From positions 1 to 59,493 of the forward strand of contig JAUYNJ010000006.1 of assembly GCA_030696105.1 (NCBI GenBank): DNA of 59,493 nt. The letters are read 5' to 3'. The notes beneath the pieces were generated by a model, which was not told where the DNA came from, made no database searches, and saw only the letters and a list, made by a program, of their open reading frames with translations. This stretch comes from a bacterium. Its GTDB lineage: Bacteria; Patescibacteriota; Patescibacteriia; Patescibacteriales; UBA12465. Positions within the stretch are counted from its first letter, which is position 1; the number at the start of each line of letters is the position of its first letter. Shown in pieces: positions 1 through 59,493 of this stretch. The position numbers and the translations under genes are program-made.

Positions 1-66
1 ACCACGTAAGACAGTGAGAACTATTTTAGTTTTTTCTTCTTTTGATACTTTGTTGTGTTGGCTCAT
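1..66 (-). CDS. 5' fragment (22 codons) of a gene running off the left edge; possibly an IS3-type transposase OrfA N-terminus
   Basis: ATG at 64-66 (minus), then MSQHNKVSKEEKTKIVLTVLRG. The xEEKxxIVLxxLRG pattern resembles HTH_Tnp_1-type OrfA N-termini. An extended -10-like TGGTATAAT lies at 75-83 (minus). Too short to be sure. Confidence 0.3.
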   Translation of the reverse strand, partial: MSQHNKVSKEEKTKIVLTVLRG

Positions 67-160
67 ATAAGCTTATTATACCACCTCAGAACCAACTTTT
101 TAATGGGTCAAAATGTGTACAGGATTATGGGACCATTATAAATATTAGTTTAGACAAATT

Positions 161-190
161 AAAAACCCTGAAACTTTGTTAGCTTCAGGG
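161..190 (-). terminator. Intrinsic terminator downstream of the 205-aa membrane protein gene
   Basis: Minus strand reads CCCTGAA-N11-TTCAGGG followed by TTTTTAATTT, just after the stop at 211. Confidence 0.5.
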
Positions 191-210
191 GTTAATAATC
201 TACAGACTTC

Positions 211-828
211 TTACATGCTTTTATACTTATTATACAAAATAATAATAGCTAAATAAATTAGAACTGCGCAAAAATTGAATATCTGCAAAGCCCAATTATT
301 TATATAACAAGCATAAATAAACCAGCATAGACCAGTAACAAAAAAAATGACTATAAACTTAATTTCAATTGAGCCAATTGATTTTGTTTTAATTATGGTC
401 AATAACTGTAGCCCCAGAACAATCAAGCTTACTAATAGTAAAGAAAAAATAAAAGTATCTTTTTCTTTTATTACTAAAATAATAGGTATGATTGCAGCTG
501 AAGCGAAAAAAGATAGCCAGTCCAACAATTTCATCTTCTTAAATTTTATAATACCTACAATTACCGGAATACAAGTAATAAACAATAAGCCATTAAAAAC
601 CATAGCTAAACTATTTTTATATATTCCGTAAAAAATAAAGGCGATAAAATAAAAGAAGAATAGAAAGAAAAATGGTGGCGATATCGCCTTGGCAGATTTT
701 TCACGCCAAATTTTCTGGGATTGCTTAATAAAACCGTATCCCTGAAAAATTGAAAACACCATAGTCATCAAAGATGACATTATTAGGAGATTAAAACCCC
801 AATTCTGAAATTCTACAAATTTTTCCAT
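211..828 (-). CDS. Polytopic membrane protein, tentatively PQ-loop/SWEET-like 7-TM
   Basis: 205-aa ORF with about 7 hydrophobic segments. Two loop regions resemble PQ-loop repeats (IFQGYGFIKQSQKIWREKSAKAISPPFF and GLQLLTIIKTKSIGSIEIKF). Very AT-rich. A consensus promoter lies upstream. Confidence 0.55.
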   Translation of the reverse strand: MEKFVEFQNWGFNLLIMSSLMTMVFSIFQGYGFIKQSQKIWREKSAKAISPPFFFLFFFYFIAFIFYGIYKNSLAMVFNGLLFITCIPVIVGIIKFKKMKLLDWLSFFASAAIIPIILVIKEKDTFIFSLLLVSLIVLGLQLLTIIKTKSIGSIEIKFIVIFFVTGLCWFIYACYINNWALQIFNFCAVLIYLAIIILYNKYKSM

Positions 829-879
829 TGCTACATATTTTTTGTTTATGTTTAATTGTTAAAGAAAAGTATCAAAAAA

Positions 880-908
880 AGTATACCATAAGTATACTTT
901 TCTGTCAA
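880..908 (-). promoter_or_regulatory. Sigma70-type promoter TTGACA-N17-TATACT
   Basis: Minus strand has -35 TTGACA (908..903), a 17-nt spacer and -10 TATACT (885..880). Spacer plus -10 form the palindrome AAAAGTATAC-N5-GTATACTTTT. A near-identical copy lies at 2089-2117. Confidence 0.55.
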
Positions 909-1102
909 CAGAGCTCCGCGAACTGGAACTTATTAGAACCTGTTTGATGAAAAAATAGTTTACCCCACCACCTAACTCACTATTGTTTTGAGGTTAAAGT
1001 GGCCCCTGCCCCCCCCTGGGTCCCTGTTGCTTTGATTATATAAAATAATATCTTCCCTACTATAAAAATTAGTTTGGAGAAATTAACAAATATAATTTTA
1101 TA

Positions 1103-1132
1103 AAATAAAAAGGAGATATATTTCAATCTCCT
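1103..1132 (-). terminator. Intrinsic terminator after the interrupted small gene
   Basis: Minus strand reads AGGAGAT-N8-ATCTCCT followed by TTTTTATTTT, 20 nt after the stop at 1152. Confidence 0.5.
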
Positions 1133-1151
1133 GTCTAATAATTTTAATCAT

Positions 1152-1499
1152 TTAGTTCGACGCCCAAAATCCCTGTTTAGGGTTAAAGGTTGAAATAAAA
1201 CATTCAACCCTGGCTTTAGGGTAAAGATCCTTTACACTTTTGCCGACACTTTCGGCAAGATTTTGCCTTACTTCTTCCGTTCTTTCTGGCTTATCATATA
1301 AACCGCCAATCTCCACAATCACTTCTTCCCCTAATCCATATGACATTAAATCAGGAACGAACAAGCAAGTCATTTCATTTTCGCTTTTAAGACCAAGCTC
1401 GGTAATTGACACCACAGCTTTTACAATGGCTTAATGAAGACGATTTAAACTTTCTTCTGTCTGCCCAGCCGGGAGACACCATACTTTAATTACTGACAT
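1152..1499 (-). pseudogene. Small-protein gene (about 115 codons) interrupted by one in-frame TAA at 1431-1433; tentatively a tandem beta-alpha-beta fold
   Basis: AGGAGG lies 6 nt upstream of the ATG at 1497-1499. Translation gives MSVIKVWCLPAGQTEESLNRLH, then TAA. It continues in the same frame as AIVKAVVSITELGL..., which is the track ORF 1152..1415. The track's GTG start has no SD. Confidence 0.55.
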
Positions 1500-1686
1500 T
1501 TTTAACCTCCTTTTTGTAACATTTAAAACTTAAATAAGCGGGAAATAAACCCAATACACCTAATATAATCGCGGCGAATACATCTGAAAACTCTTGCGGG
1601 GTTAATTTGAACCAAAGAATTATATCCACTGCGATTAAGAACATAGCAATCAAGCCATAAACAACAATCATAATTCTGTTTACCAT
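1486..1686 (-). CDS. Small two-TM membrane protein
   Basis: 66-aa ORF with two hydrophobic helices. A strong SD (GGGAGGA) lies 5-6 nt upstream of the ATG at 1686. Confidence 0.6.
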   Translation of the reverse strand: MVNRIMIVVYGLIAMFLIAVDIILWFKLTPQEFSDVFAAIILGVLGLFPAYLSFKCYKKEVKNVSN

Positions 1687-1726
1687 TTTCTAGTCCTCCC
1701 ATTTTTAGTTAAACAATTTTTTTATT

Positions 1727-2041
1727 TCACGATAGAAATCTTACCCAAGCTGATCCAGCCGCAAAACAAAGTATATTGAAAAATGTTACAATAACAAAAT
1801 TTTCAAGCGGCCAGCTCGGTAAATAAAATATCAAACTATGACTTATAATACCCAATACTGTTGGTATATAAGCATCGGCTAATCTTTGCACCTCTCCCAT
1901 CTTTATTATTCTGTAAATTATAAATCCCAGAAATGCCGGGCCAATAAAAGGAATAACAGTACAAATCAAAGCGAAGAAGAAAAACACAAGCCATAATATA
2001 ATTTTAGGCTGGTAAGTCATTTGATAAACTAAATTTCTCAT
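1727..2041 (-). CDS. Small membrane protein (3-4 TM)
   Basis: 104-aa hydrophobic ORF preceded by the consensus promoter at 2089-2117. Confidence 0.55.
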   Translation of the reverse strand: MRNLVYQMTYQPKIILWLVFFFFALICTVIPFIGPAFLGFIIYRIIKMGEVQRLADAYIPTVLGIISHSLIFYLPSWPLENFVIVTFFNILCFAAGSAWVRFLS

Positions 2042-2088
2042 TTTATGAAGTTTTAAAGGTTCGACAATACAATTTTAACTATCAAAAA

Positions 2089-2117
2089 AGTATATCACAA
2101 GATATACTTTTTGTCAA
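2089..2117 (-). promoter_or_regulatory. Sigma70-type promoter TTGACA-N17-TATACT; its AT-rich hairpin plus T-run could also terminate tRNA-Gln
   Basis: Minus strand has -35 TTGACA (2117..2112), a 17-nt spacer and -10 TATACT (2094..2089). The palindrome AAAAAGTATATC-N4-GATATACTTTTT is followed by T-rich sequence, directly after the tRNA-Gln 3' end. Confidence 0.5.
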
Positions 2118-2118
2118 G

Positions 2119-2189
2119 CTCGGGGACATGGATTCGAACCATGATTGATGGCTTCAAAGGCCACTGTCCTACCATTAGACGATCCCCGA
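2119..2189 (-). tRNA. tRNA-Gln (anticodon UUG)
   Basis: Cloverleaf folded by hand: acceptor UCGGGGA/UCCCCGA, anticodon stem GUGGC/GCCAU, loop CU-UUG-AA, T arm CAUGG-UUCGAAU-CCAUG. U1-A72 is typical of bacterial tRNA-Gln. CCA is not encoded. Confidence 0.9.
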
Positions 2190-2200
2190 ATTATGGACTT

Positions 2201-2229
2201 ATCTTAGTAAATTCTCTGGTATTAGTCAA
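2201..2229 (-). promoter_or_regulatory. Candidate promoter for tRNA-Gln
   Basis: Minus strand reads TTGACT (2229..2224), N17, TAAGAT (2206..2201), 11 nt before the tRNA 5' end. Confidence 0.45.
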
Positions 2230-2235
2230 TTCAAG

Positions 2236-2262
2236 CAAAAAGGCGCCCTTTTAGCTGCGCCT
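2236..2262 (-). terminator. Candidate terminator after ftsX
   Basis: Minus strand reads AGGCGC-loop-GCGCCT followed by TTTTTGCTT, 23 nt after the ftsX stop. Confidence 0.4.
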
Positions 2263-2284
2263 GATTGACATTGCGATCAATGTA

Positions 2285-3190
2285 TTAGCGCACATACTTT
2301 CTCACCGCGAAGTAGCTGGCGACGAAAGTAATGAAGAATACCGCTCCAAATTGCGCCCCGAAGATGGGCCAGAAGTTATAGACAAAGTATTCAAGTAAGT
2401 CGACATTGTATCCGGCCAAGAAAACCTCAAGATAGGGCTGCAAGAGGGTCAGAAAGGGATAGAAAATTGCAATCATGATCATTACCGCAACCAGGGCGTA
2501 AATGAAAGCTGAAAACAGGAAGGGCATGTAGACAAAGAAATTCGAGGCGCCAACGAGGCGCATAATCTCAATTTCTTTCTTGTGGGTATAGACGGCGACC
2601 CGGATAGAATTATAGACAACGAGTAAGCTGGTAATAATGAAAATGGCGATGATGATCATGCCAATCTCGTTGACGCGCTGCGTGATGCTCTGAATTTTTG
2701 TAACGATTGAAGAGTTATCAGTGAAGTCACGGGAATCAATAATATCGGAGTCGAGTTGACGCAAGGTATTAATTAGATTGCTGGTATTTTCAAAATTGGC
2801 CGGGACTATGGCTAAACTTGGCGACAAGGGGTTATTACCAAGCTCACGTAAAGACTGAGTAATATCGGGATTATCCTGATAACGACTAGTGAAAACACGC
2901 AAAGCGTCTTGCTTAGAAATATAAGCGACGCTCTTTACTTCCGGCATCGCCACTAAGCGCTCGCGTAGAGCGGTAATATCGTTTTCGGAGGCATCCGGTT
3001 TTAAATATAAACTAATATCAATCTTTTCTTTGACAGCGCGTACCGCGTTGTCACTTACCGCACTCACGGTGAGCATCGTGTTAATGGAAAAAAGAGCGAT
3101 TAGCAGGATAGTGATTGTCACTATCGACAACCAGACATTGCGAGCAATGTCTTGAAAGCTGAATTTAATAATACGAAGAAAAGAAAGCAT
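2285..3190 (-). CDS. ftsX: Cell-division ABC transporter permease-like protein FtsX
   Basis: 301 aa with one N-terminal TM, a large extracytoplasmic loop and three C-terminal TMs. Lies directly downstream of ftsE. Confidence 0.85.
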   Translation of the reverse strand: MLSFLRIIKFSFQDIARNVWLSIVTITILLIALFSINTMLTVSAVSDNAVRAVKEKIDISLYLKPDASENDITALRERLVAMPEVKSVAYISKQDALRVFTSRYQDNPDITQSLRELGNNPLSPSLAIVPANFENTSNLINTLRQLDSDIIDSRDFTDNSSIVTKIQSITQRVNEIGMIIIAIFIITSLLVVYNSIRVAVYTHKKEIEIMRLVGASNFFVYMPFLFSAFIYALVAVMIMIAIFYPFLTLLQPYLEVFLAGYNVDLLEYFVYNFWPIFGAQFGAVFFITFVASYFAVRKYVR

Positions 3191-3199
3191 AAGAATTAT

Positions 3200-3880
3200 T
3201 TATAGCAAATATTTGCCGTGAGCCTTGTCACTAACAATCTGTCCTTTTTCCATAGTCACAACGCGTTTACTCAGGCGATTCACAATGCTTTTATTATGCG
3301 TCACCAGTATCACGGTCGTACCAAACCTATTAATACGCTGTAATAAATCAATAATTTCATCAGCGTTGATGGTATCAAGATTGCCAGTCGGCTCATCCGC
3401 TAACAGCAGACGGGGCTGATGCACAAGTGCGCGCGCAATGGCTGCCCGTTGTTGCTCGCCACCAGAGACTTCGTGCGGATATCGTCCCTGTTTATCTTCA
3501 AGCCCGACAATTTTCATGACGCTCGGCACAATCTTCTTTATTTTCGCATTGCTAGCACCACAAACCTCGAGTGCAAATGCGACATTTTCACGTAAAGTTT
3601 TTTTCGGTAGTAATTTAAAGTCCTGAAAGATAACACCAATTTGACGGCGCAGATATGGTATTTCGTGACGGTTTAAGCGAGTAATATCCCAATCACCAAT
3701 GACGACCTGTCCTTCATCAGCCCGCTCCTCACCAATTAATAATTTAACTACAGTTGTCTTCCCAGCCCCGGATTGACCGACTAAAGAAACAAACTCGCCC
3801 GGCTCAATGCGCAGATTAACATCTCGCAAGACCTGATTATCGCGAGAATATTTTTTTGATACGTGGAGCAAGGTAATCAT
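3200..3880 (-). CDS. ftsE: Cell-division ATP-binding protein FtsE
   Basis: Walker A GQSGAGKTT, ABC signature VSGGEQQR, Walker B LLLADEPT, H-loop VTHN. Confidence 0.9.
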   Translation of the reverse strand: MITLLHVSKKYSRDNQVLRDVNLRIEPGEFVSLVGQSGAGKTTVVKLLIGEERADEGQVVIGDWDITRLNRHEIPYLRRQIGVIFQDFKLLPKKTLRENVAFALEVCGASNAKIKKIVPSVMKIVGLEDKQGRYPHEVSGGEQQRAAIARALVHQPRLLLADEPTGNLDTINADEIIDLLQRINRFGTTVILVTHNKSIVNRLSKRVVTMEKGQIVSDKAHGKYLL

Positions 3881-3884
3881 AGAT

Positions 3885-5459
3885 TTATTTCACAAGCTGC
3901 TTGAGTCCGAAGTTGATTAAGCGCTCATTGTCCTTGAAATTATCATCTTTACTCTGAGCTCCGAAGTTAACAATGATTAAATTACCAAGCGGACTCTCAA
4001 CTCTCGTCATTAAACAGTATCCAGCTTCATCGAGATAACCGGTTTTAGAACCGGTGATATTATAGCCAGCGGAAAGTAAGCCGCTGTTCGTATTTGATAG
4101 GTTGTGTTTTATTTTCTTGTTGATGGTAGTGAAAGAATATCTAACAGTTGAGCTAATTTTTTTAAGTAAAGGATTTTTGAAAATCTCTTTTATCATTATA
4201 GCATAATCAAGAGGAGAACTCACATTCTCCGGTGATAATCCACTCGGTTCAACGAAACGAGTTGAGGTTGCACCCCAAGCTGCCGCCTTTTCATTCATCT
4301 TCGCAATAAATTCATTACGACTTAAACCGCTCACGCGCACCAAACTTTCCACTGCATTGTTGGCTGAGCCAACAAGCGATGCATAAAGCAGGTCTTGAAT
4401 CTTCATTGTCTCCCCGTCAGCAACGCGCAAACGAGCTGACTCCCATGGTTTGCAGTATAGATGATTATATTGCTCATCTTTTATTGAGTAGGCAACTTCA
4501 CGGTCAAGCGACGGATTGGTATCGAGGAATACTTGCGCAGCAACAAGCTTTGTTAAGCTCGCAAGTGGTGCGGTAGTACTAGCATTCTTACCGAAAATAA
4601 TACTGCCGTCGGACTCTCTGATGACAATAGCTGATTTTGAAGACACCGTTACGACGGAGCCAGCTGGCTCAATCTTTTCTTTATCCTTAGCGGTCACTAA
4701 CTTAAGCGGCTCAATTTTAACTTTAATAATGCCGGCTTTGGTTGAGGCAATTTTAGAGAATGCAACAGCATCAAGATCGATAACACGTGAATGGTGTAAC
4801 TTGCGATCTGGGCCGTAATCGTTAATTGTGACATTAACGCTTTTGCCGTTATCAAGATTTGTGACTTTAACTACTGTGCCCTTGGCAAAATCGGGGGAGG
4901 CTGCAAACAGGCCACTTTTAAAGCGATACCAGCTAGCATCACCAACGGTCATAACCTGACTATTAGTGAGGACGGCAATGCGCGCAAACGGAAAATGGAT
5001 ATTAGCACTAACAATTTTTTTGATAGGGTCATCTACCGAAGGAAGTGGGCGCCATCTTTTTTGTCCGCCATCATAGAAAAAAATCTGCTTGTAATCATCA
5101 TTCTTTTCTTCATACTTAAACTCAAGACGGAGAGGCTGCGCGCGGTCATAGGCGACGCCACGATCGGTGAAGTCGAATTGATAAACTGATGTTAAGGGGC
5201 TGTAGTTCCAGGGCGATTCAAATTTAGAGCCCAGGTCATCAATTTTCATAGCTGAGGCCTGCTTTATTGCCTTGGCTGGGAAACTAATCTTTATAGCACC
5301 AGCGCTAGCAGATTGCACTACCCCAGCCTTTAACTGCACAGTGGCGCTAACTGGCGCTGGCGCGGCGATTAAGAGCTCTTCTGCTTTAAGTGTTGCCATT
5401 GGAAAGGCAAAAGCGGTAATAAGGATGGCTACTAATACGGTCTTAATGTATTTATTCAT
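3885..5459 (-). CDS. Secreted fusion of an RlpA-like double-psi beta-barrel domain and a D-alanyl-D-alanine carboxypeptidase (S11)
   Basis: Signal peptide present. RlpA-like region GDASWYRF...VVKVTNLDNGKSVNVTINDYGPD. PBP motifs SLTK (SxxK), SAN (SxN) and KTG. Sits just upstream of ftsE, separated by a 4-nt gap. Confidence 0.85.
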   Translation of the reverse strand: MNKYIKTVLVAILITAFAFPMATLKAEELLIAAPAPVSATVQLKAGVVQSASAGAIKISFPAKAIKQASAMKIDDLGSKFESPWNYSPLTSVYQFDFTDRGVAYDRAQPLRLEFKYEEKNDDYKQIFFYDGGQKRWRPLPSVDDPIKKIVSANIHFPFARIAVLTNSQVMTVGDASWYRFKSGLFAASPDFAKGTVVKVTNLDNGKSVNVTINDYGPDRKLHHSRVIDLDAVAFSKIASTKAGIIKVKIEPLKLVTAKDKEKIEPAGSVVTVSSKSAIVIRESDGSIIFGKNASTTAPLASLTKLVAAQVFLDTNPSLDREVAYSIKDEQYNHLYCKPWESARLRVADGETMKIQDLLYASLVGSANNAVESLVRVSGLSRNEFIAKMNEKAAAWGATSTRFVEPSGLSPENVSSPLDYAIMIKEIFKNPLLKKISSTVRYSFTTINKKIKHNLSNTNSGLLSAGYNITGSKTGYLDEAGYCLMTRVESPLGNLIIVNFGAQSKDDNFKDNERLINFGLKQLVK

Positions 5460-5475
5460 AGAAATAATTGATTAA

Positions 5476-5505
5476 TTGACGAATAAGGCTTCCTTTGCTT
5501 ATAAT
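5476..5505 (+). promoter_or_regulatory. Promoter of the tRNA-Gly/tRNA-Thr pair
   Basis: TTGACG (5476-5481), N18, TATAAT (5500-5505), 11 nt before the tRNA-Gly 5' end. Confidence 0.55.
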
Positions 5506-5516
5506 ATGGAAGTGTT

Positions 5517-5588
5517 GCGGGTGTCGTATAATGGTTATTATGCAAGCTTCCCAAGCTTGAGACGGCGGTTCGATTCCGCTCACCCGCT
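5517..5588 (+). tRNA. tRNA-Gly (anticodon CCC)
   Basis: Acceptor GCGGGUG/CACCCGC, anticodon stem CAAGC/GCUUG, loop UU-CCC-AA, T loop UUCGAUU. The D stem is weak (3 bp). Confidence 0.85.
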
Positions 5589-5594
5589 CATATT

Positions 5595-5670
5595 GCCGAG
5601 ATAGCTCAATTGGTAGAGCAACGGTATCGTAAACCGTAGGTTGTGGGTTCAAGTCCCATTCTCGGCTCCA
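5595..5670 (+). tRNA. tRNA-Thr (anticodon CGU), CCA encoded
   Basis: Acceptor GCCGAGA/UCUCGGC, D arm GCUC-AAUUGGUA-GAGC, anticodon stem ACGGU/ACCGU, loop AU-CGU-AA, T loop UUCAAGU, then U-CCA. Confidence 0.9.
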
Positions 5671-5681
5671 TTTTAATCAAT

Positions 5682-5709
5682 AAAGTCGGCTCGGCCGGCT
5701 TTATTTTTT
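5682..5709. terminator. Bidirectional hairpin terminator between the tRNA pair (+) and the FtsB-like gene (-)
   Basis: AAAGTCGGC-TCG-GCCGGCTTT followed by ATTTTTT. Confidence 0.5.
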
Positions 5710-5717
5710 AACTAATC

Positions 5718-6140
5718 TTATTTTGCGAAATAGCGCCACCACTTTTGCCAATTTGGCGGAGCGATTACCTCCTCGGTTTTTGTAATTTGTACACCGACAG
5801 CGCTCTCAGTGATAACGGCGACAGTTTCTCCAGGACGCTTCAAGCCCATGCTCAGTCGCGCCTGTTCTTCTAGTGACTGGTCAGATTGCAGATAATCGAT
5901 CATCTCCCTTAAGTCACTGTTCTTCGCTTCAAAACTTGCGATTTCTTGCTGTATCCCTTCAATCTCTTTCTCAATCATGCGCTTACGACTATAGCTCTTG
6001 GCGAGCGGCACAAGAATAAGCAGTAGAAAGATTAAAGCAATGATGGCGAAAATACGTTTATCTGCCAACATACGCGCGATAAAAGAGCCTTGCGGGCGTC
6101 GCGTCTGCTTATAACTCGCGATATTTTTATTCTTAACCAT
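5718..6140 (-). CDS. Septum formation initiator (FtsB/DivIC-like) protein
   Basis: 140 aa with a basic N-terminus and a single TM. The coiled-coil region KRMIEKEIEGIQQEIASFEAKNSDLREMIDYLQSD has the typical FtsB/DivIC architecture. Confidence 0.65.
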   Translation of the reverse strand: MVKNKNIASYKQTRRPQGSFIARMLADKRIFAIIALIFLLLILVPLAKSYSRKRMIEKEIEGIQQEIASFEAKNSDLREMIDYLQSDQSLEEQARLSMGLKRPGETVAVITESAVGVQITKTEEVIAPPNWQKWWRYFAK

Positions 6141-6214
6141 AGATACTTAGCGTAGAAATTTTTCATCATCTTCATCATAGCAAAAATGACAAAAAAATGA
6201 AAAATAAAAAGGCA

Positions 6215-7795
6215 TTAACCTCTTGATTTCGGTGTTACCCAAAATCCCATATACTTTCCTCTCATTAATCGCCATTGTGCATCAAGACAAGGAATGGAAC
6301 CAAAAAAGATAATTGTTACGGGTACAAAAATCCACTCTAAAACCATGCGGATATTTTTCCAGACAGTATATTGAGCTGGGCGCTTTGGTAAAAGTAAAGT
6401 TGAAACAACTGCTGACAATACTAAACCAATCATAGCAATGTTCATTAGTGATTGTGTGATTGTCGGCAGGTTACCGGATAATACAGTGGTGTTAAAGCGT
6501 TGTCCGCCGATAAGCATCGGCATCCAACCGATAACCGCAATGATGAGGGCGTTTGTAGCCCAAGAATGGAAACCGTATACTTGCGTAAAGATATGGCTCA
6601 TTAATTTACCACGATCAACAGTCTTCCATCTCTTCATGGTATTAAATAACAAATACGGCACATTCTCAGAACCCCAAGCCCAGCGGCGCTGTTGCTTGTA
6701 TAGACTCTTCGCTGTTTGTTTTAAATTGCGGTCGTAAGTGATATCCATTGAGACCGGAAAATACATCGGTTCAACACGATAATCCCCTTCATAGTGCAAC
6801 AAACAGTTCCAAAAAATGCGGGAATCCTCACTAACCATGTTTGTTGACCAAAAACCAATTTCCGCTAAGGCTCTTAAAGTCATTGAATGAGATGAATAGG
6901 TTACAAGCTGCTCTTCTCTAATCTGCATCATCATCTGCCAGAACGTATTCGATGAGGCGGCCACTCGCGAGAAAAAAGGCGCTTCCCAAAGATTATTGTG
7001 ATAAACAGGAATCGGTTGATAACTGGCGCGATAAGGTGCAGTAACAGTTAAAAACTTATACATCAGAGCGTAAAAGTACCCAGGCTTCACCATGGTGTCA
7101 ATATCAAACACGCTGACTAAGACATCGTCATAATTAAAATTTTCGGCGTCAAGTAAATCACGCTGCACCTGCTTAATGGCCCAAGCTTGATTTGCGCCCT
7201 TACCCTTTAATTCACCGGTAATTCCGTCCGGATGAAAGGTAATTATCAGTCGTCCAAATTTATCTTTAAAACGAGCCTCAATATTGCGCGCACGCTCATG
7301 AGCTTCTTCACCTGCCCGCTCCTCCATCGCGACGACCACTATCATCTGACTTGTAGGAAAGCCATCTTGAAGCAAAGAATCAATGGCGGAGGCAATAATC
7401 TCTTCACTCTCATTGTAATTTGGAAGCACAATTAAATGCCAGTAATCTTTCCAAGTCTTCCCTTGTTTCGCTAAAGAATCTGAGGCAATGCCACGGGCGC
7501 TAAAATCACCAGCCGCGATTGCTTCGACGCGCTCCTTCCAGTTAACCTGAGAATTATATTTCAACTTGCGGTAAGCGGCCACTAAATGAACCGCGAGATA
7601 AACAACAAGCAGCAGCCAATAAACGTTGAAAGCAATTAGAAAAAAAGCAACCCAGACGGGTTTAAAATATGATAGTACTAGCAGAGTAATTAAAGTCGAA
7701 TAGGACAAAAAACCCGGTAGTATTTCAAATATTCGATACCAGCGACGGTCAGAGCCCTCTAAATCAGTCGCTTTCCCTACTTTGAGATAATCCAT
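6215..7795 (-). CDS. Membrane-embedded processive family-2 glycosyltransferase (cellulose/chitin/hyaluronan-synthase-like)
   Basis: N- and C-terminal TM bundles. Motifs DID (DxD), VSEDSR (TED-like) and QQRRW (QxxRW). Confidence 0.75.
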   Translation of the reverse strand: MDYLKVGKATDLEGSDRRWYRIFEILPGFLSYSTLITLLVLSYFKPVWVAFFLIAFNVYWLLLVVYLAVHLVAAYRKLKYNSQVNWKERVEAIAAGDFSARGIASDSLAKQGKTWKDYWHLIVLPNYNESEEIIASAIDSLLQDGFPTSQMIVVVAMEERAGEEAHERARNIEARFKDKFGRLIITFHPDGITGELKGKGANQAWAIKQVQRDLLDAENFNYDDVLVSVFDIDTMVKPGYFYALMYKFLTVTAPYRASYQPIPVYHNNLWEAPFFSRVAASSNTFWQMMMQIREEQLVTYSSHSMTLRALAEIGFWSTNMVSEDSRIFWNCLLHYEGDYRVEPMYFPVSMDITYDRNLKQTAKSLYKQQRRWAWGSENVPYLLFNTMKRWKTVDRGKLMSHIFTQVYGFHSWATNALIIAVIGWMPMLIGGQRFNTTVLSGNLPTITQSLMNIAMIGLVLSAVVSTLLLPKRPAQYTVWKNIRMVLEWIFVPVTIIFFGSIPCLDAQWRLMRGKYMGFWVTPKSRG

Positions 7796-7797
7796 AT

Positions 7798-8373
7798 TTA
7801 AATATTATGTCCGCGACGGCGGATATCATAGAAACAACGGGCAGTCGCCAGCACGTCCACCATCGCGTTATGAGCCTCGGCAAAATCATGACCAAATAAA
7901 AAGCGGTGCAGCTCACCCAGATTCGGCCATTTATAGCCACCGCGACCATTACTAATTCGGCAAATATCGGAACTTGATTTCATCGTGCAAATTTTATGAG
8001 CTGACTCGAGTGTATTCGGTAATTTGTTGCGAAACATTTCGGAGCCGATAATCTTATCATCAAAATCAATATTATGTCCGACCACAGCCTTTGCACGGGC
8101 GATATGGTTATTGAATTCCATTAACACGGTCACTAAATCATGTCCTTCAGCAACTGCCTGCTCGTGCGTTATGCGGTGAATCCGCGTTGATTCTTCAGGA
8201 ACAACAAAACCTACAGGCTTGATGATGTAATCGTAACGATCCCAGGCATTGCCATCATTATCAAACCACGCCCAGGAGAGCTGGACGAGTCTTGGCCAAT
8301 TATTCAAATCGGAAACTGGGGCCTTATAGCTTTTGGGTAGGCCGGTCGTTTCGGTATCGAAAAATAAATTCAT
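7798..8373 (-). CDS. DEDDh 3'-5' exonuclease (DnaQ/epsilon-like)
   Basis: Exo I FDTETTG, Exo II GHNIDFDDKI, Exo III HNAMVDV (H-x4-D). Confidence 0.8.
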   Translation of the reverse strand: MNLFFDTETTGLPKSYKAPVSDLNNWPRLVQLSWAWFDNDGNAWDRYDYIIKPVGFVVPEESTRIHRITHEQAVAEGHDLVTVLMEFNNHIARAKAVVGHNIDFDDKIIGSEMFRNKLPNTLESAHKICTMKSSSDICRISNGRGGYKWPNLGELHRFLFGHDFAEAHNAMVDVLATARCFYDIRRRGHNI

Positions 8374-8375
8374 AA

Positions 8376-10349
8376 TTATTCTGGGCGCCTAGAAAAATCA
8401 ATTACCTCGTCTTCGGAGATATCTTGTTCGGGAGACTTAGATTCTTTTTGCGCGGGGCGCGGTGTTTTTTCTGGCCTGCCCTTAAAGTCAACTGGCTGAG
8501 CGCGATGAAGGTCGGACAATGATAATGCCGGGGGCATTTTTGCTAACTCTTCACTTTTTGCCTGCTTACGTTCCTCGACTTCTACATTTTTTTCCTGGCG
8601 TTTCATCGCCAAACATTCTTTACAAAATACAGGTCGGACACCATCAGGGACGAAAACCGTGGTCGTCTCCACGCCACAACGCGAACAGGTTGCTGGATAA
8701 CCAACCTTTTCGCTTGCCAGCGGTCTAACTACCGCCTCAACTGGCCTCGCTGTAACCGTCGGGACTGGTGTTACCACATGATTATTGTGGACCAAAGCGG
8801 CTGGACGCTGGGGCGTAGGCGGAGGGGTTGATACTGGCGGGTAGACTTGAGCAACAGGAGAGGTTGATACTGGGGCTGCTGATTTTGGTGTGGGTTCCCC
8901 ACTTTTTTGAGGAGCTGGTACTGCTTTTTCAGTGGCTGGAGTCGCTCTTACGACCGGTGCGGATGCCGGGGCTTTAGTAGTAGTCACAGGATCTGGATTA
9001 TAAGTTCTAGTGGTCGCCGCCGGACGTGGAGTAGAGGGTGTCAGAATCGCCGGACTAGTACTTGGAGCCTCCTCTACTTCATGCCAGCGCAAAATGCGAT
9101 CTTCTACTTCAGAACGACGACTGGCAAATTTTTCTCTTGAAACCTCTATCACCTTATCAACGTTAAAGGTGCGCTCTTCGTCGGTGAGCGGAGCTAAACC
9201 CTTTGCCGAAAAAGGAGAAGATGCGACACCGTCAATCATTAATTTTAAATACATTTCATACTTTGGTAGATTCACTAAATCTTCCTCAGTGAATACAGGG
9301 GCGAATTCTTTTGCCAACTCTTCGGCATCAGTTGCCCCGACACGGAAGGAAACCATCGTACCAACGTTACCAAAGACGGCCGGTTTCACTTTTTCACTCA
9401 ACTGTTCAATATATTGATGAGCAAGAATGAGATTTAAATGATATTTTCGGGCTTCAGATAAAATGTTGGCAAAACTGTCGGTTGAGAAATTTTGGAATTC
9501 ATCGATATAAAGATAAAAATCTTTACGCTCCTTCTCGGGCATATCGACACGACTCATAGCGGCTAACTGAATTTTGGTAATCATCATCGCCCCAAGTAAG
9601 GCAGAGTTATCTTCACCGATTCGACCCTTACTTAAATTCATGATTAAAATCTTACCATCATCCATGATTTCACGAATATTAATTGCAGATTTTACCTGAC
9701 CGATAATATTACGCATCAAGGAGCTTGATAAGAATTGTCCAACCTTATTCTGAATTGGAGACACCGCTTCGGAAGCAAACTTATCGGCATAGGAAGCAAA
9801 TTCTTTTTCCCAGAAAGCTTTAACGACCGGATCCTTAATATTTGCCACCACTCGTTTGCGATATGTTTTATCCGACAGCATGCGCACAACGCCCAAAAGC
9901 GTGGAACCAGGAAAATCCAGAATCGCTAAAATTGCATTTCTCAAAATGTATTCCAAACGAGGACCCCAAGAATCAGCCCAAAGTTTTTGGAAGACGCCGA
10001 GAAGCCCTGAGGCAACGAGGTGACGTAAGTGTGGCTCAACTTGTTCGAGAACGTTAAAAGCAATCGGAAAATCCATGTCTGCCGGATTGAAATACACAAC
10101 GTCTTTAATACGATTGTTAGGAATATACTGAATTATCTTTTCCGCCAAATCGCCATGCGGATCAACCACCGCCAAACCATGACCAGCGCGGATATCGCCG
10201 ACGATCATGTTCTCCTGAATCGTCGACTTACCCATGCCAGTTTTTCCAATCAAATACATATGACGGCGTCGGTCGTCAGTTTTAATGCCGAATTTCTTGA
10301 ACTGGTTGCGAAAAGTTGTTTCAGCGAATAACGCTATATCTTGGCTCAT
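8376..10349 (-). CDS. Soluble TraD/TraG/VirD4-family (type IV coupling-protein-like) P-loop ATPase with a Pro/Thr-rich linker and a C-terminal CxxC-x17-CxxC zinc ribbon
   Basis: Walker A GKTGMGKST, DPHGDL, Walker B YLYIDEFQNF, no N-terminal TM. A P/T/A/V-rich low-complexity stretch spans about 8700-9077. CSRC-x17-CKEC lies at 8613-8687, followed by a K/E-rich tail. Confidence 0.7.
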   Translation of the reverse strand: MSQDIALFAETTFRNQFKKFGIKTDDRRRHMYLIGKTGMGKSTIQENMIVGDIRAGHGLAVVDPHGDLAEKIIQYIPNNRIKDVVYFNPADMDFPIAFNVLEQVEPHLRHLVASGLLGVFQKLWADSWGPRLEYILRNAILAILDFPGSTLLGVVRMLSDKTYRKRVVANIKDPVVKAFWEKEFASYADKFASEAVSPIQNKVGQFLSSSLMRNIIGQVKSAINIREIMDDGKILIMNLSKGRIGEDNSALLGAMMITKIQLAAMSRVDMPEKERKDFYLYIDEFQNFSTDSFANILSEARKYHLNLILAHQYIEQLSEKVKPAVFGNVGTMVSFRVGATDAEELAKEFAPVFTEEDLVNLPKYEMYLKLMIDGVASSPFSAKGLAPLTDEERTFNVDKVIEVSREKFASRRSEVEDRILRWHEVEEAPSTSPAILTPSTPRPAATTRTYNPDPVTTTKAPASAPVVRATPATEKAVPAPQKSGEPTPKSAAPVSTSPVAQVYPPVSTPPPTPQRPAALVHNNHVVTPVPTVTARPVEAVVRPLASEKVGYPATCSRCGVETTTVFVPDGVRPVFCKECLAMKRQEKNVEVEERKQAKSEELAKMPPALSLSDLHRAQPVDFKGRPEKTPRPAQKESKSPEQDISEDEVIDFSRRPE

Positions 10350-10370
10350 AATTATAATTACTCCGACCTT

Positions 10371-10664
10371 TTAAAGGCCAGCATTAGTTTTCACTAAATC
10401 AATTAACTGCTGATACGAGTCTTTAATGAATGGTGGTAAGTACAAAACACCGATGCCGATTGAGACGAGAATTAATAGGAATTTTAACCAACCAAACACC
10501 CTTTGCCAGGCAACCCAAAGATTGATGTGCCTCACCATTACTAAAATTTCCTTATTCATGACGGCATTTTCCTTGAGTAGTCTGTGAATTTCTTCGCCAT
10601 AATTAACCTTAGGCTCTTCAATTACGACCTCCTTAACTTCGTCCTTTTTTTCTTCATTCGACAT
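10371..10664 (-). CDS. Small membrane protein, unknown function
   Basis: 97-aa ORF with an acidic N-terminus and one or two TM segments (WLKFLLILVSIGIGVLYL). Confidence 0.5.
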   Translation of the reverse strand: MSNEEKKDEVKEVVIEEPKVNYGEEIHRLLKENAVMNKEILVMVRHINLWVAWQRVFGWLKFLLILVSIGIGVLYLPPFIKDSYQQLIDLVKTNAGL

Positions 10665-10667
10665 AAA

Positions 10668-11393
10668 TTAAATTCGAGCTCGACATTCCTTGACATATTT
10701 ACTGCCAATCAGTGCCAAAGACTCTAATTCCTTATCCAAAAAGGTCTGCTTGCCCTCAAAGGAGGTGTTAACCAAATTTGTGTCAGGTTTAAATTTTTGC
10801 AAATACCAGCGATTTGCTCCCGATATAATTTCCCCCATCTTGCGAATATCATCCTCATTGTGAAACTCGGGTAAGAGGGTACTCCTAAACTCATAGGGCA
10901 AGCCGCTTGTCATTATCATTTTAACACTTTTTTGCAATTTCTCTAAATTCACCGGCACGCCCACAACTGCCTCATACTTCTCCCACGGCGCTTTAATATC
11001 CATTGCAATGTAATCTATTAATTTCTTATCAATTAAGCGTTTGAGCATATCGGGGTTAGTACCGTTTGAATCAAGTTTAACTAACAGGTCCCGGTCTTTT
11101 ATTTTTTTTATAAATTCAGGTAAATCAGCATGCAGCGTTGGCTCCCCGCCAGTAATAACGACACCATCTAGTTTTCCCTTTCTATTTTCCAAAAAAAGAA
11201 AAAGGTCTTCCTCTTTAAGAGAAAAACCTTTATCTTTATTTGATTCGTCCGCCTCCGATTTTACACGGGGCAAGACAAGCATGGGGTTGTAACAAAAGTG
11301 GCAACGGAAATTACATCCCTGAGTAAACACGATTGCGGCCAGATTATCTGGGTAGTCGAGCAGTGTCAATTTTTCTAATCCACCAATTATCAT
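10668..11393 (-). CDS. nrdG: Anaerobic ribonucleoside-triphosphate reductase activating protein (radical SAM)
   Basis: CNFRCHFCYN radical-SAM CxxxCxxC cluster, VVITGGEPT, and its position in the nrd operon. Confidence 0.85.
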   Translation of the reverse strand: MIIGGLEKLTLLDYPDNLAAIVFTQGCNFRCHFCYNPMLVLPRVKSEADESNKDKGFSLKEEDLFLFLENRKGKLDGVVITGGEPTLHADLPEFIKKIKDRDLLVKLDSNGTNPDMLKRLIDKKLIDYIAMDIKAPWEKYEAVVGVPVNLEKLQKSVKMIMTSGLPYEFRSTLLPEFHNEDDIRKMGEIISGANRWYLQKFKPDTNLVNTSFEGKQTFLDKELESLALIGSKYVKECRARI

Positions 11394-11460
11394 ATAAGAG
11401 CGGGCTCCCGGAGCTGCCGGGATTATAGCAACGGCACTTCCCCGCGCTCCTGTAAGCTAA

Positions 11461-11607
11461 TTATTTTTGTGAGCCTTCAACCTTGAAGGTTTTGCGATCA
11501 ACATACTCCGAAGCCTTCCCCGGATTATAGTTTTTGACCGGTGTCAACCAACCGACGACGCGGCTGTAGACGATGCATTCTTGGCGAACTGTAGTAATGG
11601 GGCTCAT
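11461..11607 (-). CDS. 48-codon ORF encoding the C-terminal glycyl-radical segment of class III RNR; not in the supplied ORF track
   Basis: Hand translation: MSPITTVRQECIVYSRVVGWLTPVKNYNPGKASEYVDRKTFKVEGSQK. It contains the YSRVVG(Y/W) glycyl-radical loop and an NxGK motif normally found at the NrdD C-terminus. It lies between nrdD and nrdG. No SD is visible, though most genes here lack one. Confidence 0.55.
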   Translation of the reverse strand: MSPITTVRQECIVYSRVVGWLTPVKNYNPGKASEYVDRKTFKVEGSQK

Positions 11608-11675
11608 ATCGATCTATTCTGAAAAAGTGAAGCGCGGCCTCTATCTTTTTCAAGAATTATTAAAAAAATAAAAAA

Positions 11676-13730
11676 TTAATTGATTTCACCAGTGCGCTCT
11701 GATTGCATTTCAGCGCTCGTATAACCCATTTCCTCGTCGCACTTCGGACAATATTTATGCTCGCCGGATAAGTATCCATGTTTCGGACAAATCGAGAAGG
11801 TTGGAGTGATGGTAAAATAAGGAAGACGGTAATTTTCAATGATGCGTTTAGCTAATTTCTTAGCAACATCACCATCTGTTAAGCGTTCACCGAGATAACC
11901 ATGCAAAACTGTGCCACCAGTGTATTTAATCTGTAAGTCGTCCTGTAAATCAAGCGCAGCGAAGATATCATCAGAGTAATTAACGTGCAAGTGTGTTGAA
12001 TTCGTGTAATAAGGAGCGGCGCCAGCCTTGGCGGCTTCAGTGTTAGCGAAAATCATATCTGGGTATATCTCTAAATCTTTCTTGGCGAAGCGATAGGTGC
12101 AGCCTTCACCTGGAGTTGCTTCCAAATTGTAAAGATTATTCGTTTCATTCTGATAATCCATCAAGCGTTCGCGCATTGTGTCCATCACTTCCAGCGCGAA
12201 TGCGTGACCCTCAGGAGTCGTAATATCCTTACCAAGTAAGTTGAGTAAGGCCTCATTCATGCCATTAATACCGATAGTGTTGAAATGATTCTGCCAGTAA
12301 GTGCCAAAGCGAGCTTTAATATCGGCTAAGTAATGACGGGAGTAAGGATATAGGCCATCTTCAGAGAATTTCTCAATCACCTTACGCTTTATTTCCAAAC
12401 TTTCTTTTGCAATGTCCATTAACTTTAGAACTCTTTCCTTGAACTCCTCCTTAGTCTTCATTGTATACCCAATACGAGCAAGATTCAAAGTAACAACACC
12501 TAAGCTTCCGGTTAAGGGATTTGCTCCAAAAAGCCCGCCACCACGTTTACGTAATTCACGATTATCAAGTCTCAGGCGACAGCACATTGAACGGGCGTCA
12601 TCGCGATCCATGTCAGAATTTACGAAATTTGAAAAGTAAGGCACACCATACTTCGCAGTCATCTCCCAGACTGGCTTCATGCTCTCTCTATCCCAGTCAA
12701 ACTCCTTATCAATCATGTAGGTTGGAATCGGGAAGCCAAAGACGCGTCCAGTTGAATCACCCTCCAACATAACCTCAGCAAAAGCCTTGTTAAACATGTC
12801 CATTTCCACCTGAAAATCTTTATACTTTTCTGGCTTGATTTCACCGCCAAGAATCACATTTTCCTCACCAACTAATTTTGAAGGAGTCACGTCCATCGTA
12901 ATATTAGTGAAGGGTGTCTGGAAGCCAACTCTAGTCGGCACATTGATGTTGAACATGAACTCCTGCAGACCTTGCTTAACTTCCTTATAATTCAGGCCGT
13001 CGTAGCGAATGAAAGGCGCAAGATAAGTATCAAAGTTAGCGAAGGCCTGCGCGCCGGCGGCTTCACCCTGCATGGTGTAAAAGAAATTAACAATTTGCCC
13101 CAGAGCACTACGGAAATGCTTCGGCGGTTTGCTTTGTACTTTTTCCGAGACCCCACCAAAACCTTTAATTAACAGGTCCTTTAAATCCCAGCCGCAACAA
13201 TAAGGTGCAAGCAAACCAAGATCATGAATGTGAAGATCGCCATTAATATGCGCTTCACGAATAGACTGAGGGTATAATTTGTTAAGCCAATAACGAGCGG
13301 AGACAGCGGAGGCAATATAATTATTTAAACCCTGCACCGAGAAACTCATGTTACTATTTTCTTTCAAGCGCCAGTCAGCGCGGCCCAAGTAATCCTCCAT
13401 CAACTTTTCATCCGATGTCGCCTTACTTAATTCACGCAACTGTCTATGCTGATCGCGATATAGGATATAAGCCTTGGCGGTTGCGATTTGTTTATGTTCA
13501 ATTAAAATCTCTTCGACGATATCCTGCACCTCTTCAACCGCCGGGATACTATTCTTATGAAATTTCTGTGCCACCTTGGCAACTACTTCTTGAGTAAGCT
13601 CATTAGCTAAAGCTTCATCATCAATCTCAACCGAGAGGGCGGCTTTGTAAATAGCTTCCTTGATTTTTGGCTGACTGAAGTCAACTATCTCCCCGGAGCG
13701 TTTCCGGATCTGGCTGATAATTTCGGACAT
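11676..13730 (-). CDS. nrdD: Anaerobic ribonucleoside-triphosphate reductase large part; ends before the glycyl-radical loop
   Basis: N-terminal ATP-cone, the CCRL finger-loop motif (SMCCRLRLD), and PYFTITPTFSICPKHGYLSGEHKYCPKC (Zn site). The ORF stops 24 codons after CPKC without an RVxGY motif. Confidence 0.85.
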   Translation of the reverse strand: MSEIISQIRKRSGEIVDFSQPKIKEAIYKAALSVEIDDEALANELTQEVVAKVAQKFHKNSIPAVEEVQDIVEEILIEHKQIATAKAYILYRDQHRQLRELSKATSDEKLMEDYLGRADWRLKENSNMSFSVQGLNNYIASAVSARYWLNKLYPQSIREAHINGDLHIHDLGLLAPYCCGWDLKDLLIKGFGGVSEKVQSKPPKHFRSALGQIVNFFYTMQGEAAGAQAFANFDTYLAPFIRYDGLNYKEVKQGLQEFMFNINVPTRVGFQTPFTNITMDVTPSKLVGEENVILGGEIKPEKYKDFQVEMDMFNKAFAEVMLEGDSTGRVFGFPIPTYMIDKEFDWDRESMKPVWEMTAKYGVPYFSNFVNSDMDRDDARSMCCRLRLDNRELRKRGGGLFGANPLTGSLGVVTLNLARIGYTMKTKEEFKERVLKLMDIAKESLEIKRKVIEKFSEDGLYPYSRHYLADIKARFGTYWQNHFNTIGINGMNEALLNLLGKDITTPEGHAFALEVMDTMRERLMDYQNETNNLYNLEATPGEGCTYRFAKKDLEIYPDMIFANTEAAKAGAAPYYTNSTHLHVNYSDDIFAALDLQDDLQIKYTGGTVLHGYLGERLTDGDVAKKLAKRIIENYRLPYFTITPTFSICPKHGYLSGEHKYCPKCDEEMGYTSAEMQSERTGEIN

Positions 13731-13819
13731 GGCGTTTTTAAACGATCGCGGGGTTGAAGATCAAGGATTATCCTCCATTATCCTAAGTCTTAAACCGCGC
13801 CATCGCCACAATATTTAAT

Positions 13820-14278
13820 TTATTTTTTTTCTTTAATCAATTTATTCAACTCGCGACGGAATTCATTCGCATCTTTGAAAGATTCATATACTGAAGCGTA
13901 CCGAATATAGGCGACAGGGTCAGTTTTCTTTAAATGTTTCATCACTATTTGTCCAACTTGCAGTGAAGTTACTTCTCCTTGTCTCATTTTCTGTAAATCT
14001 CGTTCGATGCCGTGTATAATCTGCTTAAATTTATCCTCTGTTACTGATCTTTTTTCTAAAGACTTTCTTAAACCGCTTATCAGTTTTTCACGGCTGTAAG
14101 ATTCACGACGTCCATCGCGTTTAACAATAATAAGATCAAGAATTTCAATTTCTTCGTAAGTTGAGAAGCGAAAAGTACACTTCAAACATTCGCGGCGGCG
14201 GCGTATTGAAAGCCCATCCGGTGCAACGCGAGAGTCAACAACTTTAGTGTCGTGATAATAACAAACCGGACATTTCAT
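13820..14278 (-). CDS. nrdR: Transcriptional repressor NrdR
   Basis: Zn ribbon MKCPVC...CLKC followed by an ATP-cone. 152 aa, first gene of the nrd operon. Confidence 0.9.
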   Translation of the reverse strand: MKCPVCYYHDTKVVDSRVAPDGLSIRRRRECLKCTFRFSTYEEIEILDLIIVKRDGRRESYSREKLISGLRKSLEKRSVTEDKFKQIIHGIERDLQKMRQGEVTSLQVGQIVMKHLKKTDPVAYIRYASVYESFKDANEFRRELNKLIKEKK

Positions 14279-14291
14279 AAATACTTGATAA

Positions 14292-14307
14292 AAGCTATAT
14301 TTTGTGG
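14292..14307. promoter_or_regulatory. Candidate NrdR box 1
   Basis: AAGCTATATTTTGTGG compared with the published NrdR-box consensus acaCwAtATaTwGtgt. The right half and centre match well. Confidence 0.45.
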
Positions 14308-14323
14308 GCTGTTTAACGTTTGC

Positions 14324-14339
14324 CCACTAAATCTAGTAA
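14324..14339. promoter_or_regulatory. Candidate NrdR box 2
   Basis: CCACTAAATCTAGTAA compared with the same consensus. It starts 32 bp from box 1 (about 3 helical turns), the spacing known for tandem NrdR boxes. Confidence 0.4.
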
Positions 14340-14347
14340 TTAACTTC

Positions 14348-14376
14348 ATTATAGCAGAATCCAAAATGTGGGTCAA
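14348..14376 (-). promoter_or_regulatory. Promoter of the nrdR-nrdD-nrdG operon
   Basis: Minus strand reads TTGACC (14376..14371), N17, TATAAT (14353..14348). The NrdR boxes lie immediately downstream. Confidence 0.55.
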
Positions 14377-14493
14377 AATCAACTAATATTCATATAAAAT
14401 TTAAGTGAAAGGCGCCTAAACACGCTCAGCAAAATAGCTTATCCACAGCAAGCTGTAGCCCTTTTATTTAAAGGCTAAACATTTACAGGGATA

Positions 14494-14516
14494 ATAAAAG
14501 CCCGTAACTACGGGCT
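14494..14516 (-). terminator. Terminator after the 238-aa GT2 gene
   Basis: Minus strand reads AGCCCGTAGTTACGGGCT followed by TTTTATTAT. Confidence 0.5.
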
Positions 14517-14541
14517 AAATAAATTGCAGTAATTTTTAATA

Positions 14542-15258
14542 TTATCCGCGTCGCCGGAGCGCTAAAGTTTCAACGAGAAAGCGCCAGCCATCACTGAGTA
14601 TGTTAATCTTGCTATGACGGTCACTGTAGCGATTTTCAGACCAGTTAACTGGTATCTCCTTAAGCCTAAATCCTTGTTTCTGGGCAAAATAAATGAGTTC
14701 TGTATCGAAAAACCAGTTGTCATTTTTAATATTTGGAGCTAACTGTTGCCAGGCGCTAGCTTTAATTGCTTTAAACCCACACTGCAAATCACTATACTGA
14801 TGCTTAAGTATTAGACGGGAATATTCTAGATAAGCGCGGGAACTAGTCTCTCGTAACCAAGAGCGCTTAATCGAGGAGGAGGGCAGCATCCGCGAGCCGA
14901 AAACAAGGTCAGCTTCCAGGTTGATGATTGGCCCCACAAGGCGCGACAAGGCCCCCAGGTCAACGGCGAGGTCAATATCCATATAAACTAACACGTCGGC
15001 CGAACTAGCATTAAAATAGGCCTTTATCGCTCTCCCTTTGCCACTCTCGGCAATAATATGAGAAAACACTCCTGTCGGCTTGCTGGAAACGAAGGAATTA
15101 ACTTGTTTTTCAAAACTTGGTGTGGAGCCGTTCACAATAAACACTAAACGCCACTCATAATCTCGTTGTTCCCCCGACAAAAATTGCCAAATGCGCTCAG
15201 CGTTAGCATCAAATATTTCGCCCTCATTGAATACTGGCACACAGAAGTCGATCTTCAT
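14542..15258 (-). CDS. Family-2 glycosyltransferase (polyprenyl-phosphate sugar transferase-like)
   Basis: 238-aa soluble GT-A fold: FCVPVFNE, DIDLAVD (DxD), FFDTELIYFAQKQGFRLKEIPV. Confidence 0.7.
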   Translation of the reverse strand: MKIDFCVPVFNEGEIFDANAERIWQFLSGEQRDYEWRLVFIVNGSTPSFEKQVNSFVSSKPTGVFSHIIAESGKGRAIKAYFNASSADVLVYMDIDLAVDLGALSRLVGPIINLEADLVFGSRMLPSSSIKRSWLRETSSRAYLEYSRLILKHQYSDLQCGFKAIKASAWQQLAPNIKNDNWFFDTELIYFAQKQGFRLKEIPVNWSENRYSDRHSKINILSDGWRFLVETLALRRRG

Positions 15259-15312
15259 ATCTATATTATATAAAAAAAACCCCCGAATTCATAGTGTCAT
15301 TAAATATTTAAC

Positions 15313-15348
15313 GCAAAAACAAAAACGAGACCTTAGAGGATCTCGTTT
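15313..15348 (-). terminator. Terminator after ftsZ
   Basis: Minus strand reads AAACGAGA-N10-TCTCGTTT followed by TTGTTTTT. Confidence 0.55.
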
Positions 15349-15370
15349 TATCGAATTTACAATATATTGA

Positions 15371-16570
15371 TTAGTTATTCATCTTCTTGCGGATGAAAGC
15401 CGGAACGCTTAAATCATCATCGTCATCATTTTCTAGTTCAACTGCCTTTTCAACCCGCTTTTCAACTAATGGTTTTAAAGGAATGTTCTTAATTGTCGGC
15501 ACCTTTGCTTTCTTGTCACCCCAAAGTGCGGAAGCAGGAGTGCTTTCCTTCTCGTTTTCACTTTCAATGAAAGGATTTGGTGTGTAACTCTTGAGCTCGG
15601 TCTTAGTGCCGCTGCTTTTGCCATCAAACCCGGTGGCAACCACAGTAATTTTGATTTGATCCTTCATGCTTTCATCAATAACAGCACCGAAGATAATCTT
15701 AGCGTCCTCGTCAGCAGCGGAAGTAATGACTTTAGCGGCATCACTAACTTCATTCATGCTTAAGTCTGGACCACCAGTAATCGTGAAGACGATGCCACGG
15801 GCGCCGTCGATAGACATATCTAATAGATTGGAGTTAATAGCAGCCTTGGCAGCTTCAATCGCTTTATTTTCGCCGCTTGCTTGACCAATACCCATTAAAG
15901 CGGAACCGGCGTTAGCCATAACCGCTTTCACGTCGGCAAAGTCGGCGTTAATCACACCCGGAACAGTAATAATTTCAGCGATTCCCTGCACGCCTTGTCT
16001 TAAAACGTCATCAGCGATAGCAAAGGCTTCAAGCAAAGAAGTGCGCTTATCAATAACCTGTAATAATTTATCATTTGAGATAGTGATAATCGTATCTACC
16101 TTGTCAGCTAAATCAGCAAAAGCCCGATCAGCGATATTTTTGCGCTGTCCGCCTTCAAAGACAAAAGGTTTAGTAACGACCGCAACTGTCAGAGCACCTA
16201 AATCACGCGCGACCTGCGCCACAATCGGCGAAGCTCCGGACCCTGTGCCACCACCAAGACCACAAGTGACGAAAACCATATCGCAACCCTTAAGTGCTTC
16301 CCGGATTTCATTCTGTGACTCTTCAGCGGCGCCTTTTCCTAAATCTGGATTCATGCCCGCACCAAGACCTCTCGTCACTGTTTTGCCAATATGAATTTTC
16401 TCACCCGCCTTGTTGTAATGCAGGGCCTGAATATCTGTATTAATTGCAACAAACTCAACGCCTTTAATGCCGTTTTCAATCATGCGGTTGATAGCGCTGC
16501 CGCCACCTCCGCCTACGCCGACTACTTTAATTTTTGCAAATGTTTCAATGTCTGGTTTAACTTCCGCCAT
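15371..16570 (-). CDS. ftsZ: Cell division GTPase FtsZ
   Basis: GGGGGS, the tubulin signature GGGTGSG, and NxDxxD-type T7 loop context. I prefer the ATG at 16570 (MAEVKPD...) over the track's TTG at 16597. Confidence 0.9.
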   Translation of the reverse strand: MAEVKPDIETFAKIKVVGVGGGGGSAINRMIENGIKGVEFVAINTDIQALHYNKAGEKIHIGKTVTRGLGAGMNPDLGKGAAEESQNEIREALKGCDMVFVTCGLGGGTGSGASPIVAQVARDLGALTVAVVTKPFVFEGGQRKNIADRAFADLADKVDTIITISNDKLLQVIDKRTSLLEAFAIADDVLRQGVQGIAEIITVPGVINADFADVKAVMANAGSALMGIGQASGENKAIEAAKAAINSNLLDMSIDGARGIVFTITGGPDLSMNEVSDAAKVITSAADEDAKIIFGAVIDESMKDQIKITVVATGFDGKSSGTKTELKSYTPNPFIESENEKESTPASALWGDKKAKVPTIKNIPLKPLVEKRVEKAVELENDDDDDLSVPAFIRKKMNN

Positions 16571-16626
16571 ATGTAGGCTGAATCGCCGCTTACCCAATGA
16601 AGGAAAACGACTACTCTTGATTTAAT

Positions 16627-17883
16627 TTATCTAGGAATAATTTTTTGGAACACATTTTTAAACTTACCAAAGATATCGCCCAGATTTTTCTGGAAATTTC
16701 CATTGCTTTGGCTAGGATATTCATGAGCTCCCCAAATAACTAAGCCAAGGGCTGGTAGAAATTCCGGCGTCTTGACCTTATCAATCACAACATTAATATT
16801 TTTTGATACACCGAGAGCGGCTGGTAAACGTAACTTGCGTTTGGCGGCTTCAATCATGCCTTCAAGCTGAGCACCTGCCCCAGTAAATACTACGCCCGCT
16901 GGCAACATGCCGGAGCGATCAATCTTTTTCAATTCTTTATCAACCTTATCAAAGATTTCTTCAACACGGGCTTCGATTATTTCAGCAATATACTTTCTTG
17001 AAACAGTTGTAATATCGTCATTTACATCTTCTTCTTTAACTAAGCGCGTAACATCAACTTCCTCGTCCTTTTCAAACATATCAGGATCAGCACTACCATA
17101 CTCAAGCTTAATGCGTTCCGCTAAATTAATCGGACAACGGAGACCGAGCGCGATGTCATTGGTAATATACTCTGAGCCGATCGGTAAAATAGCGGCGTGT
17201 AAAAGATTTCTCTCTTCATACACGGCAATAGAAGTAGTTGAGGAGCCGATGTTTATAAGCGCGACGCCCAGTTCTTTTTGTTTTGGGGTTAAGACAGCTT
17301 CAGCTGCTGCCAGTGGTGAGATAACAAGATCTTCAATCTCAAGACCAGTTCTAAAAATTGCTTTTGTAAGATTTTTTGTCTGAGTTGTTAAACCTTGGAT
17401 GATGAGAGCTTCCACTTCGAGGCGAATACCGCTCATGCCGATTGGATCTTTGATGTCCGTTTGATTATCAACACTGAACTTAATTGGCATCACGTGCAAA
17501 ATCTCATAATTTACAGGAACGGCTAAGGCTCGAGCAGCTTCAATCGCGCGTGTGACATCAGCTTCACTGATTTCGCCATCACTCTTACTCACCGCAACAA
17601 CTCCTTTGCTGCGCTCGCACTTTACATTTGGATCATTAATACCAACCCAAACGCTACTTATCGGCACACCGACAATACGTTCGGCTTTTTCAAGACAAGC
17701 AGAAATAGAAGAAGTCGTTTCTTCGATACTGTTGACGATGCCTTTACTCACGCCCGCTGTGGGCGAAGAAACGGCGCCAATAATTTGGATCTCATCCCCT
17801 GTCGGACCAGAAATCTTTTGTCCGATTACTAAGCGGACGGCGGTTGAGCCTATATCTAAGCCGGCGATGATATCATCTTTCAT
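16627..17883 (-). CDS. ftsA: Cell division protein FtsA
   Basis: Actin-fold motifs GLDIGS, INIGSSTT and VFTGAGAQLEG. Lies directly upstream of ftsZ. Confidence 0.9.
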   Translation of the reverse strand: MKDDIIAGLDIGSTAVRLVIGQKISGPTGDEIQIIGAVSSPTAGVSKGIVNSIEETTSSISACLEKAERIVGVPISSVWVGINDPNVKCERSKGVVAVSKSDGEISEADVTRAIEAARALAVPVNYEILHVMPIKFSVDNQTDIKDPIGMSGIRLEVEALIIQGLTTQTKNLTKAIFRTGLEIEDLVISPLAAAEAVLTPKQKELGVALINIGSSTTSIAVYEERNLLHAAILPIGSEYITNDIALGLRCPINLAERIKLEYGSADPDMFEKDEEVDVTRLVKEEDVNDDITTVSRKYIAEIIEARVEEIFDKVDKELKKIDRSGMLPAGVVFTGAGAQLEGMIEAAKRKLRLPAALGVSKNINVVIDKVKTPEFLPALGLVIWGAHEYPSQSNGNFQKNLGDIFGKFKNVFQKIIPR

Positions 17884-17953
17884 ATAAATATTGAAAACTA
17901 CCGAAAGAGCTGCATAAAAACAGGCTCTTCAGCAATTTAAGGCATACGACTCC

Positions 17954-17982
17954 ATTATAATAAATTTTTGAAATATTCACAA
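17954..17982 (-). promoter_or_regulatory. Candidate ftsA-ftsZ promoter
   Basis: Minus strand reads TTGTGA (17982..17977, overlapping the pilD stop), N17, TATAAT (17959..17954). Confidence 0.45.
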
Positions 17983-18786
17983 CTGGAACCAAGCCCAATA
18001 AGCATCAAGAAGCTTGTTTCCCCAGATTAAGGCGAAGAGTCCGCCAAGAGCCAGAAAAACTCCGAGCGGCAATTTGGAAGACCAGGCCTTCTTTCCGGCA
18101 ATTAAAAGCCCAAGAGCGATAATAGTGCCAATAATATAGGAAGCAAATATCGCTAAGATAAGTAGATTAACCTGGACAAACATCGCTCCTAGCATCAGTC
18201 CAAGCCAAATATCACCCTCACCTATTCCCCTACCTCTTGTCGCTAAGAATTGTAGGCCAAAAAAGCTTGCGCCAATCGCCATCGTTATTAGCGGTAAATA
18301 CCAGCTCACGCCCAAACTGTAGTTTATCGCTAAAAATACGATAGTGGCCGCGAAAGCAAAGACGGTTGATACCAAGTAATAGCGCAAATCAAAAACAAAA
18401 ACGACAGTTAAAACCCAAACGGCCAGCCAATCAAATATTAATGATAGCCAGAAGCGAGGATTTTCGAAATAATAACTAATTTCTGTTAAAGAGACGTAGC
18501 TATAGTCTAGATTCTTAAACCAAAATACAAGAAATAATGTTGCAACAGCAAATTCCACAAGCGGGTACTGCCAAGATATTTTTTTCCGACACTGTCGACA
18601 CCTGCCCCCTAGAATTATAAAACTAAGCAAAGGAATATTATCATACCAAGCAATTTGTTTCTTACATAAAGGACAGTAAGAACGACCAAGCACCCGTTCT
18701 TGTTTGTATAGGCGCCAAATTAGACAGTTTGCAAAACTACCAAGTGACAGGCCTAGTAACAAGACAATAATTATGATTAATATCAT
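17977..18786 (-). CDS. pilD: Prepilin (type IV leader) peptidase, A24 family
   Basis: N-terminal CPLC...CRQC domain. Asp motifs in FDLRYYLV and GEGDIWLG. Polytopic membrane protein. I prefer the ATG at 18786 (MILIIIIV...), because the track's upstream extension overlaps the preceding gene. Confidence 0.8.
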   Translation of the reverse strand: MILIIIIVLLLGLSLGSFANCLIWRLYKQERVLGRSYCPLCKKQIAWYDNIPLLSFIILGGRCRQCRKKISWQYPLVEFAVATLFLVFWFKNLDYSYVSLTEISYYFENPRFWLSLIFDWLAVWVLTVVFVFDLRYYLVSTVFAFAATIVFLAINYSLGVSWYLPLITMAIGASFFGLQFLATRGRGIGEGDIWLGLMLGAMFVQVNLLILAIFASYIIGTIIALGLLIAGKKAWSSKLPLGVFLALGGLFALIWGNKLLDAYWAWFQL

Positions 18787-18791
18787 AGCGT

Positions 18792-21062
18792 TTAATTTGA
18801 AAATAGTTCTAAGTCTACATAAGGCGAAAGAGCGGACGCTTGTCGTGCATATTCTAAAGCCATCTCCTTGTCGCCAGCCCGTTGATAGAAGCCAGCTAAG
18901 GCTAAGGGCCAATCCGCCGACTTCGGCTCACGACTAAGCGCATGTTTCAAGATTTTATCAGCCTCATTATTTCTGCCGAGCCTTTCTAATCTTCCGGCAA
19001 TGTAGCGCAAGGTACTCACATCTTCAGGGAAATTTGAATACGCCAATCGATATGAAGTCAGAGCGGAAATATCATCCTGATGCAAATCAAATATACGTGC
19101 CTTTGCATTGTGAAGCGTATAGGTATAGTAGCGGACATAGCCTTGATGATCACGATTAAGACGCTCGTCACTAATACTCGGCAGTAGGGATAAGGCAGCG
19201 TCGTAGTCTGCTAATGCCCCGCTTAAGTTATTTGCGCGGACACGACAGGCAGCACGCTCACGATAACCAAAAGGACGATAAGGACTACGAGCGATAATTT
19301 GATCATAGGCACTAGCCGATTCCTGCTCTCCTTCTAAAAAGCAACTTAAGCGAGCGCGTGCAATTTCATTATCGTAGTCCGCCCCTGGCAGGTCATTATT
19401 AATTGAAGAAATTATTTGATAAACCAAGCGCTCACTTGAAAGGTCTGGCAATGCATCGTAATCGGAGACCGCAAAAGAGCTAAGTGCCCGCTGATAATGC
19501 GCTCGGTTGACTGGGTTAAGCGCTGACTCTTCAAGATAAAGGTACATTTGCCCCATGTTATAATAATTTTTTTCTGGTCGCAGATACTGAAGTTGTAAAA
19601 AATAGTAATCAGCCTGTAGCGTGTTTAGACTCAAGTAAACTTGAGCTAAGCATAAGATAGCTAAGCCCACCCCAGCAGTCAGTACAGATAATCGCCCAAG
19701 AAGCGTAAGCTTGATACCGACATATCCATCCTCCTGTTGCCCCAAGCTAATGTTACCAGCCACCACGAAGGCCGCAATTAACCAGAAATAGAAAACGCTG
19801 GCGATATCAGTGAGTCCAAATAAAATTGATATTGAGTATGCTAACAAGGAAGACGCGGCGGCAAGGGCGAAATTTTTACCTCCCGGTTTTTTCCAAAGTA
19901 GCCAGCACTGACGGCTGAAATAAAAATAAAGGGCAACATAAAAGATAAAGCCAATAAGTCCTGTTTGTATTATGACATCAAGCAGACTATTGTGCGCCTT
20001 ATCAGTATAACCATCAACGTTCATGAATATTCCCCACTCCAGCCGGTAATATGAAACCATGGCTTCGCCCCCATTCTCTAAACCAACCCCTAACCAAGGC
20101 TTTTCAGAAATCGCGCCAATCGCTGACTGATAAAATAAACGACGCAAGGCAGTGCTGCCATTTTCAAAATCAACCAGACTCGTTAGACGTGTCGGAGCAG
20201 CCAGGTAAAATAAGGTCGGTGCAATCATGATTACGCCTCCTGCAATTAATAATGACCACCTTCCAAATCTTCGCCAGGCAAACCAGACGGCCGCCAGGCC
20301 AAGAACAACAATGAAGGCAAGCCAAGCAGCGCGAGAACCGCTAACAAGCAATCCCACTAGCTGCCAAGCCCCCAGCAAAGCAACAAAAGCCCTTACCCGG
20401 AAAGAAGAGTATTCGAAAAATGAATATACAGTTAGGGGAATAGTTAGGAGTAAAAAGGAACCTAAAAAGTTTGGTTGCCCCAACGTTGAGATGGCGCGAC
20501 TATTGAGTTGTGCTTCCTGCCACACCGTAAAATCAATACCAACAAATTGTAGGAAAGCGTAGACACCAATAAGACCACCGACTATTGAAGCTACGACTGA
20601 TAAAATCTTAAGCGCCTGCTGCCAGCCAGTCGCCACCTCCGTTTTAATTTTTACCGATAACCCGGAAAAATGGAACACGACAAGACTATACCAAACACAA
20701 AGCCAGAAATAAGACAGTAAACCAAGATGTCTTTCGTATGACCCAAACCATGACTGTAAAATATTACTTGAGAATAATGAAAGAATCGCCCAGGCGAAAA
20801 AGAAAATCCAAATAGGAGCAATTGCTCGCAGCAAACGTCGCCAATTAATTTCGAAAAATGACTGCTGCCAAGGGTGATTAATGACAATGAATAAAATCAG
20901 CGATACGGCGCCTAGGACCTGCATCCAAAAAGTCTTAACCACACTGAAAGGACTATAAACTGGGAAGAAAAAAGACATACCTAAAGGAACAACTGCCAGT
21001 GCCGCCCAAAAAGATAATTTAAACAATAAGCTTAGAATTTTCTGCCAATCAATTTTCTCCAT
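18792..21062 (-). CDS. O-antigen ligase/Wzy_C-family polytopic membrane protein with a C-terminal TPR domain
   Basis: About 12 TM segments with a Wzy_C-like loop (KAHNSLLDVIIQTGLIG). The C-terminal roughly 280 aa is soluble and TPR-like. Confidence 0.7.
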   Translation of the reverse strand: MEKIDWQKILSLLFKLSFWAALAVVPLGMSFFFPVYSPFSVVKTFWMQVLGAVSLILFIVINHPWQQSFFEINWRRLLRAIAPIWIFFFAWAILSLFSSNILQSWFGSYERHLGLLSYFWLCVWYSLVVFHFSGLSVKIKTEVATGWQQALKILSVVASIVGGLIGVYAFLQFVGIDFTVWQEAQLNSRAISTLGQPNFLGSFLLLTIPLTVYSFFEYSSFRVRAFVALLGAWQLVGLLVSGSRAAWLAFIVVLGLAAVWFAWRRFGRWSLLIAGGVIMIAPTLFYLAAPTRLTSLVDFENGSTALRRLFYQSAIGAISEKPWLGVGLENGGEAMVSYYRLEWGIFMNVDGYTDKAHNSLLDVIIQTGLIGFIFYVALYFYFSRQCWLLWKKPGGKNFALAAASSLLAYSISILFGLTDIASVFYFWLIAAFVVAGNISLGQQEDGYVGIKLTLLGRLSVLTAGVGLAILCLAQVYLSLNTLQADYYFLQLQYLRPEKNYYNMGQMYLYLEESALNPVNRAHYQRALSSFAVSDYDALPDLSSERLVYQIISSINNDLPGADYDNEIARARLSCFLEGEQESASAYDQIIARSPYRPFGYRERAACRVRANNLSGALADYDAALSLLPSISDERLNRDHQGYVRYYTYTLHNAKARIFDLHQDDISALTSYRLAYSNFPEDVSTLRYIAGRLERLGRNNEADKILKHALSREPKSADWPLALAGFYQRAGDKEMALEYARQASALSPYVDLELFSN

Positions 21063-21133
21063 ATGGAAATTATATCACATAAAAAAACTCCCAACCATTA
21101 CGTTTAGGAGTCTTTTATAAGAGATATATAGTT

Positions 21134-22036
21134 TTATGATCGGCGCTGCCATTTCTCCCAAGATACCAATAGCGGGCTAGCCACAAAGAGTGAGCTGTAA
21201 GCACCAAAGAAAATACCGATAATCAGAGCGAGTACAAAATTACGGATTGATTCGCCGCCAAAGAAATAAACGGCAAGTAAAGCGAGCAAAGTCGTAATGA
21301 CGGTATTAATTGAACGCACAAAAGTTTGATTAAGACTGGTGTTAACAGTTTCTGCAAATGAGGTCGCACTTTTAGGTAAATTTTCACGGGTACGATCGAA
21401 AACGACGATAGTGTCATTAACGCTATAACCAAGCACTGTTAAAATCGCGACCACAAAGGCGGCACTAATTTCTACGCCGGCATATCTACCAAGAAGAGCG
21501 AAGATACCGAGAGTAATGATAATATCGTGAGCCAAGGCAATGATGGCAATCACGCCATACTTCCAAGAGGCTACAGGTTTTGATACGCGTTGGAAAGTAA
21601 AAGCGACGTAGGCAATAATAACAATAAGAACGATGAGCATTAACCAGAAAGCTTTACTGCGCAGCTCCTGACCAATCGAGGGTCCAATGCCTTCAAAGCG
21701 GATCTCTTCTATGCCCTCTGCAGCCTGTGGCAAATCAGAAAGAAGTGCTAACACCGTCTGGTGAGTATCCTCATCACTTTCTTGAAAACGTAAGATGATG
21801 GACTCTTCGGTTGGTTGAATGGTTAAGCTGCTTATCGGCGCTCCAGCAAGTTTCGCCTGTACTTCTGTAACTGAAGGTAATTCAGAGTTGAACTTCACCT
21901 CCAAGATACTGCCCCCAGTAAAGTCGAGCCCCCATCTCAAGCCAAAAGTCAGCAAGGAAACAATCGAAAGGGCAACTAAAACGGCAGATAGTGACAACCA
22001 GATTTTACGGCGATTAATAATTTTGTAATTAGTCAT
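21134..22036 (-). CDS. secF: Protein translocase subunit SecF
   Basis: 300 aa with LDFTGG and the six-TM SecD/F fold. Downstream of secD. Confidence 0.85.
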   Translation of the reverse strand: MTNYKIINRRKIWLSLSAVLVALSIVSLLTFGLRWGLDFTGGSILEVKFNSELPSVTEVQAKLAGAPISSLTIQPTEESIILRFQESDEDTHQTVLALLSDLPQAAEGIEEIRFEGIGPSIGQELRSKAFWLMLIVLIVIIAYVAFTFQRVSKPVASWKYGVIAIIALAHDIIITLGIFALLGRYAGVEISAAFVVAILTVLGYSVNDTIVVFDRTRENLPKSATSFAETVNTSLNQTFVRSINTVITTLLALLAVYFFGGESIRNFVLALIIGIFFGAYSSLFVASPLLVSWEKWQRRS

Positions 22037-22078
22037 ATACGAAGATTAGGCGGAACGCTCGTTCCACAATTACTTTAT

Positions 22079-23965
22079 TTACTTAGAACGACCAGCACCA
22101 ACAAGCCAGCGATGGCGATCGAGCCAAGAACTATTGAATACTTTAACAAGAATATAAGTAATAACGATGCTGCTAAACATTGAGACAGAAACACCAACGA
22201 AGAGCGTGGCGCCGAAGCCTTTGATAATACCAGTGCCAAGTGCCATCAAGACGAAACAAGTAAGAATGGTGGTGATGTTGCCATCGCGGATAGAAGGCCA
22301 GGCGCGCCTGAACCCTTCATCAAGAGCAGTTGCTAAAGGTTTACCGCTACGTAATTCTTCTTTCATGCGCTCAAATATCAAGATGTTAGCATCAACCGCC
22401 ATACCGATAGAAAGAATAAAGCCGGCGATACCCGCAAGAGTTAAAGTAACAGGCTGATTAGCGTAGTAAACAAGGAAAATTAAGATGACAAGAAATAAAG
22501 CAGCAGAGAAAATACCATCGAAAATCTTCAGATGATTGAAGACACTAATAAACAGTACCACGAGCAATAGGATAAAGAGTGAGGCGAGAATAATCGGAGT
22601 CGATTTGAAAACAGTTAAAACTGTAAGCACATAAATCACTAAGGAGAAGACGGAAAGCAAACCTGGCAAGCGATAAAACAAAACCATGAAGAGAGCCACC
22701 AGGGCAAAACCGATTAAACCGGCTTTCAAGCTGTTGTTAACAGATTTCTGACCAAGGCTTGCGCCTACGGTCTGCTGTCCAATGAGTTCAATCGGCACAG
22801 GTAAGGCACCGGTATTTAAACGCTGTACTAATAATTTTGCTTCAGTAATATTGAAACGTCCGGAGATAATTGCGCGTCCATCAGGGATACGGTCATTAAC
22901 AGTTGGGATGCTGATGGCGTAGCCGTCGAGGAAAATAGCGACCGGCTTACCGATATTACGTTCAGTGATATCAGCAAACATTTCAGCGCCCTCGCTATCA
23001 AATTCCAAAGACACCTCGGGAGAAGCATCCTGCGGGTTGAATTGCAAAGTTGCGCGCTTTAAGTTCTTTCCAGAAAGTTCGGTGTTCTCCCAGTTTTCAG
23101 AAATATTTAAAGTTGGAGTTTCATCTTGTGCTGGGAAATAAACAAGGTCAGCCTTATAAACGGTAATCCTTGCTGGCTGATCAGCCTGATCTTTGAAAGG
23201 ATTATCTATTTCCTGCTTTTCAAGTACCCTTGCAATCACAAAGGACTCATCAGTCTTTACAACTTGCGAAGTAACGCCACCAATAGGCAGGTCTTTAAGA
23301 GCAGCAACGATGGCTGGCTGATTATCCTCAGCTAAACCTTCACGAGCATCAAACTCTCCCTGATACTTGTTAGCTAAAGCCTGCCAGTCACTAGCATCGG
23401 CGGCTTCGGTTAAGGCCTGGTCGGCCTTAGTCTTCATTTCTTTATTGAAAGCGATAGCCTCTTCGTTTGATTCAATAGTAGATTCTTGTGGCTCAGCGCT
23501 TTGTTCTTTAAATTCAAGTAGGGGGGTTTCACCAATTAAGCGAATGGCTTCGTTTACATCCTTAATACCGGCCAGCTCGGCAATAATCCGATAGTCACCG
23601 TTGAGCGTGCGGTTAACCTGAATAACTGGCTCACTGACACCAGCGATATTAACGCGTCTTTCAATAATGTCGCGCACGCCCTCAAGCGCACTCGCTCTGT
23701 CACTCTCAGGTACATTGGCCACATCTGCTTCATACACCAGCTGAGTGCCACCCTGAAGATCTAGACCAAGCATAAAGGCGCTCTCCGGTACTTCTGGCAA
23801 AACAATGATGTTGTTGGTCACGCGTGCTAGGGCACGGGCACCACTGTTGTAATAATTGCCAGCTGCTAGAATAAACCCAACGGTCGCAAAAATGATAAGT
23901 AAAATAAAAAGCCAGCGTTGGCGATGGCGTTTCAGAGCTTTCGAAAACGTTTTCAGTTGAGACAT
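22079..23965 (-). CDS. secD: Protein translocase subunit SecD with an enlarged periplasmic-type head
   Basis: LGLDLQGG, the RVNIAGVSEP motif, and C-terminal six TMs with a DANILIFER motif. Confidence 0.85.
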   Translation of the reverse strand: MSQLKTFSKALKRHRQRWLFILLIIFATVGFILAAGNYYNSGARALARVTNNIIVLPEVPESAFMLGLDLQGGTQLVYEADVANVPESDRASALEGVRDIIERRVNIAGVSEPVIQVNRTLNGDYRIIAELAGIKDVNEAIRLIGETPLLEFKEQSAEPQESTIESNEEAIAFNKEMKTKADQALTEAADASDWQALANKYQGEFDAREGLAEDNQPAIVAALKDLPIGGVTSQVVKTDESFVIARVLEKQEIDNPFKDQADQPARITVYKADLVYFPAQDETPTLNISENWENTELSGKNLKRATLQFNPQDASPEVSLEFDSEGAEMFADITERNIGKPVAIFLDGYAISIPTVNDRIPDGRAIISGRFNITEAKLLVQRLNTGALPVPIELIGQQTVGASLGQKSVNNSLKAGLIGFALVALFMVLFYRLPGLLSVFSLVIYVLTVLTVFKSTPIILASLFILLLVVLFISVFNHLKIFDGIFSAALFLVILIFLVYYANQPVTLTLAGIAGFILSIGMAVDANILIFERMKEELRSGKPLATALDEGFRRAWPSIRDGNITTILTCFVLMALGTGIIKGFGATLFVGVSVSMFSSIVITYILVKVFNSSWLDRHRWLVGAGRSK

Positions 23966-24045
23966 AATGATTTTGGTAATTTATTGCCAAAGATTAGAAA
24001 CTTTTAAAATCTTAGACTAAAAAAAGTAAAAAATCAAGCGTAGCC

Positions 24046-24074
24046 TTTACAAAAAGGTAAAAATAGCATATACT
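24046..24074 (+). promoter_or_regulatory. clpP promoter
   Basis: TTTACA (24046-24051), N17, TATACT (24069-24074), 37 nt upstream of the ATG. Confidence 0.5.
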
Positions 24075-24111
24075 ACTTAATAATAGCTAAAAATTAATTA
24101 CATTCAACCAT

Positions 24112-24693
24112 ATGCCTTTAATCCCCACAGTCATCGAAAAAGAAGGTCAGGTCGAGAGGGCCTATGATATCTACTCCCGCCTTCTCAAAGATAGGATTAT
24201 CTTTCTTGGCGAACCTATTGATGACCACGTCGCGAATATCGTTATTGCTCAAATGCTATTTCTGGCTGCTGAAGATAAAGAGAAGGACATTAAGTTCTAT
24301 ATTAATTCTCCCGGAGGCTCGGTATCGGCCGGTTTAGCAATTTACGACACCATGCAATATATCAAGGCCCCTATTACAACCATCTGTGTTGGTCTTGCTG
24401 CCTCCATGGCCTCGGTTCTTCTGGCTGCCGGCGCTAAGGGTAAGCGTCTCGCTTTACCAAATAGTGAAATCATGATTCATCAAGTTATGGGTGGCGCCGA
24501 GGGACAAGCTTCAGATATTAAGATTCGAGCTGAACATATACTAAAAATCAAAGATAAGATGAACCGCATTCTTGCCTCTCATACCGGTCAAAAAATCGTC
24601 ACTATTGAAAAAGATAGTGACCGCGATCGTTTTATGAGCGCTGACGAAGCTCTTAAATATGGTTTAATCGATAAAATTATTTCAAAAGAATAA
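24112..24693 (+). CDS. clpP: ATP-dependent Clp protease proteolytic subunit
   Basis: [13 protein letters not shown], catalytic Ser in GLAASMAS, His in MIHQ, Asp in DRDRFM. Confidence 0.95.
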
Positions 24694-24718
24694 TCATTAT
24701 TCTTCATCAATATATTGC

Positions 24719-24747
24719 AAAAAAGACTCGCCTCGTGCGAGTCTTTT
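24719..24747. terminator. Bidirectional terminator between clpP (+) and the 328-aa gene (-)
   Basis: AAAAAGACTCGC-CTCGT-GCGAGTCTTTT. Confidence 0.6.
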
Positions 24748-24764
24748 GTATATTCCTTATTAAC

Positions 24765-25751
24765 TTATTTTTTCATTAAAGTCACTGCCATCATTCTGAA
24801 GATTTCCAGATAGGGGGCAGTTTCGCCTGATCTAATATATGATAGCACGTAGATCCGCGTGCCCTCCTCACCGAGAAAATAAGCAATATAACCATCAGCA
24901 CTGAAGATGCCGGGGCCAAAATTGCTATCAATAAAGCGATCTACGGTTAATGAGCCAACACCTGAAAACTGCGTTTTATACCAAGACAGGATATCATCGT
25001 ATCTCATTTCTGCATCTTCATAAGAAATTTGAATGAAAGACTCATCAGGCGCAGAAAATAAAGTTGCACCCGGGCTGACGGTGTTTACTTCCCAAGCATT
25101 TGGATATAAAAGCGCATAAGTTCCGTCAACTGGTGCGTATAAAGCCAGTTTACGGTTTTCAGATAATTTTCCAGGACCCGTTGGGTCGTAACCACTTAAG
25201 ATCTCAGAGAGATCATCGTAGCCGTCGCCATCACTATCAGCGGATTGAGGATTTGTTCCTAAATATAATTCAGCGGCATCACTTAAACCGTCTCCATCAG
25301 CGTCAGCTGGCACCGGCAAGACAATTTCTACTACAGCAGTCTCCGCTACTTCCTCAGAGCTCGTAGCTACCGTCTCAATAACTGGCGTCTCTGGCACAAT
25401 TATATCGACTGGCGTCGCTACCTCAGCGACTATTGGCGAAGCCACTGTCTCCTGGACAACAACTTGATTGCTTCCCTTCATCGCAGGCACAATTAAAAAA
25501 CGATAAGCTAAAAAAAACAGCACGCCAACCACCACAATGCCGGACCCAATTATAATTAGGCCCGTTGATTTAGCTTTGTCATGGTTCTCATGATTTTTAG
25601 AAAAAGTACTTTTATCATTGCCACTGCCATCATAGCTGGTCGCACTAAAGCGAGAAAATGATGGCATGTTTTTTACCGTAAAATCCTTTTCTAATTTCGA
25701 CCACATTTCATCATTAGTTTTTTCTGATTCCTTAGTCTTAATTTTATTCAT
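24765..25751 (-). CDS. Single-pass membrane-anchored protein with thrombospondin type-3-like Ca-binding repeats and a C-terminal globular domain
   Basis: TM segment LIIIGSGIVVVGVLFFLAY, a P/V/T/E-rich linker, then DADGDGLSDAAE...DSDGDGYDDLSE. Confidence 0.7.
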   Translation of the reverse strand: MNKIKTKESEKTNDEMWSKLEKDFTVKNMPSFSRFSATSYDGSGNDKSTFSKNHENHDKAKSTGLIIIGSGIVVVGVLFFLAYRFLIVPAMKGSNQVVVQETVASPIVAEVATPVDIIVPETPVIETVATSSEEVAETAVVEIVLPVPADADGDGLSDAAELYLGTNPQSADSDGDGYDDLSEILSGYDPTGPGKLSENRKLALYAPVDGTYALLYPNAWEVNTVSPGATLFSAPDESFIQISYEDAEMRYDDILSWYKTQFSGVGSLTVDRFIDSNFGPGIFSADGYIAYFLGEEGTRIYVLSYIRSGETAPYLEIFRMMAVTLMKK

Positions 25752-25754
25752 AAT

Positions 25755-25949
25755 CTAAGCTGCTAAATAGTAAAAGCCGGCAAACACCAACATAGCTAGA
25801 AATACAACAGGCACAACCCAGTGCCAAGCTTTGCCGCGCAAAGGCATGTTCAATTTTGGCATCACGTGAATACGCAAATATAACCTGACGCCTTCTGGCC
25901 CGGTCTCTTTTTTTCGATATCCTTTTTTAGTTTCGTTGCTCATAGGCAA
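25755..25949 (-). CDS. Small membrane protein (uncertain)
   Basis: 64-aa ORF with one C-terminal TM, tightly packed between neighbours (gaps of 3 and 9 nt). Confidence 0.4.
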   Translation of the reverse strand: MPMSNETKKGYRKKETGPEGVRLYLRIHVMPKLNMPLRGKAWHWVVPVVFLAMLVFAGFYYLAA

Positions 25950-25958
25950 ATAGACAGA

Positions 25959-26624
25959 TTACTGTAGCTTACCTTCACCTTTAGGATTATAGCCATTCTT
26001 CACTTCGTCGCCATCGCTGAAGCCATCGCCATCAGTATCAGGATTTAAAGGGTCTGTACCGTAGATATATACCTCTTCATAATCTGAGAGGCCATCAAAA
26101 TCAGAGTCAATTAAATTTGGATCTGTGCCCAAAGCCATTTCCTGTGCGTCAGTGAGACTATCGCCATCAGAATCAACAGGGGCGACTACGACTGGAGCTT
26201 CAACCACTGGTGGAACGATGGGATTAATTACAGCAGGATCCTCAGCTATTGGTGAAACAACATTATTATCACCCGTTACCACATTTGTGTTAGTTGAGGT
26301 CGAGACTGGCGGAACGACGACGCCACTATTTACCGTTAAGGCATCATCTGCGCTTGGTTTGATGAACTTGGAATAAATAAGATAGGCAGCAGCTCCGATA
26401 ATTACCGCGCCCAACAAGATAATTAAAATTGATTTAATTTTTGGTCCGTGTTTGCCACCGTCTGCATCCCCTTCTCCATCATACTGTTGAGCGGCTAAGC
26501 CGGCAGGACTGGCTTCTATGTTTGCATCTCCTTGCGACACACGAGGAGTCGTGGCGTCGGTCTCAGCGAAGATGTCGTCGACCGCGGATTTAGTGGCGGG
26601 TTGATTGTTGAGTTCGTTAAACAT
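25959..26624 (-). CDS. Single-pass membrane-anchored protein with three thrombospondin type-3-like Ca-binding repeats
   Basis: TM segment [19 protein letters not shown], a P/V-rich linker, then [18 protein letters not shown] and DTDGDGFSD at the C-terminus. Confidence 0.7.
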
Positions 26625-26704
26625 AATATTCTAAATTATTTTTAGCTGATAATATTTTTATTATAGATGATTTTGCTTAAAAATGCATCCTAAGAACTAA
26701 TTTT

Positions 26705-27001
26705 CTATTTGAGCGTCTCAATATCAGTAATAATATCTGTCTCATCGCGAATAATTTTGTACGATATTACCTCGCCGTTCTCGTCACGACCGAGAACTTG
26801 TACGCGCGTTGCTTCCTGCAAACCCAGCTCAATTTTTTCCTGATTTTCCATAAAGTGAATATCCTGTGGTCGCATTTCAGGAGTTATATCGGGCAAGGTC
26901 ACTCCGTGTTCTTTTTGCAAAAAAGAATAGATAGCCCAGGTTGACGCGAGCATAAGTAACACAATGATGACTGGAATCAATATTTTTTTTGGTAATTGCA
27001 T
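26705..27001 (-). CDS. Small N-terminally anchored protein
   Basis: 98-aa ORF with one N-terminal TM or signal anchor. Confidence 0.5.
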   Translation of the reverse strand: MQLPKKILIPVIIVLLMLASTWAIYSFLQKEHGVTLPDITPEMRPQDIHFMENQEKIELGLQEATRVQVLGRDENGEVISYKIIRDETDIITDIETLK

Positions 27002-27016
27002 ATTTTCTAAATTTTA

Positions 27017-29932
27017 TTAGTTTGCTTCACCACCCTCTGGATCTTCTTCGACAGCACAGTATACATAACTACTTGCACACATACTGTTCGCGCAACAAAC
27101 TTGGTTTACACCACATAAATGACTACCGATGTTGCAGCATTGTTGTGTTGCAGGATTATAACAAGTTGTTCCACAAAGCAGGTGGCCATCAATTGGACAA
27201 GGACCAGTATTTTCTACTTCACACGCACCATGGGGCCAGACCTCATTATTCCAAACATAGCCAGCCGTACAAGAGCAACTTATAGCCTCACAGTCATACT
27301 GTCCGTCGCAGTTATATAATCCAATCGAGCAACTGGCAATGCAGTTACCGCTAAGCGTTGAGCATTTATTTGAATTTATCCCGCAATTCTCAGGGTTTGT
27401 ACGGTAATAGCACTGGTCGCCGCAACGATATTGTGAGGGGCCACAGGCAGCGCATTCAGTATTACTTTCACAGCCGGGAACACTTGCGTCACAATCATAC
27501 CAACCTGCATTACAAACACACTGCCCAGCAATTGGTGATTGATTTGCGGCATCGCATTGGCAATCAGCTAAGCATTCACCGGTCTCCCATGGTATCGTCG
27601 ATCCTGAAGCTGTAACTAGTTTAACCTGACAAATACCATCGCCGCAATAGCCACCACCATCCTCGGGACCACCGCCGAGATATCCGCAAAATACTTTATT
27701 ACTAGGAACCGGAAAAGGCACAACAGTACCAACTTTAGTGTTGCAGCCGTATTGAAGATTTGAGTGACTGTTGCCAATTTTACCTCTATTTAAAATGATA
27801 CCACTTGTACCGTCACAGTCTTCGTGACCGTCATTATAATATCCACCGCGCCCCTCAAGGTTTGGCTGCTGCCTAACGCCGTCACCACAATAACTATTAA
27901 TACCAAGAGTAAATTCACGAATTGACTCAGCGCCAAACTCGTTCACCGCTTTTATTTTTATCGGGAAAGAGGGGTTGATAACCGTTGGCCTGCCCGTTAG
28001 AGCATAAAACAAACTCTGAGTAGCAGCGGTTGCTCGCTGCGATAAACCAAGGAAAGTGAGAATGCGATTAATAATCGACTTTGCCTCCAGTGGTGGCTCG
28101 CCTACTTGTGTGCTGCCACTAAGGCTAATGCCGGCAGGCAAAGGCCCAATAGCGCTGTAAGTGATAGTGTGATCGCCTTGCGTTCTCCAGCCTAAACCGC
28201 AGTAATATTGATAGCCGGCACGCACAGATTTTGCGCAGTTGAAATCCAACAAAGGATGCTCGGCTTTAACTAAAATATTAATCTGTCTAGTGGAAGCGTT
28301 ATTATAACTATCTCTTCCAGTGATAACGTAAACGAAGTTAGTGTCTCTTGAATACTGAGGTATCGTCAATAGGCTGTAATTTAAGGTGTAGTAAACAGTA
28401 TCCCCTACTCGGTTTGAGGTCTCCCCTGAAAAAGTAGCGTTTGCTGGGGACAGCAAGTCAAATGGGCCTGAACTGTACTGTGCTTTGGTAATTGTATAGG
28501 AAACAGGCTGATGTTTATCTGTAATACTAAAGCGTATAGAAAGAGGCAGGACGGTGCTTGGGTAATATTGAATATCATCAGAATGAATCAGCGGCGCATT
28601 GTTTCTAATAACAATCGGGGTCACAGTTGCCAAATTACCACCTCGACCATCAGTCACGGTTAACGACATATTGTAAGTACCAGGAGCGCCCGCAGATTGC
28701 GCATATATTTTTTTCTGATTTGGGTTAGTGGTGTCCATGAGAATTGGTGGAGCACCAGCGACATTATTATTTTTCCAACCAGACCAGGTTGTACCGCCCG
28801 TATTCAATGACCACTGCAAAGGGTTACCTTCCGGATCTAACACCCTAATTGAGCCATTGAATGCTTGGTCAGTTTCGCCCTGAAGGTTTGTAGAGATAAG
28901 AACCGGAGCACTATTATTACTGGAACCGATGTAAGCAGCTCCACTTAACACACAACCGAAATCTTCTAACTGCCCCTCGGCGGTGTTGTAACCTAGAGCC
29001 TTTGTTTCCATAGAAGCACAGAGACTGAAGTTAGAACCGGTGGCGTCACCGCTATAGACGTAAGCGTAACTTCCAGCCGGCAGCTCAAGAGTACTGTCAT
29101 TTGGTTGAGGGTCACCAAAAGTTCTTGTCTCCTCATTCCAGCAAGTTATCGGATCAAAGCCTGCGCAAGCACCGAGACTGTTTATTGGGTCAACTAATTT
29201 TTGTGCTGCACCTAATTGTGGCAGAAACAAAGATTGCCAACTTGGCCAAACAGAAATTGAATTCAAGGGAATATAGGTACCAGCACCAAGCACTGGATAT
29301 TTATTGTTCTTGTTTTTAAAATTTGCTAGGGCAAAACGAATTTCACCAAGGGAACCGAGGCGTCTGACATCGCGAGCTACTTTTGAACGCAGGTTGTCAC
29401 AGAATATTCCCTGACCACAATCCTCATCGGTGTAGCAAACATCGTTACCGGCGACGCAGTCCCCAGAAGAGGCGCAGCGTATGGTTGAAATTGCACACTG
29501 GCCAGCAGCGCTTAAATTACTATTAAACTTCCAATGTTTAACAATCTGTCCTAAAACATCAACTGTTTTAAAATCGGGATTTTGATTATATGAAATCAAG
29601 TAGATATTAGTATAAATCGTTCCATTATTAGTATCTACATTGGCGGCATTGACATAAACGGTACGCCCATCACGAACGGCGTCGTAACCATCGACAACAA
29701 GGGATTGAGGTGAGCCAGAAAATCCTTGATTACTATACCAGCGCGACGCACTGTAATGATTTGGGTTGGGTAAAATACGAACCGCAATGACATCATTGTC
29801 CTCACCTATTGCTCCAGCTCCAAATTGTGAGACATCAGGAGCTCCCTCGGCCGCTTTACCGGCAAGTGGCCACAATAATATAAGCAGGGCAGCAAGCCCG
29901 GCTAACTTAAAAAAGTAGCGATAGTTCTTCAT
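27017..29932 (-). CDS. Secreted 971-aa cysteine-rich protein with an internal pilin-head-like motif and a Cys-dense C-terminal tail
   Basis: Sec-type signal peptide. SKVARDVRRLGSLGEIRFALANFKNKNNKYP...LVDPIN resembles the conserved start of type IV pilin/GspG globular domains. YCGDG...E(D/C)CD repeats. My hand count is about 48 Cys, 30 of them in the last roughly 210 aa. Confidence 0.75.
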   Translation of the reverse strand: MKNYRYFFKLAGLAALLILLWPLAGKAAEGAPDVSQFGAGAIGEDNDVIAVRILPNPNHYSASRWYSNQGFSGSPQSLVVDGYDAVRDGRTVYVNAANVDTNNGTIYTNIYLISYNQNPDFKTVDVLGQIVKHWKFNSNLSAAGQCAISTIRCASSGDCVAGNDVCYTDEDCGQGIFCDNLRSKVARDVRRLGSLGEIRFALANFKNKNNKYPVLGAGTYIPLNSISVWPSWQSLFLPQLGAAQKLVDPINSLGACAGFDPITCWNEETRTFGDPQPNDSTLELPAGSYAYVYSGDATGSNFSLCASMETKALGYNTAEGQLEDFGCVLSGAAYIGSSNNSAPVLISTNLQGETDQAFNGSIRVLDPEGNPLQWSLNTGGTTWSGWKNNNVAGAPPILMDTTNPNQKKIYAQSAGAPGTYNMSLTVTDGRGGNLATVTPIVIRNNAPLIHSDDIQYYPSTVLPLSIRFSITDKHQPVSYTITKAQYSSGPFDLLSPANATFSGETSNRVGDTVYYTLNYSLLTIPQYSRDTNFVYVITGRDSYNNASTRQINILVKAEHPLLDFNCAKSVRAGYQYYCGLGWRTQGDHTITYSAIGPLPAGISLSGSTQVGEPPLEAKSIINRILTFLGLSQRATAATQSLFYALTGRPTVINPSFPIKIKAVNEFGAESIREFTLGINSYCGDGVRQQPNLEGRGGYYNDGHEDCDGTSGIILNRGKIGNSHSNLQYGCNTKVGTVVPFPVPSNKVFCGYLGGGPEDGGGYCGDGICQVKLVTASGSTIPWETGECLADCQCDAANQSPIAGQCVCNAGWYDCDASVPGCESNTECAACGPSQYRCGDQCYYRTNPENCGINSNKCSTLSGNCIASCSIGLYNCDGQYDCEAISCSCTAGYVWNNEVWPHGACEVENTGPCPIDGHLLCGTTCYNPATQQCCNIGSHLCGVNQVCCANSMCASSYVYCAVEEDPEGGEAN

Positions 29933-29955
29933 AAATTAAAGTTTTAACTTTTATA

Positions 29956-32900
29956 TTACTGCGCAGCAACTAGATTAATTACTATTTCCGTCGATTTATT
30001 ACTTTCATTATTTGATGCATCGAGCGCCGATAAACTGAAATAATGATTACCCGCGCTAAAGCCAACGGAGCTAATTTCAATGAAAGAGGCACCATTTTCA
30101 GAGTCAAAGGATTCGCCATATTGACCGCTGGAAACACCGTGATACAGGCGGTGAAACAAGGCGCCGGTCTGTAGGCCGTGCCAAGTAAACCTGATACGTT
30201 GACCACTTTGAATTGTCCCTACTAAGCCTTGCGGAGTCGCGGGTGCAATTTGATCAGTCACAGTCGCCTCTTTCTCGTTAGACAATACGCTTTCAACCTG
30301 GGCAGCGGAAATGGCTGACACCTTAAAACGGTGAGTCACATCAGTCTGTAAATTCTTTAATAGATAGCGACAAGTATATTGCTGACCTGAAGTCGGAGTT
30401 GTGGGAGTGCAAACGGTTCCCTGACCAGCAGCATAGATATCAGTCGGCTTCACATCAAGGAACGACATGTTTCCAGAATTAATGGGCGCGTAATATAACC
30501 GGAATCTGCCCATCTGCGCAGGATTAGCGTTATAAATTAAATTAGAAGAGCTGTTCCATTCGAGTCTAACGGTTTCACCATCCTGCTCGTCAACAGCGGC
30601 TGTAATAGCCCCCGCCTGGGGCGTCGACTCCTTGAAGAAATATGATTCCTTAAGCACGTCCCAAATACAGAAACCGTCACCGACGCCATCGAAATTATTA
30701 TCAGGCCCACAGGTGGCGCCAACATTAGAACAAGCGCTTCTGCCCTCACTGCAAATTAAAGCGCTGCCAGTGCCGCGAATGACTGCGGGGTTAATCATGG
30801 CTGGCAAATCATCGCTAAAGCCATCTTTGCCCGCATCGCGGCAATAATAGAATTTATAGTTATAGGGCTGACAGTTACCAATAGCACCGGCGCAAGTATC
30901 CACCCAAGGAGACCAACTCTGAGTTAGCGGGTTAACCGGCGGCCAAGGATTTTTACATAAGAAGATATATAGTGGAGTTTCACCGACTAAACCGTCACCA
31001 TCGTCATAAGCATTACAACAGTTATTGATACAATTTGGTTCCGCACAAACACAGGATGATGAAGGGTTACACTGCGGCTCCAAGAAGCGATCCATATTGA
31101 TAGTCGAGCGCAGCATGGTTGAATCATCCGTAACTCCACTAGTCATCTCGACGAAGGCTCGATTATTTTCTAGGCCGGTGATTGAACGAATCGATGCGAT
31201 TGAACTTTTTACAACATTCCATTGCCAATCCCAGAAATATCCCTGAGTCGGATAAAGAATCTGACCATTAGAACTAAAGGCGCGCACCGCAAATACCTTA
31301 TCGCGATCACTCTTAGTATCAAAACTATTACTCTGTGGATCCGTGTCATTTTCATTTAAATCATTGGCGTCATTTTGGAATAAATAAGAGGAAGGTTCTG
31401 TCTGAGTATAATCAACCATACAAATACCGCCATTTGCACCCTGTGCTGGTAATGTGGCGAACGAAGCGATATAGGAATTACTGAACGCTAGGTTGTTAAA
31501 GGTGATGCCACTACCTTCAACATAAACGTTGCCGTTAAGGTCTAAGTAGCCACGACCATTCATGCCTAACTGCCAAGAACTCATGACGCCAGAGTTACTG
31601 TCAAGAACCTGATCTCCCTTAACAACGACATAATAATTAGAACCAGCGGCTAATAACTTTTGGGGGGTGAAAGTAGCCGTGGTGCGGTTACCATTATTAG
31701 TGGCTGAAACTGTTCCCGGAACTGAACAATAGAGCTTTGAGGCATCAGGGATGCCAGCCAAAGCCGAGCCTGATTTTAACCCAGTTGTGCTTAAAATTGT
31801 TCTAGTTACTTGAGCTAAGCGCGCTGCAAGTCGTTCAAACCAATTGCGTTGCGGTGTTACAAAACCGTCTAGAGCTGCCACGAAAGTGCCTGCCGGGCAG
31901 ATGCCAACACCATATTCATGCTCCTCTAACAAAATAATATTACTCATTAAACTTACTGGATCCATCAACTGATCAAAAGGAATGCTAATCGACGCATTAC
32001 GACAAACGCCGCTCGTGCCGTGAGCTGGGTTCAAAGCGCTTTCAATAACAGACGGACGCGCCCTGCAACAAGTGCCAGAATCGCAGCCTACATTCTCAAG
32101 GTCGCCACAATCAAGGTCCGCGCTACAACCGCAACAGAGTCCGCGGTTTTCACCTGAACAAGGAGCTTGGTCAGGCTTACAGACAAGATTAAGACCACCA
32201 CTATTTAAACTACTACAGGAAGCTGCATTGCCGACCTCACAACAACAGGCGCCACAATCACCACCTGGTAAACCGGCGCCGCCGCCTTCAGCTAAACAAG
32301 CATAGGGCGAGCCGCAGAAGGAGGTATTACAAGTCGGATCAAAAGTGCTAACACTTAGACAGTCAGTTCCAGGCAAGGGCTTAATATCAGCATAAGGGCA
32401 GTCCCTTACGCACTCACTTTTGCTCTTATAATCTCCTGTTCTGAGCTTCACGTCAGTTTCACACTGCTTATCAAGTGGAGGCGCCTTACAATCATAGTAG
32501 GCACAGTAGCCGTCATCGGTCTTATCAGTGCCACCAACACATTCATTTTGTTCAAAATCATAACAACATTTAGCCGAAGCGCCGCAGGCCGCTTGGTCGC
32601 CATTATATTGGCTGCAAGCGGTACCACCAGGATTAGCTTCACAACCACTAACACACTTAAAGATACTGGTAAACTCGCCGTACATTGTCGGCGTAGTTGA
32701 TGCGCACTGAGCTGGGTCACCAGGAGGTGTGGAGCTTGGACTTGCACAATCATAGAAAGCGCAATATCCAAATTCTGGGGCGTTTTCATCAGTTGTAATT
32801 AACTGACCGCTTCCACCAGTACAAACATCATCAGATGGGTCAGCGGTTCCTTTAGAATTAAGGCAGCAAGTCGCACTGTGAACTAAACAATCATCAGCCG

Positions 32901-35805
32901 ACAAGCGACTACAATCACCACAGTTACCGTTAACGGTTGTAGTGTCACAATATTTCCCGGAGAACTTATCACAATTACAAGCGGCGTCAGAAGCAGCCGT
33001 GTCAACGACACCGCCAACTTCCACGGTACAACCAGTACACTCGCCTAAGTTGGCCTGTCCTGATCCGCAAGAGTCGCCACAGGTTAGACCAGCACAGCAA
33101 TCACGAGCATCTTGGCCAATTACGCAGCAGCAATCACATCGCGCCGCTTCGGTTGAAATACATTTATTGTTAGTACAGGTGGCTAACCCCGTGCAAAGCT
33201 CAGTGCTGACACAAACGCCTTCCGCATTGCCACTATCTTGCTTACAGCTGAAACCGGACTCACAAAGATTACACGTCGAAGTATTAGCGCTAACACTATC
33301 AACACAACGATTATTATCTAACCTCACCCAGCCACTTGGACAAGAGGTCGAGGTTGTAATTTGCCAGTGTGCTTGGCCTCCAAACTGAGGGAAGATACTG
33401 CAAGAACGGTTGGCACTAAATTCTTCGTCTCCCAATTGGAAGGTATAAAGTGAGTTCAGCGAGCAGGTGCTGTTACTTAGAATACAAGCATCAAAAGTAG
33501 AGCTATATGTGCAGTCGTTACCGATACAGGCTGGAACGCTGGCGCAACTAGAATCGCAAGGACCGAGGTCGCGAGGTGCTCCAGCGAAGGGTGAACAGAC
33601 ACCAGGAGAATTTGGACAGAAGGCATTAATCTGACAGGCGCCTAAAGCTTTGGCCATGCCGTCACAACTGTCATATTCTTCTTCACCCGTGCCCGTACCA
33701 AATCCTGTGTCAAAGCCCCATTCAAAAACCGAACGTGGAATATTGATATAACAACTAGCTAAAGTCGGAGCGCATCTTCCCTGTTTGTATGTACCGGCAG
33801 GACAACAAATTTCACCAGAACAGTCAGCATCAATACTACAGGTACCAATTTCAAAATTTACATCATTACCCCAAGTACCGTTTTTAACGACCCTAACCGG
33901 ACCACTAACTGAAGCCGGAGGGGCGTTGGGATTTAAGCGGTCAGCGCCGCGGTCAGAGGTGATAATTCCGCTGACGCCCTTATCACGACTAAATACTGTC
34001 AGGCCGCTTGTTCCTAAATCCCCAAAATATTCACCCCAGAGTGTTACTGGTGTTCCAATGGGACCGCGCGGAGGGGAGATTTTACAAATACTACTTTTTA
34101 AAGCTTCATTGCTATTAGCAGTAAAGACATTCGGATTGGCGTTTTGCGAAGTAACCAGAACCCCGCTTAAATCGACTTTAATCTCATAATTTCCATCGCC
34201 CAACTCCGAAGGAACTTTTACAATAATCTGTTTATCTTTCCAGATAGATGACGCGCACGCTTCTGGGAAAATGTAACTTGCCTCCTGATCACCGAAAAAA
34301 ACTTTTGACTCCCCTTTAGCACCGCCGAAACCGCCGCCGTGTATAGTAACGTATTGCCCGGCGCGACCAGTTGTTGGCTCAAAATATGAAATATAGGGGC
34401 CGGCGTTTGGCTCCTCTTGTTTTACAAATTTTACATAATTACTTTTTTGCGCAATACCATTAACAGAGCTGACCACAAAACTACTCATGCCACCTTTTTG
34501 TAAATTAGGAATAGTTGAAGTGCCGACCAAGCCGGCCGGATTTGCAAACACAGAATCTAAGCCGCGCACATTACGAGCGTAATCACCAAAGTATGCTTGC
34601 CCGCCACTATATAAGTTAATGCCAAAATAATTTACCTTATCACTTAAGCGCCCGGATTCTGGAGTTAATAAACATAAACCAGGGCGAACGAGGTCGTTAG
34701 CAATAAAATCTGGAAGAACGGGGCCAATATCATCATTTGTTGTATCACTCTGACTATCAGCAGCCACTACAGTGAGTGGCCCGGAGACTGAAGATGGCGG
34801 TATAGCCACCACAATCTGATTATTCGTCCAGGAATCAATACAATCAGGATTAACCAATGACGGAGAAATGCCAGGTAGACCACCAGCAAATAATACTTGA
34901 CTGCTCGTCGGATCATAGACACCAAAATTCGTGCCCATGATGGTAATCAAGTTGCCGTCTGCGCCATTAGGTGTCACGACGTCGCATTGCTGACTACAAT
35001 CACTATCACTTAAGCAGGCCCTATTCGCGTCTTCTTCACAAAAGCCACCGAGAGGACTGACAGCCGTGATGACGGGTTGCCCCTCGCAGACACACGAAGT
35101 CTCCCCGCAACTTAAGTATTCGCCGCATAAATTATTATCCGCCTCACAAGTCGGTGTTAAGTCATCGCCATCACAAGAATCGCCGAGTTGTCCTTTGGGT
35201 AAACAGGCGCAGGAATTAGTGTCGCAGTAACTATCGGAGGCACAGATTTGATCAACTGCCTGGCAGCCAGGAAGCAAGGTGTTGCCATCGCAGCTAACCG
35301 GACCGCCGCCGGAATTACAATCAGAGCCGAGGCATGGCCCCCAGTAACCGTCAGTGCAAGTCATGCCACCACCACAGCCACAGGCAAGTGTTTGGCCGGT
35401 AGTACAGGAGCTGCTGCCCCCGCTATTATTTGTCGCGCCTAAGAGACTGTTTAAAATAAAGGTTGCAATTCCCCATGAAGCTAGAATAATCAACAAACCA
35501 ACCACACCATTACGCAAGATCTTTTTTGCTTGATCAATTTTATCCTCTTGACCACCGGCCGTCATCCAAACAAAACCGCCCCAGAGAATCAGACCAAGCG
35601 CCAATAGACCTAGCACCGACATGGCGATATTTATAATCCGAGCTACGACTGTACGAGGATCATCCTGTGTCAGGCTAATGTTGTTACCAATTTCATCCAT
35701 GCCGACATCAACTTGTGCTATAGCGACACGGAAAAAGGCTAAGCTACCGAGAATTAGTATGCTTAAAGCCAGGTAACGCAAAATATTGGTTTTTGATCTT
35801 AACAC
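29956..35805 (-). CDS. Giant 1949-aa surface protein: signal peptide, VirB2/TrbC-like two-helix module, Cys-rich modules, IPT/TIG-like domains and C-terminal FN3-like domains
   Basis: GTG start. Residues 32-125 are paralogous to the 881-aa protein. Three IPT/TIG-like segments (PVITAVSP..ITIMGTNFG; GPYISYFEP..VTIHGGGFG; KISPP..VTLWGEYFG). About 124 Cys by hand count. FN3-like C-terminus. Confidence 0.8.
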   Translation of the reverse strand: MLRSKTNILRYLALSILILGSLAFFRVAIAQVDVGMDEIGNNISLTQDDPRTVVARIINIAMSVLGLLALGLILWGGFVWMTAGGQEDKIDQAKKILRNGVVGLLIILASWGIATFILNSLLGATNNSGGSSSCTTGQTLACGCGGGMTCTDGYWGPCLGSDCNSGGGPVSCDGNTLLPGCQAVDQICASDSYCDTNSCACLPKGQLGDSCDGDDLTPTCEADNNLCGEYLSCGETSCVCEGQPVITAVSPLGGFCEEDANRACLSDSDCSQQCDVVTPNGADGNLITIMGTNFGVYDPTSSQVLFAGGLPGISPSLVNPDCIDSWTNNQIVVAIPPSSVSGPLTVVAADSQSDTTNDDIGPVLPDFIANDLVRPGLCLLTPESGRLSDKVNYFGINLYSGGQAYFGDYARNVRGLDSVFANPAGLVGTSTIPNLQKGGMSSFVVSSVNGIAQKSNYVKFVKQEEPNAGPYISYFEPTTGRAGQYVTIHGGGFGGAKGESKVFFGDQEASYIFPEACASSIWKDKQIIVKVPSELGDGNYEIKVDLSGVLVTSQNANPNVFTANSNEALKSSICKISPPRGPIGTPVTLWGEYFGDLGTSGLTVFSRDKGVSGIITSDRGADRLNPNAPPASVSGPVRVVKNGTWGNDVNFEIGTCSIDADCSGEICCPAGTYKQGRCAPTLASCYINIPRSVFEWGFDTGFGTGTGEEEYDSCDGMAKALGACQINAFCPNSPGVCSPFAGAPRDLGPCDSSCASVPACIGNDCTYSSTFDACILSNSTCSLNSLYTFQLGDEEFSANRSCSIFPQFGGQAHWQITTSTSCPSGWVRLDNNRCVDSVSANTSTCNLCESGFSCKQDSGNAEGVCVSTELCTGLATCTNNKCISTEAARCDCCCVIGQDARDCCAGLTCGDSCGSGQANLGECTGCTVEVGGVVDTAASDAACNCDKFSGKYCDTTTVNGNCGDCSRLSADDCLVHSATCCLNSKGTADPSDDVCTGGSGQLITTDENAPEFGYCAFYDCASPSSTPPGDPAQCASTTPTMYGEFTSIFKCVSGCEANPGGTACSQYNGDQAACGASAKCCYDFEQNECVGGTDKTDDGYCAYYDCKAPPLDKQCETDVKLRTGDYKSKSECVRDCPYADIKPLPGTDCLSVSTFDPTCNTSFCGSPYACLAEGGGAGLPGGDCGACCCEVGNAASCSSLNSGGLNLVCKPDQAPCSGENRGLCCGCSADLDCGDLENVGCDSGTCCRARPSVIESALNPAHGTSGVCRNASISIPFDQLMDPVSLMSNIILLEEHEYGVGICPAGTFVAALDGFVTPQRNWFERLAARLAQVTRTILSTTGLKSGSALAGIPDASKLYCSVPGTVSATNNGNRTTATFTPQKLLAAGSNYYVVVKGDQVLDSNSGVMSSWQLGMNGRGYLDLNGNVYVEGSGITFNNLAFSNSYIASFATLPAQGANGGICMVDYTQTEPSSYLFQNDANDLNENDTDPQSNSFDTKSDRDKVFAVRAFSSNGQILYPTQGYFWDWQWNVVKSSIASIRSITGLENNRAFVEMTSGVTDDSTMLRSTINMDRFLEPQCNPSSSCVCAEPNCINNCCNAYDDGDGLVGETPLYIFLCKNPWPPVNPLTQSWSPWVDTCAGAIGNCQPYNYKFYYCRDAGKDGFSDDLPAMINPAVIRGTGSALICSEGRSACSNVGATCGPDNNFDGVGDGFCIWDVLKESYFFKESTPQAGAITAAVDEQDGETVRLEWNSSSNLIYNANPAQMGRFRLYYAPINSGNMSFLDVKPTDIYAAGQGTVCTPTTPTSGQQYTCRYLLKNLQTDVTHRFKVSAISAAQVESVLSNEKEATVTDQIAPATPQGLVGTIQSGQRIRFTWHGLQTGALFHRLYHGVSSGQYGESFDSENGASFIEISSVGFSAGNHYFSLSALDASNNESNKSTEIVINLVAAQ

Positions 35806-35872
35806 AGTATTGAAACGGTTATAAGCAAAAGCAATGCTTTACGCCGATAAGCCGGAAATAATATAATATCCT

Positions 35873-38518
35873 TTACTCACAATTACCATTGTCGCCTAAC
35901 ATAGCGCTCGGAACACCATAACAACATGAAGGGTTTTCAGCGTCTGCCTCACAATTTGGTCCAGCACTTGGTTTATAGCAATTTTGGTAAATATCTTTAA
36001 CTCCCGAGCCGACCTGCGCATTATAGGTCACAGACGACTTCATCGGGGTGTGCGATAAGTAAACGTAAGTTAAGTCAGGCTCACCGTCTAGCGGCGCCAC
36101 ATCCCTATTATCAGCTGTCACCCAATAGCCCAATGGGTTAGGAGTAGAACTAAAAATATTAAGCAAGCGATGCTCAATATTTGTCTGACCGCTCTTAACC
36201 ATGGTGCTGCCGGTGCGTAAACTACTATTCATCATTAAGGTGTTGAAAGCAATTTCGATTGGAGCGTCTACAGGCACGTTGCCAGCACTGTTCACAGGAT
36301 TAATAGAAGTAATGCGCGGTGGCTCCGACATGATGGTGTCATTAATATAAAATGACCAACGATACTTATCTTTCAATTCAAAATTTGAACTATCATTTTC
36401 GTTGTAAAACGCAATCGGTCCATCCGCATAAACATCGCGGTTACCGTCGAGAGAATTTAAAGCAGCGTCGACAACGCCATCAAGAGGACTGAGAGCTAAA
36501 GGATAATTTTTGCCGTTCGGGTCCTGACAAATATTTTGACCGAGACTATTCGCCTGACAAAGGGTAAACGGCTGATAGCGAGTGCAATCAAAATTTGTTT
36601 CACAGGTTCGAAGATTGGCGGCGACTAATTGCACGGCTAAGTGACTATTGGCCGGCAAACAATATATTGTTTCGCCACACCCATTCATCCCACATTCCTT
36701 GTCCGAAATAAACTCAACTGTTTTATAGGCATTACTAACCATAAACTTTCCGGCAAGATAATCGCCCCGGCAGACGCCGGCATTACAATCATAAGAAGCG
36801 CAACCACTATTACTTGTGCAGACAGCGCCGTTCCCGGTACTTGACTCAGCGTTAACAATGCGGATGCTATTACTAACTTCATCAGCAGAACCGGACAACT
36901 GTATGGGGTTAATACCTTCATTAAAATTAATTTGAATGACTGAATTCATCGGCCTATCCTTCTTGTCGCGAGACTCCTCAATACGTACTAAGTCTTGCCC
37001 ACCATTAAAAGGGGTTAAAGCTAACGCTGCCGCGTTGTTGGTGTTAAGAATAATATTATTACCAGCGCTACCAGCAATTTTCACCGTCAGCGCTACTCTT
37101 GAAGCAACTTTATCCACATTAATATCAGGATGTCCACTCAACTTACTATATATTTCAGTCGCAACATCTTCGGTATTACAGGAGGGACCATTTACTAAAA
37201 TATTATTACCAGAACTATTAGATGCGAAGGTGTAGACCAGAGTGCCAACACGAAGATTGCTCGCTAAAACTTCCGGCGCGACACTAACTACCCAGGAGTT
37301 TCCAGCCTGATGATCGTCCGCAAGTAAAGTGAAGAAGCCACCAAAGACCGCTTCATTTCCCTGCCAAGCAGTCACACCCAACAAAGTAGAGCCCGTAAAT
37401 AACTGCGCTTGAGTATTATCACTAGTAACGCTTACTACATAGTTATTATAAGATGCATGGTAATCAGAAGCGATGACAGCGGAAGCGTCATTTAAACCCG
37501 CTTGTCTCGTCACTGAAATAATCTCAGCTGCTTGGTATATGTCGGGGCAAGCCTGTACCTGTATGGCCGCACTTGCGTTTACAGCTGCTTGGCTCTGCCC
37601 AAATATATCTTTCTCGTTATCGGGTAAAGGGAAAATTCCGCCTCTTACGATCTGGGGTGGGGTTAAATCAATTGTATTTGTTACCCTAAAACTCCATTGT
37701 AAATAATCACTGAAACAAGTCTTAAATATTGAATTCCCGTCTTCTTTCTTAATTCCACTCGTAAGTCGAACGCTATAGTCTACATCGCCCTCTGCTTGCC
37801 CGAGAAAATCAGTCGGCATAATTACAAAATCTTGACTATCAGCAGAAGCTTGTATCGTTGCGGCTGTAACGTTTTGGACGCCGTCACCCATATCATTTCT
37901 AAAAATCTTGATGTTGCTAGGGTTGATAAGATTGCAGCTTGTGCTGCAGGCGCAGCTACTTCCAGCCGCATCCTGACAAACGGTATCGAGCATAATCGCC
38001 TCTTTGAAGCTAACCATGATAGAAGTATTTCTCGCCACCCCTCTTTGTCCATCTTCCGGGTAAACGCGCTCAACTGTACAGGCACCAATGGCGCCGGCTC
38101 CGGTTAAGAGCGGTTGGTTCGGTGTGTTAATGCCAAAAAATCCACCATTCGTCGCCCCCAAGAGACGGTTCAAAACGAAGGTGGCTATACCCCAGGCTGA
38201 GAGGATAATAATTAAACCGATTACGGCGTTTCTTAAAGTCTTCTTAGCTTGATCAATTTTTTCTTCACTGCCGCCGCTTGTCATCCAAATAAAGCCAGCG
38301 TAAATAATCAACCCGACCGCAATCACCCCAAGAAATAGGAGGGCGATATTAATGATGCGAGCCACGATGATACGTGGATCAGTGGAGGCCAGCTGAATGC
38401 TATTTTCGATTGGCTGTAATCCGATGTCAACATTTTGCGCTAACGCAAAATCAGCTAGGCCAAACCCCGCGACAAGGAGCGCGAGAAATAATAAAAAAGA
38501 GAATAATCTGCAGCGCAT
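35873..38518 (-). CDS. 881-aa surface protein: signal peptide, VirB2/TrbC-like two-helix module and Ig-like (SbsA/Big-type) domains
   Basis: Residues 29-123 align with the 1949-aa protein (about 62 of 95 identical by eye). Ig-like domain starts VERVYPEDGQRGVARNTSIMVSF and PPRITSINPVNSAGNVPVDAPIEIAF. About 25 Cys. Confidence 0.8.
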   Translation of the reverse strand: MRCRLFSFLLFLALLVAGFGLADFALAQNVDIGLQPIENSIQLASTDPRIIVARIINIALLFLGVIAVGLIIYAGFIWMTSGGSEEKIDQAKKTLRNAVIGLIIILSAWGIATFVLNRLLGATNGGFFGINTPNQPLLTGAGAIGACTVERVYPEDGQRGVARNTSIMVSFKEAIMLDTVCQDAAGSSCACSTSCNLINPSNIKIFRNDMGDGVQNVTAATIQASADSQDFVIMPTDFLGQAEGDVDYSVRLTSGIKKEDGNSIFKTCFSDYLQWSFRVTNTIDLTPPQIVRGGIFPLPDNEKDIFGQSQAAVNASAAIQVQACPDIYQAAEIISVTRQAGLNDASAVIASDYHASYNNYVVSVTSDNTQAQLFTGSTLLGVTAWQGNEAVFGGFFTLLADDHQAGNSWVVSVAPEVLASNLRVGTLVYTFASNSSGNNILVNGPSCNTEDVATEIYSKLSGHPDINVDKVASRVALTVKIAGSAGNNIILNTNNAAALALTPFNGGQDLVRIEESRDKKDRPMNSVIQINFNEGINPIQLSGSADEVSNSIRIVNAESSTGNGAVCTSNSGCASYDCNAGVCRGDYLAGKFMVSNAYKTVEFISDKECGMNGCGETIYCLPANSHLAVQLVAANLRTCETNFDCTRYQPFTLCQANSLGQNICQDPNGKNYPLALSPLDGVVDAALNSLDGNRDVYADGPIAFYNENDSSNFELKDKYRWSFYINDTIMSEPPRITSINPVNSAGNVPVDAPIEIAFNTLMMNSSLRTGSTMVKSGQTNIEHRLLNIFSSTPNPLGYWVTADNRDVAPLDGEPDLTYVYLSHTPMKSSVTYNAQVGSGVKDIYQNCYKPSAGPNCEADAENPSCCYGVPSAMLGDNGNCE

Positions 38519-38543
38519 TTTATTTTAATTGATTAGCAAAGCG

Positions 38544-38552
38544 TGTTATAAT
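38544..38552 (+). promoter_or_regulatory. Extended -10 element (TGTTATAAT) for rel
   Basis: TGnTATAAT lies 58 nt upstream of the rel ATG. No good -35 was found. Confidence 0.4.
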
Positions 38553-38575
38553 TTATTTGCTTTGCGTTTGAGATA

Positions 38576-38584
38576 ATTATAACA
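38576..38584 (-). promoter_or_regulatory. Extended -10 element (TGTTATAAT on the minus strand) for the surface cluster
   Basis: Mirror-image TGTTATAAT lies 58 nt upstream of the 881-aa gene ATG, with TTCAAG 16 nt upstream. Confidence 0.4.
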
Positions 38585-38609
38585 TAAATGCCTAATTCTT
38601 GAAAACGAC

Positions 38610-40070
38610 ATGACCATAGATCGCATTATCAACAAGTTCCTAGAGAAGCATCCGGACGAAGATCCGACGATGCTTCGTTTAGCGTACGATTTTGCGGCCG
38701 AAGCACATGGCGGGCAACTGCGTAAAACCGGTGAACCTTACATTCAGCACCCCCTTCATACCGCCTATATGCTGGCCGAAATTAATGCCGACCTACCAAC
38801 CATTGTCACCGGCCTAATTCACGACGTCCCCGAGGACACAGACTATACTTTTGAAGATGTTGAAAAGAATTTTGGAGCCGAGGTTGCAACTCTAGTCGCC
38901 GGTATCACAAAGTTGGGGAAAATTAAGTACCGCGGCATCGAACGTTACCGCGAAAATCTGAAAAAAATGTTTTTAGCGATGTCTACTGACATCCGCGTCA
39001 TTTTTGTTAAATTCTGCGACCGCTTGCATAATCTACGCACACTAGAAGGACTACCTCCTTCAAAGCAAAGAAGAATCGCTCAAGAAACCCTTGAAATATA
39101 TGCGCCAATTGCGGGCATGCTCGGTATCTGGCGTCTCAAATGGCAGATGGAGGATATCTGTTTCAAGTATCTTTACCCGCAAAAGTTTCAGGAACTTGAA
39201 CAAGAATACGAGGTTGAAAAAAAAGCTGAACGTAACCAGTACTTCCAAAAGATTAAAAGTGATCTTCTGCCGCGCTTAAAAGACGCTAACATTAAGTACG
39301 ACCTTGAAGTCCGCTTTAAACATCTTTACAGCATCTACTTAAAAATGCAGCGAAAGGATCGTAAATTCGACGAAATCTACGATGTGTTTGCCTTAAGGGT
39401 CGTAGTGCCAACAATTGATGATTGTTATAAAGTACTAGGCATTGTTCATACTCTCTGGCGGCCCAAGCCAAACCGCTTCAAAGACTATATCGCCGTCCCT
39501 AAGCCTAATGGCTATCGCTCATTGCATACAACCATCTACGGCCCCGAAAATAAAGCAGTTGAATTTCAAATTCGTACTCAAGAAATGCACGACGAAGCGA
39601 TGTATGGTCTCGCCGCTCACTGGTATTATAAAAGCAAAAGTGAAAAAGGCATGCAGCCGATGTGGGTTAAAGAAATTGTGGAAATTCAAAAAGAGATTTC
39701 TGACACCAGTGAATTAATTCGCAATATTAAACTCGACATCTTTAATGACCGCATTTTTGTATTCTCTCCGAAGGGAGATGCCTTCGAATTACCAGAATAC
39801 TCAACCCCTATCGACCTCGCCTATGCTATTCATACAAATATCGGCAACCAGGCAACTGGCGCCATTATTAACGACCGTCTAGGAAAGCTTGACCAGGAAT
39901 TAAAAAATGGAGACCTCGTTGAGATAATCACCGATAAATCCCGACAGCACCCTAATCGCGATTGGCTTAAGTTTGTTAAAACCAAGAGGGCCCGTGACCG
40001 TATTAAACAGTTTGCTAAAAAAGGACCGCTCGAAAACATTAAGCGCTTTATTCCAGGAATGAACAGATAG
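38610..40070 (+). CDS. rel: Short bifunctional RelA/SpoT homologue (HD hydrolase, synthetase and TGS domains only)
   Basis: HD domain (HPLH...HDVPEDT), synthetase motifs YRSLHTTI and EFQIRT, and a TGS-like C-terminus. Only 486 aa, so the usual C-terminal regulatory half is absent. Confidence 0.85.
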   Translation: MTIDRIINKFLEKHPDEDPTMLRLAYDFAAEAHGGQLRKTGEPYIQHPLHTAYMLAEINADLPTIVTGLIHDVPEDTDYTFEDVEKNFGAEVATLVAGITKLGKIKYRGIERYRENLKKMFLAMSTDIRVIFVKFCDRLHNLRTLEGLPPSKQRRIAQETLEIYAPIAGMLGIWRLKWQMEDICFKYLYPQKFQELEQEYEVEKKAERNQYFQKIKSDLLPRLKDANIKYDLEVRFKHLYSIYLKMQRKDRKFDEIYDVFALRVVVPTIDDCYKVLGIVHTLWRPKPNRFKDYIAVPKPNGYRSLHTTIYGPENKAVEFQIRTQEMHDEAMYGLAAHWYYKSKSEKGMQPMWVKEIVEIQKEISDTSELIRNIKLDIFNDRIFVFSPKGDAFELPEYSTPIDLAYAIHTNIGNQATGAIINDRLGKLDQELKNGDLVEIITDKSRQHPNRDWLKFVKTKRARDRIKQFAKKGPLENIKRFIPGMNR

Positions 40071-40082
40071 TATCGATATAAC

Positions 40083-40113
40083 AAAACACCCGCCAATTAG
40101 GCGGGTGTTTTTT
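40083..40113. terminator. Bidirectional terminator between rel (+) and rpsU (-)
   Basis: AAAACACCCGCC-AATTA-GGCGGGTGTTTTTT. Confidence 0.7.
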
Positions 40114-40120
40114 CCAGTGT

Positions 40121-40351
40121 TTAGCGATTTTGAGTTTCTTCCAATTTGCCGGTCTTACGTAAGAATTCTTTTTTCTTGCGCATATCCATGCTCGTAAGAG
40201 CATACTTTTTCAACTGACGTTTGGTTTTTTTTGGCTCCAAATGCTGTTTTGAGCGTGCTTTTTCAAGACGCTTACTGTTTTTTAAGCCTTTTTTGAATTT
40301 ACGCAAAAAGCCTTCAAAACTTTCACCGGGTTTTCTTTTGAAATCAGCCAT
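40121..40351 (-). CDS. rpsU: 30S ribosomal protein S21 (probable)
   Basis: 76-aa highly basic ORF. ESFEGFLRKFKK...LEKARSKQHLEPKKTKRQLKK parallels the S21 pattern xFxxALRRFKR...YEKPxxxRKR. Confidence 0.6.
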   Translation of the reverse strand: MADFKRKPGESFEGFLRKFKKGLKNSKRLEKARSKQHLEPKKTKRQLKKYALTSMDMRKKKEFLRKTGKLEETQNR

Positions 40352-41702
40352 AAATTACACCTTCCTTTCTATTTACTTTTTTTTCTAAACGGTCCTTTAT
40401 TTTTTTGAAGGCGACGGTTTCCTGCACCCCTGACTCCATATCGCGGAGCATGATCGTTTCGTCCATTACTTCCTTCTTGCCAAGAATCAAACTTACCTTA
40501 CTTCTTAAGCGAGCAGCTTCTTCCATCTGATTTTTTAGACTATCGGTTGAAAATGACTGGCGGACATTATATCCAGCTCGGCGAAGCTCCTCAAAGAGGA
40601 TAAGTGACTTGATTTTAGCTTGATCACCTAACTGAGCTAAGAACACAACTTCTTGCTTAAAGTCAGGTAATTCAAATTTTTCTTTAACCTTAGCGACAAC
40701 TCTCTCTAATCCGAAGGCGATACCCACAGACGGAGTTGGGCGGCCACCAAGGCTCTCCACTAAGTTATCATATCGTCCGCCTCCTGCCAAGGCCTGCTTA
40801 TTATTTGCCGCGCCATCCTCATTTACCGGCCAAATTTCAAATACGGTATCGTTATAGTAACTCAGACCGCGGACGAGATAGGGATTGAAGTTATACGGGA
40901 TATTTAACTCATCAAGATATTCTAAAACTTTGGCAAAATGTTCCCGACTCTCTTCGGATAAGAAATCCGCAATTTGCGGAGCCTCACTTAAGACCTGCTG
41001 ACATCCCTCTTCCTTACAATCAAGCAAAGCCATCATGTTCTTACCTAAATCTTTCTTACAATTGTTACAAAGTTTCGAGCGGCGACCACGCTCCTTATAA
41101 AAACTGTTAAGCTTGGTGCTGTAATCTTTACGACAATCTGCCTTACCAATACTATTAATTTGTATTTGAAAATTTGCCTGCAAGTCGAGTAAGAAGTTAT
41201 AAGCAGCAGCGATTAGCAAAGCTTCAGCCATCGGTTTATCCTCACCAATCACTTCTAGATTAAACTGAGTTGACTCGCGATAACGACCGCTCTGCAATTT
41301 TTCGCGACGGAAAACTGGCCCAATTGAATATAGGCGAACTGGTTGTGGTAATTCAACAAAATTATTTTCAATATAAGCGCGTAGAATGCCCTGAGTTAAT
41401 TCGGGACGTAAAATACTATTTTCTCCTTTTTCACAATCAACCGAATATAATTCCTTATCATTATTATGTCTCATCGACTTCCTATACAAATCAGAATTTT
41501 CGATGACCGGAGTCTTAATCGCGTTGAAGCTATAAAGCTCCGCCAGCGAAGCCGCTTTGTTACGAATAGCGCTGAAATATCTATACTCAGAGGGAACAAT
41601 GTCTTTCATTCCTAAAAGACGATCTACCGCCTTAGCGCTTTTCTTCTCCATCGGCTTCTTCTGTTGATGAGCGTTTCGAACGTTCATTTTTTTCCTGGGC
41701 AT
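40344..41702 (-). CDS. hisS: Histidine--tRNA ligase
   Basis: Class II motif 2 region FRREKLQSGRYRESTQFNLEVIG, GGGRYDNL, and a C-terminal anticodon-binding domain. I prefer the ATG at 41702 (MPRKKM...), which avoids overlap with lepB. Confidence 0.85.
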   Translation of the reverse strand: MPRKKMNVRNAHQQKKPMEKKSAKAVDRLLGMKDIVPSEYRYFSAIRNKAASLAELYSFNAIKTPVIENSDLYRKSMRHNNDKELYSVDCEKGENSILRPELTQGILRAYIENNFVELPQPVRLYSIGPVFRREKLQSGRYRESTQFNLEVIGEDKPMAEALLIAAAYNFLLDLQANFQIQINSIGKADCRKDYSTKLNSFYKERGRRSKLCNNCKKDLGKNMMALLDCKEEGCQQVLSEAPQIADFLSEESREHFAKVLEYLDELNIPYNFNPYLVRGLSYYNDTVFEIWPVNEDGAANNKQALAGGGRYDNLVESLGGRPTPSVGIAFGLERVVAKVKEKFELPDFKQEVVFLAQLGDQAKIKSLILFEELRRAGYNVRQSFSTDSLKNQMEEAARLRSKVSLILGKKEVMDETIMLRDMESGVQETVAFKKIKDRLEKKVNRKEGVIYG

Positions 41703-41721
41703 AATATTATAAGTAGGATTA

Positions 41722-42339
41722 TTAATTACTTTCAGTCGCCGTGTAATCAACCTGCTCGTTAAAAACTGCAGCCCGACTGAGCGGCCAACCTCTTAAGAAA
41801 ACACGACCTGTGATAAAACTGCGATGTATCGGTCCGAAACTGCGAGAATCTTTGGAGGCGGTCCGATTATCACCGAGCACGTAATATTCATTATCTTCAA
41901 GTGTTATTTTATCATCACTATTACTGTAAGTCGGCGAGAGTGAATCAAGATATGTTTCTTCTAAAATTAATCCTCCTGGATGTTCATCATTATAAATTAT
42001 AAGCTCTGAGTCTTTAATTTGTACGGATTCGCCCGGTAAAGCCACGATGCGTTTAATGAAATACTCCTGAGGATTAAGCGGATACCTGAAAACTACCACT
42101 TCTCCGCGAACGACTGGGCGGAAACGGTAACTAATTTCATCAATAATCAAGTATTCATGATCGTGAAAACTTGGTTCCATTGAAGCGCCTTTTACGTAAA
42201 AAGGTTGAATCAGGAAGTATCTAACTGGAATGATAATGGCTAAAGAGATTGCGACTACTTTAACACCCTCCCAAGCGATTATTAAAAATTTTTTAAACAT
42301 AAAGTTAGCGTAGTCATCCGCAGAAAACCAGACTCTCAT
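41722..42339 (-). CDS. lepB: Signal peptidase I
   Basis: GASMEPS (catalytic Ser), KRIVALPGE (Lys), GDNRTASKDSR. An alternative ATG lies at 42300. Confidence 0.85.
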   Translation of the reverse strand: MRVWFSADDYANFMFKKFLIIAWEGVKVVAISLAIIIPVRYFLIQPFYVKGASMEPSFHDHEYLIIDEISYRFRPVVRGEVVVFRYPLNPQEYFIKRIVALPGESVQIKDSELIIYNDEHPGGLILEETYLDSLSPTYSNSDDKITLEDNEYYVLGDNRTASKDSRSFGPIHRSFITGRVFLRGWPLSRAAVFNEQVDYTATESN

Positions 42340-42372
42340 TAAAAATTGATGATAAGTTAGCGATATTTAAAC

Positions 42373-42401
42373 AGTATATCATAAAATTAGGCAAAAAGCA
42401 A
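42373..42401 (-). promoter_or_regulatory. Candidate promoter of lepB-hisS-rpsU
   Basis: Minus strand reads TTGCTT (42401..42396), N17, TATACT (42378..42373). Confidence 0.45.
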
Positions 42402-42420
42402 GCCTTCTTTTATTATGAAA

Positions 42421-43470
42421 TTAGGTAAAAAACGCTGCATCGCCGTAGCTGTAAAAACGGTACTTTTCAGCGATTGCATGTCGATAAGTCGCCATCGTAT
42501 TTTCATAACCAGCAAAGGCGGAAACTAACATTATTAAACTTGATTTAGGTAAATGAAAATTAGTAATTAAGCCGTCGACAAGTTTAAACTTGTAACCAGG
42601 GTAAATAAAAATACTGGTCCAGGCCTCATAGGCATCGCCCAGCTCTAGTTCTTTTTTAGCTACAGCCTGTCCATATGACTCCAGTACACGGCAGGCCGTT
42701 GTGCCAACAGCAATAATACGCCCACCCCTCTGTTTCGCTTTCAAGAGCTGCTGTGCTGAGGCCTTGGATAAGGACGCAAATTCAGAATGCATCTGATGCT
42801 TGCGAATATCCTCGGTCTTTACACCCGCAAAGGTGCCAAGGCCAACATGTAAAGTTACGTGTATAACCTTCACTCCCTTTTCTTTTATTTTTTTAAGCAG
42901 GCGCTCAGTAAAATGAAGACCGGCTGTCGGTGCTGCCACCGAACCAGTGTGCGCGTCATTGGCGTATACCGTTTGATAGTTTGTTTTGTCAGCTTGCTTT
43001 GACTCTCCGGGGTTGATATAGGGCGGTAAGGGCATACGACCAATGCGCTCAATAATTTTATAAAACTCTTCCCCACTTACATTAAAATCGACTAACCAAG
43101 TACCATCTCCTTGGTCACAGATAAGCGTCGCCTGTAGCTTATTACTAAGCTTCACTTTTAAGTTCTCGCGTACACGTCCCCCCACTAAACACTCCCAGCG
43201 GCCAGCCCGCTCATGACGATGCAAAAAAATTTCAACCCGCCCACCGCTTTCTTTCGTTCCAATCAGGCGCGCCGGGAATACCTTAGAGTCATTTACGACC
43301 AGCACATCACCGAGCTGAAGTTCGGTGACTAAATTATCAAAGCGAGAGTCACGCATTTTACCGCTGCGTCGACTCACACACAAAAGCCGAGCGTGGTCGC
43401 GCGGCTTTACTGGTTCTTGCGCGATTAATTCTCGCGGCAAAATATAATTAAAGTCTTTTAATGAAAGCAT
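42421..43470 (-). CDS. queA: S-adenosylmethionine:tRNA ribosyltransferase-isomerase
   Basis: The N-terminus MLSLKDFNYILPRELIAQEP matches the canonical QueA start. Also LPPYI, GTTACRVLES and YRFYSYGDA. I prefer the ATG at 43470. Confidence 0.85.
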   Translation of the reverse strand: MLSLKDFNYILPRELIAQEPVKPRDHARLLCVSRRSGKMRDSRFDNLVTELQLGDVLVVNDSKVFPARLIGTKESGGRVEIFLHRHERAGRWECLVGGRVRENLKVKLSNKLQATLICDQGDGTWLVDFNVSGEEFYKIIERIGRMPLPPYINPGESKQADKTNYQTVYANDAHTGSVAAPTAGLHFTERLLKKIKEKGVKVIHVTLHVGLGTFAGVKTEDIRKHQMHSEFASLSKASAQQLLKAKQRGGRIIAVGTTACRVLESYGQAVAKKELELGDAYEAWTSIFIYPGYKFKLVDGLITNFHLPKSSLIMLVSAFAGYENTMATYRHAIAEKYRFYSYGDAAFFT

Positions 43471-43477
43471 AGCTAGT

Positions 43478-44512
43478 TTAGAGTAGGCCGTTCTCATTTA
43501 TTTTCTTGCCTAAGTGCTGATAGGCTGAAGCAGTCGCCACGCGCCCCCTCGGCGAACGATCAAGAAAGCCAAGTTGCAATAAATATGGTTCGTAAATATA
43601 TTCCAAAGTATCAATCTCTTCACCAGTCGCAGCCGCTAAGGTGTTGAGTCCGACCGGGCCACCACGAAACTTGTCGATAAGCACTTCTAAAATCTTCCGA
43701 TCAACAGCATCGAGGCCGAGATGATCAACCGCTAACAAGGAGAATGCTTGCTGACAAGCGTCCAAACTAATGACTCCTTCATTTCTCACCTGACAGTAAT
43801 CGCGCACTCGCTTGAGTAATCGATTAGCAATACGTGGGGTACGACGAGAACGCCCGGCAATGGCGGTTGCCGTTTCAGAGGATAAATCAATATTCAAAAT
43901 CTTAGCAGAACGCGCAATAATTTTTTCCATTTCGGCGGCCTGATAGAATTCAAGATGGTGAGATAAGCCAAAGCGGTCGCGTAGCGGTGCAGATAGTAAA
44001 CTCGCGAGCGTCGTCGCGCCAATAATCGTAAACTTCGGTAAATCAAGACGCAGGGTTCGCGCACTTGGTCCTTTACCCATAATAATATCTAAAGCATAAT
44101 CTTCCATCGCCGGATACAATATTTCCTCAACCGCCTTAGGCAGACGATGAATTTCGTCAATAAACAATACATCGCCCTCTTCAAGATTACTCAAAATTGC
44201 AGCCAAATCACCACCTTTTTCAATTGCCGGGCCAGAGGTCACGCGGATATTAGCGCCGAGTTCGTTAGCGATAACGTGTGCTAAAGTCGTTTTACCTAAA
44301 CCAGGAGCACCGTATAATAAAACATGTTCGATTGGCTCCTTGCGTTGCTTCGCTGCCATAATCGCAATCTCTAGGTTCGCCTTCACGCTCTCCTGCCCAA
44401 TATATTCACGCAAAAAACGCGGCCGCAGGGTCGTCTCTAAGGTCGCCTCTTCAATTGTTTCCTCCGGGTCTAGCAAGCGCTGATTTTCAGACATATTTTT
44501 ATTATTATTCAT
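43478..44512 (-). CDS. ruvB: Holliday junction branch migration helicase RuvB
   Basis: [12 protein letters not shown], Walker [10 protein letters not shown], Walker B FIDEIHRL, sensor and Arg-finger regions. The start is uncertain (ATG at 44512 or 44494). The track's longer extension overlaps the upstream gene. Confidence 0.88.
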
Positions 44513-45179
44513 CCCAAGTAACGCGCCCATCGCCAGTGATATCAATCTGCTCACCGAGAAAGCGCGGTCTAACTTTAATATTAACATCTAACCAAGCCTT
44601 AATCGATGCTAAATATTCACGTCTTTGCATGTAACTGCTATTTAAATAATAGCGCTTATCAGCTCGACAACCCCAGGCCGTGACATTCAGTCGATTAGCG
44701 ATATACAAAGCCCTCGGCAAATGAAAATCTTGAGTCACGATTAAAAAATTGTCTACCCCAAAAATGTCCCGGGCTCGATAAATGCTGTCGTAAGTCCTAA
44801 AGCCAGCGTGATCAAGAAAAATATCTTCGGCCGGGATATTCTTTGCCAACATGTAATCCTTGCCCGCATTGACTTCATCATAGTAAGCCTTGCCGTGATC
44901 TCCGCTAACAATAATTTTTTCCACCAAGCCCTTTTGATATAGTTCGGCAGCCGTCTCTAAACGGTCAGCGTAAACCGGGCTAACTGTATCTTTAACACCA
45001 GCTCCCAACACTAAAGCAGCTGGACGCGAGCCACGAATATCAGCTAGACAATCGTCAACAATATAACGACTATAATTTTCAACCCTCTGCTGTACTAACC
45101 ATAACGACCAAAAACCAAAAAATAAAATATATAAGAGCCATCGCCATTTGAAATATTTTCCGATCATAGTGTGTTGCAT
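44505..45179 (-). CDS. sanA: SanA/YdcF-like DUF218 membrane-anchored protein
   Basis: N-terminal TM, then ALVLGAGV...IIVSGDHG...[20 protein letters not shown]...[15 protein letters not shown], the SanA pattern. Confidence 0.65.
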
Positions 45180-45185
45180 ACTTAT

Positions 45186-48125
45186 TTATCGTTGTTTGAA
45201 TTCACAAATATTTTTGAAGTCGCAAAACTGACACATCTGACTAGGCTTCGGTAGAAATCGTCTCTCCTTAATTGCAGCAATCTGCGAGGTCACCTCCTCC
45301 TTTAACTTATCCTTCTCTTTTTCTTTCGGCACAAAGGCGAGTGATTTTCCCCCTTCAACATAATAGTATTTTAAGGATAAAACACGTATTTGTAAAACTT
45401 CCTCTAAGAACAGTTGATACAGAATGAGTTGCCGACGGTCTTGCCAGGCAAGTTTTTCCTTAGGCTTACCGGTTTTATAATCAACGACTTCAACGCCGCC
45501 TTCAATACGATCAACCCGGTCAATCGCACCCTTTAAAATTTCACCGCCAATCTTGAATGAAAAATTCTTTTCCAGGAAATAGGGTTGTGGCGTTTTGCCA
45601 CCCTCAAACAGTGAGGCATGAAAGTCTTTTAATGCTTGCTTCGCTTTCTTACGGTAATTTTCGCGCTGCTCGACACTTTCGTAACCGTCTTCGACCCAAT
45701 GCTGAGTCAGTAACTGTTCTAAGCGCTCAAAGCTGGATATATTTTCATTATTCTCCGTGGGAAACAGGCCGCCCTGGAAATCCGCTGTAAAAGCTTTCAA
45801 ATAATCATGAAAAATAGCGTGCATTAAGCGACCAAATATTAAACTTGGTTTGTCTGAGAGGGCTGGAATTTTCAAAATGAAAGCATATTTATATTGCAAC
45901 GGGCAAGTATCATAGGCAGCGAGCTGGGAAAAGGAAAACCGCTTCGGCAACTGATCAATGCTTACCTGCTCCTCTAGAAATGTTGCTCCCTCAGAAGCTA
46001 AGTCACGTAATAATTCATTTTTTTCAACTAAGGCCCCGGAGGTAATCGGCAAAATGCCGGCCTCTTCCGCAAAACGTGACACTTTTTTCTCACGGGCACC
46101 GCCGTAATCCTTTGCACAAGTCAAATATAATTCCTGTTTCGCACGTGTCAGAGCAACGTAGAACAAACGTCTCTCCTCTTCAATGTGAGCGTCTTTTGAG
46201 TCAACTAAAATTTCCTTCACTAAGCCGGCCGGCAGCGGAATTTTTTCACTGCGGTTAATTGTTGGGAATTTCTTATCTGCCAAATTAACGATAAAGACAT
46301 AGGGGAATTCTAAGCCCTTAGCGGCATGCACCGTCATTACCTTAACTGTTTCAGCATCAATATAATCGAGTCGCAGAGAACCGCTTTCACCAGCCTCTAG
46401 CTCCAGATTCATCGCCTCCATAAAGTCTGTTAACTTGACTTCTGGCATGCCTTCTTCAAAGCGTTTAATTTTTTGATAAAACTGATTTAAGTATGAAAAA
46501 GTTTCTTGATCAGTATCAATATTTAAGCCCTTTAACAATCCTGACTCCTCGACAAACTTAAAGAACAGACGACTGGGTAAAGTCGTTTGCACTAAGGCCG
46601 AATGCTTATTAATAAGGTCGAGTAAACGCCTAATCGCCGGTAAGGCTTCAGCACTTAAATCCGGCACAAGCTCAGCCTTGTTTAAAGTTTCATATAAGGA
46701 CCAGGTCTTAAGACGTGCAAAACGGTTCAGGCTAATAAAATCAGCGTGAGTTACCTTAAAAGGCTCGAGTCCCAACACTCGGAACAAGGCGGTTGATTCA
46801 TGATAGTTATCAAGTAAACGTAAGTAGGCGAGGCAATCAAGAATAATCGGCTTGAAATATAGCCCACGCAAAGAAACAAACTGATTTGGAATGCCACGAC
46901 GAGTAAGTTCTTTTACAAATAAACCGGCAGCATCGTTTGAGCGAGCGAGAATAGCAAATTTTGTCCAATCTTCATTGCCTGTGGTGCAATCACGCTCATA
47001 AATTTCCATTATCTTATCAGCGACAAAGGCGAGCTCATCTTCCTGCTTATCTAATAAATGAAATACGGGTGGCTGCCCCATTTTCGCCGCCTCACCTTTT
47101 GCAAGCAGACTTTTTTCAATTTTCAATTTATCTTCAAGTCGGTTAGGATTGTTGTGTTTAATGAACTCGTGAGAAATATCGAGAATGTCTTGTCTTGAGC
47201 GATAGTTTTCAGTTAAAACGATTTCTGGCGCCTGCGGGAAATCATCTTTAAATTGCATGATGTTTGCGAGCGAGGCTCCGCGGAAACGATAAATAGCCTG
47301 GTCATCATCGCCGACGACCATAATATTATTTTCAGGTGCTCCCAGTAACTTCACTAACTCATACTGCGCCCAGTTTGTATCTTGAAACTCATCAACCATG
47401 ATATATTTAAAACGATCATGGTAATATTTTAAAATATTTGGGCGCTGACGGAAAAGTTTTAAGGTGTAAATGATTAAATCACCAAAATCAAGCCAACTAT
47501 TATCAAGTAGTAGACGATTATAAACATCATAAGCGCCAGCTAATTCAAGTAAACGACCACCCTCAAGGATACTTTCCGCCTCATCTTCATACTCTTCCTC
47601 ACTTTCCGTATCGACAGCCTCAGCGGCATAAGCAAGGTATTCGGTAGCAGAAATATTTTCATCTTTCAAGCGAGAAAAATGTTTTAATAACTCGGAAATA
47701 AATTTTGTGGGATTGCCAAGCGGGCGGTAATAATCAAGATTGAATAAATGTAGGTTTTTCTTTACCATCATCCATTGCTCAGTTGCACTTAAAACCCGAA
47801 AGTCAGCGGGCAAGCCGATATCAAGCGCGTGTTCGCGTAAAATGCGTTCGCAAAAGCCGTGAAAAGTATTAATCCATAAGTCAAGATAACCATATGGCAG
47901 CAGCCTGTCGGCTCTTTCTTCCATCTCCTGAGCTGATTTCTCGGTAAAGGTTAGGAGTAAAATGCGATCACTGTCCAGCTTTTCGGTATCTAAAATCGAA
48001 GCCAGGCGGTTAATAAGCACGGTCGTCTTGCCAGTACCAGCGCCAGCCACAACTAAAAGCGGGCCACTGCGATGGAGCACGGCCGCTTGCTGACCAGCAT
48101 TAAGTTTTGCCTTATTTGCAGACAT
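45186..48125 (-). CDS. UvrD/PcrA-type SF1 helicase fused to a Cas4/AddB-type PD-(D/E)XK nuclease with Fe-S cysteines
   Basis: Helicase motifs GAGTGKTT, MVDEFQDTN, VGDDDQAIYRFRGA, ENYRS, TVHAAKGLEF and VALTRAK. Nuclease motifs D-x-CPLQY, IDRVD...VVDYKTGK, QLILYQ and a terminal CQFCDFKNIC. Confidence 0.85.
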   Translation of the reverse strand: MSANKAKLNAGQQAAVLHRSGPLLVVAGAGTGKTTVLINRLASILDTEKLDSDRILLLTFTEKSAQEMEERADRLLPYGYLDLWINTFHGFCERILREHALDIGLPADFRVLSATEQWMMVKKNLHLFNLDYYRPLGNPTKFISELLKHFSRLKDENISATEYLAYAAEAVDTESEEEYEDEAESILEGGRLLELAGAYDVYNRLLLDNSWLDFGDLIIYTLKLFRQRPNILKYYHDRFKYIMVDEFQDTNWAQYELVKLLGAPENNIMVVGDDDQAIYRFRGASLANIMQFKDDFPQAPEIVLTENYRSRQDILDISHEFIKHNNPNRLEDKLKIEKSLLAKGEAAKMGQPPVFHLLDKQEDELAFVADKIMEIYERDCTTGNEDWTKFAILARSNDAAGLFVKELTRRGIPNQFVSLRGLYFKPIILDCLAYLRLLDNYHESTALFRVLGLEPFKVTHADFISLNRFARLKTWSLYETLNKAELVPDLSAEALPAIRRLLDLINKHSALVQTTLPSRLFFKFVEESGLLKGLNIDTDQETFSYLNQFYQKIKRFEEGMPEVKLTDFMEAMNLELEAGESGSLRLDYIDAETVKVMTVHAAKGLEFPYVFIVNLADKKFPTINRSEKIPLPAGLVKEILVDSKDAHIEEERRLFYVALTRAKQELYLTCAKDYGGAREKKVSRFAEEAGILPITSGALVEKNELLRDLASEGATFLEEQVSIDQLPKRFSFSQLAAYDTCPLQYKYAFILKIPALSDKPSLIFGRLMHAIFHDYLKAFTADFQGGLFPTENNENISSFERLEQLLTQHWVEDGYESVEQRENYRKKAKQALKDFHASLFEGGKTPQPYFLEKNFSFKIGGEILKGAIDRVDRIEGGVEVVDYKTGKPKEKLAWQDRRQLILYQLFLEEVLQIRVLSLKYYYVEGGKSLAFVPKEKEKDKLKEEVTSQIAAIKERRFLPKPSQMCQFCDFKNICEFKQR

Positions 48126-48134
48126 AACTAATCT

Positions 48135-49409
48135 TTAAAGCTTCAATAATTTAAGTAAGCCCGCATCACTACTTTTTTTCACCGGCCCAATCAACGCCAG
48201 ATTTAAATTATTCTGCTTCATGATGCTTTTAGCGACTCGTAAAATATCGGCGCTCGTGACTTTTCGTAATTTCTTTTCTATCTCTTCCGGGTCAGTAAGC
48301 TTATTCCGCGTGACCGCTTGTAATCCATACCAATTTGCAATTTCGTCACTAGCTTCGAGTTGCATCAGTAATCGACCAGACACAAGATCTTTAGCGCGCG
48401 ACAACTCTGCGGCCGGCACTACTTCGTTAGAAATGCGTTTATACTCTTCTAAAATTATTTTTATTGCGGCCTCGGCCTTGTCTTTTGGTACACCAGCCTG
48501 TGCACTTAAATAGCCAGAGTCGGTGTAGTGCTCAGAATGAGTGCGTACATAGTAAGCTAAGCCCGAGCGCTCGCGCAGAGAAATAAATAAGCGCGAACTC
48601 ATCGAGCCACCTAAAATTACGCTTAACAACTTCATCACTAATTCATCCTTGTGACCAAGAGGATAGGTGCGAACTGCCAAGGCCATATTTATCTGATCAG
48701 TATTTTTGAAAACCGTCTTTACGGCCGGATGCAATTGTTTTTCTTTAACTTTTTGTTTGTCTTGCCAGCTGTTTTTAGGAAAAGACCCAAATATACGTGA
48801 AGCCGCCACCCGATCAGCTACACTTATCGCCCCGCACAGGACAACAGTCATGCTATTGGCGCCATACTGCCGTTTGAAATAGCGCAAGAAATCGGCACGC
48901 TTAAACGATTTTATCGTTTCCTTCGTCCCAATGGTGTCGCGACCAGCGGGGGTATCCCCATATAAGCAAGATTCGAGAACGTCTTCGACGTGCATCAGAG
49001 GGTTATCCTCATACATATTCAGCTCTTCAATAATAACCCCTTTTTCACGTTCGATTTCCACTGCTTCAAATTTGGAGCCAGTCAGCATGTCGCCCAAAAT
49101 GTCTAAGGCCTTTCCTAATTTGCCGGCAGCGACCTTAACATAGTAACCGGTGTACTCTTTGGAGGTAAAGGCGTTATATTCTCCACCTAAAACATCAAGT
49201 TCGGCTGAGATAATCAAAGTGCTAGGACGGCGCTCAGTGCCTTTGAAAAAGATGTGCTCTAAAAAGTGCGAAAGACCGCTTTCTTTGGCTGTCTCATACT
49301 TTGAACCGGTCTTAACCATAACCAGAGCCGTCACAGTTTTAGCGCCTACTACGGGAGCTATAATTAAGGGCATTTTATTGGACAATACTATCTTTTTATG
49401 TTTAGTCAT
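48135..49409 (-). CDS. M16-family (pitrilysin-like) zinc peptidase
   Basis: HFLEHIFFKGT (HxxEH) with a downstream Glu region (EIEREKGVIIEE). 424 aa, two-domain size. Confidence 0.8.
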   Translation of the reverse strand: MTKHKKIVLSNKMPLIIAPVVGAKTVTALVMVKTGSKYETAKESGLSHFLEHIFFKGTERRPSTLIISAELDVLGGEYNAFTSKEYTGYYVKVAAGKLGKALDILGDMLTGSKFEAVEIEREKGVIIEELNMYEDNPLMHVEDVLESCLYGDTPAGRDTIGTKETIKSFKRADFLRYFKRQYGANSMTVVLCGAISVADRVAASRIFGSFPKNSWQDKQKVKEKQLHPAVKTVFKNTDQINMALAVRTYPLGHKDELVMKLLSVILGGSMSSRLFISLRERSGLAYYVRTHSEHYTDSGYLSAQAGVPKDKAEAAIKIILEEYKRISNEVVPAAELSRAKDLVSGRLLMQLEASDEIANWYGLQAVTRNKLTDPEEIEKKLRKVTSADILRVAKSIMKQNNLNLALIGPVKKSSDAGLLKLLKL

Positions 49410-49450
49410 ATGTATATTTTATATTCTAAATTTAACACATCTCTGTTATA

Positions 49451-50209
49451 ATGGAAAGCGAAGATAATCAACCAAATATTAACTATTATATTATGCCTTA
49501 TCAACTAAATACGGCTGTTCGCACTCTGACTCACGGCAATAGTTATAAGATTAAACGAGTACGCGACATGGCTGAAGGTGAAAAGCCGCGCGAAAAAATG
49601 ATTGCAGAGGGAGCTGGCGCGCTTAGTATGGCCGAATTATTGGCGGTAGTGCTCGGCGTCGGCACTAAACGCGAGGAAGTCTTTTCGATGGCATCTCGAT
49701 TGTTGCGCGAGTATGGCGAAAAAGCAATTGCAACTCAGAAAGACCCAGCCGTAATGTCTAAGGAATTAAATCTTCCCGAGAATAAGGCTTGTCAGATTGT
49801 CGCTTGTTTTGAATTAGGTCGTCGCCTATTTCAGAAAAAACCCGGGGGTTTAATCACTATCCGCAACGCAGCTCAAGCCTATACTTATTTAAAAGACATG
49901 GCCTCCCTTAAAAAGGAGCAGTTTAGAGGCTTGTACTTGAACAACCACTATCAACTCATTCACGACGAAGTAATTTCCATCGGCACAGTTGACGCTTCCC
50001 TCGTACAGGCACGAGAAGTCTTCCGCCCCGCCTTAGAATATGGTGCAAGTGCTATTATTATCGCTCATAACCATCCCTCTGGAGTGCTGAAAGCAAGCCG
50101 TGAGGACGCCGAAATAACCGACACTCTGCTCGCCGCTGGTAAAATTCTCGACGTTGAAATTCTGGACCACTTAATTATCGGCCCAACTAAATATATCAGC
50201 ATCATCTAA
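49451..50209 (+). CDS. radC: RadC-like JAB-domain protein
   Basis: EKPREKM, LSMAELLAVVLG (HhH region) and the JAMM motif HNHPSG. The true start may be the ATG at 49493, because TGTTATAAT at 49444-49452 overlaps the first ATG. Confidence 0.8.
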   Translation: MESEDNQPNINYYIMPYQLNTAVRTLTHGNSYKIKRVRDMAEGEKPREKMIAEGAGALSMAELLAVVLGVGTKREEVFSMASRLLREYGEKAIATQKDPAVMSKELNLPENKACQIVACFELGRRLFQKKPGGLITIRNAAQAYTYLKDMASLKKEQFRGLYLNNHYQLIHDEVISIGTVDASLVQAREVFRPALEYGASAIIIAHNHPSGVLKASREDAEITDTLLAAGKILDVEILDHLIIGPTKYISII

Positions 50210-50508
50210 TGCCTAAAACACCGCCATACCAAATTAAGCCCAAAAAGCGCTATATCCGCGACGCCGAAAGTGTTAAGTTTCACGTCGATAATAATGATTA
50301 CTTCGGAACCGCGGCGACTTTACTCGGACTTATTCGAGAAACGCTGTCATCGGAAATAAAAAAAGCGCCAGATAAGGACTGGGCGCCGGTTGAAATTGCC
50401 TTTATAAATCTAGAACAGGACTTATTAATCCTGCAGGGGCATTACCATATCAAAGCAAACAAGAAGAAGGTCCAGGCCGAACCAAGGGGCAAGCTTAAGA
50501 CCCAGTGA
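50209..50508 (+). CDS. Hypothetical 99-aa protein
   Basis: ATG overlaps the radC stop (TAATG). No recognisable motif. The 3' end overlaps the convergent Wzy_C gene by 67 nt. Confidence 0.4.
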   Translation: MPKTPPYQIKPKKRYIRDAESVKFHVDNNDYFGTAATLLGLIRETLSSEIKKAPDKDWAPVEIAFINLEQDLLILQGHYHIKANKKKVQAEPRGKLKTQ

Positions 50509-51689
50509 TCAAACAAAGTCAGCATAAACATTACTACAAATATTGAAACTAGTCGGCGTTGCCGGCTTTTTTGATAAGCAAAAGCCCACAAGGCACTTAA
50601 ACCGAAAACAAAGAAGATGCCGCCCTCGGCGGCCGCGAGCAACCAATAGTTATGAGCTGGTTGAAAGTGCCAAGCCTCAAGTCCCGGCATGCGCCGACTG
50701 TCAGCGATAGTTGAAGCGCCAAGTCCCGTGCCCAGTATTGGGTAATCCAGAAAATTATCCAAGCCTCTCTGATTGAGTTCACCTCTATCCGCTATCGACA
50801 TTTGCTCCAGGCGATTTGACATATCGGAACGAGCAGCAAACAGCGGGAAGTAAAGCGTTAAAACAGCTGTGGTCGTAATGATACCAAGACAAACTATTGT
50901 TACTGTCATCTTCCAGGACGAACGTAGAGCCTTACGATTTTCGTAAATGACAGCAGCTAGCCCAACAAGTAATGCCATAATTGCGGCACGAGAAAAGGAA
51001 ACAAGCACCGCTGGTAAAAAAAGTACGTACAAAAAGGCAAAAAAAATGCGTGCATTTAATTGCTTAGAACGAATATAAAAAATTAAACTCGCTATCGCGC
51101 CCACAGCCATTAATCCCCCAAAGGCATTAGGATGACTGCTGGCACCATAGGCACGCAACCACCGCCAGTCCGCCGTTTCAATAACAGCGGTGCCTAAATC
51201 GGCCGCGCTATGACTGGCAATTCCTAAAATTGAACTTGCAAATGATAACTGCGTTGTAAACTGATAAAAACCAATAAGCGCCTGTAAAGACAGGCTTACT
51301 ATAAACACTAAAGCCAGACCTCTTTTCCAAGAGCTAGGTAAGGCTTGTATAAATACAAAAAAGACCAAACTGAGCACGAGCAGGGACAGGACATAGAACG
51401 ACAATAGCGGATAAGGAGAAAAAAAGGCTGAGGTAGCTCCAGCGATGAGAATAACTAAGACACTATACAACCAGAGACGCGGCATCTCTTTAAACTGACT
51501 AAGCCGAATAAGCCCGGAAGGAATAAGAGTTAAAATTGAAAGTATAATCAAAACGGTGCTGGCGTATATCGAAATCTCCCAGTAATCACTTACGGAGGAA
51601 CACAGGATATGTTTTGTCTGCCAAGGGAGGACTAAGGCGGTAAGTAATAACAAACCGAGACTTAGGCGTACCCAATTTTTCTTATTCAT
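50442..51689 (-). CDS. O-antigen ligase/Wzy_C-family polytopic membrane protein
   Basis: 415 aa with about 10-12 TMs. Periplasmic-type loop with PAHNYWLLAAAEGG (Wzy_C-like). Confidence 0.65.
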   Translation of the reverse strand: MNKKNWVRLSLGLLLLTALVLPWQTKHILCSSVSDYWEISIYASTVLIILSILTLIPSGLIRLSQFKEMPRLWLYSVLVILIAGATSAFFSPYPLLSFYVLSLLVLSLVFFVFIQALPSSWKRGLALVFIVSLSLQALIGFYQFTTQLSFASSILGIASHSAADLGTAVIETADWRWLRAYGASSHPNAFGGLMAVGAIASLIFYIRSKQLNARIFFAFLYVLFLPAVLVSFSRAAIMALLVGLAAVIYENRKALRSSWKMTVTIVCLGIITTTAVLTLYFPLFAARSDMSNRLEQMSIADRGELNQRGLDNFLDYPILGTGLGASTIADSRRMPGLEAWHFQPAHNYWLLAAAEGGIFFVFGLSALWAFAYQKSRQRRLVSIFVVMFMLTLFDHWVLSLPLGSAWTFFLFALIW

Positions 51690-52647
51690 TAAAAAAGCGG
51701 CGCAGACGCTCTTGATAGCGGCGCATTATTTCACAGCGACGATCGATAAGATAAAGCTTTAAAACACCAGGGCGGATAATCACACAAGAATCGACATTAG
51801 CCTTTTCCTTCAAGGCTTCAGGCATAATAATCATCTGTAGACGATGGGCTCCGCGTTCAAGCAAATCAATCCCCTTGCGCCAAAAAACGACGACAATATT
51901 TTCACCCAACCAATAACGTGGGGACTCTCGGTATGATTGATTATTAACTACAAAGGCACCGTTGGGTAAATACTGCTTCAACCATTCATTCTCGCCAATC
52001 AGTTGATGATGATAAGCGCCTCCATCATATAGTGGATGCAGGCCAGCCAGCCAATAATGAAAGTAACCATCATCGGGACCGTCTGCTAAATTACTAAGAT
52101 TCAAGTGAGAAGCATCAATGTAAAAACTCAAACAAATTTTATCTCTTTTTTCGGTATCAGTCGGACGCTGACCAAGAACCTTCATTAAGCCCGCACAGAA
52201 AAGTCTGGTAATCCAAATGCGGTTTGGCTTGGCAACAATAAATAAATCGATATCACTGCCATCCCTTAAGTTATGTCTGCCAATTAAATTACTTAAGGCG
52301 ACAAATTTTATAGTGGGCAATAATTTGAATAAGCGAACGGCTCGTCGCGCAATTTTGAGCTTGCGGTTGGTGTAATGGTATCGTTGCTTACGGACACCGA
52401 GCAAACGTTCTTGTCCCGGTAGATAATAAAAACCTTGTGTGGCAACGAGAAAGCCCATTTTAACGAGTTCGCGCACCTCCTTGTCTGACTCTGCGAATTC
52501 AGCGGCTAACCCCAGGTAACGCCACACTTCATAGGAGGTCAGCGGATAAGAAAACATATCAAAAAAGATGACAGTTTTTATAATCGCTGTTTGCAACTCG
52601 TTAAGTTTATGAACATCTCTTTCGACCATATTATTTTGGCGACTCAA
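51682..52647 (-). CDS. Hypothetical protein, possibly nucleotidyltransferase fold
   Basis: GRHNLRDGSDIDLFIV resembles the GS-x(n)-DxD minimal nucleotidyltransferase motif. Otherwise unassigned. Confidence 0.45.
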   Translation of the reverse strand: MSRQNNMVERDVHKLNELQTAIIKTVIFFDMFSYPLTSYEVWRYLGLAAEFAESDKEVRELVKMGFLVATQGFYYLPGQERLLGVRKQRYHYTNRKLKIARRAVRLFKLLPTIKFVALSNLIGRHNLRDGSDIDLFIVAKPNRIWITRLFCAGLMKVLGQRPTDTEKRDKICLSFYIDASHLNLSNLADGPDDGYFHYWLAGLHPLYDGGAYHHQLIGENEWLKQYLPNGAFVVNNQSYRESPRYWLGENIVVVFWRKGIDLLERGAHRLQMIIMPEALKEKANVDSCVIIRPGVLKLYLIDRRCEIMRRYQERLRRFFNE

Positions 52648-53752
52648 TTTTCATTGGCTCGATTTGACTGGTGCCGCCGGTGATTTTAATAACGTCTTTA
52701 TCAATTTTTTTAAACTCATGATAAGCGTTATTATAATGATTTACCGATGTAGAAAGGCTGGTGCCAAGTTTTCGTAAAAACTCATCATAACTTAACATGT
52801 GCTTTCCTAGTTTTTCGATATTAGCCTTAATCTCAACCGCCTGTTCTTCTATTTGCATCGCCTTAAGACCTTGCAGTACGGTCTGCAAATAAGCGAGAAA
52901 AGAGGTAGGCGAAACAATAATAACTTTACGATCACGGAAAGCGTACTCAATTAAATCGCGAGTATTGACTTTAACTGACCCCACTGAATTAACGAGCAAG
53001 TCATAGTAAATTGCCTCCGACGGAATAAACATGAAGGCAAATTCAAGTGTGCCCTTCTCGGGCATGACGTACTTGGATGTTTCATCAATGCGATTTTTCA
53101 AATCTTGTTTAAACAATACTTCGATTTTTTTACGCGCCTCCGGATCAGTCGTATTCAACAGACGTTCATAATTTTCCAGAGAAAACTTCGCGTCTATCGG
53201 AATTATTTTATCCTTTACAAAAACAACAGCATCTACAATTAACTCCTTCCCGGTCTTTTCATTCTTACCGAGCGAGTACTGCAATGCATATGATTTCGGT
53301 GGTAAGACATTTTTGAGAGTTTCTTCGAGATAATATTCACCCAGCACACCGCGCTGCTTCGGATTCTTCAAAATATCTTGCAGGCTCTGTAATTGCGATG
53401 AAAAATTAACGACCTGCTTATTAGTTTCATCGAGCTTCGCCAGTTTTTCCGTGACTTCGGCGATTAACTTCGCCGACTGACCAGTGATATTTTGAATAAT
53501 GCGAGTCGTCTGTTCAAACTGACCCTGAGATGCGCGGTGAGTTTCACTTAATTTCAAATCTAGCTCTTTTCGTAAATCAGTATTTTGCACGGCGAGCTGC
53601 GAAAGTTTCTCCGACTGCTGCGCCATACGTTCTAGCATTGCGAGCGACTGCGTGTCATCAGCCGGCGCTTTCTTTTTCATTAATAAGAAAATAATTACAC
53701 CTAATCCGCCGAGCAGAAGGATAGCGAGGACAACAAATGAAGATTCAGACAT
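52631..53752 (-). CDS. rmuC: DNA recombination protein RmuC
   Basis: N-terminal TM, a long coiled coil, and a C-terminal nuclease-like region (IPIDAKFSLENY...MFIPSEAIY). Typical RmuC architecture. Confidence 0.75.
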   Translation of the reverse strand: MSESSFVVLAILLLGGLGVIIFLLMKKKAPADDTQSLAMLERMAQQSEKLSQLAVQNTDLRKELDLKLSETHRASQGQFEQTTRIIQNITGQSAKLIAEVTEKLAKLDETNKQVVNFSSQLQSLQDILKNPKQRGVLGEYYLEETLKNVLPPKSYALQYSLGKNEKTGKELIVDAVVFVKDKIIPIDAKFSLENYERLLNTTDPEARKKIEVLFKQDLKNRIDETSKYVMPEKGTLEFAFMFIPSEAIYYDLLVNSVGSVKVNTRDLIEYAFRDRKVIIVSPTSFLAYLQTVLQGLKAMQIEEQAVEIKANIEKLGKHMLSYDEFLRKLGTSLSTSVNHYNNAYHEFKKIDKDVIKITGGTSQIEPMKIESPK

Positions 53753-53834
53753 ATTTGATAGTTTATTTGAGTAATATATATAATTATTATAGCTTGTTTT
53801 GTGATTCTTTGGCAGTCTACGTGTTATTTGGGCT

Positions 53835-53859
53835 AAAAAACCGCCATTTGGCGGTTTTT
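53835..53859 (-). terminator. Terminator after gyrA
   Basis: Minus strand reads AAAAACCGCC-AAAT-GGCGGTTTTTT. Confidence 0.65.
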
Positions 53860-53882
53860 ATATAAATTAGCTGAATTTGTTC

Positions 53883-56399
53883 TTAAACCCAGGTGACGCT
53901 AGAAACATGGTCCTCGGCGTCTTTGAAACGCATAACGCGTACGCCTTGCGTGTCTCTACCTAAGACACTAACCTCCTTGAAGGGAGTTCTAATCACCTGT
54001 CCGTAGTCGGAAATAACGATTAAGTCGCGATCATCCATGGTATCAGCGTTAACTAAGAAGGCATTACTAATATCACCAGTCTTGTCAGTAACCTTAGCAG
54101 TTTTAATACCGCTGCCGCCACGTCCTTGTACTTTATATACAGATAAATCGGTACGCTTACCGTAACCCTTGGTCATGATAGTAAGAATCTGATAGTTGCG
54201 CTTCTTGTCTTTCTCAATTTTAGCGACGCCCATGCCTACCACCGCATCATCCTTATGTAAACGAATACCATGCACACCAGAGGCGTTACGCCCCATATCG
54301 CGCACGTCGGTTTCCTTAAAGCGAATAGCCTGACCCTTCGCGGTAATAAGTTGAATATGATCAGTACCAGATGTCGGCTTTGCCCAAATCAGACGGTCAT
54401 CTTCTCTAATTTTAATGGCAATGAGACCGCTGCGTCGAACGTTACTGAAAGCGGATAGTTCGACTTTTTTAACAATACCCTTTTCGGTAGCAAAGAATAA
54501 ATATTTACTACCAAATATCTTATCAAGTGGTAAAACAGATGTTACCTGCTCTCCGCCTGTTAGTTGTAAGAAGTTTACAATTGAATTGCCCTTCGCTGTA
54601 CGTGAAGCTTGAGGAATTTCATGAACCTTCAGCTGGAAGGTGCGACCACGAGTAGTGAAGAATAGAATATCGCTGTGTGTGAAAGTCGTAAACATGAACT
54701 GCACAGTGTCTTCTTCCTTGGTGGTTAAACCAATAACACCTTTGCCGCCGCGAGCTTGCACTTTGAAAGTATCCGGCTCGAGACGCTTAATGTAGCCGTC
54801 ACGCGTCATCATCACCATCGTCTCTTCATTCGGCACTAAGTCCTCAAGACTAAATTCTTTAATACCGTGAGCTACGACATCGGTACGACGAGGATTATCA
54901 AATTTTTCAGCAATGCCAGTAATTTCATCCTTAATAATTGCCCGAATTTTACTCGCAGATTTTAAGATTGCTTCCAATTCTTTAATTAATTTCTGTTTTT
55001 CTTCCCACTCTTGTTGTACTCTGAGGCTTTCAAGGTTGGCTAAGTTCTGCAATCTCATTTCTAAGATCGCGGTTGCTTGACGTTCAGAGAGTTTAAACTT
55101 TTTAATTAAATTCGCCTTCGCAACTTCCTTATCTTTAGAAGCTTTAATCGTCTTAATAACTTCATCAATATTCTTTAAGGCAATAAGCAGTCCTTCTAAA
55201 ATATGTGAGCGGTCTTTCGCCTTATTTAATTCAAATTGTGTGCGACGACGCACAACCACTTCACGATGCTTAATGAATTCCTCAAGAATCATTTTTAAAG
55301 TCATCACCTTCGGCTGAATGCCGTTTTCAAGCGCCAACATGTTCACATGAAAAGTGGTTTGCAGTGAGGTGTGCTTATATAAAGCATTGAGAATTTTCTT
55401 TGGATAAGAGTCTTTCTTTAGCTCTGCAACGATGCGCACGCCATCCTTATCAGACTCATCGCGCAAGGCTTTAATACCATCAAGCTTTTTTTCCTTCACT
55501 AGATCGGCAATTTTTTCGACTAGATCAGCCTTATTTACTTGATATGGAATTTCACTAACGACAATCTGAAATGTTCCGCCTTTCTGTTCTTCAATTTCTG
55601 CTTTGCCGCGCAAAACGATACCGCCCTTGCCGGTTGCATAAGCAGTTAATATATCTTTTTGATTGTAAATAATACCGCCAGTTGGAAAATCGGGCCCTTT
55701 AACAAACTGCATTAAATCTTCAATGCTGGCTTCTGGATTTTCAAGTAAATGAGTAATGGCGAGTACTAATTCACCGAGATTATGAGGCGGAATATTTGTC
55801 GACATACCAACCGCAATACCCATCGTGCCATTTAATAACAAGTTTGGTAATTTTGCTGGTAAGACGCGCGGTTCTTGATGAGAGCCGTCATAGTTTGGAA
55901 TAAAATCAACGGTGTCTTTCTCAATATCAAACAACATTTCTTCAGCAATGCCAGCAAGCTTTGCCTCGGTATAACGCATCGCTGCTGCACTGTCTCCATC
56001 CATTGAACCAAAGTTTCCCTGACCGCGAACAAGGGGGTAGCGCATGGAGAAATCCTGAGCCAAACGGACCATTGATTCATAAACAGCGCTATCACCATGC
56101 GGATGATACTTACCTAAAACTTCACCGACGACCGTCGCTGATTTACGGAATTTTGCATTAGCTCTTAAGCCAATACTCCACATCGCATACAAAATGCGGC
56201 GGTGCACCGGCTTCATGCCGTCACGCACATCAGGCAAGGCGCGCGAAACAATGACGCTCATCGCGTATTCTAAATACGAGCGGCTCATTTCTTCAACTAA
56301 TGGTTGGTCCTGCACAATGCCGAAGGCCGTGTGCCGCTGATCACTAGTTAATGCTTCCTTGCTATTTGCCAGGTCTTTCGGTTCTTTGTCTTTTTTCAT
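53883..56399 (-). CDS. gyrA: DNA gyrase subunit A
   Basis: [20 protein letters not shown], active-site [10 protein letters not shown], and the C-terminal beta-pinwheel repeats. I prefer the ATG at 56399 over the track's GTG at 56429. Confidence 0.92.
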
Positions 56400-56400
56400 A

Positions 56401-56937
56401 TCAATAAGCGATTTGTGTATAATTCTCACATCCCGGCGGAATTAAGCAGGGGCGAGCTTCACCAATAGTCGGCATACAATTTATATATTCAGGACAACTT
56501 GTTTTGGGAATAACAACTTCAGGGGCAATTACTGGGGTCGTGGAAGCATTCAAGCGCTTTTCTAGTTCATTTAGAATGTCTTCGGTTGATGTCGCCGCCG
56601 AAATATCTTCTGTATCAACTGCTGGCTTCATATTTTCAACACCATTCTTTAAATCCTCAATAAACTCTCGGCCCTTTTCAGTTACTTCTGTGGAGCTTGC
56701 AGTCTCATCAGTGGTAGCAGTTTCAAGGCTTTGCCGAATTGTGCTAATTGTTTCACTAAACTCCGCCTGCCAGGCATTTGCATCCGCGCTTGATGCCGGC
56801 GAAATATTTTTCCCAACAGAAAAACGAAGACTAACAAGCCAGATGACGAGTAAAATAATAGAAAATGACCAGACACCAATTTTAAGTATTTTCAGCTTTC
56901 TGGCCTCCTCTTGATTTTGCCCCTCCTGATTGGACAT
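56401..56937 (-). CDS. Hypothetical N-terminally anchored protein with a four-Cys C-terminal tail
   Basis: 178 aa with TM segment [18 protein letters not shown], an acidic T/S-rich middle and the C-terminus [23 protein letters not shown]. Confidence 0.5.
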
Positions 56938-56945
56938 AATAATTT

Positions 56946-57548
56946 TTATTCTTTAATGCCGTCAAGATTGACGTCATATAAAATTTGCTCACTAACTAAG
57001 CGATACGACATAATTTCTTCAGCTGTTAACCATAAAGCTATTTCTCTTTCCGCTTCACTAACCTCATCAGAACAATGCACGAGATTACGAACAGCTCTTT
57101 CATCACGGTTTGATAATTCGTAGGAATCGAGAGTCAGATCACCACGAATAGTGCCGACGTCAGAAGTTGTCGGTTCAGTTCCGCCAACAATTTTTTTCAC
57201 AACCGCCACGGCCTGATTACCTTCCCAGACCATCATGACTACCGGGCAGCAGCTCATAAATTTAACCAAGGCACGAACAATATCCTTTCCATATTCGATT
57301 GGCTCCCTATCAGCGCTCATGCCCATGTCGATTCGGTTTTTTACTGACAATTCACCTTTTTTCTGAAACCAAGCATCATCTTTATTGTAATGCTTCCAAA
57401 GCCTATCTTCGTCAGCGACCGTGAATTTCATTGCGGTCAATTTCAAACCAGCGGATTCAAAGCGCTTAATTGTCTCGCCAATTAAACCACGCTGTACTGC
57501 GTCCGGTTTTAAGATAACAAAAGTTCTTTCTTTCTTTGGGTGATTCAT
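56946..57548 (-). CDS. ndk: Nucleoside diphosphate kinase (long form with an insertion)
   Basis: ERTFVILKPDAVQRGL, GTIRGD, and the active-site region NLVHCSD (usually HGSD). 200 aa, versus roughly 140-150 aa as I recall for typical bacterial Ndk. Confidence 0.75.
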   Translation of the reverse strand: MNHPKKERTFVILKPDAVQRGLIGETIKRFESAGLKLTAMKFTVADEDRLWKHYNKDDAWFQKKGELSVKNRIDMGMSADREPIEYGKDIVRALVKFMSCCPVVMMVWEGNQAVAVVKKIVGGTEPTTSDVGTIRGDLTLDSYELSNRDERAVRNLVHCSDEVSEAEREIALWLTAEEIMSYRLVSEQILYDVNLDGIKE

Positions 57549-57569
57549 AAATAAATATATTCAAAATTT

Positions 57570-57627
57570 CAAAACTCAAGATTCAAACGAGGCCACGCAA
57601 CGCTTTAATTTTGAATTTTTAGTTTTG
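57570..57627. repeat. 18-bp imperfect inverted repeat (16/18) with a 22-nt spacer between the MBL-fold gene and ndk
   Basis: CAAAACTCAAGATTCAAA (57570-57587) versus the reverse complement of TTTGAATTTTTAGTTTTG (57610-57627). Confidence 0.6.
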
Positions 57628-57632
57628 ATTGT

Positions 57633-58280
57633 TTAGTATTTCAAAATTACGAGCTCCATATCTTCGCTCGGCAAATCTTTCTTGCTAATTTTTAGCTTCT
57701 CTTCATAAGTCGGTGTGAGCCCCATCTCTTTAACAAATTTTTCCACACCATCAATATCGTCCATCTTCAAATCATCAGTCTTATAATGCATTGGAATAAC
57801 GATGCGCGGTTCAATTTGCGCAATCGTCTCTACCGCCTTCTTCGCATCAAGGGTATATTTACCACCAACAGGAATGAGTAAAATATCAGTTCCAGCCAAC
57901 TTCTCCAGCTGCGCACTATCAAGCACTTGACCTAGGTCCCCAAGATGAACAATTGAGATATCGTCGATGACAAAGCGGTAAATCGTATTATGTCCACGTT
58001 CGCTGCCGTTTGTTTCATCGTGATATGAATCAACCCCTTCAATCAAGACATTTTTCACGTCATACTCACCAGGACAGTCGATAACAAAAGGATTGCCACG
58101 CAGGGCATCAATATTATTGTGGTCCTCATGATCATGTGAAACAGTCACGATGTCTGCCTCAAAGCTAGGCACTTTTAAGCCATACTTCTTACCAAAGGGG
58201 TCAGCAACAACCGTAATACCATCAGGACCAATCTTATCCTGCATCTTAAAACAGGAATGTCCGAGCCAGGTTAGAATCAT
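57633..58280 (-). CDS. Metallo-beta-lactamase-fold hydrolase (UPF0173-like)
   Basis: MILTWLGHSCF..., the HDHEDH motif (HxHxDH), HLGDLG and IPMHY. I prefer the ATG at 58280, because the track's upstream extension has no homology-like features and covers a promoter. Confidence 0.8.
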   Translation of the reverse strand: MILTWLGHSCFKMQDKIGPDGITVVADPFGKKYGLKVPSFEADIVTVSHDHEDHNNIDALRGNPFVIDCPGEYDVKNVLIEGVDSYHDETNGSERGHNTIYRFVIDDISIVHLGDLGQVLDSAQLEKLAGTDILLIPVGGKYTLDAKKAVETIAQIEPRIVIPMHYKTDDLKMDDIDGVEKFVKEMGLTPTYEEKLKISKKDLPSEDMELVILKY

Positions 58281-58377
58281 ATCAGTTAAGCTCAATTTTT
58301 GAGCTGATATTAAATAAAAAAATTGAGTAATTTCGAGGCTATATTGCAATAAAAATAGGTCCTCCAACCTTTTTTTT

Positions 58378-58406
58378 ATTATATCAAAGCGAAGGCAGAC
58401 GGTCAA
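58378..58406 (-). promoter_or_regulatory. Consensus promoter of the MBL-fold gene, 6 nt from the IS end
   Basis: Minus strand reads TTGACC (58406..58401), N17, TATAAT (58383..58378). Confidence 0.55.
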
Positions 58407-58412
58407 TTTAAG

Positions 58413-58441
58413 TGGTTTAATACCCAAAAATAGTTGGTGAA
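58413..58441. repeat. IS terminal inverted repeat (transposase-distal end)
   Basis: See the mobile element entry. A perfect 28-29-bp match with 59464-59492. Confidence 0.85.
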
Positions 58442-59380
58442 TTAATCGTTATACTTGAACCAATTATACCAGAGCAAGAAGGATTTTCTATGCTCTTTAG
58501 ACAACCCTCGATGAACTCGGAGGTTGTTTTTTAAGTAAGAAAATCGACATTCTAGACCATTGGTTGATTTTGGTATTTTTGGATCATCTAGATAATGGAA
58601 TAAGTGAGGTAAAGTATTATTAATTAATGTTCGCACCTGCCTAACTCCGTGGTGTTTATATAATCTTTTGTCTGAGAAAAAATCAGTTCTTTCTTTTAAT
58701 AAATCATGATACTTAGCTTCCCAATTTCTATATCGATTAATCCATTCCACGCGTCCTCCCTGACTGGATACTTTGTGTAAATCTAAAACTATTGTTTTTA
58801 GCTCTTTTCCAACTGGTTGTTTAGGATTTCTTGTTAAATATGCCAGTCCCATTCTCTGAACATGAATTACGCAGCGTTGATGCACTATCCCCGGAAAAAC
58901 CTCATTTATAGCCATAATGAGGCCTCTATCGCCATCTGAGGTGATGCTTACTATGTTTAATCCAGCTACCTTTAGCAGCTCCAGCCCAAGTTTATAATCT
59001 AAATAGTTTTCGCTCTTCACTATCTCAAAATACTGGAGATGTTTTAGATTGTTATCGAAATAATTAAGCAAACAGATATCGCCAAAATATGTCCCATCAA
59101 TCATTAAATGACAATTGTCATTCGGCTGAATCTGCGGCGTTGGCGGATGATCTAAAAAGTTATCAAATAACCGATGAATTGTGTTAACTGAACATTTTTT
59201 TTGTTTAGCTATATCCTCGATTGTCATTCGTTTCATGACCCATTTTCTAAACCAGATTTTTTGTCTATCTAGTGACTTGCCTTTATTTTTCCAGACATAT
59301 AATTGATGGCATCGTTGGCATCTATACCGTTGTCTTGCACATTGAAATCCCCATTTAATTATTCTTTTACTCCCGCACAA
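58442..59380 (-). CDS. DDE-type transposase with an N-terminal zinc finger; family tentative (IS1-like finger, IS256/ISL3-like catalytic motifs)
   Basis: C(ILC)GSKRIIKWGFQCARQRYRCQRC resembles the IS1 InsA finger. DGTYF, SDGDRGL, HQRCVIHVQR and STNGLECRFSYLKNNLRVHRG are DDE-transposase-like. The track start is a TTG. An ATG at 59400-59402 is out of frame by one base across an A8 run. Confidence 0.75.
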   Translation of the reverse strand: MCGSKRIIKWGFQCARQRYRCQRCHQLYVWKNKGKSLDRQKIWFRKWVMKRMTIEDIAKQKKCSVNTIHRLFDNFLDHPPTPQIQPNDNCHLMIDGTYFGDICLLNYFDNNLKHLQYFEIVKSENYLDYKLGLELLKVAGLNIVSITSDGDRGLIMAINEVFPGIVHQRCVIHVQRMGLAYLTRNPKQPVGKELKTIVLDLHKVSSQGGRVEWINRYRNWEAKYHDLLKERTDFFSDKRLYKHHGVRQVRTLINNTLPHLFHYLDDPKIPKSTNGLECRFSYLKNNLRVHRGLSKEHRKSFLLWYNWFKYND

Positions 59381-59463
59381 AATACAGCGTTTTTTTTACC
59401 ATACTATTAACTGTTTTATATTTGTTTTGTATTCTGATTTAATATTACTACAAATACGGCATT

Positions 59464-59492
59464 TTCACCAACTATTTTTGGGTATTAAACCA
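59464..59492. repeat. IS terminal inverted repeat (transposase-proximal end)
   Basis: Reverse complement of 58413-58441. Confidence 0.85.
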
Positions 59493-59493
59493 T

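Follow-up and report, generated by a model that had tools for sequence, protein, structure and literature searches.

A class III ribonucleotide reductase gene divided in two across Patescibacteria, with the predicted radical glycine on a free-standing 48-codon reading frame

The nrdD gene in a 59,493-nucleotide stretch of a Patescibacteriota contig (JAUYNJ010000006.1; the whole stretch is called the window here) stops short of the glycyl-radical loop of class III (anaerobic, oxygen-sensitive) ribonucleotide reductases (RNR), and that loop is encoded instead on a separate 48-codon open reading frame (ORF) downstream. Is this a gene broken by mutation or by sequencing error, or an enzyme that works in two pieces? 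The question was raised by an earlier sequence-only reading of this DNA, which left both a decaying pseudogene and a two-piece enzyme standing. We consider it highly probable, at roughly 85%, that the locus encodes a working, obligate two-chain class III RNR, which receives its radical glycine in trans from the small chain.

All parts of the locus lie on the minus strand, in the order nrdR, a 684-aa nrdD, a 68-nt spacer, the 48-codon ORF with the glycyl-radical loop, and nrdG. The first gene, nrdR (13820..14278), encodes the transcriptional repressor of nrd genes, a protein of 152 aa with Zn_ribbon_NrdR and ATP-cone domains in Pfam and a TIGR00244 score of 183.6 bits (cutoff 124.65). The last, nrdG (10668..11393), encodes a radical-SAM activase of 241 aa that matches TIGR02495 (NrdG2) with 203 bits (cutoff 131); it starts 67 nt past the stop of the small ORF. 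Both scores exceed their cutoffs, in agreement with the sequence-only reading that the two genes are intact. As to the consensus promoter that it mentioned, a promoter-like site is present 5' of nrdR, a sigma-70-like, TG-extended TTGACC-17-TATAAT (14348..14376) that agrees with 11/12 consensus positions and was seen by pattern match only. NrdR boxes, which it had also reported, were not recovered near the operon by a consensus search allowing up to 3 mismatches.

The large chain (11676..13730) comprises 684 residues and ends at a TAA stop (11678-11676). Its 10-stranded NrdD barrel is recognised by curated models (PF13597, E 5e-182; NF006126, 1024 bits with a cutoff of 548; TIGR02487, 511 bits with a cutoff of 326), its AF2 model is confident, and the best Foldseek matches are class III RNR structures. 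Residues 7-96 form an ATP-cone (13443..13712; PF03477, E 7e-21). As read from the sequence, the finger loop SMCCRL at residues 381-386 contains Cys383-Cys384 (12579..12584), the presumed thiyl-radical site, and a zinc site CPKH...CPKC (C648, H651, C661 and C664; 11739..11789) stands near the end of the chain. In alignment A2 the finger-loop cysteine columns are nearly invariant, as is C664, while C648 and C661 are invariant. The ORF ends 20 residues past the zinc site and has no RVxG motif along its 684 residues. No fused nrdD and no other class of RNR was found among the ORFs of at least 500 aa in the 59-kb window.

The 20 terminal residues of the large chain, DEEMGYTSAEMQSERTGEIN (11679..11738), form a lineage-specific tail without counterpart in fused NrdDs. 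Across relatives this tail measures 12-42 aa, and fused relatives have 3-6 residues between CPKC and the Gly loop. The suggestion that the tail (DEE-I/M-G-Y/F...) might be a degenerate, tandem-duplicated Gly loop was rejected, as no similarity was detected beyond that of shuffled controls: when an HMM was built from fused C-termini, none of the 74 distinct tails exceeded 2.5 bits with it, and shuffled tails scored up to 8.4 bits.

What the large chain lacks is found on the small ORF (11461..11607), whose 48 residues, MSPITTVRQECIVYSRVVGWLTPVKNYNPGKASEYVDRKTFKVEGSQK, are followed by a TAA stop. They comprise the loop around Gly19 (SRVVG19W), the predicted radical glycine, with its GGT codon at 11551..11553, and the NxGK...E..DR..F tail that forms the C-terminus of NrdD. 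Since the large ORF covers positions 1-532 of the 562 positions of PF13597 (NRDD) and the small ORF covers positions 531-562 (E 8.5e-6), the two tile the profile end to end. The glycyl-radical motif of an NrdD is thus present only in trans, because SRVVG19W sits on the separate 48-aa ORF; the cognate activase of a class III enzyme is also there, as the NrdG2 match adjoining that ORF. Searches of Pfam and NCBIfam at E up to 0.1 returned only PF13597 NRDD and NrdD models for the small ORF, and a sequence search of the PDB with the 48-aa peptide gave no match at E up to 1. The split had been described with correct coordinates throughout. The radical motif had been described correctly as to the loop itself and incorrectly as to the residue after the glycine, which is Trp (RVVGW) and not Tyr. 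The motif is invariant in position, and in 106 of 107 clusters of free-standing homologs (41-65 aa) the glycine is followed by Trp, in contrast to the Tyr or Phe of fused relatives.

Small ORFs of this clade score 40-73 bits against the HMM of fused NrdD C-termini and are colinear with the fused enzymes right after the last zinc Cys (TVRQEC-IVYSR vs TIKQPC-EVYSR). Colinearity begins at about residue 6 of the peptide, and the first few residues are new sequence. The point of fission lies directly after the last zinc-ligand Cys, and the tail of the large chain is, like the lead-in of the peptide, new sequence.

The spacer between the two ORFs (11608..11675) is 68 nt long and 72% A+T. It had been said to contain stop codons in all three frames; two frames do, and the third has no stop inside the 68 nt, being closed instead by the TAA terminator and by a further TAA that stands two codons inside the region of the small ORF. 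Despite this correction, the earlier conclusion still holds: one indel is not enough to fuse the two ORFs. The small ORF has no Shine-Dalgarno-like motif, which is normal for this genome because such a motif precedes only 2 of the 41 long ORFs in the window. We noted a weak terminator-like hairpin in the spacer (11629..11641; GAGGC-CGC-GCTTC, then a T-rich run), which has 5 pairs; pattern matches of this kind are expected by chance. Inspection by eye showed a comparable hairpin in the closest relative, whereas in the other relatives the sequence upstream of the small ORF is divergent.

Taken alone, the window does resemble a disrupted gene: the large ORF lacks a residue essential for catalysis, no single indel restores it, and the small ORF could be an unused leftover of an nrdD broken by mutation. 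To this we compared 80 species-representative genomes from Falkowbacteria and other Patescibacteria, among which 78 loci were assessable. In 78/78 species nrdD stopped after the zinc site and an intact small ORF lay downstream, with an invariant ATG at its head (ATG-AGY in 77/77 relatives); an nrdG-like ORF with a CxxxCxxC motif followed it in 75/77. The 120 closest homologs of the large chain (79-100% identity) are all 673-703 aa long, so that none of them carries the loop. Synonymous sites among the relatives are saturated (pS 0.77). The small ORF has a pN of 0.18, which compares with 0.14 in the catalytic core and 0.45 in the large-chain tail next to it. The small ORF is therefore under purifying selection comparable to that on the catalytic core, and the tail is evolving much faster. 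Small- and large-chain distances are also correlated (Mantel r = 0.71, a value reached by 0 of 2000 permutations), indicating that the two chains co-vary. A decaying gene would not be expected to show the same break in every assessable species, selection on the leftover piece, co-variation of the two fragments and intact nrdR and nrdG beside them, and on this comparative evidence we discard the pseudogene as extremely unlikely. The comparison with sister genomes, which the sequence-only reading had proposed, thus favours its other alternative, an enzyme in two pieces, as does the separately placed peptide gene described below.

The same comparison bears on whether a contiguous nrdD was merely interrupted by an assembly or sequencing error. 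Metagenome assemblies contain errors, and this prior is all that speaks for an artefact. The same architecture, with differing spacer lengths, recurs in independent assemblies from NCBI, ENA, JGI and Logan, and the split is present in a closed chromosome of 977 kb (CP066698.1), which leaves an artefact with a negligible probability.

Two intact ORFs could still give rise to one polypeptide if a self-splicing intron, translational bypass, programmed frameshifting or readthrough, or trans-splicing by a split intein rejoined them. Precedents exist: translational bypass is known from T4 gene 60, where it crosses a gap of 50 nt, and the NrdD family is rich in inteins. Phage T4 nrdD itself contains a group I intron (PMC3653736). 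In the relatives the gap is anywhere between 18 and 249 nt long, puts the small ORF in any of the three frames relative to the large one (0/1/2 in 31/20/26 relatives) and has no conserved sequence, which argues against both an intron and bypass; the large ORF ends in TAA in 58 relatives, TAG in 18 and TGA in 1. Group I and group II introns run to hundreds of nucleotides and the spacer is too short for either; a search of the spacer for structured RNA gave no Rfam match at E up to 1. The halves of a split intein measure roughly 100 aa (N-intein) and roughly 35 aa (C-intein), and a tail of 12-42 aa together with the short lead-in of the peptide is far too small to accommodate them. Finally, two genes separate the pieces in one locus from another lineage (L081) and the pieces are unlinked in a second (L084). 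Restoration of a single polypeptide is therefore very unlikely, and we retain the reading in which the two chains are made, and act, as separate molecules.

The latter two loci come from a wider survey of NrdD. Among the best 150 cluster representatives at 50% identity, 69 lack the Gly loop and end 23-67 residues past the first zinc Cys, and 66 are fused. Because about half of the nearest clusters share it, the loop-less form is a major form of NrdD in uncultured bacteria and no curiosity. We looked up two of the Gly-less representatives, and both were accompanied by a free-standing loop ORF. In the first (P0292, locus L081) the large chain is followed by a homing-endonuclease-like gene, then by nrdG and last by a 61-aa NRDD ORF. 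In the second (P0245) a 61-aa loop ORF lies 14 nt 3' of an intein-bearing large chain; for its peptide 623 homologs were found. None of the best 120 is shorter than 52 or longer than 84 aa, and the named ones come from Chloroflexota. In a Thermoflexia genome (L084) the peptide gene adjoins nrdG and stands apart from nrdD. By neighbour-joining we counted at least 21 changes between the split and fused states, which is a rough estimate. Inteins occur elsewhere in the NrdD of relatives and none was found in the NrdD of the window. Mobile elements of this kind, both inteins and homing endonucleases, are frequent throughout the nrdD family and may plausibly have brought the fission about.

The sequence-only reading had likened the small ORF to GrcA/YfiD, an autonomous protein of roughly 127 aa. 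The analogy is apt in that here too, as in GrcA/YfiD and phage T4 Y06I, a small free-standing protein carries a C-terminal glycyl loop that would act in trans. It fails at the level of family, for our peptide has no pyruvate formate-lyase homology, matches only NRDD PF13597 and is evidently derived from NrdD. It would fail also in function. GrcA/YfiD is activated by the activase of pyruvate formate-lyase, gives its radical in trans and restores the oxygen-cleaved enzyme (PMC8683613); it thereby backs up an enzyme that has a loop of its own, whereas the partner of our peptide is loop-less in every relative examined. Since the large chain never has the loop, the peptide would be obligate, and our best reading is that it is the only radical site and not a backup. 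One could nevertheless suppose, with GrcA/YfiD as an exact precedent for such a backup (PMC8683613), that the peptide is a spare for a one-piece NrdD whose gene lies elsewhere, the loop-less chain being inactive or serving some other purpose. Several observations make this very unlikely: at each of the 78 assessable loci the gene linked to the peptide encodes a loop-less large chain, the two chains co-vary, the large chain is itself under strong purifying selection (pN 0.14), the 120 closest homologs of that chain are uniformly loop-less, and two nrdD paralogs seem unlikely in genomes of about 1 Mb (CP066698.1 measures 977 kb). Additional copies of the peptide gene might have spoken for a pool of spare parts, but a search for them revealed a single one per locus and a single one in the 59-kb window.

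By sequence and fold the locus belongs with the one-piece NrdD/NrdG systems of phage T4, E. coli, Thermotoga maritima and Prevotella copri. It shares with them the ATP-cone, the barrel, the Cys finger loop, the zinc ribbon, the RVxG-aromatic motif and the NxGK tail, as well as an adjacent nrdG and nrdR control. It differs in that the chain is cut right after the zinc ribbon, with the glycine and C-terminal tail on the 48-aa chain and a new 20-aa tail on the large one. Split RNRs of other classes are known. In Pseudomonas aeruginosa the two products of a split class II gene, NrdJa and NrdJb, assemble without splicing (PMC4520616), and so do the pieces of nrdA from Aeromonas phage Aeh1, which was divided by insertion of a homing endonuclease (PMC3653736). 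The latter case recalls the homing-endonuclease-like gene at the NrdD split in L081. Both differ from our locus in RNR class and in the position of the split, and in neither is one fragment a tiny peptide with the radical residue. Class I alpha/beta enzymes offer an analogy of function only, in that one subunit stores the radical and another, with the catalytic barrel, receives it at the active-site Cys; the peptide has no homology to the ferritin-like beta subunit, the chemistry is glycyl as opposed to metal/tyrosyl, and both radical generation and the distance of transfer differ.

How might two such chains work together? We propose that the 48-aa peptide is translated from its own ATG and docks non-covalently where the attached loop of one-piece NrdDs sits. 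NrdG would then take a hydrogen from Gly19, and for catalysis the radical would be handed over in trans to the finger-loop Cys on the large chain. It speaks for such a scheme that the glycyl-radical domain of a one-piece NrdD is highly mobile (PMC11226230). An AF2 model of the concatenated chains gave a pLDDT of about 30 for residues 670-710, which include the Gly loop. This low value was discarded as an artefact of the alignment, in which the true loop had no rows because MAFFT had paired the tail 'MGYTSAEM' with the fused 'VVGYLRPV'. For a natural fused homolog, where the alignment was comparable, the same segment had a pLDDT of 93-97. When small ORFs were entered as separate rows (alignment A1) they were scattered, with 22-41% identity to the query, and they were left out.

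As to what the division might bring, glycyl-radical proteins exposed to oxygen are cut at the glycine, and with the chains separate it would suffice to replace a 5-kDa peptide, and not an 80-kDa enzyme. Cheaper replacement after oxygen damage is therefore a possible benefit of the split, which we offer as conjecture; the fission could also have been neutral. A more specific proposal, which we regard as doubtful but worth stating, is that the small chain serves as a radical cofactor that can be sacrificed and exchanged: activated by NrdG while free or loosely bound, then docked, and swapped after oxygen has cleaved it at Gly19. If the proposal were correct, activation of a free peptide would avoid the large domain movement needed in the one-piece enzyme, and bacteria exposed to trace oxygen, such as Patescibacteria and Chloroflexota, would possess a cheap repair cycle for an essential enzyme that is otherwise fragile towards oxygen. 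In keeping its radical on a subunit of its own, such a class III RNR would in effect have converged on the logic of class I alpha/beta.

The sequence-only reading was aware of no described two-piece NrdD, and our own full-text searches of the literature likewise turned up no NrdD split in this way. To our knowledge, glycyl-radical enzymes have been described as single chains that bury their own loop, the known natural exception being the GrcA/YfiD backup. A natural, obligate two-chain class III RNR would provide a system in which access of the activase, entry of the loop and passage of the radical across a subunit interface can be studied, and would permit a direct test of whether a separate sacrificial part makes repair after oxygen damage cheaper.

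In existing annotations the large chains bear the names of ordinary reductases and the peptides appear as 'hypothetical protein' or under the name of the full enzyme. The peptide genes are also shorter than many ORF-length cutoffs. For both reasons, anyone reconstructing the metabolism of Patescibacteria or Chloroflexota could wrongly take the enzyme for broken or overlook one subunit. The two-gene arrangement has been kept across many uncultured bacteria, with hundreds of free-standing copies of the loop in Chloroflexota.

The nrdD locus lies on the minus strand and comprises a promoter-like site (14348-14376) upstream of nrdR (13820-14278), a 684-aa nrdD ORF (11676-13730), a 68-nt spacer of 72% A+T (11608-11675), a small ORF of 48 codons (11461-11607) and nrdG (10668-11393), which starts 67 nt after the small ORF. 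Of the 562 positions in the Pfam NRDD model, 1-532 match the large ORF and 531-562 match the small one, and between them the two ORFs amount to one complete NrdD. The ATP-cone, the SMCCRL finger loop and the zinc site (CPKH...CPKC) are all on the large chain, and SRVVG19W followed by an NxGK...E..DR..F tail is on the small chain. By every test but one the enzyme is a class III ribonucleotide reductase (RNR), the exception being that the radical motif is off the barrel polypeptide. The description of this locus in the sequence-only reading was accurate apart from two details: the radical glycine is followed by Trp and not Tyr, and of the stop codons reported in all three spacer frames, those in two were found while the third frame is closed by the terminator itself, outside the spacer. 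The lack of a Shine-Dalgarno sequence before the small ORF is no argument against its translation, since genes of the window almost never have one; such a motif occurs in the 20 nt upstream of 2 of the 41 window ORFs of at least 150 aa, and ORF leaders are A/T-rich in a window of 42.7% G+C. We also noted that NrdG (241 aa) extends ∼40 residues at its C-terminus beyond the TIGR02495 profile (193 positions), which stops at residue 202.

The sequence-only reading had offered a decaying pseudogene or a two-piece enzyme, and had proposed related genomes and purifying selection on the small ORF as checks. A search with the 48-aa peptide found 107 clusters, every one of 41-65 aa and 66-93% identical; the best 120 matches to the large chain were 79-100% identical and, because all are 673-703 aa, lack the loop. 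Scanning one genome per species gave 80 loci, mainly from Falkowbacteria and other Patescibacteria, the nearest being HGW-Falkowbacteria-2 (97% identity) and one coming from a closed chromosome of 977 kb. Two loci were cut by contig ends and were left out of the count; in the remaining 78 of 78 the large ORF stops past the zinc site and a small ORF lies downstream. The gap between the ORFs is A+T-rich and unconserved, varies from 18 to 249 nt and places them in all relative frames (31/20/26), and the small ORF starts with ATG-AGY in 77/77 relatives. An alternative genetic code as the cause of the split is ruled out by the mixed stop codons of the large ORFs (TAA 58, TAG 18, TGA 1). Synonymous sites are saturated among the relatives (pS 0.77), and non-synonymous divergence is 0.18 for the small ORF and 0.14 for the catalytic core vs 0.45 for the large-chain tail, as purifying selection on the small ORF would predict. 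Distances for the small and large chains are correlated (Mantel r = 0.71; 0 of 2000 permutations as high). Gap length and frame, the invariant start, the mixed stops, the divergence and the Mantel correlation together support a split that is real and maintained, with the small ORF a probable independently translated gene; the conservation data exclude both the pseudogene and an assembly or sequencing artefact. Many of the species-representative assemblies with the Patescibacteria-type operon (loci L002, L010, L012 and others) are titled ‘uncultured Gammaproteobacteria bacterium’, single ones ‘Bacillota’ or ‘Planctomycetota’, and one small ORF carries the label ‘Candidatus Methylomirabilis’; wrong labelling or binning seems to lie behind such records.

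Rejoining of the ORF products by splicing, bypass, frameshifting or split-intein ligation is contradicted by the variable, unconserved spacer, which has no Rfam match, by the shortness of the new termini and by whole genes that separate the pieces in some lineages. That the peptide is purely a backup for a fused NrdD encoded elsewhere is unlikely because peptide and large chain are strictly linked and co-vary, and the genome is only ∼1 Mb.

In fused relatives CPKC is followed by 3-6 residues and then C-E-V-Y-S-R-V-V-G-Y-L-R-P-V. TVRQEC-IVYSRVVGW of the small ORF is colinear with TIKQPC-EVYSRIVGY of fused enzymes, an alignment that puts the fission point immediately after the last zinc cysteine. 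The only new sequence is the first ∼5 peptide residues (MSPIT) and a large-chain tail of 12-42 residues; a decayed copy of the Gly loop as the source of this tail was tested and rejected. The new N-terminus of the peptide is conserved all the same (S2 in 72/77 relatives, P3 in 77/77, T6 and R8 in 67/77), recalling YfiD, in which the N-terminal part is important for the activase to act (PMC8683613). Trp follows the radical glycine in 106 of the 107 Patescibacteria-type small ORFs (Trp20 in the window, codon 11548-11550), and Tyr in 119 of 120 Chloroflexota-type ones; the 60 fused representatives with the motif all have Tyr or Phe there. The large-chain tail ends with CxxC, CxC or CC in 23/77 relatives (e.g. 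ERCSTC, NPTCC, CVEC), and 49/77 have a cysteine beyond residue 41 of the small ORF, features reminiscent of the cysteine pairs that act as redox shuttles at the C-termini of class I and class II RNRs; the window's own tail (11679-11738) has no such cysteine motif.

Loop-less NrdD occurs well outside this clade. When 50%-identity cluster representatives were searched exhaustively with HMMER, the best 150 comprised 69 loop-less, 66 fused and 15 unclassifiable proteins. In the loop-less ones the chain stops 23-67 residues past the first cysteine of the zinc site, with tails of several unrelated types (e.g. CPKCDEEIGY..., CPYPHTEEDLERFG..., CPKCDAELLAKKANK, CPNHV). Both divergent loop-less representatives that we looked up have a partner peptide. 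The operon of P0292 (locus L081) encodes the large chain, directly after it a 353-aa homing-endonuclease-like protein (L081:4616-5677; Pfam DUF7487; PHROG 3339, E 3e-20; HNH phrog_559), nrdG and then a 61-aa NRDD ORF; in P0245 a 61-aa ORF lies 14 nt downstream of an intein-bearing large chain. The P0245-type peptide has 623 homologs; each of the best 120 has a length of 52-84 aa, and those named are from Anaerolineae, Chloroflexia and Thermoflexia. In a Thermoflexia locus (L084:5001-5183; GCA_011192125.1, DUEL01000005.1) a 60-aa NRDD Gly-loop ORF overlaps the nrdG start and has no nrdD in its vicinity; neither of the two ORFs upstream (517 and 529 aa) gives an NrdD match or any other convincing one in Pfam, and therefore that genome must either carry the large-chain gene at another locus or lack it. 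In a rough tree, built by neighbour joining from cores trimmed of inteins, split and fused forms are interleaved with at least 21 parsimony changes, which hints at repeated fission or re-fusion in a tree too crude for counting events. By eye, the Gly loop of some fused relatives is followed by an additional C-terminal domain, which bears a CPxC motif and resembles glutaredoxin or NrdH, and others are apparent NrdD-NrdG fusions (P0269, P0270, P0284, P0295, P0317, P0321, P0324 and P0332; P0280 and P0333, with one or the other).

Many NrdD relatives are 800-1900 aa long owing to 1-3 inserted segments at recurring sites, one of them within the cysteine loop of the catalytic site (SMC|CRL) and others close to residues 172-178, 222 and 270 in the numbering of the window protein. 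The inserts that we read end in His-Asn, an ending typical of inteins, and a PF14890 intein match is on record for the P0245 protein (L083:762-4556). P0228, the 50%-identity representative nearest to the window NrdD (77% identity), has an insert of this kind, and the window nrdD has none. Because mobile elements saturate this gene, where inteins occupy several conserved sites and the split in L081 holds a homing-endonuclease gene, insertion is a reasonable origin of the fission, which may have proceeded as in nrdA of phage Aeh1 (PMC3653736). The split may be neutral or adaptive, the adaptive reading of the peptide as a ‘sacrificial cofactor’ being less likely than not; if adaptive, it would let the cell replace a 5-kDa peptide cheaply after cleavage by oxygen, or let the activase in more easily.

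By homology, we infer that the peptide would occupy the place of the covalent Gly loop, that NrdG would generate the radical on its Gly19, and that the radical would move in trans to the finger-loop cysteine of the large chain. This is chemically plausible because YfiD restores oxygen-cleaved pyruvate formate-lyase via a glycyl loop in trans (PMC8683613) and the glycyl-radical domain of a one-piece NrdD is highly mobile (PMC11226230). The likeness to GrcA/YfiD drawn in the sequence-only reading holds for the loop supplied in trans, but the NrdD peptide is outside that family and is obligate, whereas GrcA/YfiD is a backup. As RNRs with genes in pieces, class II NrdJa/NrdJb and Aeh1 NrdA are parallels, and class I RNR, with its radical kept on a separate subunit, is loosely similar. 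The peptide has no curated family model, NrdD models matching it only below cutoffs, and GenBank names it ‘hypothetical protein’ or gives it the full enzyme name (e.g. KKT12986.1, NLZ74297.1, MDD4412320.1). No two-chain NrdD is mentioned in the full-text literature searched, which included 2022 RNR phylogenies and a 2026 glycyl-radical enzyme review and mostly did not extend to subscription journals, in line with the earlier impression that none had been described.

Elsewhere in the window, on the minus strand, 8376-10349, 29956-35805 and 35873-38518 are type IV secretion-like. A TrwB/VirD4-type coupling protein has a treble-clef zinc finger at its C-terminus and also a long linker rich in Pro, Thr and Ala, and two giant proteins, of 1949 and 881 aa, begin with T4SS-pilin domains and continue with Ig-like domains.

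Follow-up and report, generated by a model that had tools for sequence, protein, structure and literature searches.

We consider it moderately probable that the seven consecutive minus-strand genes at positions 24765-38518 of the window (that is, the whole 59,493-nt stretch of DNA analysed here) represent one conserved operon encoding a structure of several proteins on the outer side of the cell membrane, conserved at its base and variable at its tip, which would serve contact with other cells or with surfaces. The source lineage is Ca. Falkowbacteria (Patescibacteria, class ABY1), which is uncultivated; its genome is small, as an earlier note on this DNA had supposed, and its nearest relative is HGW-Falkowbacteria-2, also belonging to Ca. 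Falkowbacteria. The same note read the cluster as a candidate cell-surface or attachment system, which is supported by the present analysis; we infer the physical assembly of the products and their role in contact or adhesion.

The seven ORFs cover 13,754 nt, i.e., 23% of the window (almost a quarter, as previously estimated), and were found at the same coordinates as in the first description, with products of 881, 1949, 971, 98, 221, 64, and 328 residues and gaps of 3-80 nt. Proceeding from g881 to g328, the gaps between successive ORFs are 67, 23, 15, 80, 9, and 3 nt. The genes are real and not chance ORFs, each of the large ones having hundreds of full-length homologs. All seven products harbor a signal peptide or a hydrophobic anchor, and the Pfam and NCBIfam searches retrieved no enzyme domain from any of them, both features agreeing with the first reading. 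Furthermore, no phage or defence signature was found for the cluster.

The first gene, g881, is divergent from rel (38610-40070, plus strand), and the last one, g328, is convergent with clpP (24112-24693, plus strand). The 91-nt spacer common to g881 and rel, where a shared promoter region had been proposed, contains on the minus strand a promoter-like site upstream of g881 (38576-38605; TTTTCA, 18 nt, and the extended -10 element TGnTATAAT). This site agrees with the consensus at 10 of 12 positions, with a TG ahead of the -10 hexamer; being a consensus match only, it represents a candidate promoter. The strong bidirectional terminator suggested for the opposite end was recovered in the spacer between g328 and clpP, as an intrinsic-terminator hairpin with an 11-bp stem (24721-24747; AAAAGACUCGC-ACGAG-GCGAGUCUUUU). 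The hairpin is flanked by an A-run and, on the opposite side, by a T-run, so that a U-run follows it when the cluster strand is read; its predicted energy is -15.5 kcal/mol (z = -5.5), and none of 200 shuffled sequences folded equally well. Within the cluster, a consensus scan revealed only weak terminator-like matches, not exceeding the expectation from shuffled sequences. Judging from the sequence, the seven genes would be co-transcribed as a single operon.

Genes g881 (35873-38518, minus strand) and g1949 (29956-35805, minus strand, GTG start) code for modular VirB2-type pilins. The former has a signal peptide (residues 1-27), a helical hairpin (residues 48-122, nt 38153-38377, minus strand), and a beta-rich ectodomain of about 760 residues with Ig-like Big_5 domains; the latter has a signal peptide, a hairpin (residues 48-124, nt 35434-35664, minus strand), Cys-rich segments, three TIG domains, Big_5, and C-terminal fn3-like domains, with a total of 124 Cys. 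Both matched the Pfam T4SS_pilin model PF18895 (39.4 and 41.4 bits, respectively, against a cut-off of 26.6; g1949 was searched both at full length and in segments of 250 aa), in accordance with the VirB2/TrbC-like helix pair noticed at the outset in two of the proteins. In addition, g881 matched Big_5 (PF13205, 63.7 bits) and the pilin-like NCBIfam family NF045849. Its AlphaFold2 model comprises two helices (residues 48-79 and 85-122) as well as a beta domain (residues 305-510; pLDDT about 90), and Foldseek retrieved only Ig-like, CopC, Ldt-Ig, cadherin, and FlgL-domain structures; the sole PDB sequence match of g1949 is the TIG domain of cyclodextrin glycosyltransferases. The N-terminal 125 residues of the two proteins are 52% identical, and the remainder is unrelated. 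The g881 family includes 256 homologs, nearly all of the 120 listed being 863-953 aa long, and the median length of the g1949 orthologs is 1940 aa. Both families are constant in length and evenly conserved along the chain, a pattern compatible with a structural coat and with an adhesin alike. The hairpin is the best-conserved part of g881; the pilin hairpin is conserved at 68%, and the simple TM segments of g221 and g328 at 29-32%.

The VirB2/TrbC pilins of Patescibacteria (PF18895) share with g881 and g1949 a signal peptide and two hydrophobic helices with a short basic loop, and the tandem of the two genes resembles the pilin arrays, 2-11 genes long, reported for this phylum (Ca. Southlakia epibionticum; PMC12102498, PMC10633639, PMC12857230). 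However, the known pilins are small (about 100-130 aa), whereas 760 and 1825 residues (Ig-like, TIG, fn3, and Cys-rich) are added here; moreover, the genes belong here to a set of seven with fixed composition, which has no gene for T4SS assembly in its vicinity. No published description of this cluster was found in the literature. The closest papers, i.e., the three just cited, deal with small VirB2-like pilins of Patescibacteria, and no mention of giant pilin fusions was found in them. The same design logic, a small pilin carrier fused to a bulky functional module, is exhibited by the modular type IV pilins PilB and PilC of Streptococcus sanguinis (Raynaud et al. 2021, PMC8179133), whose module is proposed to be displayed for adhesion and which are common in CPR bacteria, including Falkowbacteria. 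The carrier differs: in those proteins it is a type IV pilin whose class III signal peptide is cleaved by the prepilin peptidase, whereas in g881 and g1949 a VirB2-type hairpin follows a Sec signal peptide and, according to a motif check, the G-F-T-L-x-E motif is lacking.

An alternative that we regard as unlikely is that g881 and g1949 are true substrates of a type IV secretion machine (VirB4/TrsD) encoded elsewhere in the genome. The VirB2-type modules would be pulled from the membrane and incorporated, probably at the tip or the base, in a conjugative-type pilus displaying the giant ectodomains, with g971 as an exchangeable adhesin. The match to PF18895 above the cut-off and the strong conservation of the hairpin speak for it, together with the additional match of some orthologs to TrbC/VirB2 (PF04956) and the stand-alone 124-aa pilins of the same family in one related locus (L022). 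VirB4 is present in all four checkable cluster-carrying genomes (PMC12102498, Table S1). In ABY1 genomes, VirB2/TrbC pilin genes frequently lack linkage to virB4; for Falkowbacteria, VirB2 and the coupling proteins are listed as not near VirB4, so that an unlinked arrangement is normal there. No PrgB-type adhesin has been found in Patescibacteria (PMC12102498). Moreover, Saccharibacteria need a VirB2-like pilin array to grow as epibionts (PMC10633639, PMC12857230). On the other hand, VirB4 occurs in most Patescibacteria anyway, which makes its co-occurrence uninformative. As for the partner genes suggested by the earlier note, no VirB4 or VirB6 gene was found in the window, and virB4 is found elsewhere in related genomes; no VirB3 or TrsD gene was found in the window either, nor any of the four among the called genes of the sampled related loci. 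In the related loci that were examined, the 10 kb on either side of the g971 homolog contain no virB4. Finally, C-terminal loads of 760 and 1825 aa on every subunit would be hard to fit in the helical lattice of VirB2. We know of no conjugative pilus with such giant fusions.

The product of g971 (27017-29932, minus strand; 971 aa) is secreted and devoid of an anchor. It consists of an ultra-conserved N-terminal domain (residues 47-140, nt 29513-29794, minus strand), a helix-plus-sheet region (residues 181-340), a tandem Ig-like rod (residues 340-680, nt 27893-28915, minus strand), and a variable Cys-rich tail (about residues 780-971). The Cys-dense tail described previously was found (35 of 48 Cys fall within the last 270 residues); the pilin-head-like motif also claimed has no HMM support and coincides only with the helix-plus-sheet region, which AlphaFold2 modelled at low confidence (residues 181-340, pLDDT 50-60). 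No Pfam model matched g971 above cut-off, the N-terminal domain included, and no PDB sequence match was retrieved. There are 371 homologs of g971, and the invariant columns cluster at residues 47-140, in the N-terminal domain, which delimits 1362 protein clusters at 50% identity; a relative of g971 is carried by at least 195 GTDB species representatives. Conservation is 62-76% at the N-terminus versus 13-22% in the tail, which in homologs is swapped for other domains (PF09603, PF13229, PF13620, and others), and the homologs at the syntenic position are 693-1679 aa long. In the proposed structure, the tip would be the likely ligand-binding end. No fusion of g971 to a pilin module was found. According to AlphaFold2 and Foldseek, the rod resembles cadherin, titin Ig domains, the PrgB stalk (8beg), and the S-layer protein SbsB. 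The PrgB-type adhesins of Gram-positive conjugation are, like g971, surface display proteins of a single-membrane cell with a stalk of tandem Ig-like domains; unlike them, g971 has no LPXTG sortase signal (motif check), no sequence similarity to PrgB, and no polymer-adhesin domain, and there is no conjugative element here.

The conserved N-terminal domain of g971 and its more variable remainder also recall S-layer proteins, in which, for the SLH type, an N-terminal domain binds the wall. This, together with the SbsB match, the constant length and even conservation of g881 and g1949, and a seemingly single-copy cluster at a fixed chromosomal site among envelope and division genes (secDF, Wzy-TPR, pilD, ftsA, and ftsZ) in most related loci examined, would agree with a structural coat. 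Such a scaffold, either S-layer-like or associated with the wall, would be required by every cell of the lineage to maintain the integrity or shape of its envelope and would have no specific partner-binding role. We find such a coat rather improbable, since Pfam retrieved neither an SLH nor any other known wall-binding domain, and both the very Cys-rich composition and the domain swapping at the g971 tip suit ligand recognition better than a lattice.

The remaining genes code for membrane proteins. The 98-aa product of g98 (26705-27001, minus strand) has an N-terminal membrane anchor (hydrophobic residues 1-29) and a small external domain; most loci harbor a positional homolog of 80-160 aa, with the conserved C-terminal motif QVL.R...G...VYKII..D.DIV. 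Gene g221 (25959-26624, minus strand; 221 aa) encodes a single-pass (N-in) protein with a TM segment at residues 60-88, a Pro/Val-rich stalk, and three Ca-binding TSP3 repeats, whose DxDxDGxxDxxE motifs begin at residues 173 and 196; its cytoplasmic N-terminus is invariant in the consensus of 64 orthologs. Its paralog g328 (24765-25751, minus strand; 328 aa) is 32% identical to it across TM, stalk, and TSP3, and carries at its C-terminus an additional domain, some 130 aa long, with no Pfam match. Both exceed the cut-off of 25 bits for TSP3_bac (PF18884; 73.9 bits for g221 and 31.9 for g328), confirming the two Ca-binding-repeat proteins on Pro/Val stalks. The best NCBIfam matches of g221 and g328 are the families of TSP3-repeat surface proteins such as CglD and MtsD of Myxococcus (NF033765 and NF047639), with 38 and 31.7 bits for g221 and 20.8 and 23.6 bits for g328, far below the cut-offs of 400 and 800; only the repeat is common, the Falkowbacteria proteins being short and single-pass, with a Pro/Val stalk. 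Between them lies the microprotein g64 (25755-25949, minus strand, TTG start; 64 aa), with a basic cytoplasmic N-terminus bearing an h-H-x-M-P motif and a C-terminal TM helix; in 46 loci, the corresponding position is occupied by a 50-73-aa homolog that has LxLH[TV]MP[QK] and a TM helix. The motif is shared with the cytoplasmic part of g328 (IVHNMP in orthologs, TVKNMP in the window copy) and occurs nowhere else in the window.

A contact structure whose base is conserved and whose tip varies might work as follows. The Sec pathway would export or insert all seven products; g881 and g1949 would shed the signal peptide and be retained in the membrane by the VirB2-type hairpin, with their Ig-like, TIG, fn3, and Cys-rich ectodomains facing outward. 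The hairpins may engage in specific packing, among themselves or with partners, rather than being passive anchors. The secreted g971 would be docked on the complex or on the wall by its ultra-conserved N-terminal domain (a putative docking domain with an AlphaFold2 pLDDT of only 25-35), and would extend the Ig-like rod toward the lineage-variable Cys-rich tip. The single-pass g221 and g328, with extended Pro/Val stalks and TSP3 repeats, could brace or cross-link the acidic ectodomains, and their conserved cytoplasmic motifs, together with the related motif of g64, could link the structure to a cytoplasmic partner. A CPR-specific appendage operon with Ig-like proteins, membrane-anchored accessory proteins, and no dedicated trans-envelope machine is known in the Pam pilus (bioRxiv 10.64898/2026.03.03.709456), whose pilins undergo donor-strand exchange with PapD-like chaperones and which has been reported chiefly from Saccharimonadia and Microgenomatia. 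At the level of sequence, nothing resembling a chaperone or a Pam component was recognised in this cluster. Overall, the HMM and structure searches retrieved only generic surface modules (VirB2-type hairpin, Ig-like, TIG, fn3, and TSP3), in keeping with the initial impression that the combination is not a described joint system.

The gene order is near invariant: 50 of the 51 informative related loci spanning g881 to clpP harbor the five larger genes in the same order, with identities of 33-79%, and this arrangement extends over dozens of related species. The median intergenic gaps in relatives are 25, 18, 24, 66, 11, and 3 nt, and several loci have extra genes between g328 and clpP, almost never within the cluster. 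The flanking housekeeping genes (rel, clpP, secDF, Wzy-TPR, pilD, and ftsA) are equally syntenic; hence, the conserved order may partly reflect lineage-wide genome collinearity. That seven unrelated surface proteins simply lie adjacent in a collinear segment is nevertheless very improbable: although a g971-like gene can occur alone outside the cluster (L074), and one locus (L052) has an asparaginyl/aspartyl-tRNA synthetase-type gene inserted among the downstream genes and unrelated genes upstream, the genes share one strand and short conserved gaps, insertions gather at the cluster border, two paralog pairs (g881/g1949 and g221/g328) and the g64/g328 motif lie inside the cluster, and a g971-like gene paired with a TSP3 gene recurs in a different genomic context (L022).

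The structure, domains, topology features, and co-conservation established for the seven genes lying between rel and clpP lead us to a reading that we hold to be moderately probable, according to which they form a single operon and their products a surface complex anchored in the membrane, likely serving contact or adhesion; its assembly and function are what we infer. The genes, named after the length of their products in amino acids, were all called on the minus strand, in the order g881 (35873-38518), g1949 (29956-35805), g971 (27017-29932), g98 (26705-27001), g221 (25959-26624), g64 (25755-25949), and g328 (24765-25751), and these calls coincide exactly with the seven ORFs of the earlier note. 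From g881 to g328, the intergenic gaps are of 67, 23, 15, 80, 9, and 3 nt, and the cluster takes up 13,754 of the 59,493 nt in the window. The rel gene is divergent and upstream, while clpP is convergent and downstream. The 91-nt rel/g881 spacer contains a promoter-like site matching the consensus (TTTTCA-18-TG-TATAAT; 38576-38605, minus strand), and the clpP/g328 spacer a terminator hairpin of 11 bp with A- and T-runs on either side (24721-24747; -15.5 kcal/mol, z = -5.5). Within the cluster, the consensus scan for terminator-like sites returned only weak matches, at or below the level of shuffled sequence. The single strand, the short and conserved gaps, the promoter-like site, and the terminal hairpin suggest a single operon, whose genes would be co-transcribed.

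The GC content of the cluster (0.44-0.49) is near that of the remaining window and gives no hint of horizontal transfer, and the ncRNA scan of the window found none in the cluster, the three tRNAs being all located elsewhere. The remaining window is ordinary chromosome, with ftsA/ftsZ, nrdD/nrdR, secDF, clpP, rel, hisS, lepB, queA, and ruvB, together with an AddA-like helicase-nuclease, gyrA, ndk, ftsEX, and tRNAs. A prophage or defence island was considered and rejected: no PHROGs or PADLOC match was obtained, and dozens of species keep the cluster in one place, flanked by rel and clpP, which speaks against a mobile element.

The domain searches bear out three statements of the earlier note, i.e., that two of the proteins carry a VirB2/TrbC-like helix pair, that two others carry Ca-binding repeats on Pro/Val-rich stalks, and that enzyme signatures are lacking in all seven. 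The scores of g881 (39.4 bits) and g1949 (41.4 bits) exceed the gathering cut-off (26.6) of the Pfam family T4SS_pilin (PF18895); those of g221 (73.9 bits, three repeats) and g328 (31.9 bits) exceed the cut-off (25) of PF18884, representing DxDxDGxxDxxE repeats; no enzyme signature was found in any of the seven proteins with Pfam or NCBIfam.

Both g881 and g1949 are built of a Sec-type signal peptide, a VirB2-type hairpin of membrane helices, and a large ectodomain. The NCBIfam model NF045849 also matches the two hairpins, with scores under the cut-off of that model. The hydrophobic segments of g881 correspond to residues 1-28, 47-83, and 94-121, with equivalent segments in g1949; AlphaFold2 places helices of g881 at residues 48-79 and 85-122, and the conserved A91 and K92 sit in the hairpin loop. 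The pilin module thus takes up just residues 48 to ~122 of proteins of 881 and 1949 aa, which have in common only an N-terminal module of 125 aa (52% identity). The ectodomain of g881 contains Big_5 Ig-like domains (Pfam), and its AlphaFold2 model (mean pLDDT 68.5) includes a high-confidence beta domain at residues 305-510; the two models obtained, those of g881 and g971, derive from alignments of 35-36 sequences and their confidence is partly low. The Foldseek matches of g881 are limited to Ig-like, CopC, Ldt-Ig, cadherin, and FlgL domains. Homology of residues 305-510 with the FlgK/FlgL D-domain was rejected, the weak resemblance being taken as a common beta fold. Protein g1949 harbors three TIG domains, one Big_5, fn3-like C-terminal domains, and 124 cysteines. 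The sequence search of the PDB gave no match for g881 or g971, and the TIG domain alone for g1949.

The 256 homologs of g881 are of near-constant length (among the 120 listed, all but a few have 863-953 aa); PF18895 is present in nearly all of these 120 orthologs, and PF04956 as well in three. Some homologs are named 'pilin' or 'Ig-like domain-containing protein' at NCBI. Both g881 and g1949 are evenly conserved along the chain, the hairpin being the best-conserved part of g881 (68%), compared with 29-32% for the plain transmembrane helices of g221 and g328; the constraint on the hairpin therefore exceeds the need of a passive anchor.

Such a conserved hairpin, together with the HMM matches, would also be expected if the two pilin modules were true substrates of a type IV secretion system (T4SS) and their ectodomains were shown on a conjugative-type pilus. 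Proteins g881 and g1949 resemble VirB2/TrbC-type pilins (PF18895) in the HMM match, the signal peptide, and the helix pair with a short charged loop. Moreover, stand-alone pilins of 124 aa of the same family occur in the lineage, Falkowbacteria T4SS genes are dispersed in any case, and all four of the checkable related genomes with the cluster have VirB4 elsewhere in the genome. VirB4 is, however, near-universal in the phylum. Furthermore, VirB2/TrbC-type pilins are typically small, essentially the pilin module alone, and have T4SS assembly genes nearby, whereas g881 and g1949 are far larger, which would place a very large load on each subunit, and have no such neighbours: VirB4, VirB6, VirB3, and TrsD are absent from the window, and no T4SS assembly gene was found among the called genes of the related loci L001-L004. 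We consider this explanation unlikely. The only relevant gene in the window (8376-10349, minus strand) codes for a 657-aa TrwB/VirD4-like coupling-protein ATPase (PF10412, PF12696, PF02534, DUF87) that ends in a treble-clef zinc finger (PF23477); 14 kb separate this gene from the cluster, and no virB4 adjoins it. Two virB4-unlinked T4CP genes per Falkowbacteria genome have been reported (PMC12102498 Table S3); in the sole genome overlapping that table, the contig begins within the g1949 ortholog.

In Patescibacteria, VirB2-like pilins of small size (PF18895) occur widely, their genes frequently forming tandem arrays, and Ca. Southlakia epibionticum cannot do without them (PMC12102498, PMC10633639, PMC12857230); in Saccharibacteria, epibiotic growth requires a type IV secretion system as well as VirB2-like pilins (PMC10633639, PMC12857230). 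A phylum-wide survey reported no PrgB-like or dedicated T4SS adhesin (PMC12102498); text searches of that paper turned up no discussion of giant pilin fusions, and under its criteria the g881/g1949 pair would rank as a plain two-gene VirB2 array. 'Modular pilins', in which a functional module is grafted onto a pilin carrier, are known for type IV pilins, CPR examples included (PMC8179133). Like these, g881 and g1949 graft a bulky non-pilin module C-terminally, in this case on a VirB2-type module; the likeness concerns the design rather than the family, and the seven proteins contain neither a class III signal peptide motif of the G[FMY][TS]L[IVL]E type nor a type IV pilin Pfam match. It is conceivable, if rather improbable, that g881 and g1949 are the first 'modular VirB2-type pilins', assembled or presented by the dispersed minimal T4SS of Falkowbacteria (VirB4/TrsD elsewhere). 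A conjugation-type pilus apparatus would then display giant adhesins, and g971 would serve as an exchangeable, lineage-specific tip; jointly they would make up the organelle by which this CPR lineage contacts its hosts. The cluster also suggests a design principle, that of modular conjugative-type pilins, as a counterpart to the modular pilins known from type IV systems.

Protein g971 carries a signal peptide and lacks an anchor; in public assemblies, no exact copy of its sequence is on record. Its residues 47-140 (nt 29513-29794) represent the best-conserved stretch of the entire cluster, for which AlphaFold2 gives no fold (pLDDT 25-35); they are followed by confident tandem Ig-like domains at residues 340-680 (pLDDT 85-92), resembling in Foldseek cadherin/protocadherin ectodomains, titin Ig domains, the PrgB stalk, and the S-layer protein SbsB. 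As whole chains, both g881 and g971 retrieved generic Ig-like folds only, and neither an enzyme nor a toxin fold. The last ~200 residues of g971 are Cys-rich and variable: the identity of the homologs to the window protein is 76% and 62% over residues 51-150 and drops to 13-22% in the gap-rich region 800-971, where tails are swapped for PF09603, a PF13229 beta-helix, PF13620/PF13715, PF05345, PF04706, and others. At the syntenic position, the length ranges from 693 to 1679 aa. In total, the homologs, nearly all unnamed, amount to at least 371 in 90%-identity clusters. A search with residues 40-345 against 1.84 billion representative proteins retrieved 1362 clusters at 50% identity, 537 of which at E <= 1e-30. 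The domain, for which no Pfam model exists, is nearly always located at the N-terminus of its host proteins (280-2100 aa). These data point to a large unannotated 'carrier' domain; among the proteins in which it is internal, no Rosetta-stone fusion to the pilin module was found.

An S-layer-like structural coat would account for the universality of the cluster, the constant lengths, and the fixed place among envelope genes. A Cys-rich, domain-swapped tip does not fit with it, and known wall-binding domains are absent, no match to SLH or any other recognised wall-binding Pfam family, as found in SLH-anchored S-layer proteins, being obtained in the cluster at E <= 0.1; we regard a coat as doubtful. 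PrgB-like sortase-anchored adhesins bear an LPXTG signal, whereas none of the seven proteins has LPx[TSA]G; a lipobox is also missing from all of them. The CPR Pam pilus (10.64898/2026.03.03.709456) was judged to be probably a different system, being described as one of PapD/FimC-like membrane-anchored chaperones and donor-strand-exchange pilins.

The paralogous g221 and g328 consist of a cytoplasmic N-terminus, a single transmembrane helix, a Pro/Val-rich stalk, and TSP3 repeats, through which they are predicted to bind Ca; g328 has an extra C-terminal domain of ~130 aa with no Pfam match. Protein g98 has an N-terminal anchor, and the microprotein g64 is basic, its transmembrane helix lying at the C-terminus. 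The corresponding ~65-aa ORF is missed by BLAST in most loci, yet it is positionally kept in 46, and its homologs share a conserved LxLH[TV]MP[QK] and the terminal transmembrane helix. A related IVHNMP occurs in the cytoplasmic N-terminus of g328 orthologs, so that the motif h-H-x-M-P is common to the g328 orthologs and the microprotein. The orthologs of g221 have an invariant N-terminal [16 protein letters not shown], also quoted as [17 protein letters not shown] and seen across the related loci L001-L084. These cytoplasmic motifs of g64, g328, and g221 have no further occurrence anywhere in the window.

The conservation of the cluster was analyzed by scanning one genome per GTDB species; a g971 relative is carried by 195 species, and the best 80 of the 195 species' loci were inspected with 10-kb flanks. 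The earlier note had left the gene order in relatives to be checked: it recurs from rel to clpP and is near-invariant (rel / g881 g1949 g971 g98-like g221 ~65-aa g328 / clpP secD secF), with all five larger genes (those other than g98 and g64) present in 50 of the 51 loci spanning g881 to clpP. The median identity to the window is 49% for g881, 44% for g1949, 40% for g971, 39% for g221, and 34% for g328, and 74%, 86%, and 60% for the housekeeping flanks rel, clpP, and secD, respectively. Since the flanks are equally syntenic, the order by itself is no proof of a functional unit. Extra genes are found between g328 and clpP or past clpP in nine loci (L020, L025, L030, L031, L032, L041, L054, L069, and L077), and within the cluster in two only (L007 and L052); the intergenic gaps remain short throughout the lineage; the cluster contains two paralog pairs; and in L022 a g971-like gene is directly followed by a TSP3-stalk gene in another genomic context. 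Apparent exceptions are, besides L022, the loci L052, with unrelated genes upstream and an inserted tRNA synthetase gene, and L074, with a lone g971-like gene next to clpB. The border insertions, the short gaps, the paralog pairs, the L022 pair, and the conserved microprotein and motifs argue for a functional unit, and make it very improbable that the seven genes form none. Some public bins (L006, L010, L024, L049, and others) are labelled as Bacillota, Gammaproteobacteria, Balneolaceae, or Saccharimonadales despite full cluster synteny; probably either the labels are wrong or the contigs are contaminants.

A large part of the diversity of bacteria is made up of Patescibacteria (CPR), and those in cultivation live attached to other microorganisms. 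According to the contact or adhesion complex that we favour, the two giant ectodomain proteins would be held by specifically packing VirB2-type hairpins; the secreted Ig-rod protein g971 would dock through its conserved N-terminal domain and present a lineage-specific Cys-rich tip; the two putative Ca-binding stalk proteins would brace the structure; and the two small membrane proteins, with the conserved cytoplasmic motifs, might tie it to a cytoplasmic partner. The cluster shows the VirB2-type module turned, throughout one lineage, into a carrier or anchor for giant Ig-like ectodomains, within a fixed set of genes that includes one for a secreted protein with a tip swapped between species. 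It provides concrete candidates for the apparatus of contact and for specificity towards a host or substrate, and the N-terminal domain of g971 a large unannotated family of ~1360 clusters at 50% identity. The small-genome, partner-dependent organism supposed in the earlier note fits with the nearest relative, Ca. Falkowbacteria HGW-Falkowbacteria-2, whose genome is assigned in Table S1 of PMC12102498 to the patescibacterial class ABY1.

Other surface-related genes are present in the window. A prepilin peptidase (A24_N_bact and Peptidase_A24; 17977-18795, minus strand) is encoded between the gene of a Wzy_C-TPR membrane protein and ftsA, a position kept in related genomes, and points to a type IV pilus system with its remaining parts outside the window. 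Two Wzy_C (O-antigen-ligase-like) membrane proteins are encoded on the minus strand at 18792-21062 and 50442-51689, the former being fused to TPR repeats and lying beside secDF in relatives too; they may indicate a surface polymer, which could bear on the retention of secreted proteins. At one window edge, a 312-aa ORF (58442-59380, minus strand) with Mutator-family/IS66-like transposase domains, whose profiles are partly covered, is probably an IS remnant. At the other, the GC content falls to 0.32 within positions 1-2000, compared with 0.41-0.49 elsewhere; the stretch 829-1726 contains no ORF of at least 90 aa, and a tRNA-Gln is located at 2118-2189.

Follow-up and report, generated by a model that had tools for sequence, protein, structure and literature searches.

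Two genes for large pilin-headed proteins lie next to each other in the window, the whole 59,493-nucleotide stretch of DNA that was analysed, which comes from an ultrasmall, uncultured member of the Patescibacteria. The first (35873..38518, ATG start) encodes a protein of 881 aa, the short partner, with matches to PF18895 and PF13205 (Big_5). The second (29956..35805, GTG start) encodes the long partner of 1949 aa, which matches PF18895, TIG and Big_5. Read with table 11, neither gene is interrupted in the window, and these genes, their parts and the neighbouring features given with coordinates in the next paragraph are all on the minus strand. The short partner begins with a Sec-type signal peptide of n-h-c layout (residues 1–27, ending FALA before Q; 38438..38518) and a mature VirB2-like head (residues 28–122; 38153..38437), defined by the PF18895 match and the AF2 helices, in which a DPR segment, helix 1, a basic loop and helix 2 follow one another. 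A disordered Gly/Asn-rich linker (residues 123–138; 38105..38152; pLDDT <50, conservation 0.27) leads to an all-beta, Cys-containing ectodomain recognised from AF2, Foldseek and Pfam (residues 139–881; 35876..38104). The long partner has a signal peptide (residues 1–31, ending VAIA before Q; 35713..35805), a mature VirB2-like head (residues 32–125; 35431..35712; PF18895 match and AF2 hairpin) and an acidic ectodomain with 124 Cys (29959..35430) that contains Cys-rich modules, IPT/TIG domains and one Big_5 domain. Cleavage of each signal peptide at the AxA-Q site is strongly indicated.

A third gene (27017..29932) encodes a secreted Cys-rich protein of 971 aa with an ordinary signal peptide and without a pilin head. 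It is followed by genes for a 98-aa single-pass membrane protein (26705..27001) and for a membrane protein with TSP3 calcium-binding repeats (25959..26624; Pfam TSP3_bac). The three cluster genes are separated by gaps of 67 and 23 nt, no convincing terminator was found between them, and a promoter-like site detected by consensus scan (TTTTCA-18-TG-TATAAT; 38576..38605) is situated 58 nt upstream of the start of the 881-aa protein, inside the 91-nt divergent gap to relA/spoT. The data strongly indicate that the two pilin-headed genes belong to one ancient operon on the chromosome, together with the gene of the third, secreted and Cys-rich protein. As originally predicted, VirB4, VirB6 and VirB8-11 are absent from the 59-kb window, and its only T4SS-type gene, coding for a VirD4/TrwB-like ATPase, is 25 kb from the pair.

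Paralogy, topology and ectodomains

The first approximately 125 residues of the two proteins are paralogous. We count 62 identical residues among 95 aligned positions, exactly the number given in the original prediction, and BLASTP aligns the N-termini with 65/100 identities and one gap (E 3e-46). The gapless block had been described with the correct length of 95 positions; its numbering in the 881-aa protein was off by one and should read residues 30–124, opposite residues 32–126 of the 1949-aa protein. The nucleotide ranges given for the block translate to the expected peptides. Two DNA strings that had been quoted as evidence of similarity at the nucleotide level each occur exactly twice in the window, once per module and with a shared offset of 2719 nt, against chance expectations of 0.00 and 0.17 matches. 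Nucleotide identity between the heads is 65.3%. The same codon is used for 27 of the 62 identical residues, close to the 23.4 ± 3.5 expected from codon usage, so that the similarity is preserved at the protein level and does not reflect a recent DNA copy. No third copy of the head was found in the window. Beyond the heads the proteins had been called otherwise unrelated; BLAST indeed detects no similarity there, but Big_5 Ig-like domains are common to both ectodomains.

The proposed layout of the heads is borne out, with a signal peptide up to the AxA-Q site, a polar DPR segment, a long helix, a loop with the motif GG.E(D/E)KIDQAKK.LRN in both proteins, and a second long helix. In the AF2 model of the 881-aa protein the helices span residues 48–79 and 85–122 (32 and 38 residues), which is more than it takes to cross a bilayer, and a 104-residue model of the 1949-aa head forms a hairpin with helices 19–51 and 56–96. 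The hydrophobic segments of both proteins number only three and are all N-terminal, with no further segment of membrane-spanning type found in the 1949-aa ectodomain. The loop between the helices contains 4 K/R versus 0–2 in the flanking segments, and all ectodomain Cys (24–25 in the short and 124 in the long partner) come after helix 2. Charge distribution and Cys placement, which are heuristics and not the output of a dedicated topology predictor, locate the large C-terminal regions outside the cell, in line with the original prediction. There is strong indication that the two long helices form a hairpin, the ends of which are both extracellular while its basic loop is cytoplasmic.

Equally well indicated is the remainder of the architecture, in which a flexible linker is followed on the cell surface by Ig-like and TIG domains strung into a very large chain that is acidic and rich in disulfides. 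The AF2 model of the whole 881-aa protein has a mean pLDDT of 87. Its ectodomain contains two Big_5 stretches according to Pfam, and Foldseek relates it to tandem Ig-like folds (cadherins, SdrE, LdtMt2 Ig domains, CopC and the FlgL insert domain). The folds are adhesin-like, and no enzyme match was found for this ectodomain by Foldseek. The C-terminal region of the 1949-aa ectodomain, as read by eye, is putatively fibronectin-like.

Membership of the heads in a pilin family

The heads of both proteins match the Pfam T4SS pilin profile PF18895, with 41.4 and 39.4 bits for the full proteins against a gathering score of 26.6, and 47.8 bits for the isolated 1949-aa head. Their nearest relatives are stand-alone Patescibacterial pilins of 108–150 aa (41–62% identity) that end exactly at the point where the giant proteins run on and are encoded in tandem arrays of 6–11 pilin genes, among others in a Falkowbacteria genome. 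All 54 members of the closest family match PF18895, and 35 of them match PF04956 (TrbC/VirB2; best E 7.9e-7). Neither full-length window protein matches PF04956 at E≤0.1, and a search with the isolated 1949-aa head at E≤1 gave no match to it either. A profile of the head family aligns by hhalign with seven annotated VirB2/TrbC pilins from MPF_T plasmids with 76.3% probability (E 2.2e-5), in register over 66 columns, and the AxA-Q site is invariant in genuine VirB2/TrbC pilins as well. The best NCBIfam match of both heads is NF045849, "pilin-like conjugal transfer protein" (E 6.7e-10 and 2e-6); the scores of 38.5 and 27.4 bits fall below its 40-bit curated cut-off and mark the heads as related to that family, not as members. 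The sole plasmid relative is encoded 4 kb from a VirB4-like ATPase.

These results strongly indicate that the approximately 95 residues after the signal peptide genuinely belong to PF18895, the family of small T4SS pilins of Patescibacteria. The PF18895 match above the cut-off and the in-register profile match also support the predicted VirB2/TrbC-type assignment, and the heads combine a cleavable leader, two hydrophobic helices, a short basic loop and, according to the topology heuristics, outside termini. Two outcomes had been named that would speak against this assignment, namely the lack of a significant profile or structural match to such pilins and a predicted cytoplasmic location of the large C-terminal regions; neither was observed, as PF18895 is matched above its cut-off and the heuristics predict extracellular C-terminal regions. 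The proteins depart from the usual PF18895 pattern (110–150 aa, module only) in their sizes of 881 and 1949 aa. The best 150 representatives of the family include 75 proteins of ≤200 aa and 15 of >350 aa that have one head each, and a further 58 that carry multiple heads. In the literature, PF18895 proteins are treated as VirB2 homologues of Patescibacterial T4SSs, and pilus formation by them is itself inferred. Type IV pilins, with their class III signal peptide, were considered and rejected, as the heads have no prepilin-peptidase site and show instead a Sec-type AxA-Q site, a polar segment and two helices. The window does contain a prepilin peptidase gene (17977..18912), the motif of which is absent from the heads.

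Distribution of the gene pair and conservation of the heads

A protein of approximately 890 aa corresponding to the short partner is encoded in at least 212 species representatives of Falkowbacteria and relatives, and full-length orthologues with 44–86% identity form at least 256 clusters, of which the best 120 were listed. A second pilin-headed gene, encoding 1500–2400 aa, is directly downstream in approximately 71 of 80 loci. In 59 of 83 loci a downstream gene of the same orientation encodes a Cys-rich secreted protein of approximately 1000 aa, and in P0287 the 971-like protein is fused to the 1949-like protein. The gene of the TSP3-repeat membrane protein is present in 31 of the 83 loci; a gene for approximately 100 aa occupies the position of the 98-aa gene in loci L002 and L004, with a poorly conserved sequence. 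The flanks of the pair in 80 scanned loci are relA/spoT, hisS and lepB, and in two syntenic loci inspected there were no VirB3-, VirB4- or VirB6-type genes among the called genes within 10 kb. At the level of the lineage, the Falkowbacteria genomes inspected in Table S1 of a published study are listed as VirB4-positive (PMC12102498). The gene pair is not artefactual, nor is it a mobile element. No description of paired giant pilin-headed genes was found in the literature searched.

Conservation in the 881-aa family is highest in the head, at 0.61–0.76 compared with approximately 0.5 for the ectodomain and 0.27 for the linker. Residue A27 at the signal-peptide cut site is invariant in 117 orthologues, and the heads have lost none of the residues that are invariant in free pilins, those of the extracellular DPR motif and of the loop among them. 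The non-hydrophobic motifs conserved across the heads and the small family members are AxA-Q, DPR and WMT.GG.E. The likeness of the heads to free pilins (up to 62%) equals their likeness to each other (60%). Short and long heads are 60.4% identical within a genome versus 50.2% between genomes, and the within-genome value is the higher one for 99% of the genomes; permutation yields p≤0.0002, and does so with a reduced alphabet too. Such co-variation of the two heads could stem from occasional gene conversion and not from functional coupling.

Possible roles and comparison with known systems

The reading that we favour, tentatively and at somewhat less than even chances, is that the two proteins are modular VirB2/TrbC-class pilins of a Falkowbacteria-like Patescibacterium, whose hairpins anchor and dock them and which are built in as rare or tip subunits presenting adhesin-like ectodomains. 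The hairpin would anchor each protein in the membrane and at the same time serve as a handle for assembly. It is constrained in the same way as the free pilins are and co-varies between partners, from which we infer that it is not a mere anchor; it would most likely dock both proteins to each other and to the pilin-handling machinery of the cell. Both proteins might then enter a T4SS-like pilus as rare or tip subunits. A tightly packed five-start filament cannot accommodate an ectodomain of 90–200 kDa on every subunit, which on steric grounds leaves a minor or tip role as the only plausible one. In the F pilus the two termini are found on the outer face, with the loop turned towards the lumen (PMC5018250). 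With the C-terminus outward, as expected in VirB2-type filaments, the adhesin-like ectodomains would be presented to the host cell, a role that VirB5 or PrgB fill in other T4SSs. More doubtful is a specific form of this proposal, according to which the pilin-headed giants prime or cap a Patescibacterial T4SS-like pilus, the heads forming the first filament layer and the ectodomains together with the third secreted protein the host-recognition tip.

Any filament role has to contend with the absence of T4SS genes beside the pair, both in the window and in the syntenic loci, and with the ability of a long Ig-domain stalk to cross the wall from a purely membrane-anchored position. It is quite possible, although we would not bet on it, that the pilin hairpin was simply reused to give a stable two-helix anchor in the membrane, with no extraction by a T4SS and no pilus. 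The heads may in that event hetero-oligomerise in the membrane and hold a surface complex or S-layer-like coat of both giants and the third protein. The conserved neighbours are housekeeping genes, the Ig-like chains could span the wall unaided, the P0287 fusion points to a surface complex, and bulky cargo is hard to accommodate in a filament. However, a passive anchor is usually the region of lowest conservation in a surface protein, and here the head, DPR motif and loop included, is the most conserved; the helices are much longer than a bilayer requires; and the heads resemble free pilins as closely as they resemble each other. On balance, we lean towards a head that is more than a passive anchor.

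Cleavage of the linker after export, yielding an ordinary small pilin and a released or wall-bound giant protein, is improbable. C-terminal trimming of RP4 TrbC offers a loose precedent, the linker is disordered, Gly/Ser/Asn-rich and poorly conserved, and free pilins stop exactly at its position. Nevertheless, no conserved cleavage motif was found in the linkers of 117 orthologues, no protease gene is conserved in the cluster, and arrays of separate genes already supply small pilins in the lineage. A marginally smaller chance is left for a purely compositional resemblance, as would arise wherever a short loop connects two hydrophobic helices. Foldseek searches of the PDB with the isolated hairpin, a shape that carries little signal, gave only generic helical hairpins (best E 0.77, no VirB2/TraA among the 50 matches listed), a PDB sequence-profile search gave 0 matches, the hhalign probability is a modest one, and the window heads fall short of PF04956. 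Against this stand the passing of the curated PF18895 threshold by both heads, the 41–62% identity that links them to hundreds of small members of a single family in which non-hydrophobic motifs are conserved, the TrbC matches of their relatives, the location of a Bacillota relative in a VirB4 cluster, and the treatment of PF18895 proteins as VirB2 homologues in the literature. An artefact of gene calling or assembly that joined a small pilin gene to a downstream giant gene, conceivable in that some of the multi-head representatives might be read-through products, is opposed by the open frames and effectively refuted by the recurrence of the uninterrupted architecture and length across species and protein clusters in independent assemblies from NCBI, JGI, ENA and Logan.

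The Patescibacterial T4SS is essential for epibiotic growth in the one species tested, and is unusual among monoderm systems in having VirB2-like pilins. A conserved giant pair with a shared pilin module is a concrete candidate for its missing contact or tip component. For T4SS biology, the pair would show that VirB2-type pilins are able to bear large cargo at the outward C-terminus. If the more doubtful form with a primed or capped pilus is true, the giants would be the first VirB2-class pilins of modular build, and a pilin-headed tip would replace VirB5/PrgB and could set host range across a large branch of ultrasmall epibiotic bacteria. No conjugative pilin with large C-terminal cargo was found described in the literature searched. 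The proteins are currently named "pilin" or "Ig-like domain-containing protein", neither of which conveys the architecture.

The heads belong to the same sequence family as the small VirB2-like pilins of Patescibacteria (PF18895; Quinonero-Coronel et al. 2025, PMC12102498; Wang et al. 2023, PMC10633639), with which they share 41–62% identity, the signal peptide, DPR motif, two helices and loop, the phylum, and a chromosomal rather than plasmid-borne location. The small pilins (110–150 aa) end after helix 2, whereas 750 and 1820 extracellular residues follow here; the former are encoded in arrays of 2–11 genes, often near virB4, the latter by a fixed pair beside relA/spoT. Long pilin-headed forms were not found mentioned in the literature searched on the small pilins. 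Canonical VirB2/TrbC/TraA proteins (PF04956 and relatives) have a similar cleaved leader with AxA-Q, a two-helix hairpin, a short basic loop and an expected membrane topology with both ends outside. They differ in that their sequences are distant, the C-terminal extension of the present proteins rules out cyclisation, and the pair has no adjacent virB3-virB4-virB6 and resides in a monoderm host; no canonical VirB2 with a large C-terminal domain was found described in the literature searched. Mbov_0395-family proteins (NF045849) of Mollicutes and Bacillota ICEs are also similar, a Pontibacillus member from a VirB4/peptidoglycan-hydrolase cluster being 39% identical over 64 residues, but they are approximately 150 aa long and ICE- or plasmid-borne.

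Candidate functional equivalents of the giants are the VirB5 tip protein, PrgB-type adhesins and "extended VirB6" proteins with large hydrophilic domains (PMC12624023; PMC12857230), to which they have no sequence relationship. PrgB-like adhesins were not detected in surveys of Patescibacterial T4SSs. Type IV pilins carry large cargo in nature. They constitute an unrelated pilin class, with a prepilin-peptidase site in place of the Sec signal with AxA seen here, and with a single N-terminal helix and a globular head in place of the two-helix hairpin. The likeness to modular type IV pilins and their tip adhesins PilY1/PilC (PMC13533445) is one of analogy, in that a pilin-type handle carries or recruits a bulky displayed adhesive module.

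The pilin module and its relatives

The N-termini of the 881-aa protein (35873..38518, -) and the 1949-aa protein (29956..35805, -) are paralogous, with 65/100 identities and an E value of 3e-46. Each head comprises about 125 residues. In its gapless core 62 of 95 positions are identical, the count given in the original prediction, and both DNA strings quoted there for nucleotide-level similarity occur in each module, with an identical offset, and nowhere else in the window. The nucleotide identity of the heads is 65%, and identical residues use the same codon in 27 cases versus the 23.4 ± 3.5 predicted from codon usage. Since synonymous codon identity is at chance level, recent gene conversion in this genome was rejected, and the likeness of the heads is maintained on the protein rather than reflecting a recent copy. 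No third copy of the module was detected in the window by tblastn. A 104-aa ORF at 1727..2041, considered as a small pilin, was discarded given its weak match (22% identity, E 1) and lack of Pfam support. The left edge of the window (1..2000) is AT-rich (GC 0.32 vs about 0.43) and contains only small hydrophobic ORFs.

In a Pfam profile search both heads exceed the curated threshold of PF18895 'T4SS_pilin', and the module is a member of this known family. A search with the head alone retrieved 53 proteins, nearly all of them stand-alone PF18895 pilins of 108–150 aa from Patescibacterial metagenomes (41–62% identity), which in the alignment stop a few residues past helix 2, where the window proteins go on. 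The nearest ones are encoded in tandem arrays of 6–11 pilin genes, one in a Falkowbacteria genome. Such arrays correspond to the 'VirB2 arrays' of Quinonero-Coronel et al. 2025 (PMC12102498) and to the pilin array that is essential in Southlakia epibionticum (PMC10633639). Small VirB2-like pilins of Patescibacteria are already published in both studies, and public annotation already attaches the label 'pilin' to some long pilin-headed proteins. VirB2-class heads on giant ectodomains, PF18895 on large proteins, the conserved two-headed operon and the co-variation of its heads were undescribed in the literature searched, an absence that is no proof.

Kinship with the VirB2/TrbC class, as originally proposed, holds at the profile level. 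PF04956 TrbC/VirB2 is also matched by 35/54 aligned family members (best E 7.9e-7), and in profile-profile comparison the family matches seven annotated VirB2/TrbC pilins from MPF_T plasmids (76% probability, E 2.2e-5), the alignment being in register across both helices and beginning at a common D-P. The leader end AxA|Q is likewise common to both groups. The best NCBIfam match of the heads, slightly below its cut-off, is 'Mbov_0395 pilin-like conjugal transfer protein', and the sole plasmid relative resides on a Pontibacillus megaplasmid, with a VirB4-like ATPase and a peptidoglycan hydrolase encoded 4 kb away. At the structure level the searches carried little information: Foldseek comparison of the AF2 hairpin (pLDDT 78.7) with the PDB gave only generic helical hairpins among the 50 matches listed, and a PDB sequence-profile search with the module gave 0 matches. 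We thus accept the module as a probable homologue of VirB2/TrbC at the profile level only. A head non-homologous to pilins would agree with the structure searches, yet leaves the profile matches unaccounted for, and we give it little weight.

Gene cluster and conserved loci

The 881-aa gene is the first of three consecutive genes, followed by the 1949-aa gene, which has a GTG start, and the gene of the 971-aa secreted Cys-rich protein (27017..29932, -). The intergenic gaps are 67 and 23 nt, with no convincing terminators between the genes, and a promoter-like site lies 58 nt 5' of the 881-aa gene. The cluster is divergent from relA/spoT (38610..40070). Directly downstream, 24765..25751 (-) and 25959..26624 (-) each encode a membrane protein carrying calcium-binding repeats of the bacterial TSP3 type; the 221-aa one recurs in 31/83 related loci. 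The remaining window is ordinary Patescibacterium chromosome (ftsZ/ftsA, secDF, nrdD/nrdR, clpP, gyrA, hisS, ruvB, lepB, prepilin peptidase), with a Mutator/IS66-like transposase fragment at its right edge (58442..59380, -). The window falls within a 65.5-kb contig built from sequencing run SRR13727540. About 120 nt are shared between the A24 prepilin peptidase gene (17977..18912, -) and the end of 18792..21062 (-), which encodes a TPR-containing Wzy_C/O-antigen-ligase-like protein of 756 aa; the peptidase ORF may in reality begin downstream of the TTG taken as its start.

Full-length relatives of the 881-aa protein form at least 256 clusters (44–86% identity, 860–950 aa), all with PF18895 and Big_5, and occur in 212 species-representative genomes labelled mostly Falkowbacteria or Patescibacteria. 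Among named relatives the closest, with 86% identity, belongs to Candidatus Falkowbacteria HGW-Falkowbacteria-2. In about 71 of the 80 loci kept, another pilin-headed ORF, 1500–2400 aa long, lies directly 3'; relA/spoT is upstream and divergent in 73/83 loci, and a 971-like gene is downstream in 59/83. One 3354-aa protein, P0287, combines a pilin head, 1949-like regions and a 971-like region in one chain, matching residues 46–309 of the 971-aa protein at 33% identity (E 4e-46). As a Rosetta-stone fusion it functionally links the second and third cluster genes. Six loci (L003, L059, L064, L068, L070 and L072, around 7000–13900 in each) carry a pilin-headed gene of about 890 aa without the long partner, located between a PilT-family ATPase with a TIGR00375 PHP-like protein and recA; TIGR00375 was not seen in L072, where the contig also stops just downstream. 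These loci constitute a second conserved context, beside genes for type IV pilus retraction and for recombination.

This recurrence across clusters, species and loci shows that the pilin-headed giant architecture is genuine, ancient and frequent in this branch. It speaks against an assembly artefact, which we consider very improbable, and against a mobile element, an origin rejected because chromosomal synteny with relA/spoT, hisS and lepB is conserved.

Searching 1.84 billion representatives with a profile (E<=0.001) yielded 69,915 family members. The best 150 include 75 small single-head proteins, 58 with 2–12 tandem heads and 15 long ones (387–3354 aa) with one N-terminal head; the long single-head proteins checked are related to one or the other window family. 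The multi-head chains (P0174, 820 aa; P0191, 1147 aa; P0240, 1775 aa; and 55 more) have about 117 aa per hairpin unit, and signal peptides are absent between the units of P0174. These chains may be true 'poly-pilin' membrane proteins, or else products of gene callers reading through pilin arrays.

Topology and constraint on the heads

Each giant protein has three hydrophobic segments only, all within the first ~125 residues. Lys and Arg number 4 in the loop, 1 in the preceding segment and 0–2 in the 40 residues past helix 2, whereas Cys residues lie past the head in all but one of 25 cases (881-aa protein) and in all 124 (1949-aa protein); both ectodomains are acidic. On these features the loop is assigned to the cytoplasm and the large C-terminal parts to the outside, as originally predicted. 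The AF2 model of the full 881-aa protein (117 orthologues; mean pLDDT 87.2) consists of a hairpin of helices 48–79 and 85–122, a disordered linker (residues 123–138) and an all-beta ectodomain. By Foldseek the latter resembles tandem Ig-like proteins (cadherins, SdrE, LdtMt2 Ig domains, CopC and the FlgL insert domain); a catalytic role was rejected, as no enzyme fold was matched. The 1949-aa protein contains IPT/TIG and Big_5 domains amid Cys-rich modules.

The head is the best conserved stretch of the 881-aa family, with an identical fraction of 0.61–0.76; the ectodomain reaches about 0.5 and the linker 0.27. All positions invariant in the free pilins are retained in the head, the DPR motif on the outside and the loop in the cytoplasm among them, and the head is about as similar to these pilins as to its own paralogue. 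Its helices of 32 and 38 residues in the AF2 model exceed what a bilayer needs.

The short and long heads were compared across 69 genomes by identity classes and permutation tests in place of a head tree, for which the columns are too few and the constraint too strong. Independent evolution of the heads after a duplication older than the species should give equal identity within and between genomes; the observed values were 60.4% in the same genome versus 50.2% between genomes. The excess occurs in 99% of genomes and persists when the amino-acid alphabet is reduced (permutation p<=0.0002). Nearest-neighbour grouping is by type in 65/69, and the own paralogue is the nearest head in 3/69 pairs. 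This pattern is one of co-variation or occasional conversion, with no wholesale homogenisation. Together, the conservation, the long helices and the co-variation argue that the head is more than an anchor.

Filament or membrane placement

The original prediction was that the module may have been co-opted as a membrane anchor or an assembly handle. We tentatively favour both roles together, with the giant proteins as minor or tip pilins. In F-pilus subunits the loop between the helices borders the lumen, with both termini on the exterior (PMC5018250), a geometry that makes a C-terminal extension compatible with a VirB2-type filament; the size of the ectodomains would make such placement workable solely for rare or tip subunits. 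The Falkowbacteria genomes inspected in Table S1 of a published survey are listed as VirB4-positive, and PrgB-like adhesins went undetected in the Patescibacterial T4SSs of the same survey (PMC12102498).

A somewhat less probable reading, though a serious one, is that the heads act as anchors only, or form a membrane hetero-oligomer. An Ig-domain stalk anchored in the membrane needs no filament, and filament formation by PF18895 proteins is itself putative. T4SS genes are also missing from the surroundings of the pair, both here and in the related loci whose flanks were inspected: VirB4, VirB6 and VirB8-11 are absent from the window, as first noted, and its sole T4SS-related gene encodes a soluble 657-aa VirD4/TrwB-like ATPase (8376..10349, -) with a C-terminal CxxC-x17-CxxC zinc ribbon. 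The P-loop match of this ATPase starts as early as residue ~22, too close to the N-terminus for a membrane anchor to precede it. Homologues of this kind are reportedly frequent in Patescibacteria, and most of their genes lie at a distance from virB4. These points keep our preference for the combined anchor and handle tentative. Cleavage of the head from the ectodomain after export seems unlikely.

Cryo-ET of the Patescibacterium Mycosynbacter amalyticus revealed a tube-like epibiont–host conduit 8.6 nm wide (PMC11880426), in the same width class as the F pilus (8.7 nm); it may be a structure built by PF18895 pilins. For pilin-headed giants serving as minor or tip subunits, the functionally nearest analogues would be modular pilins of type IV and tip adhesins of the PilY1 type; their pilin class is an unrelated one.
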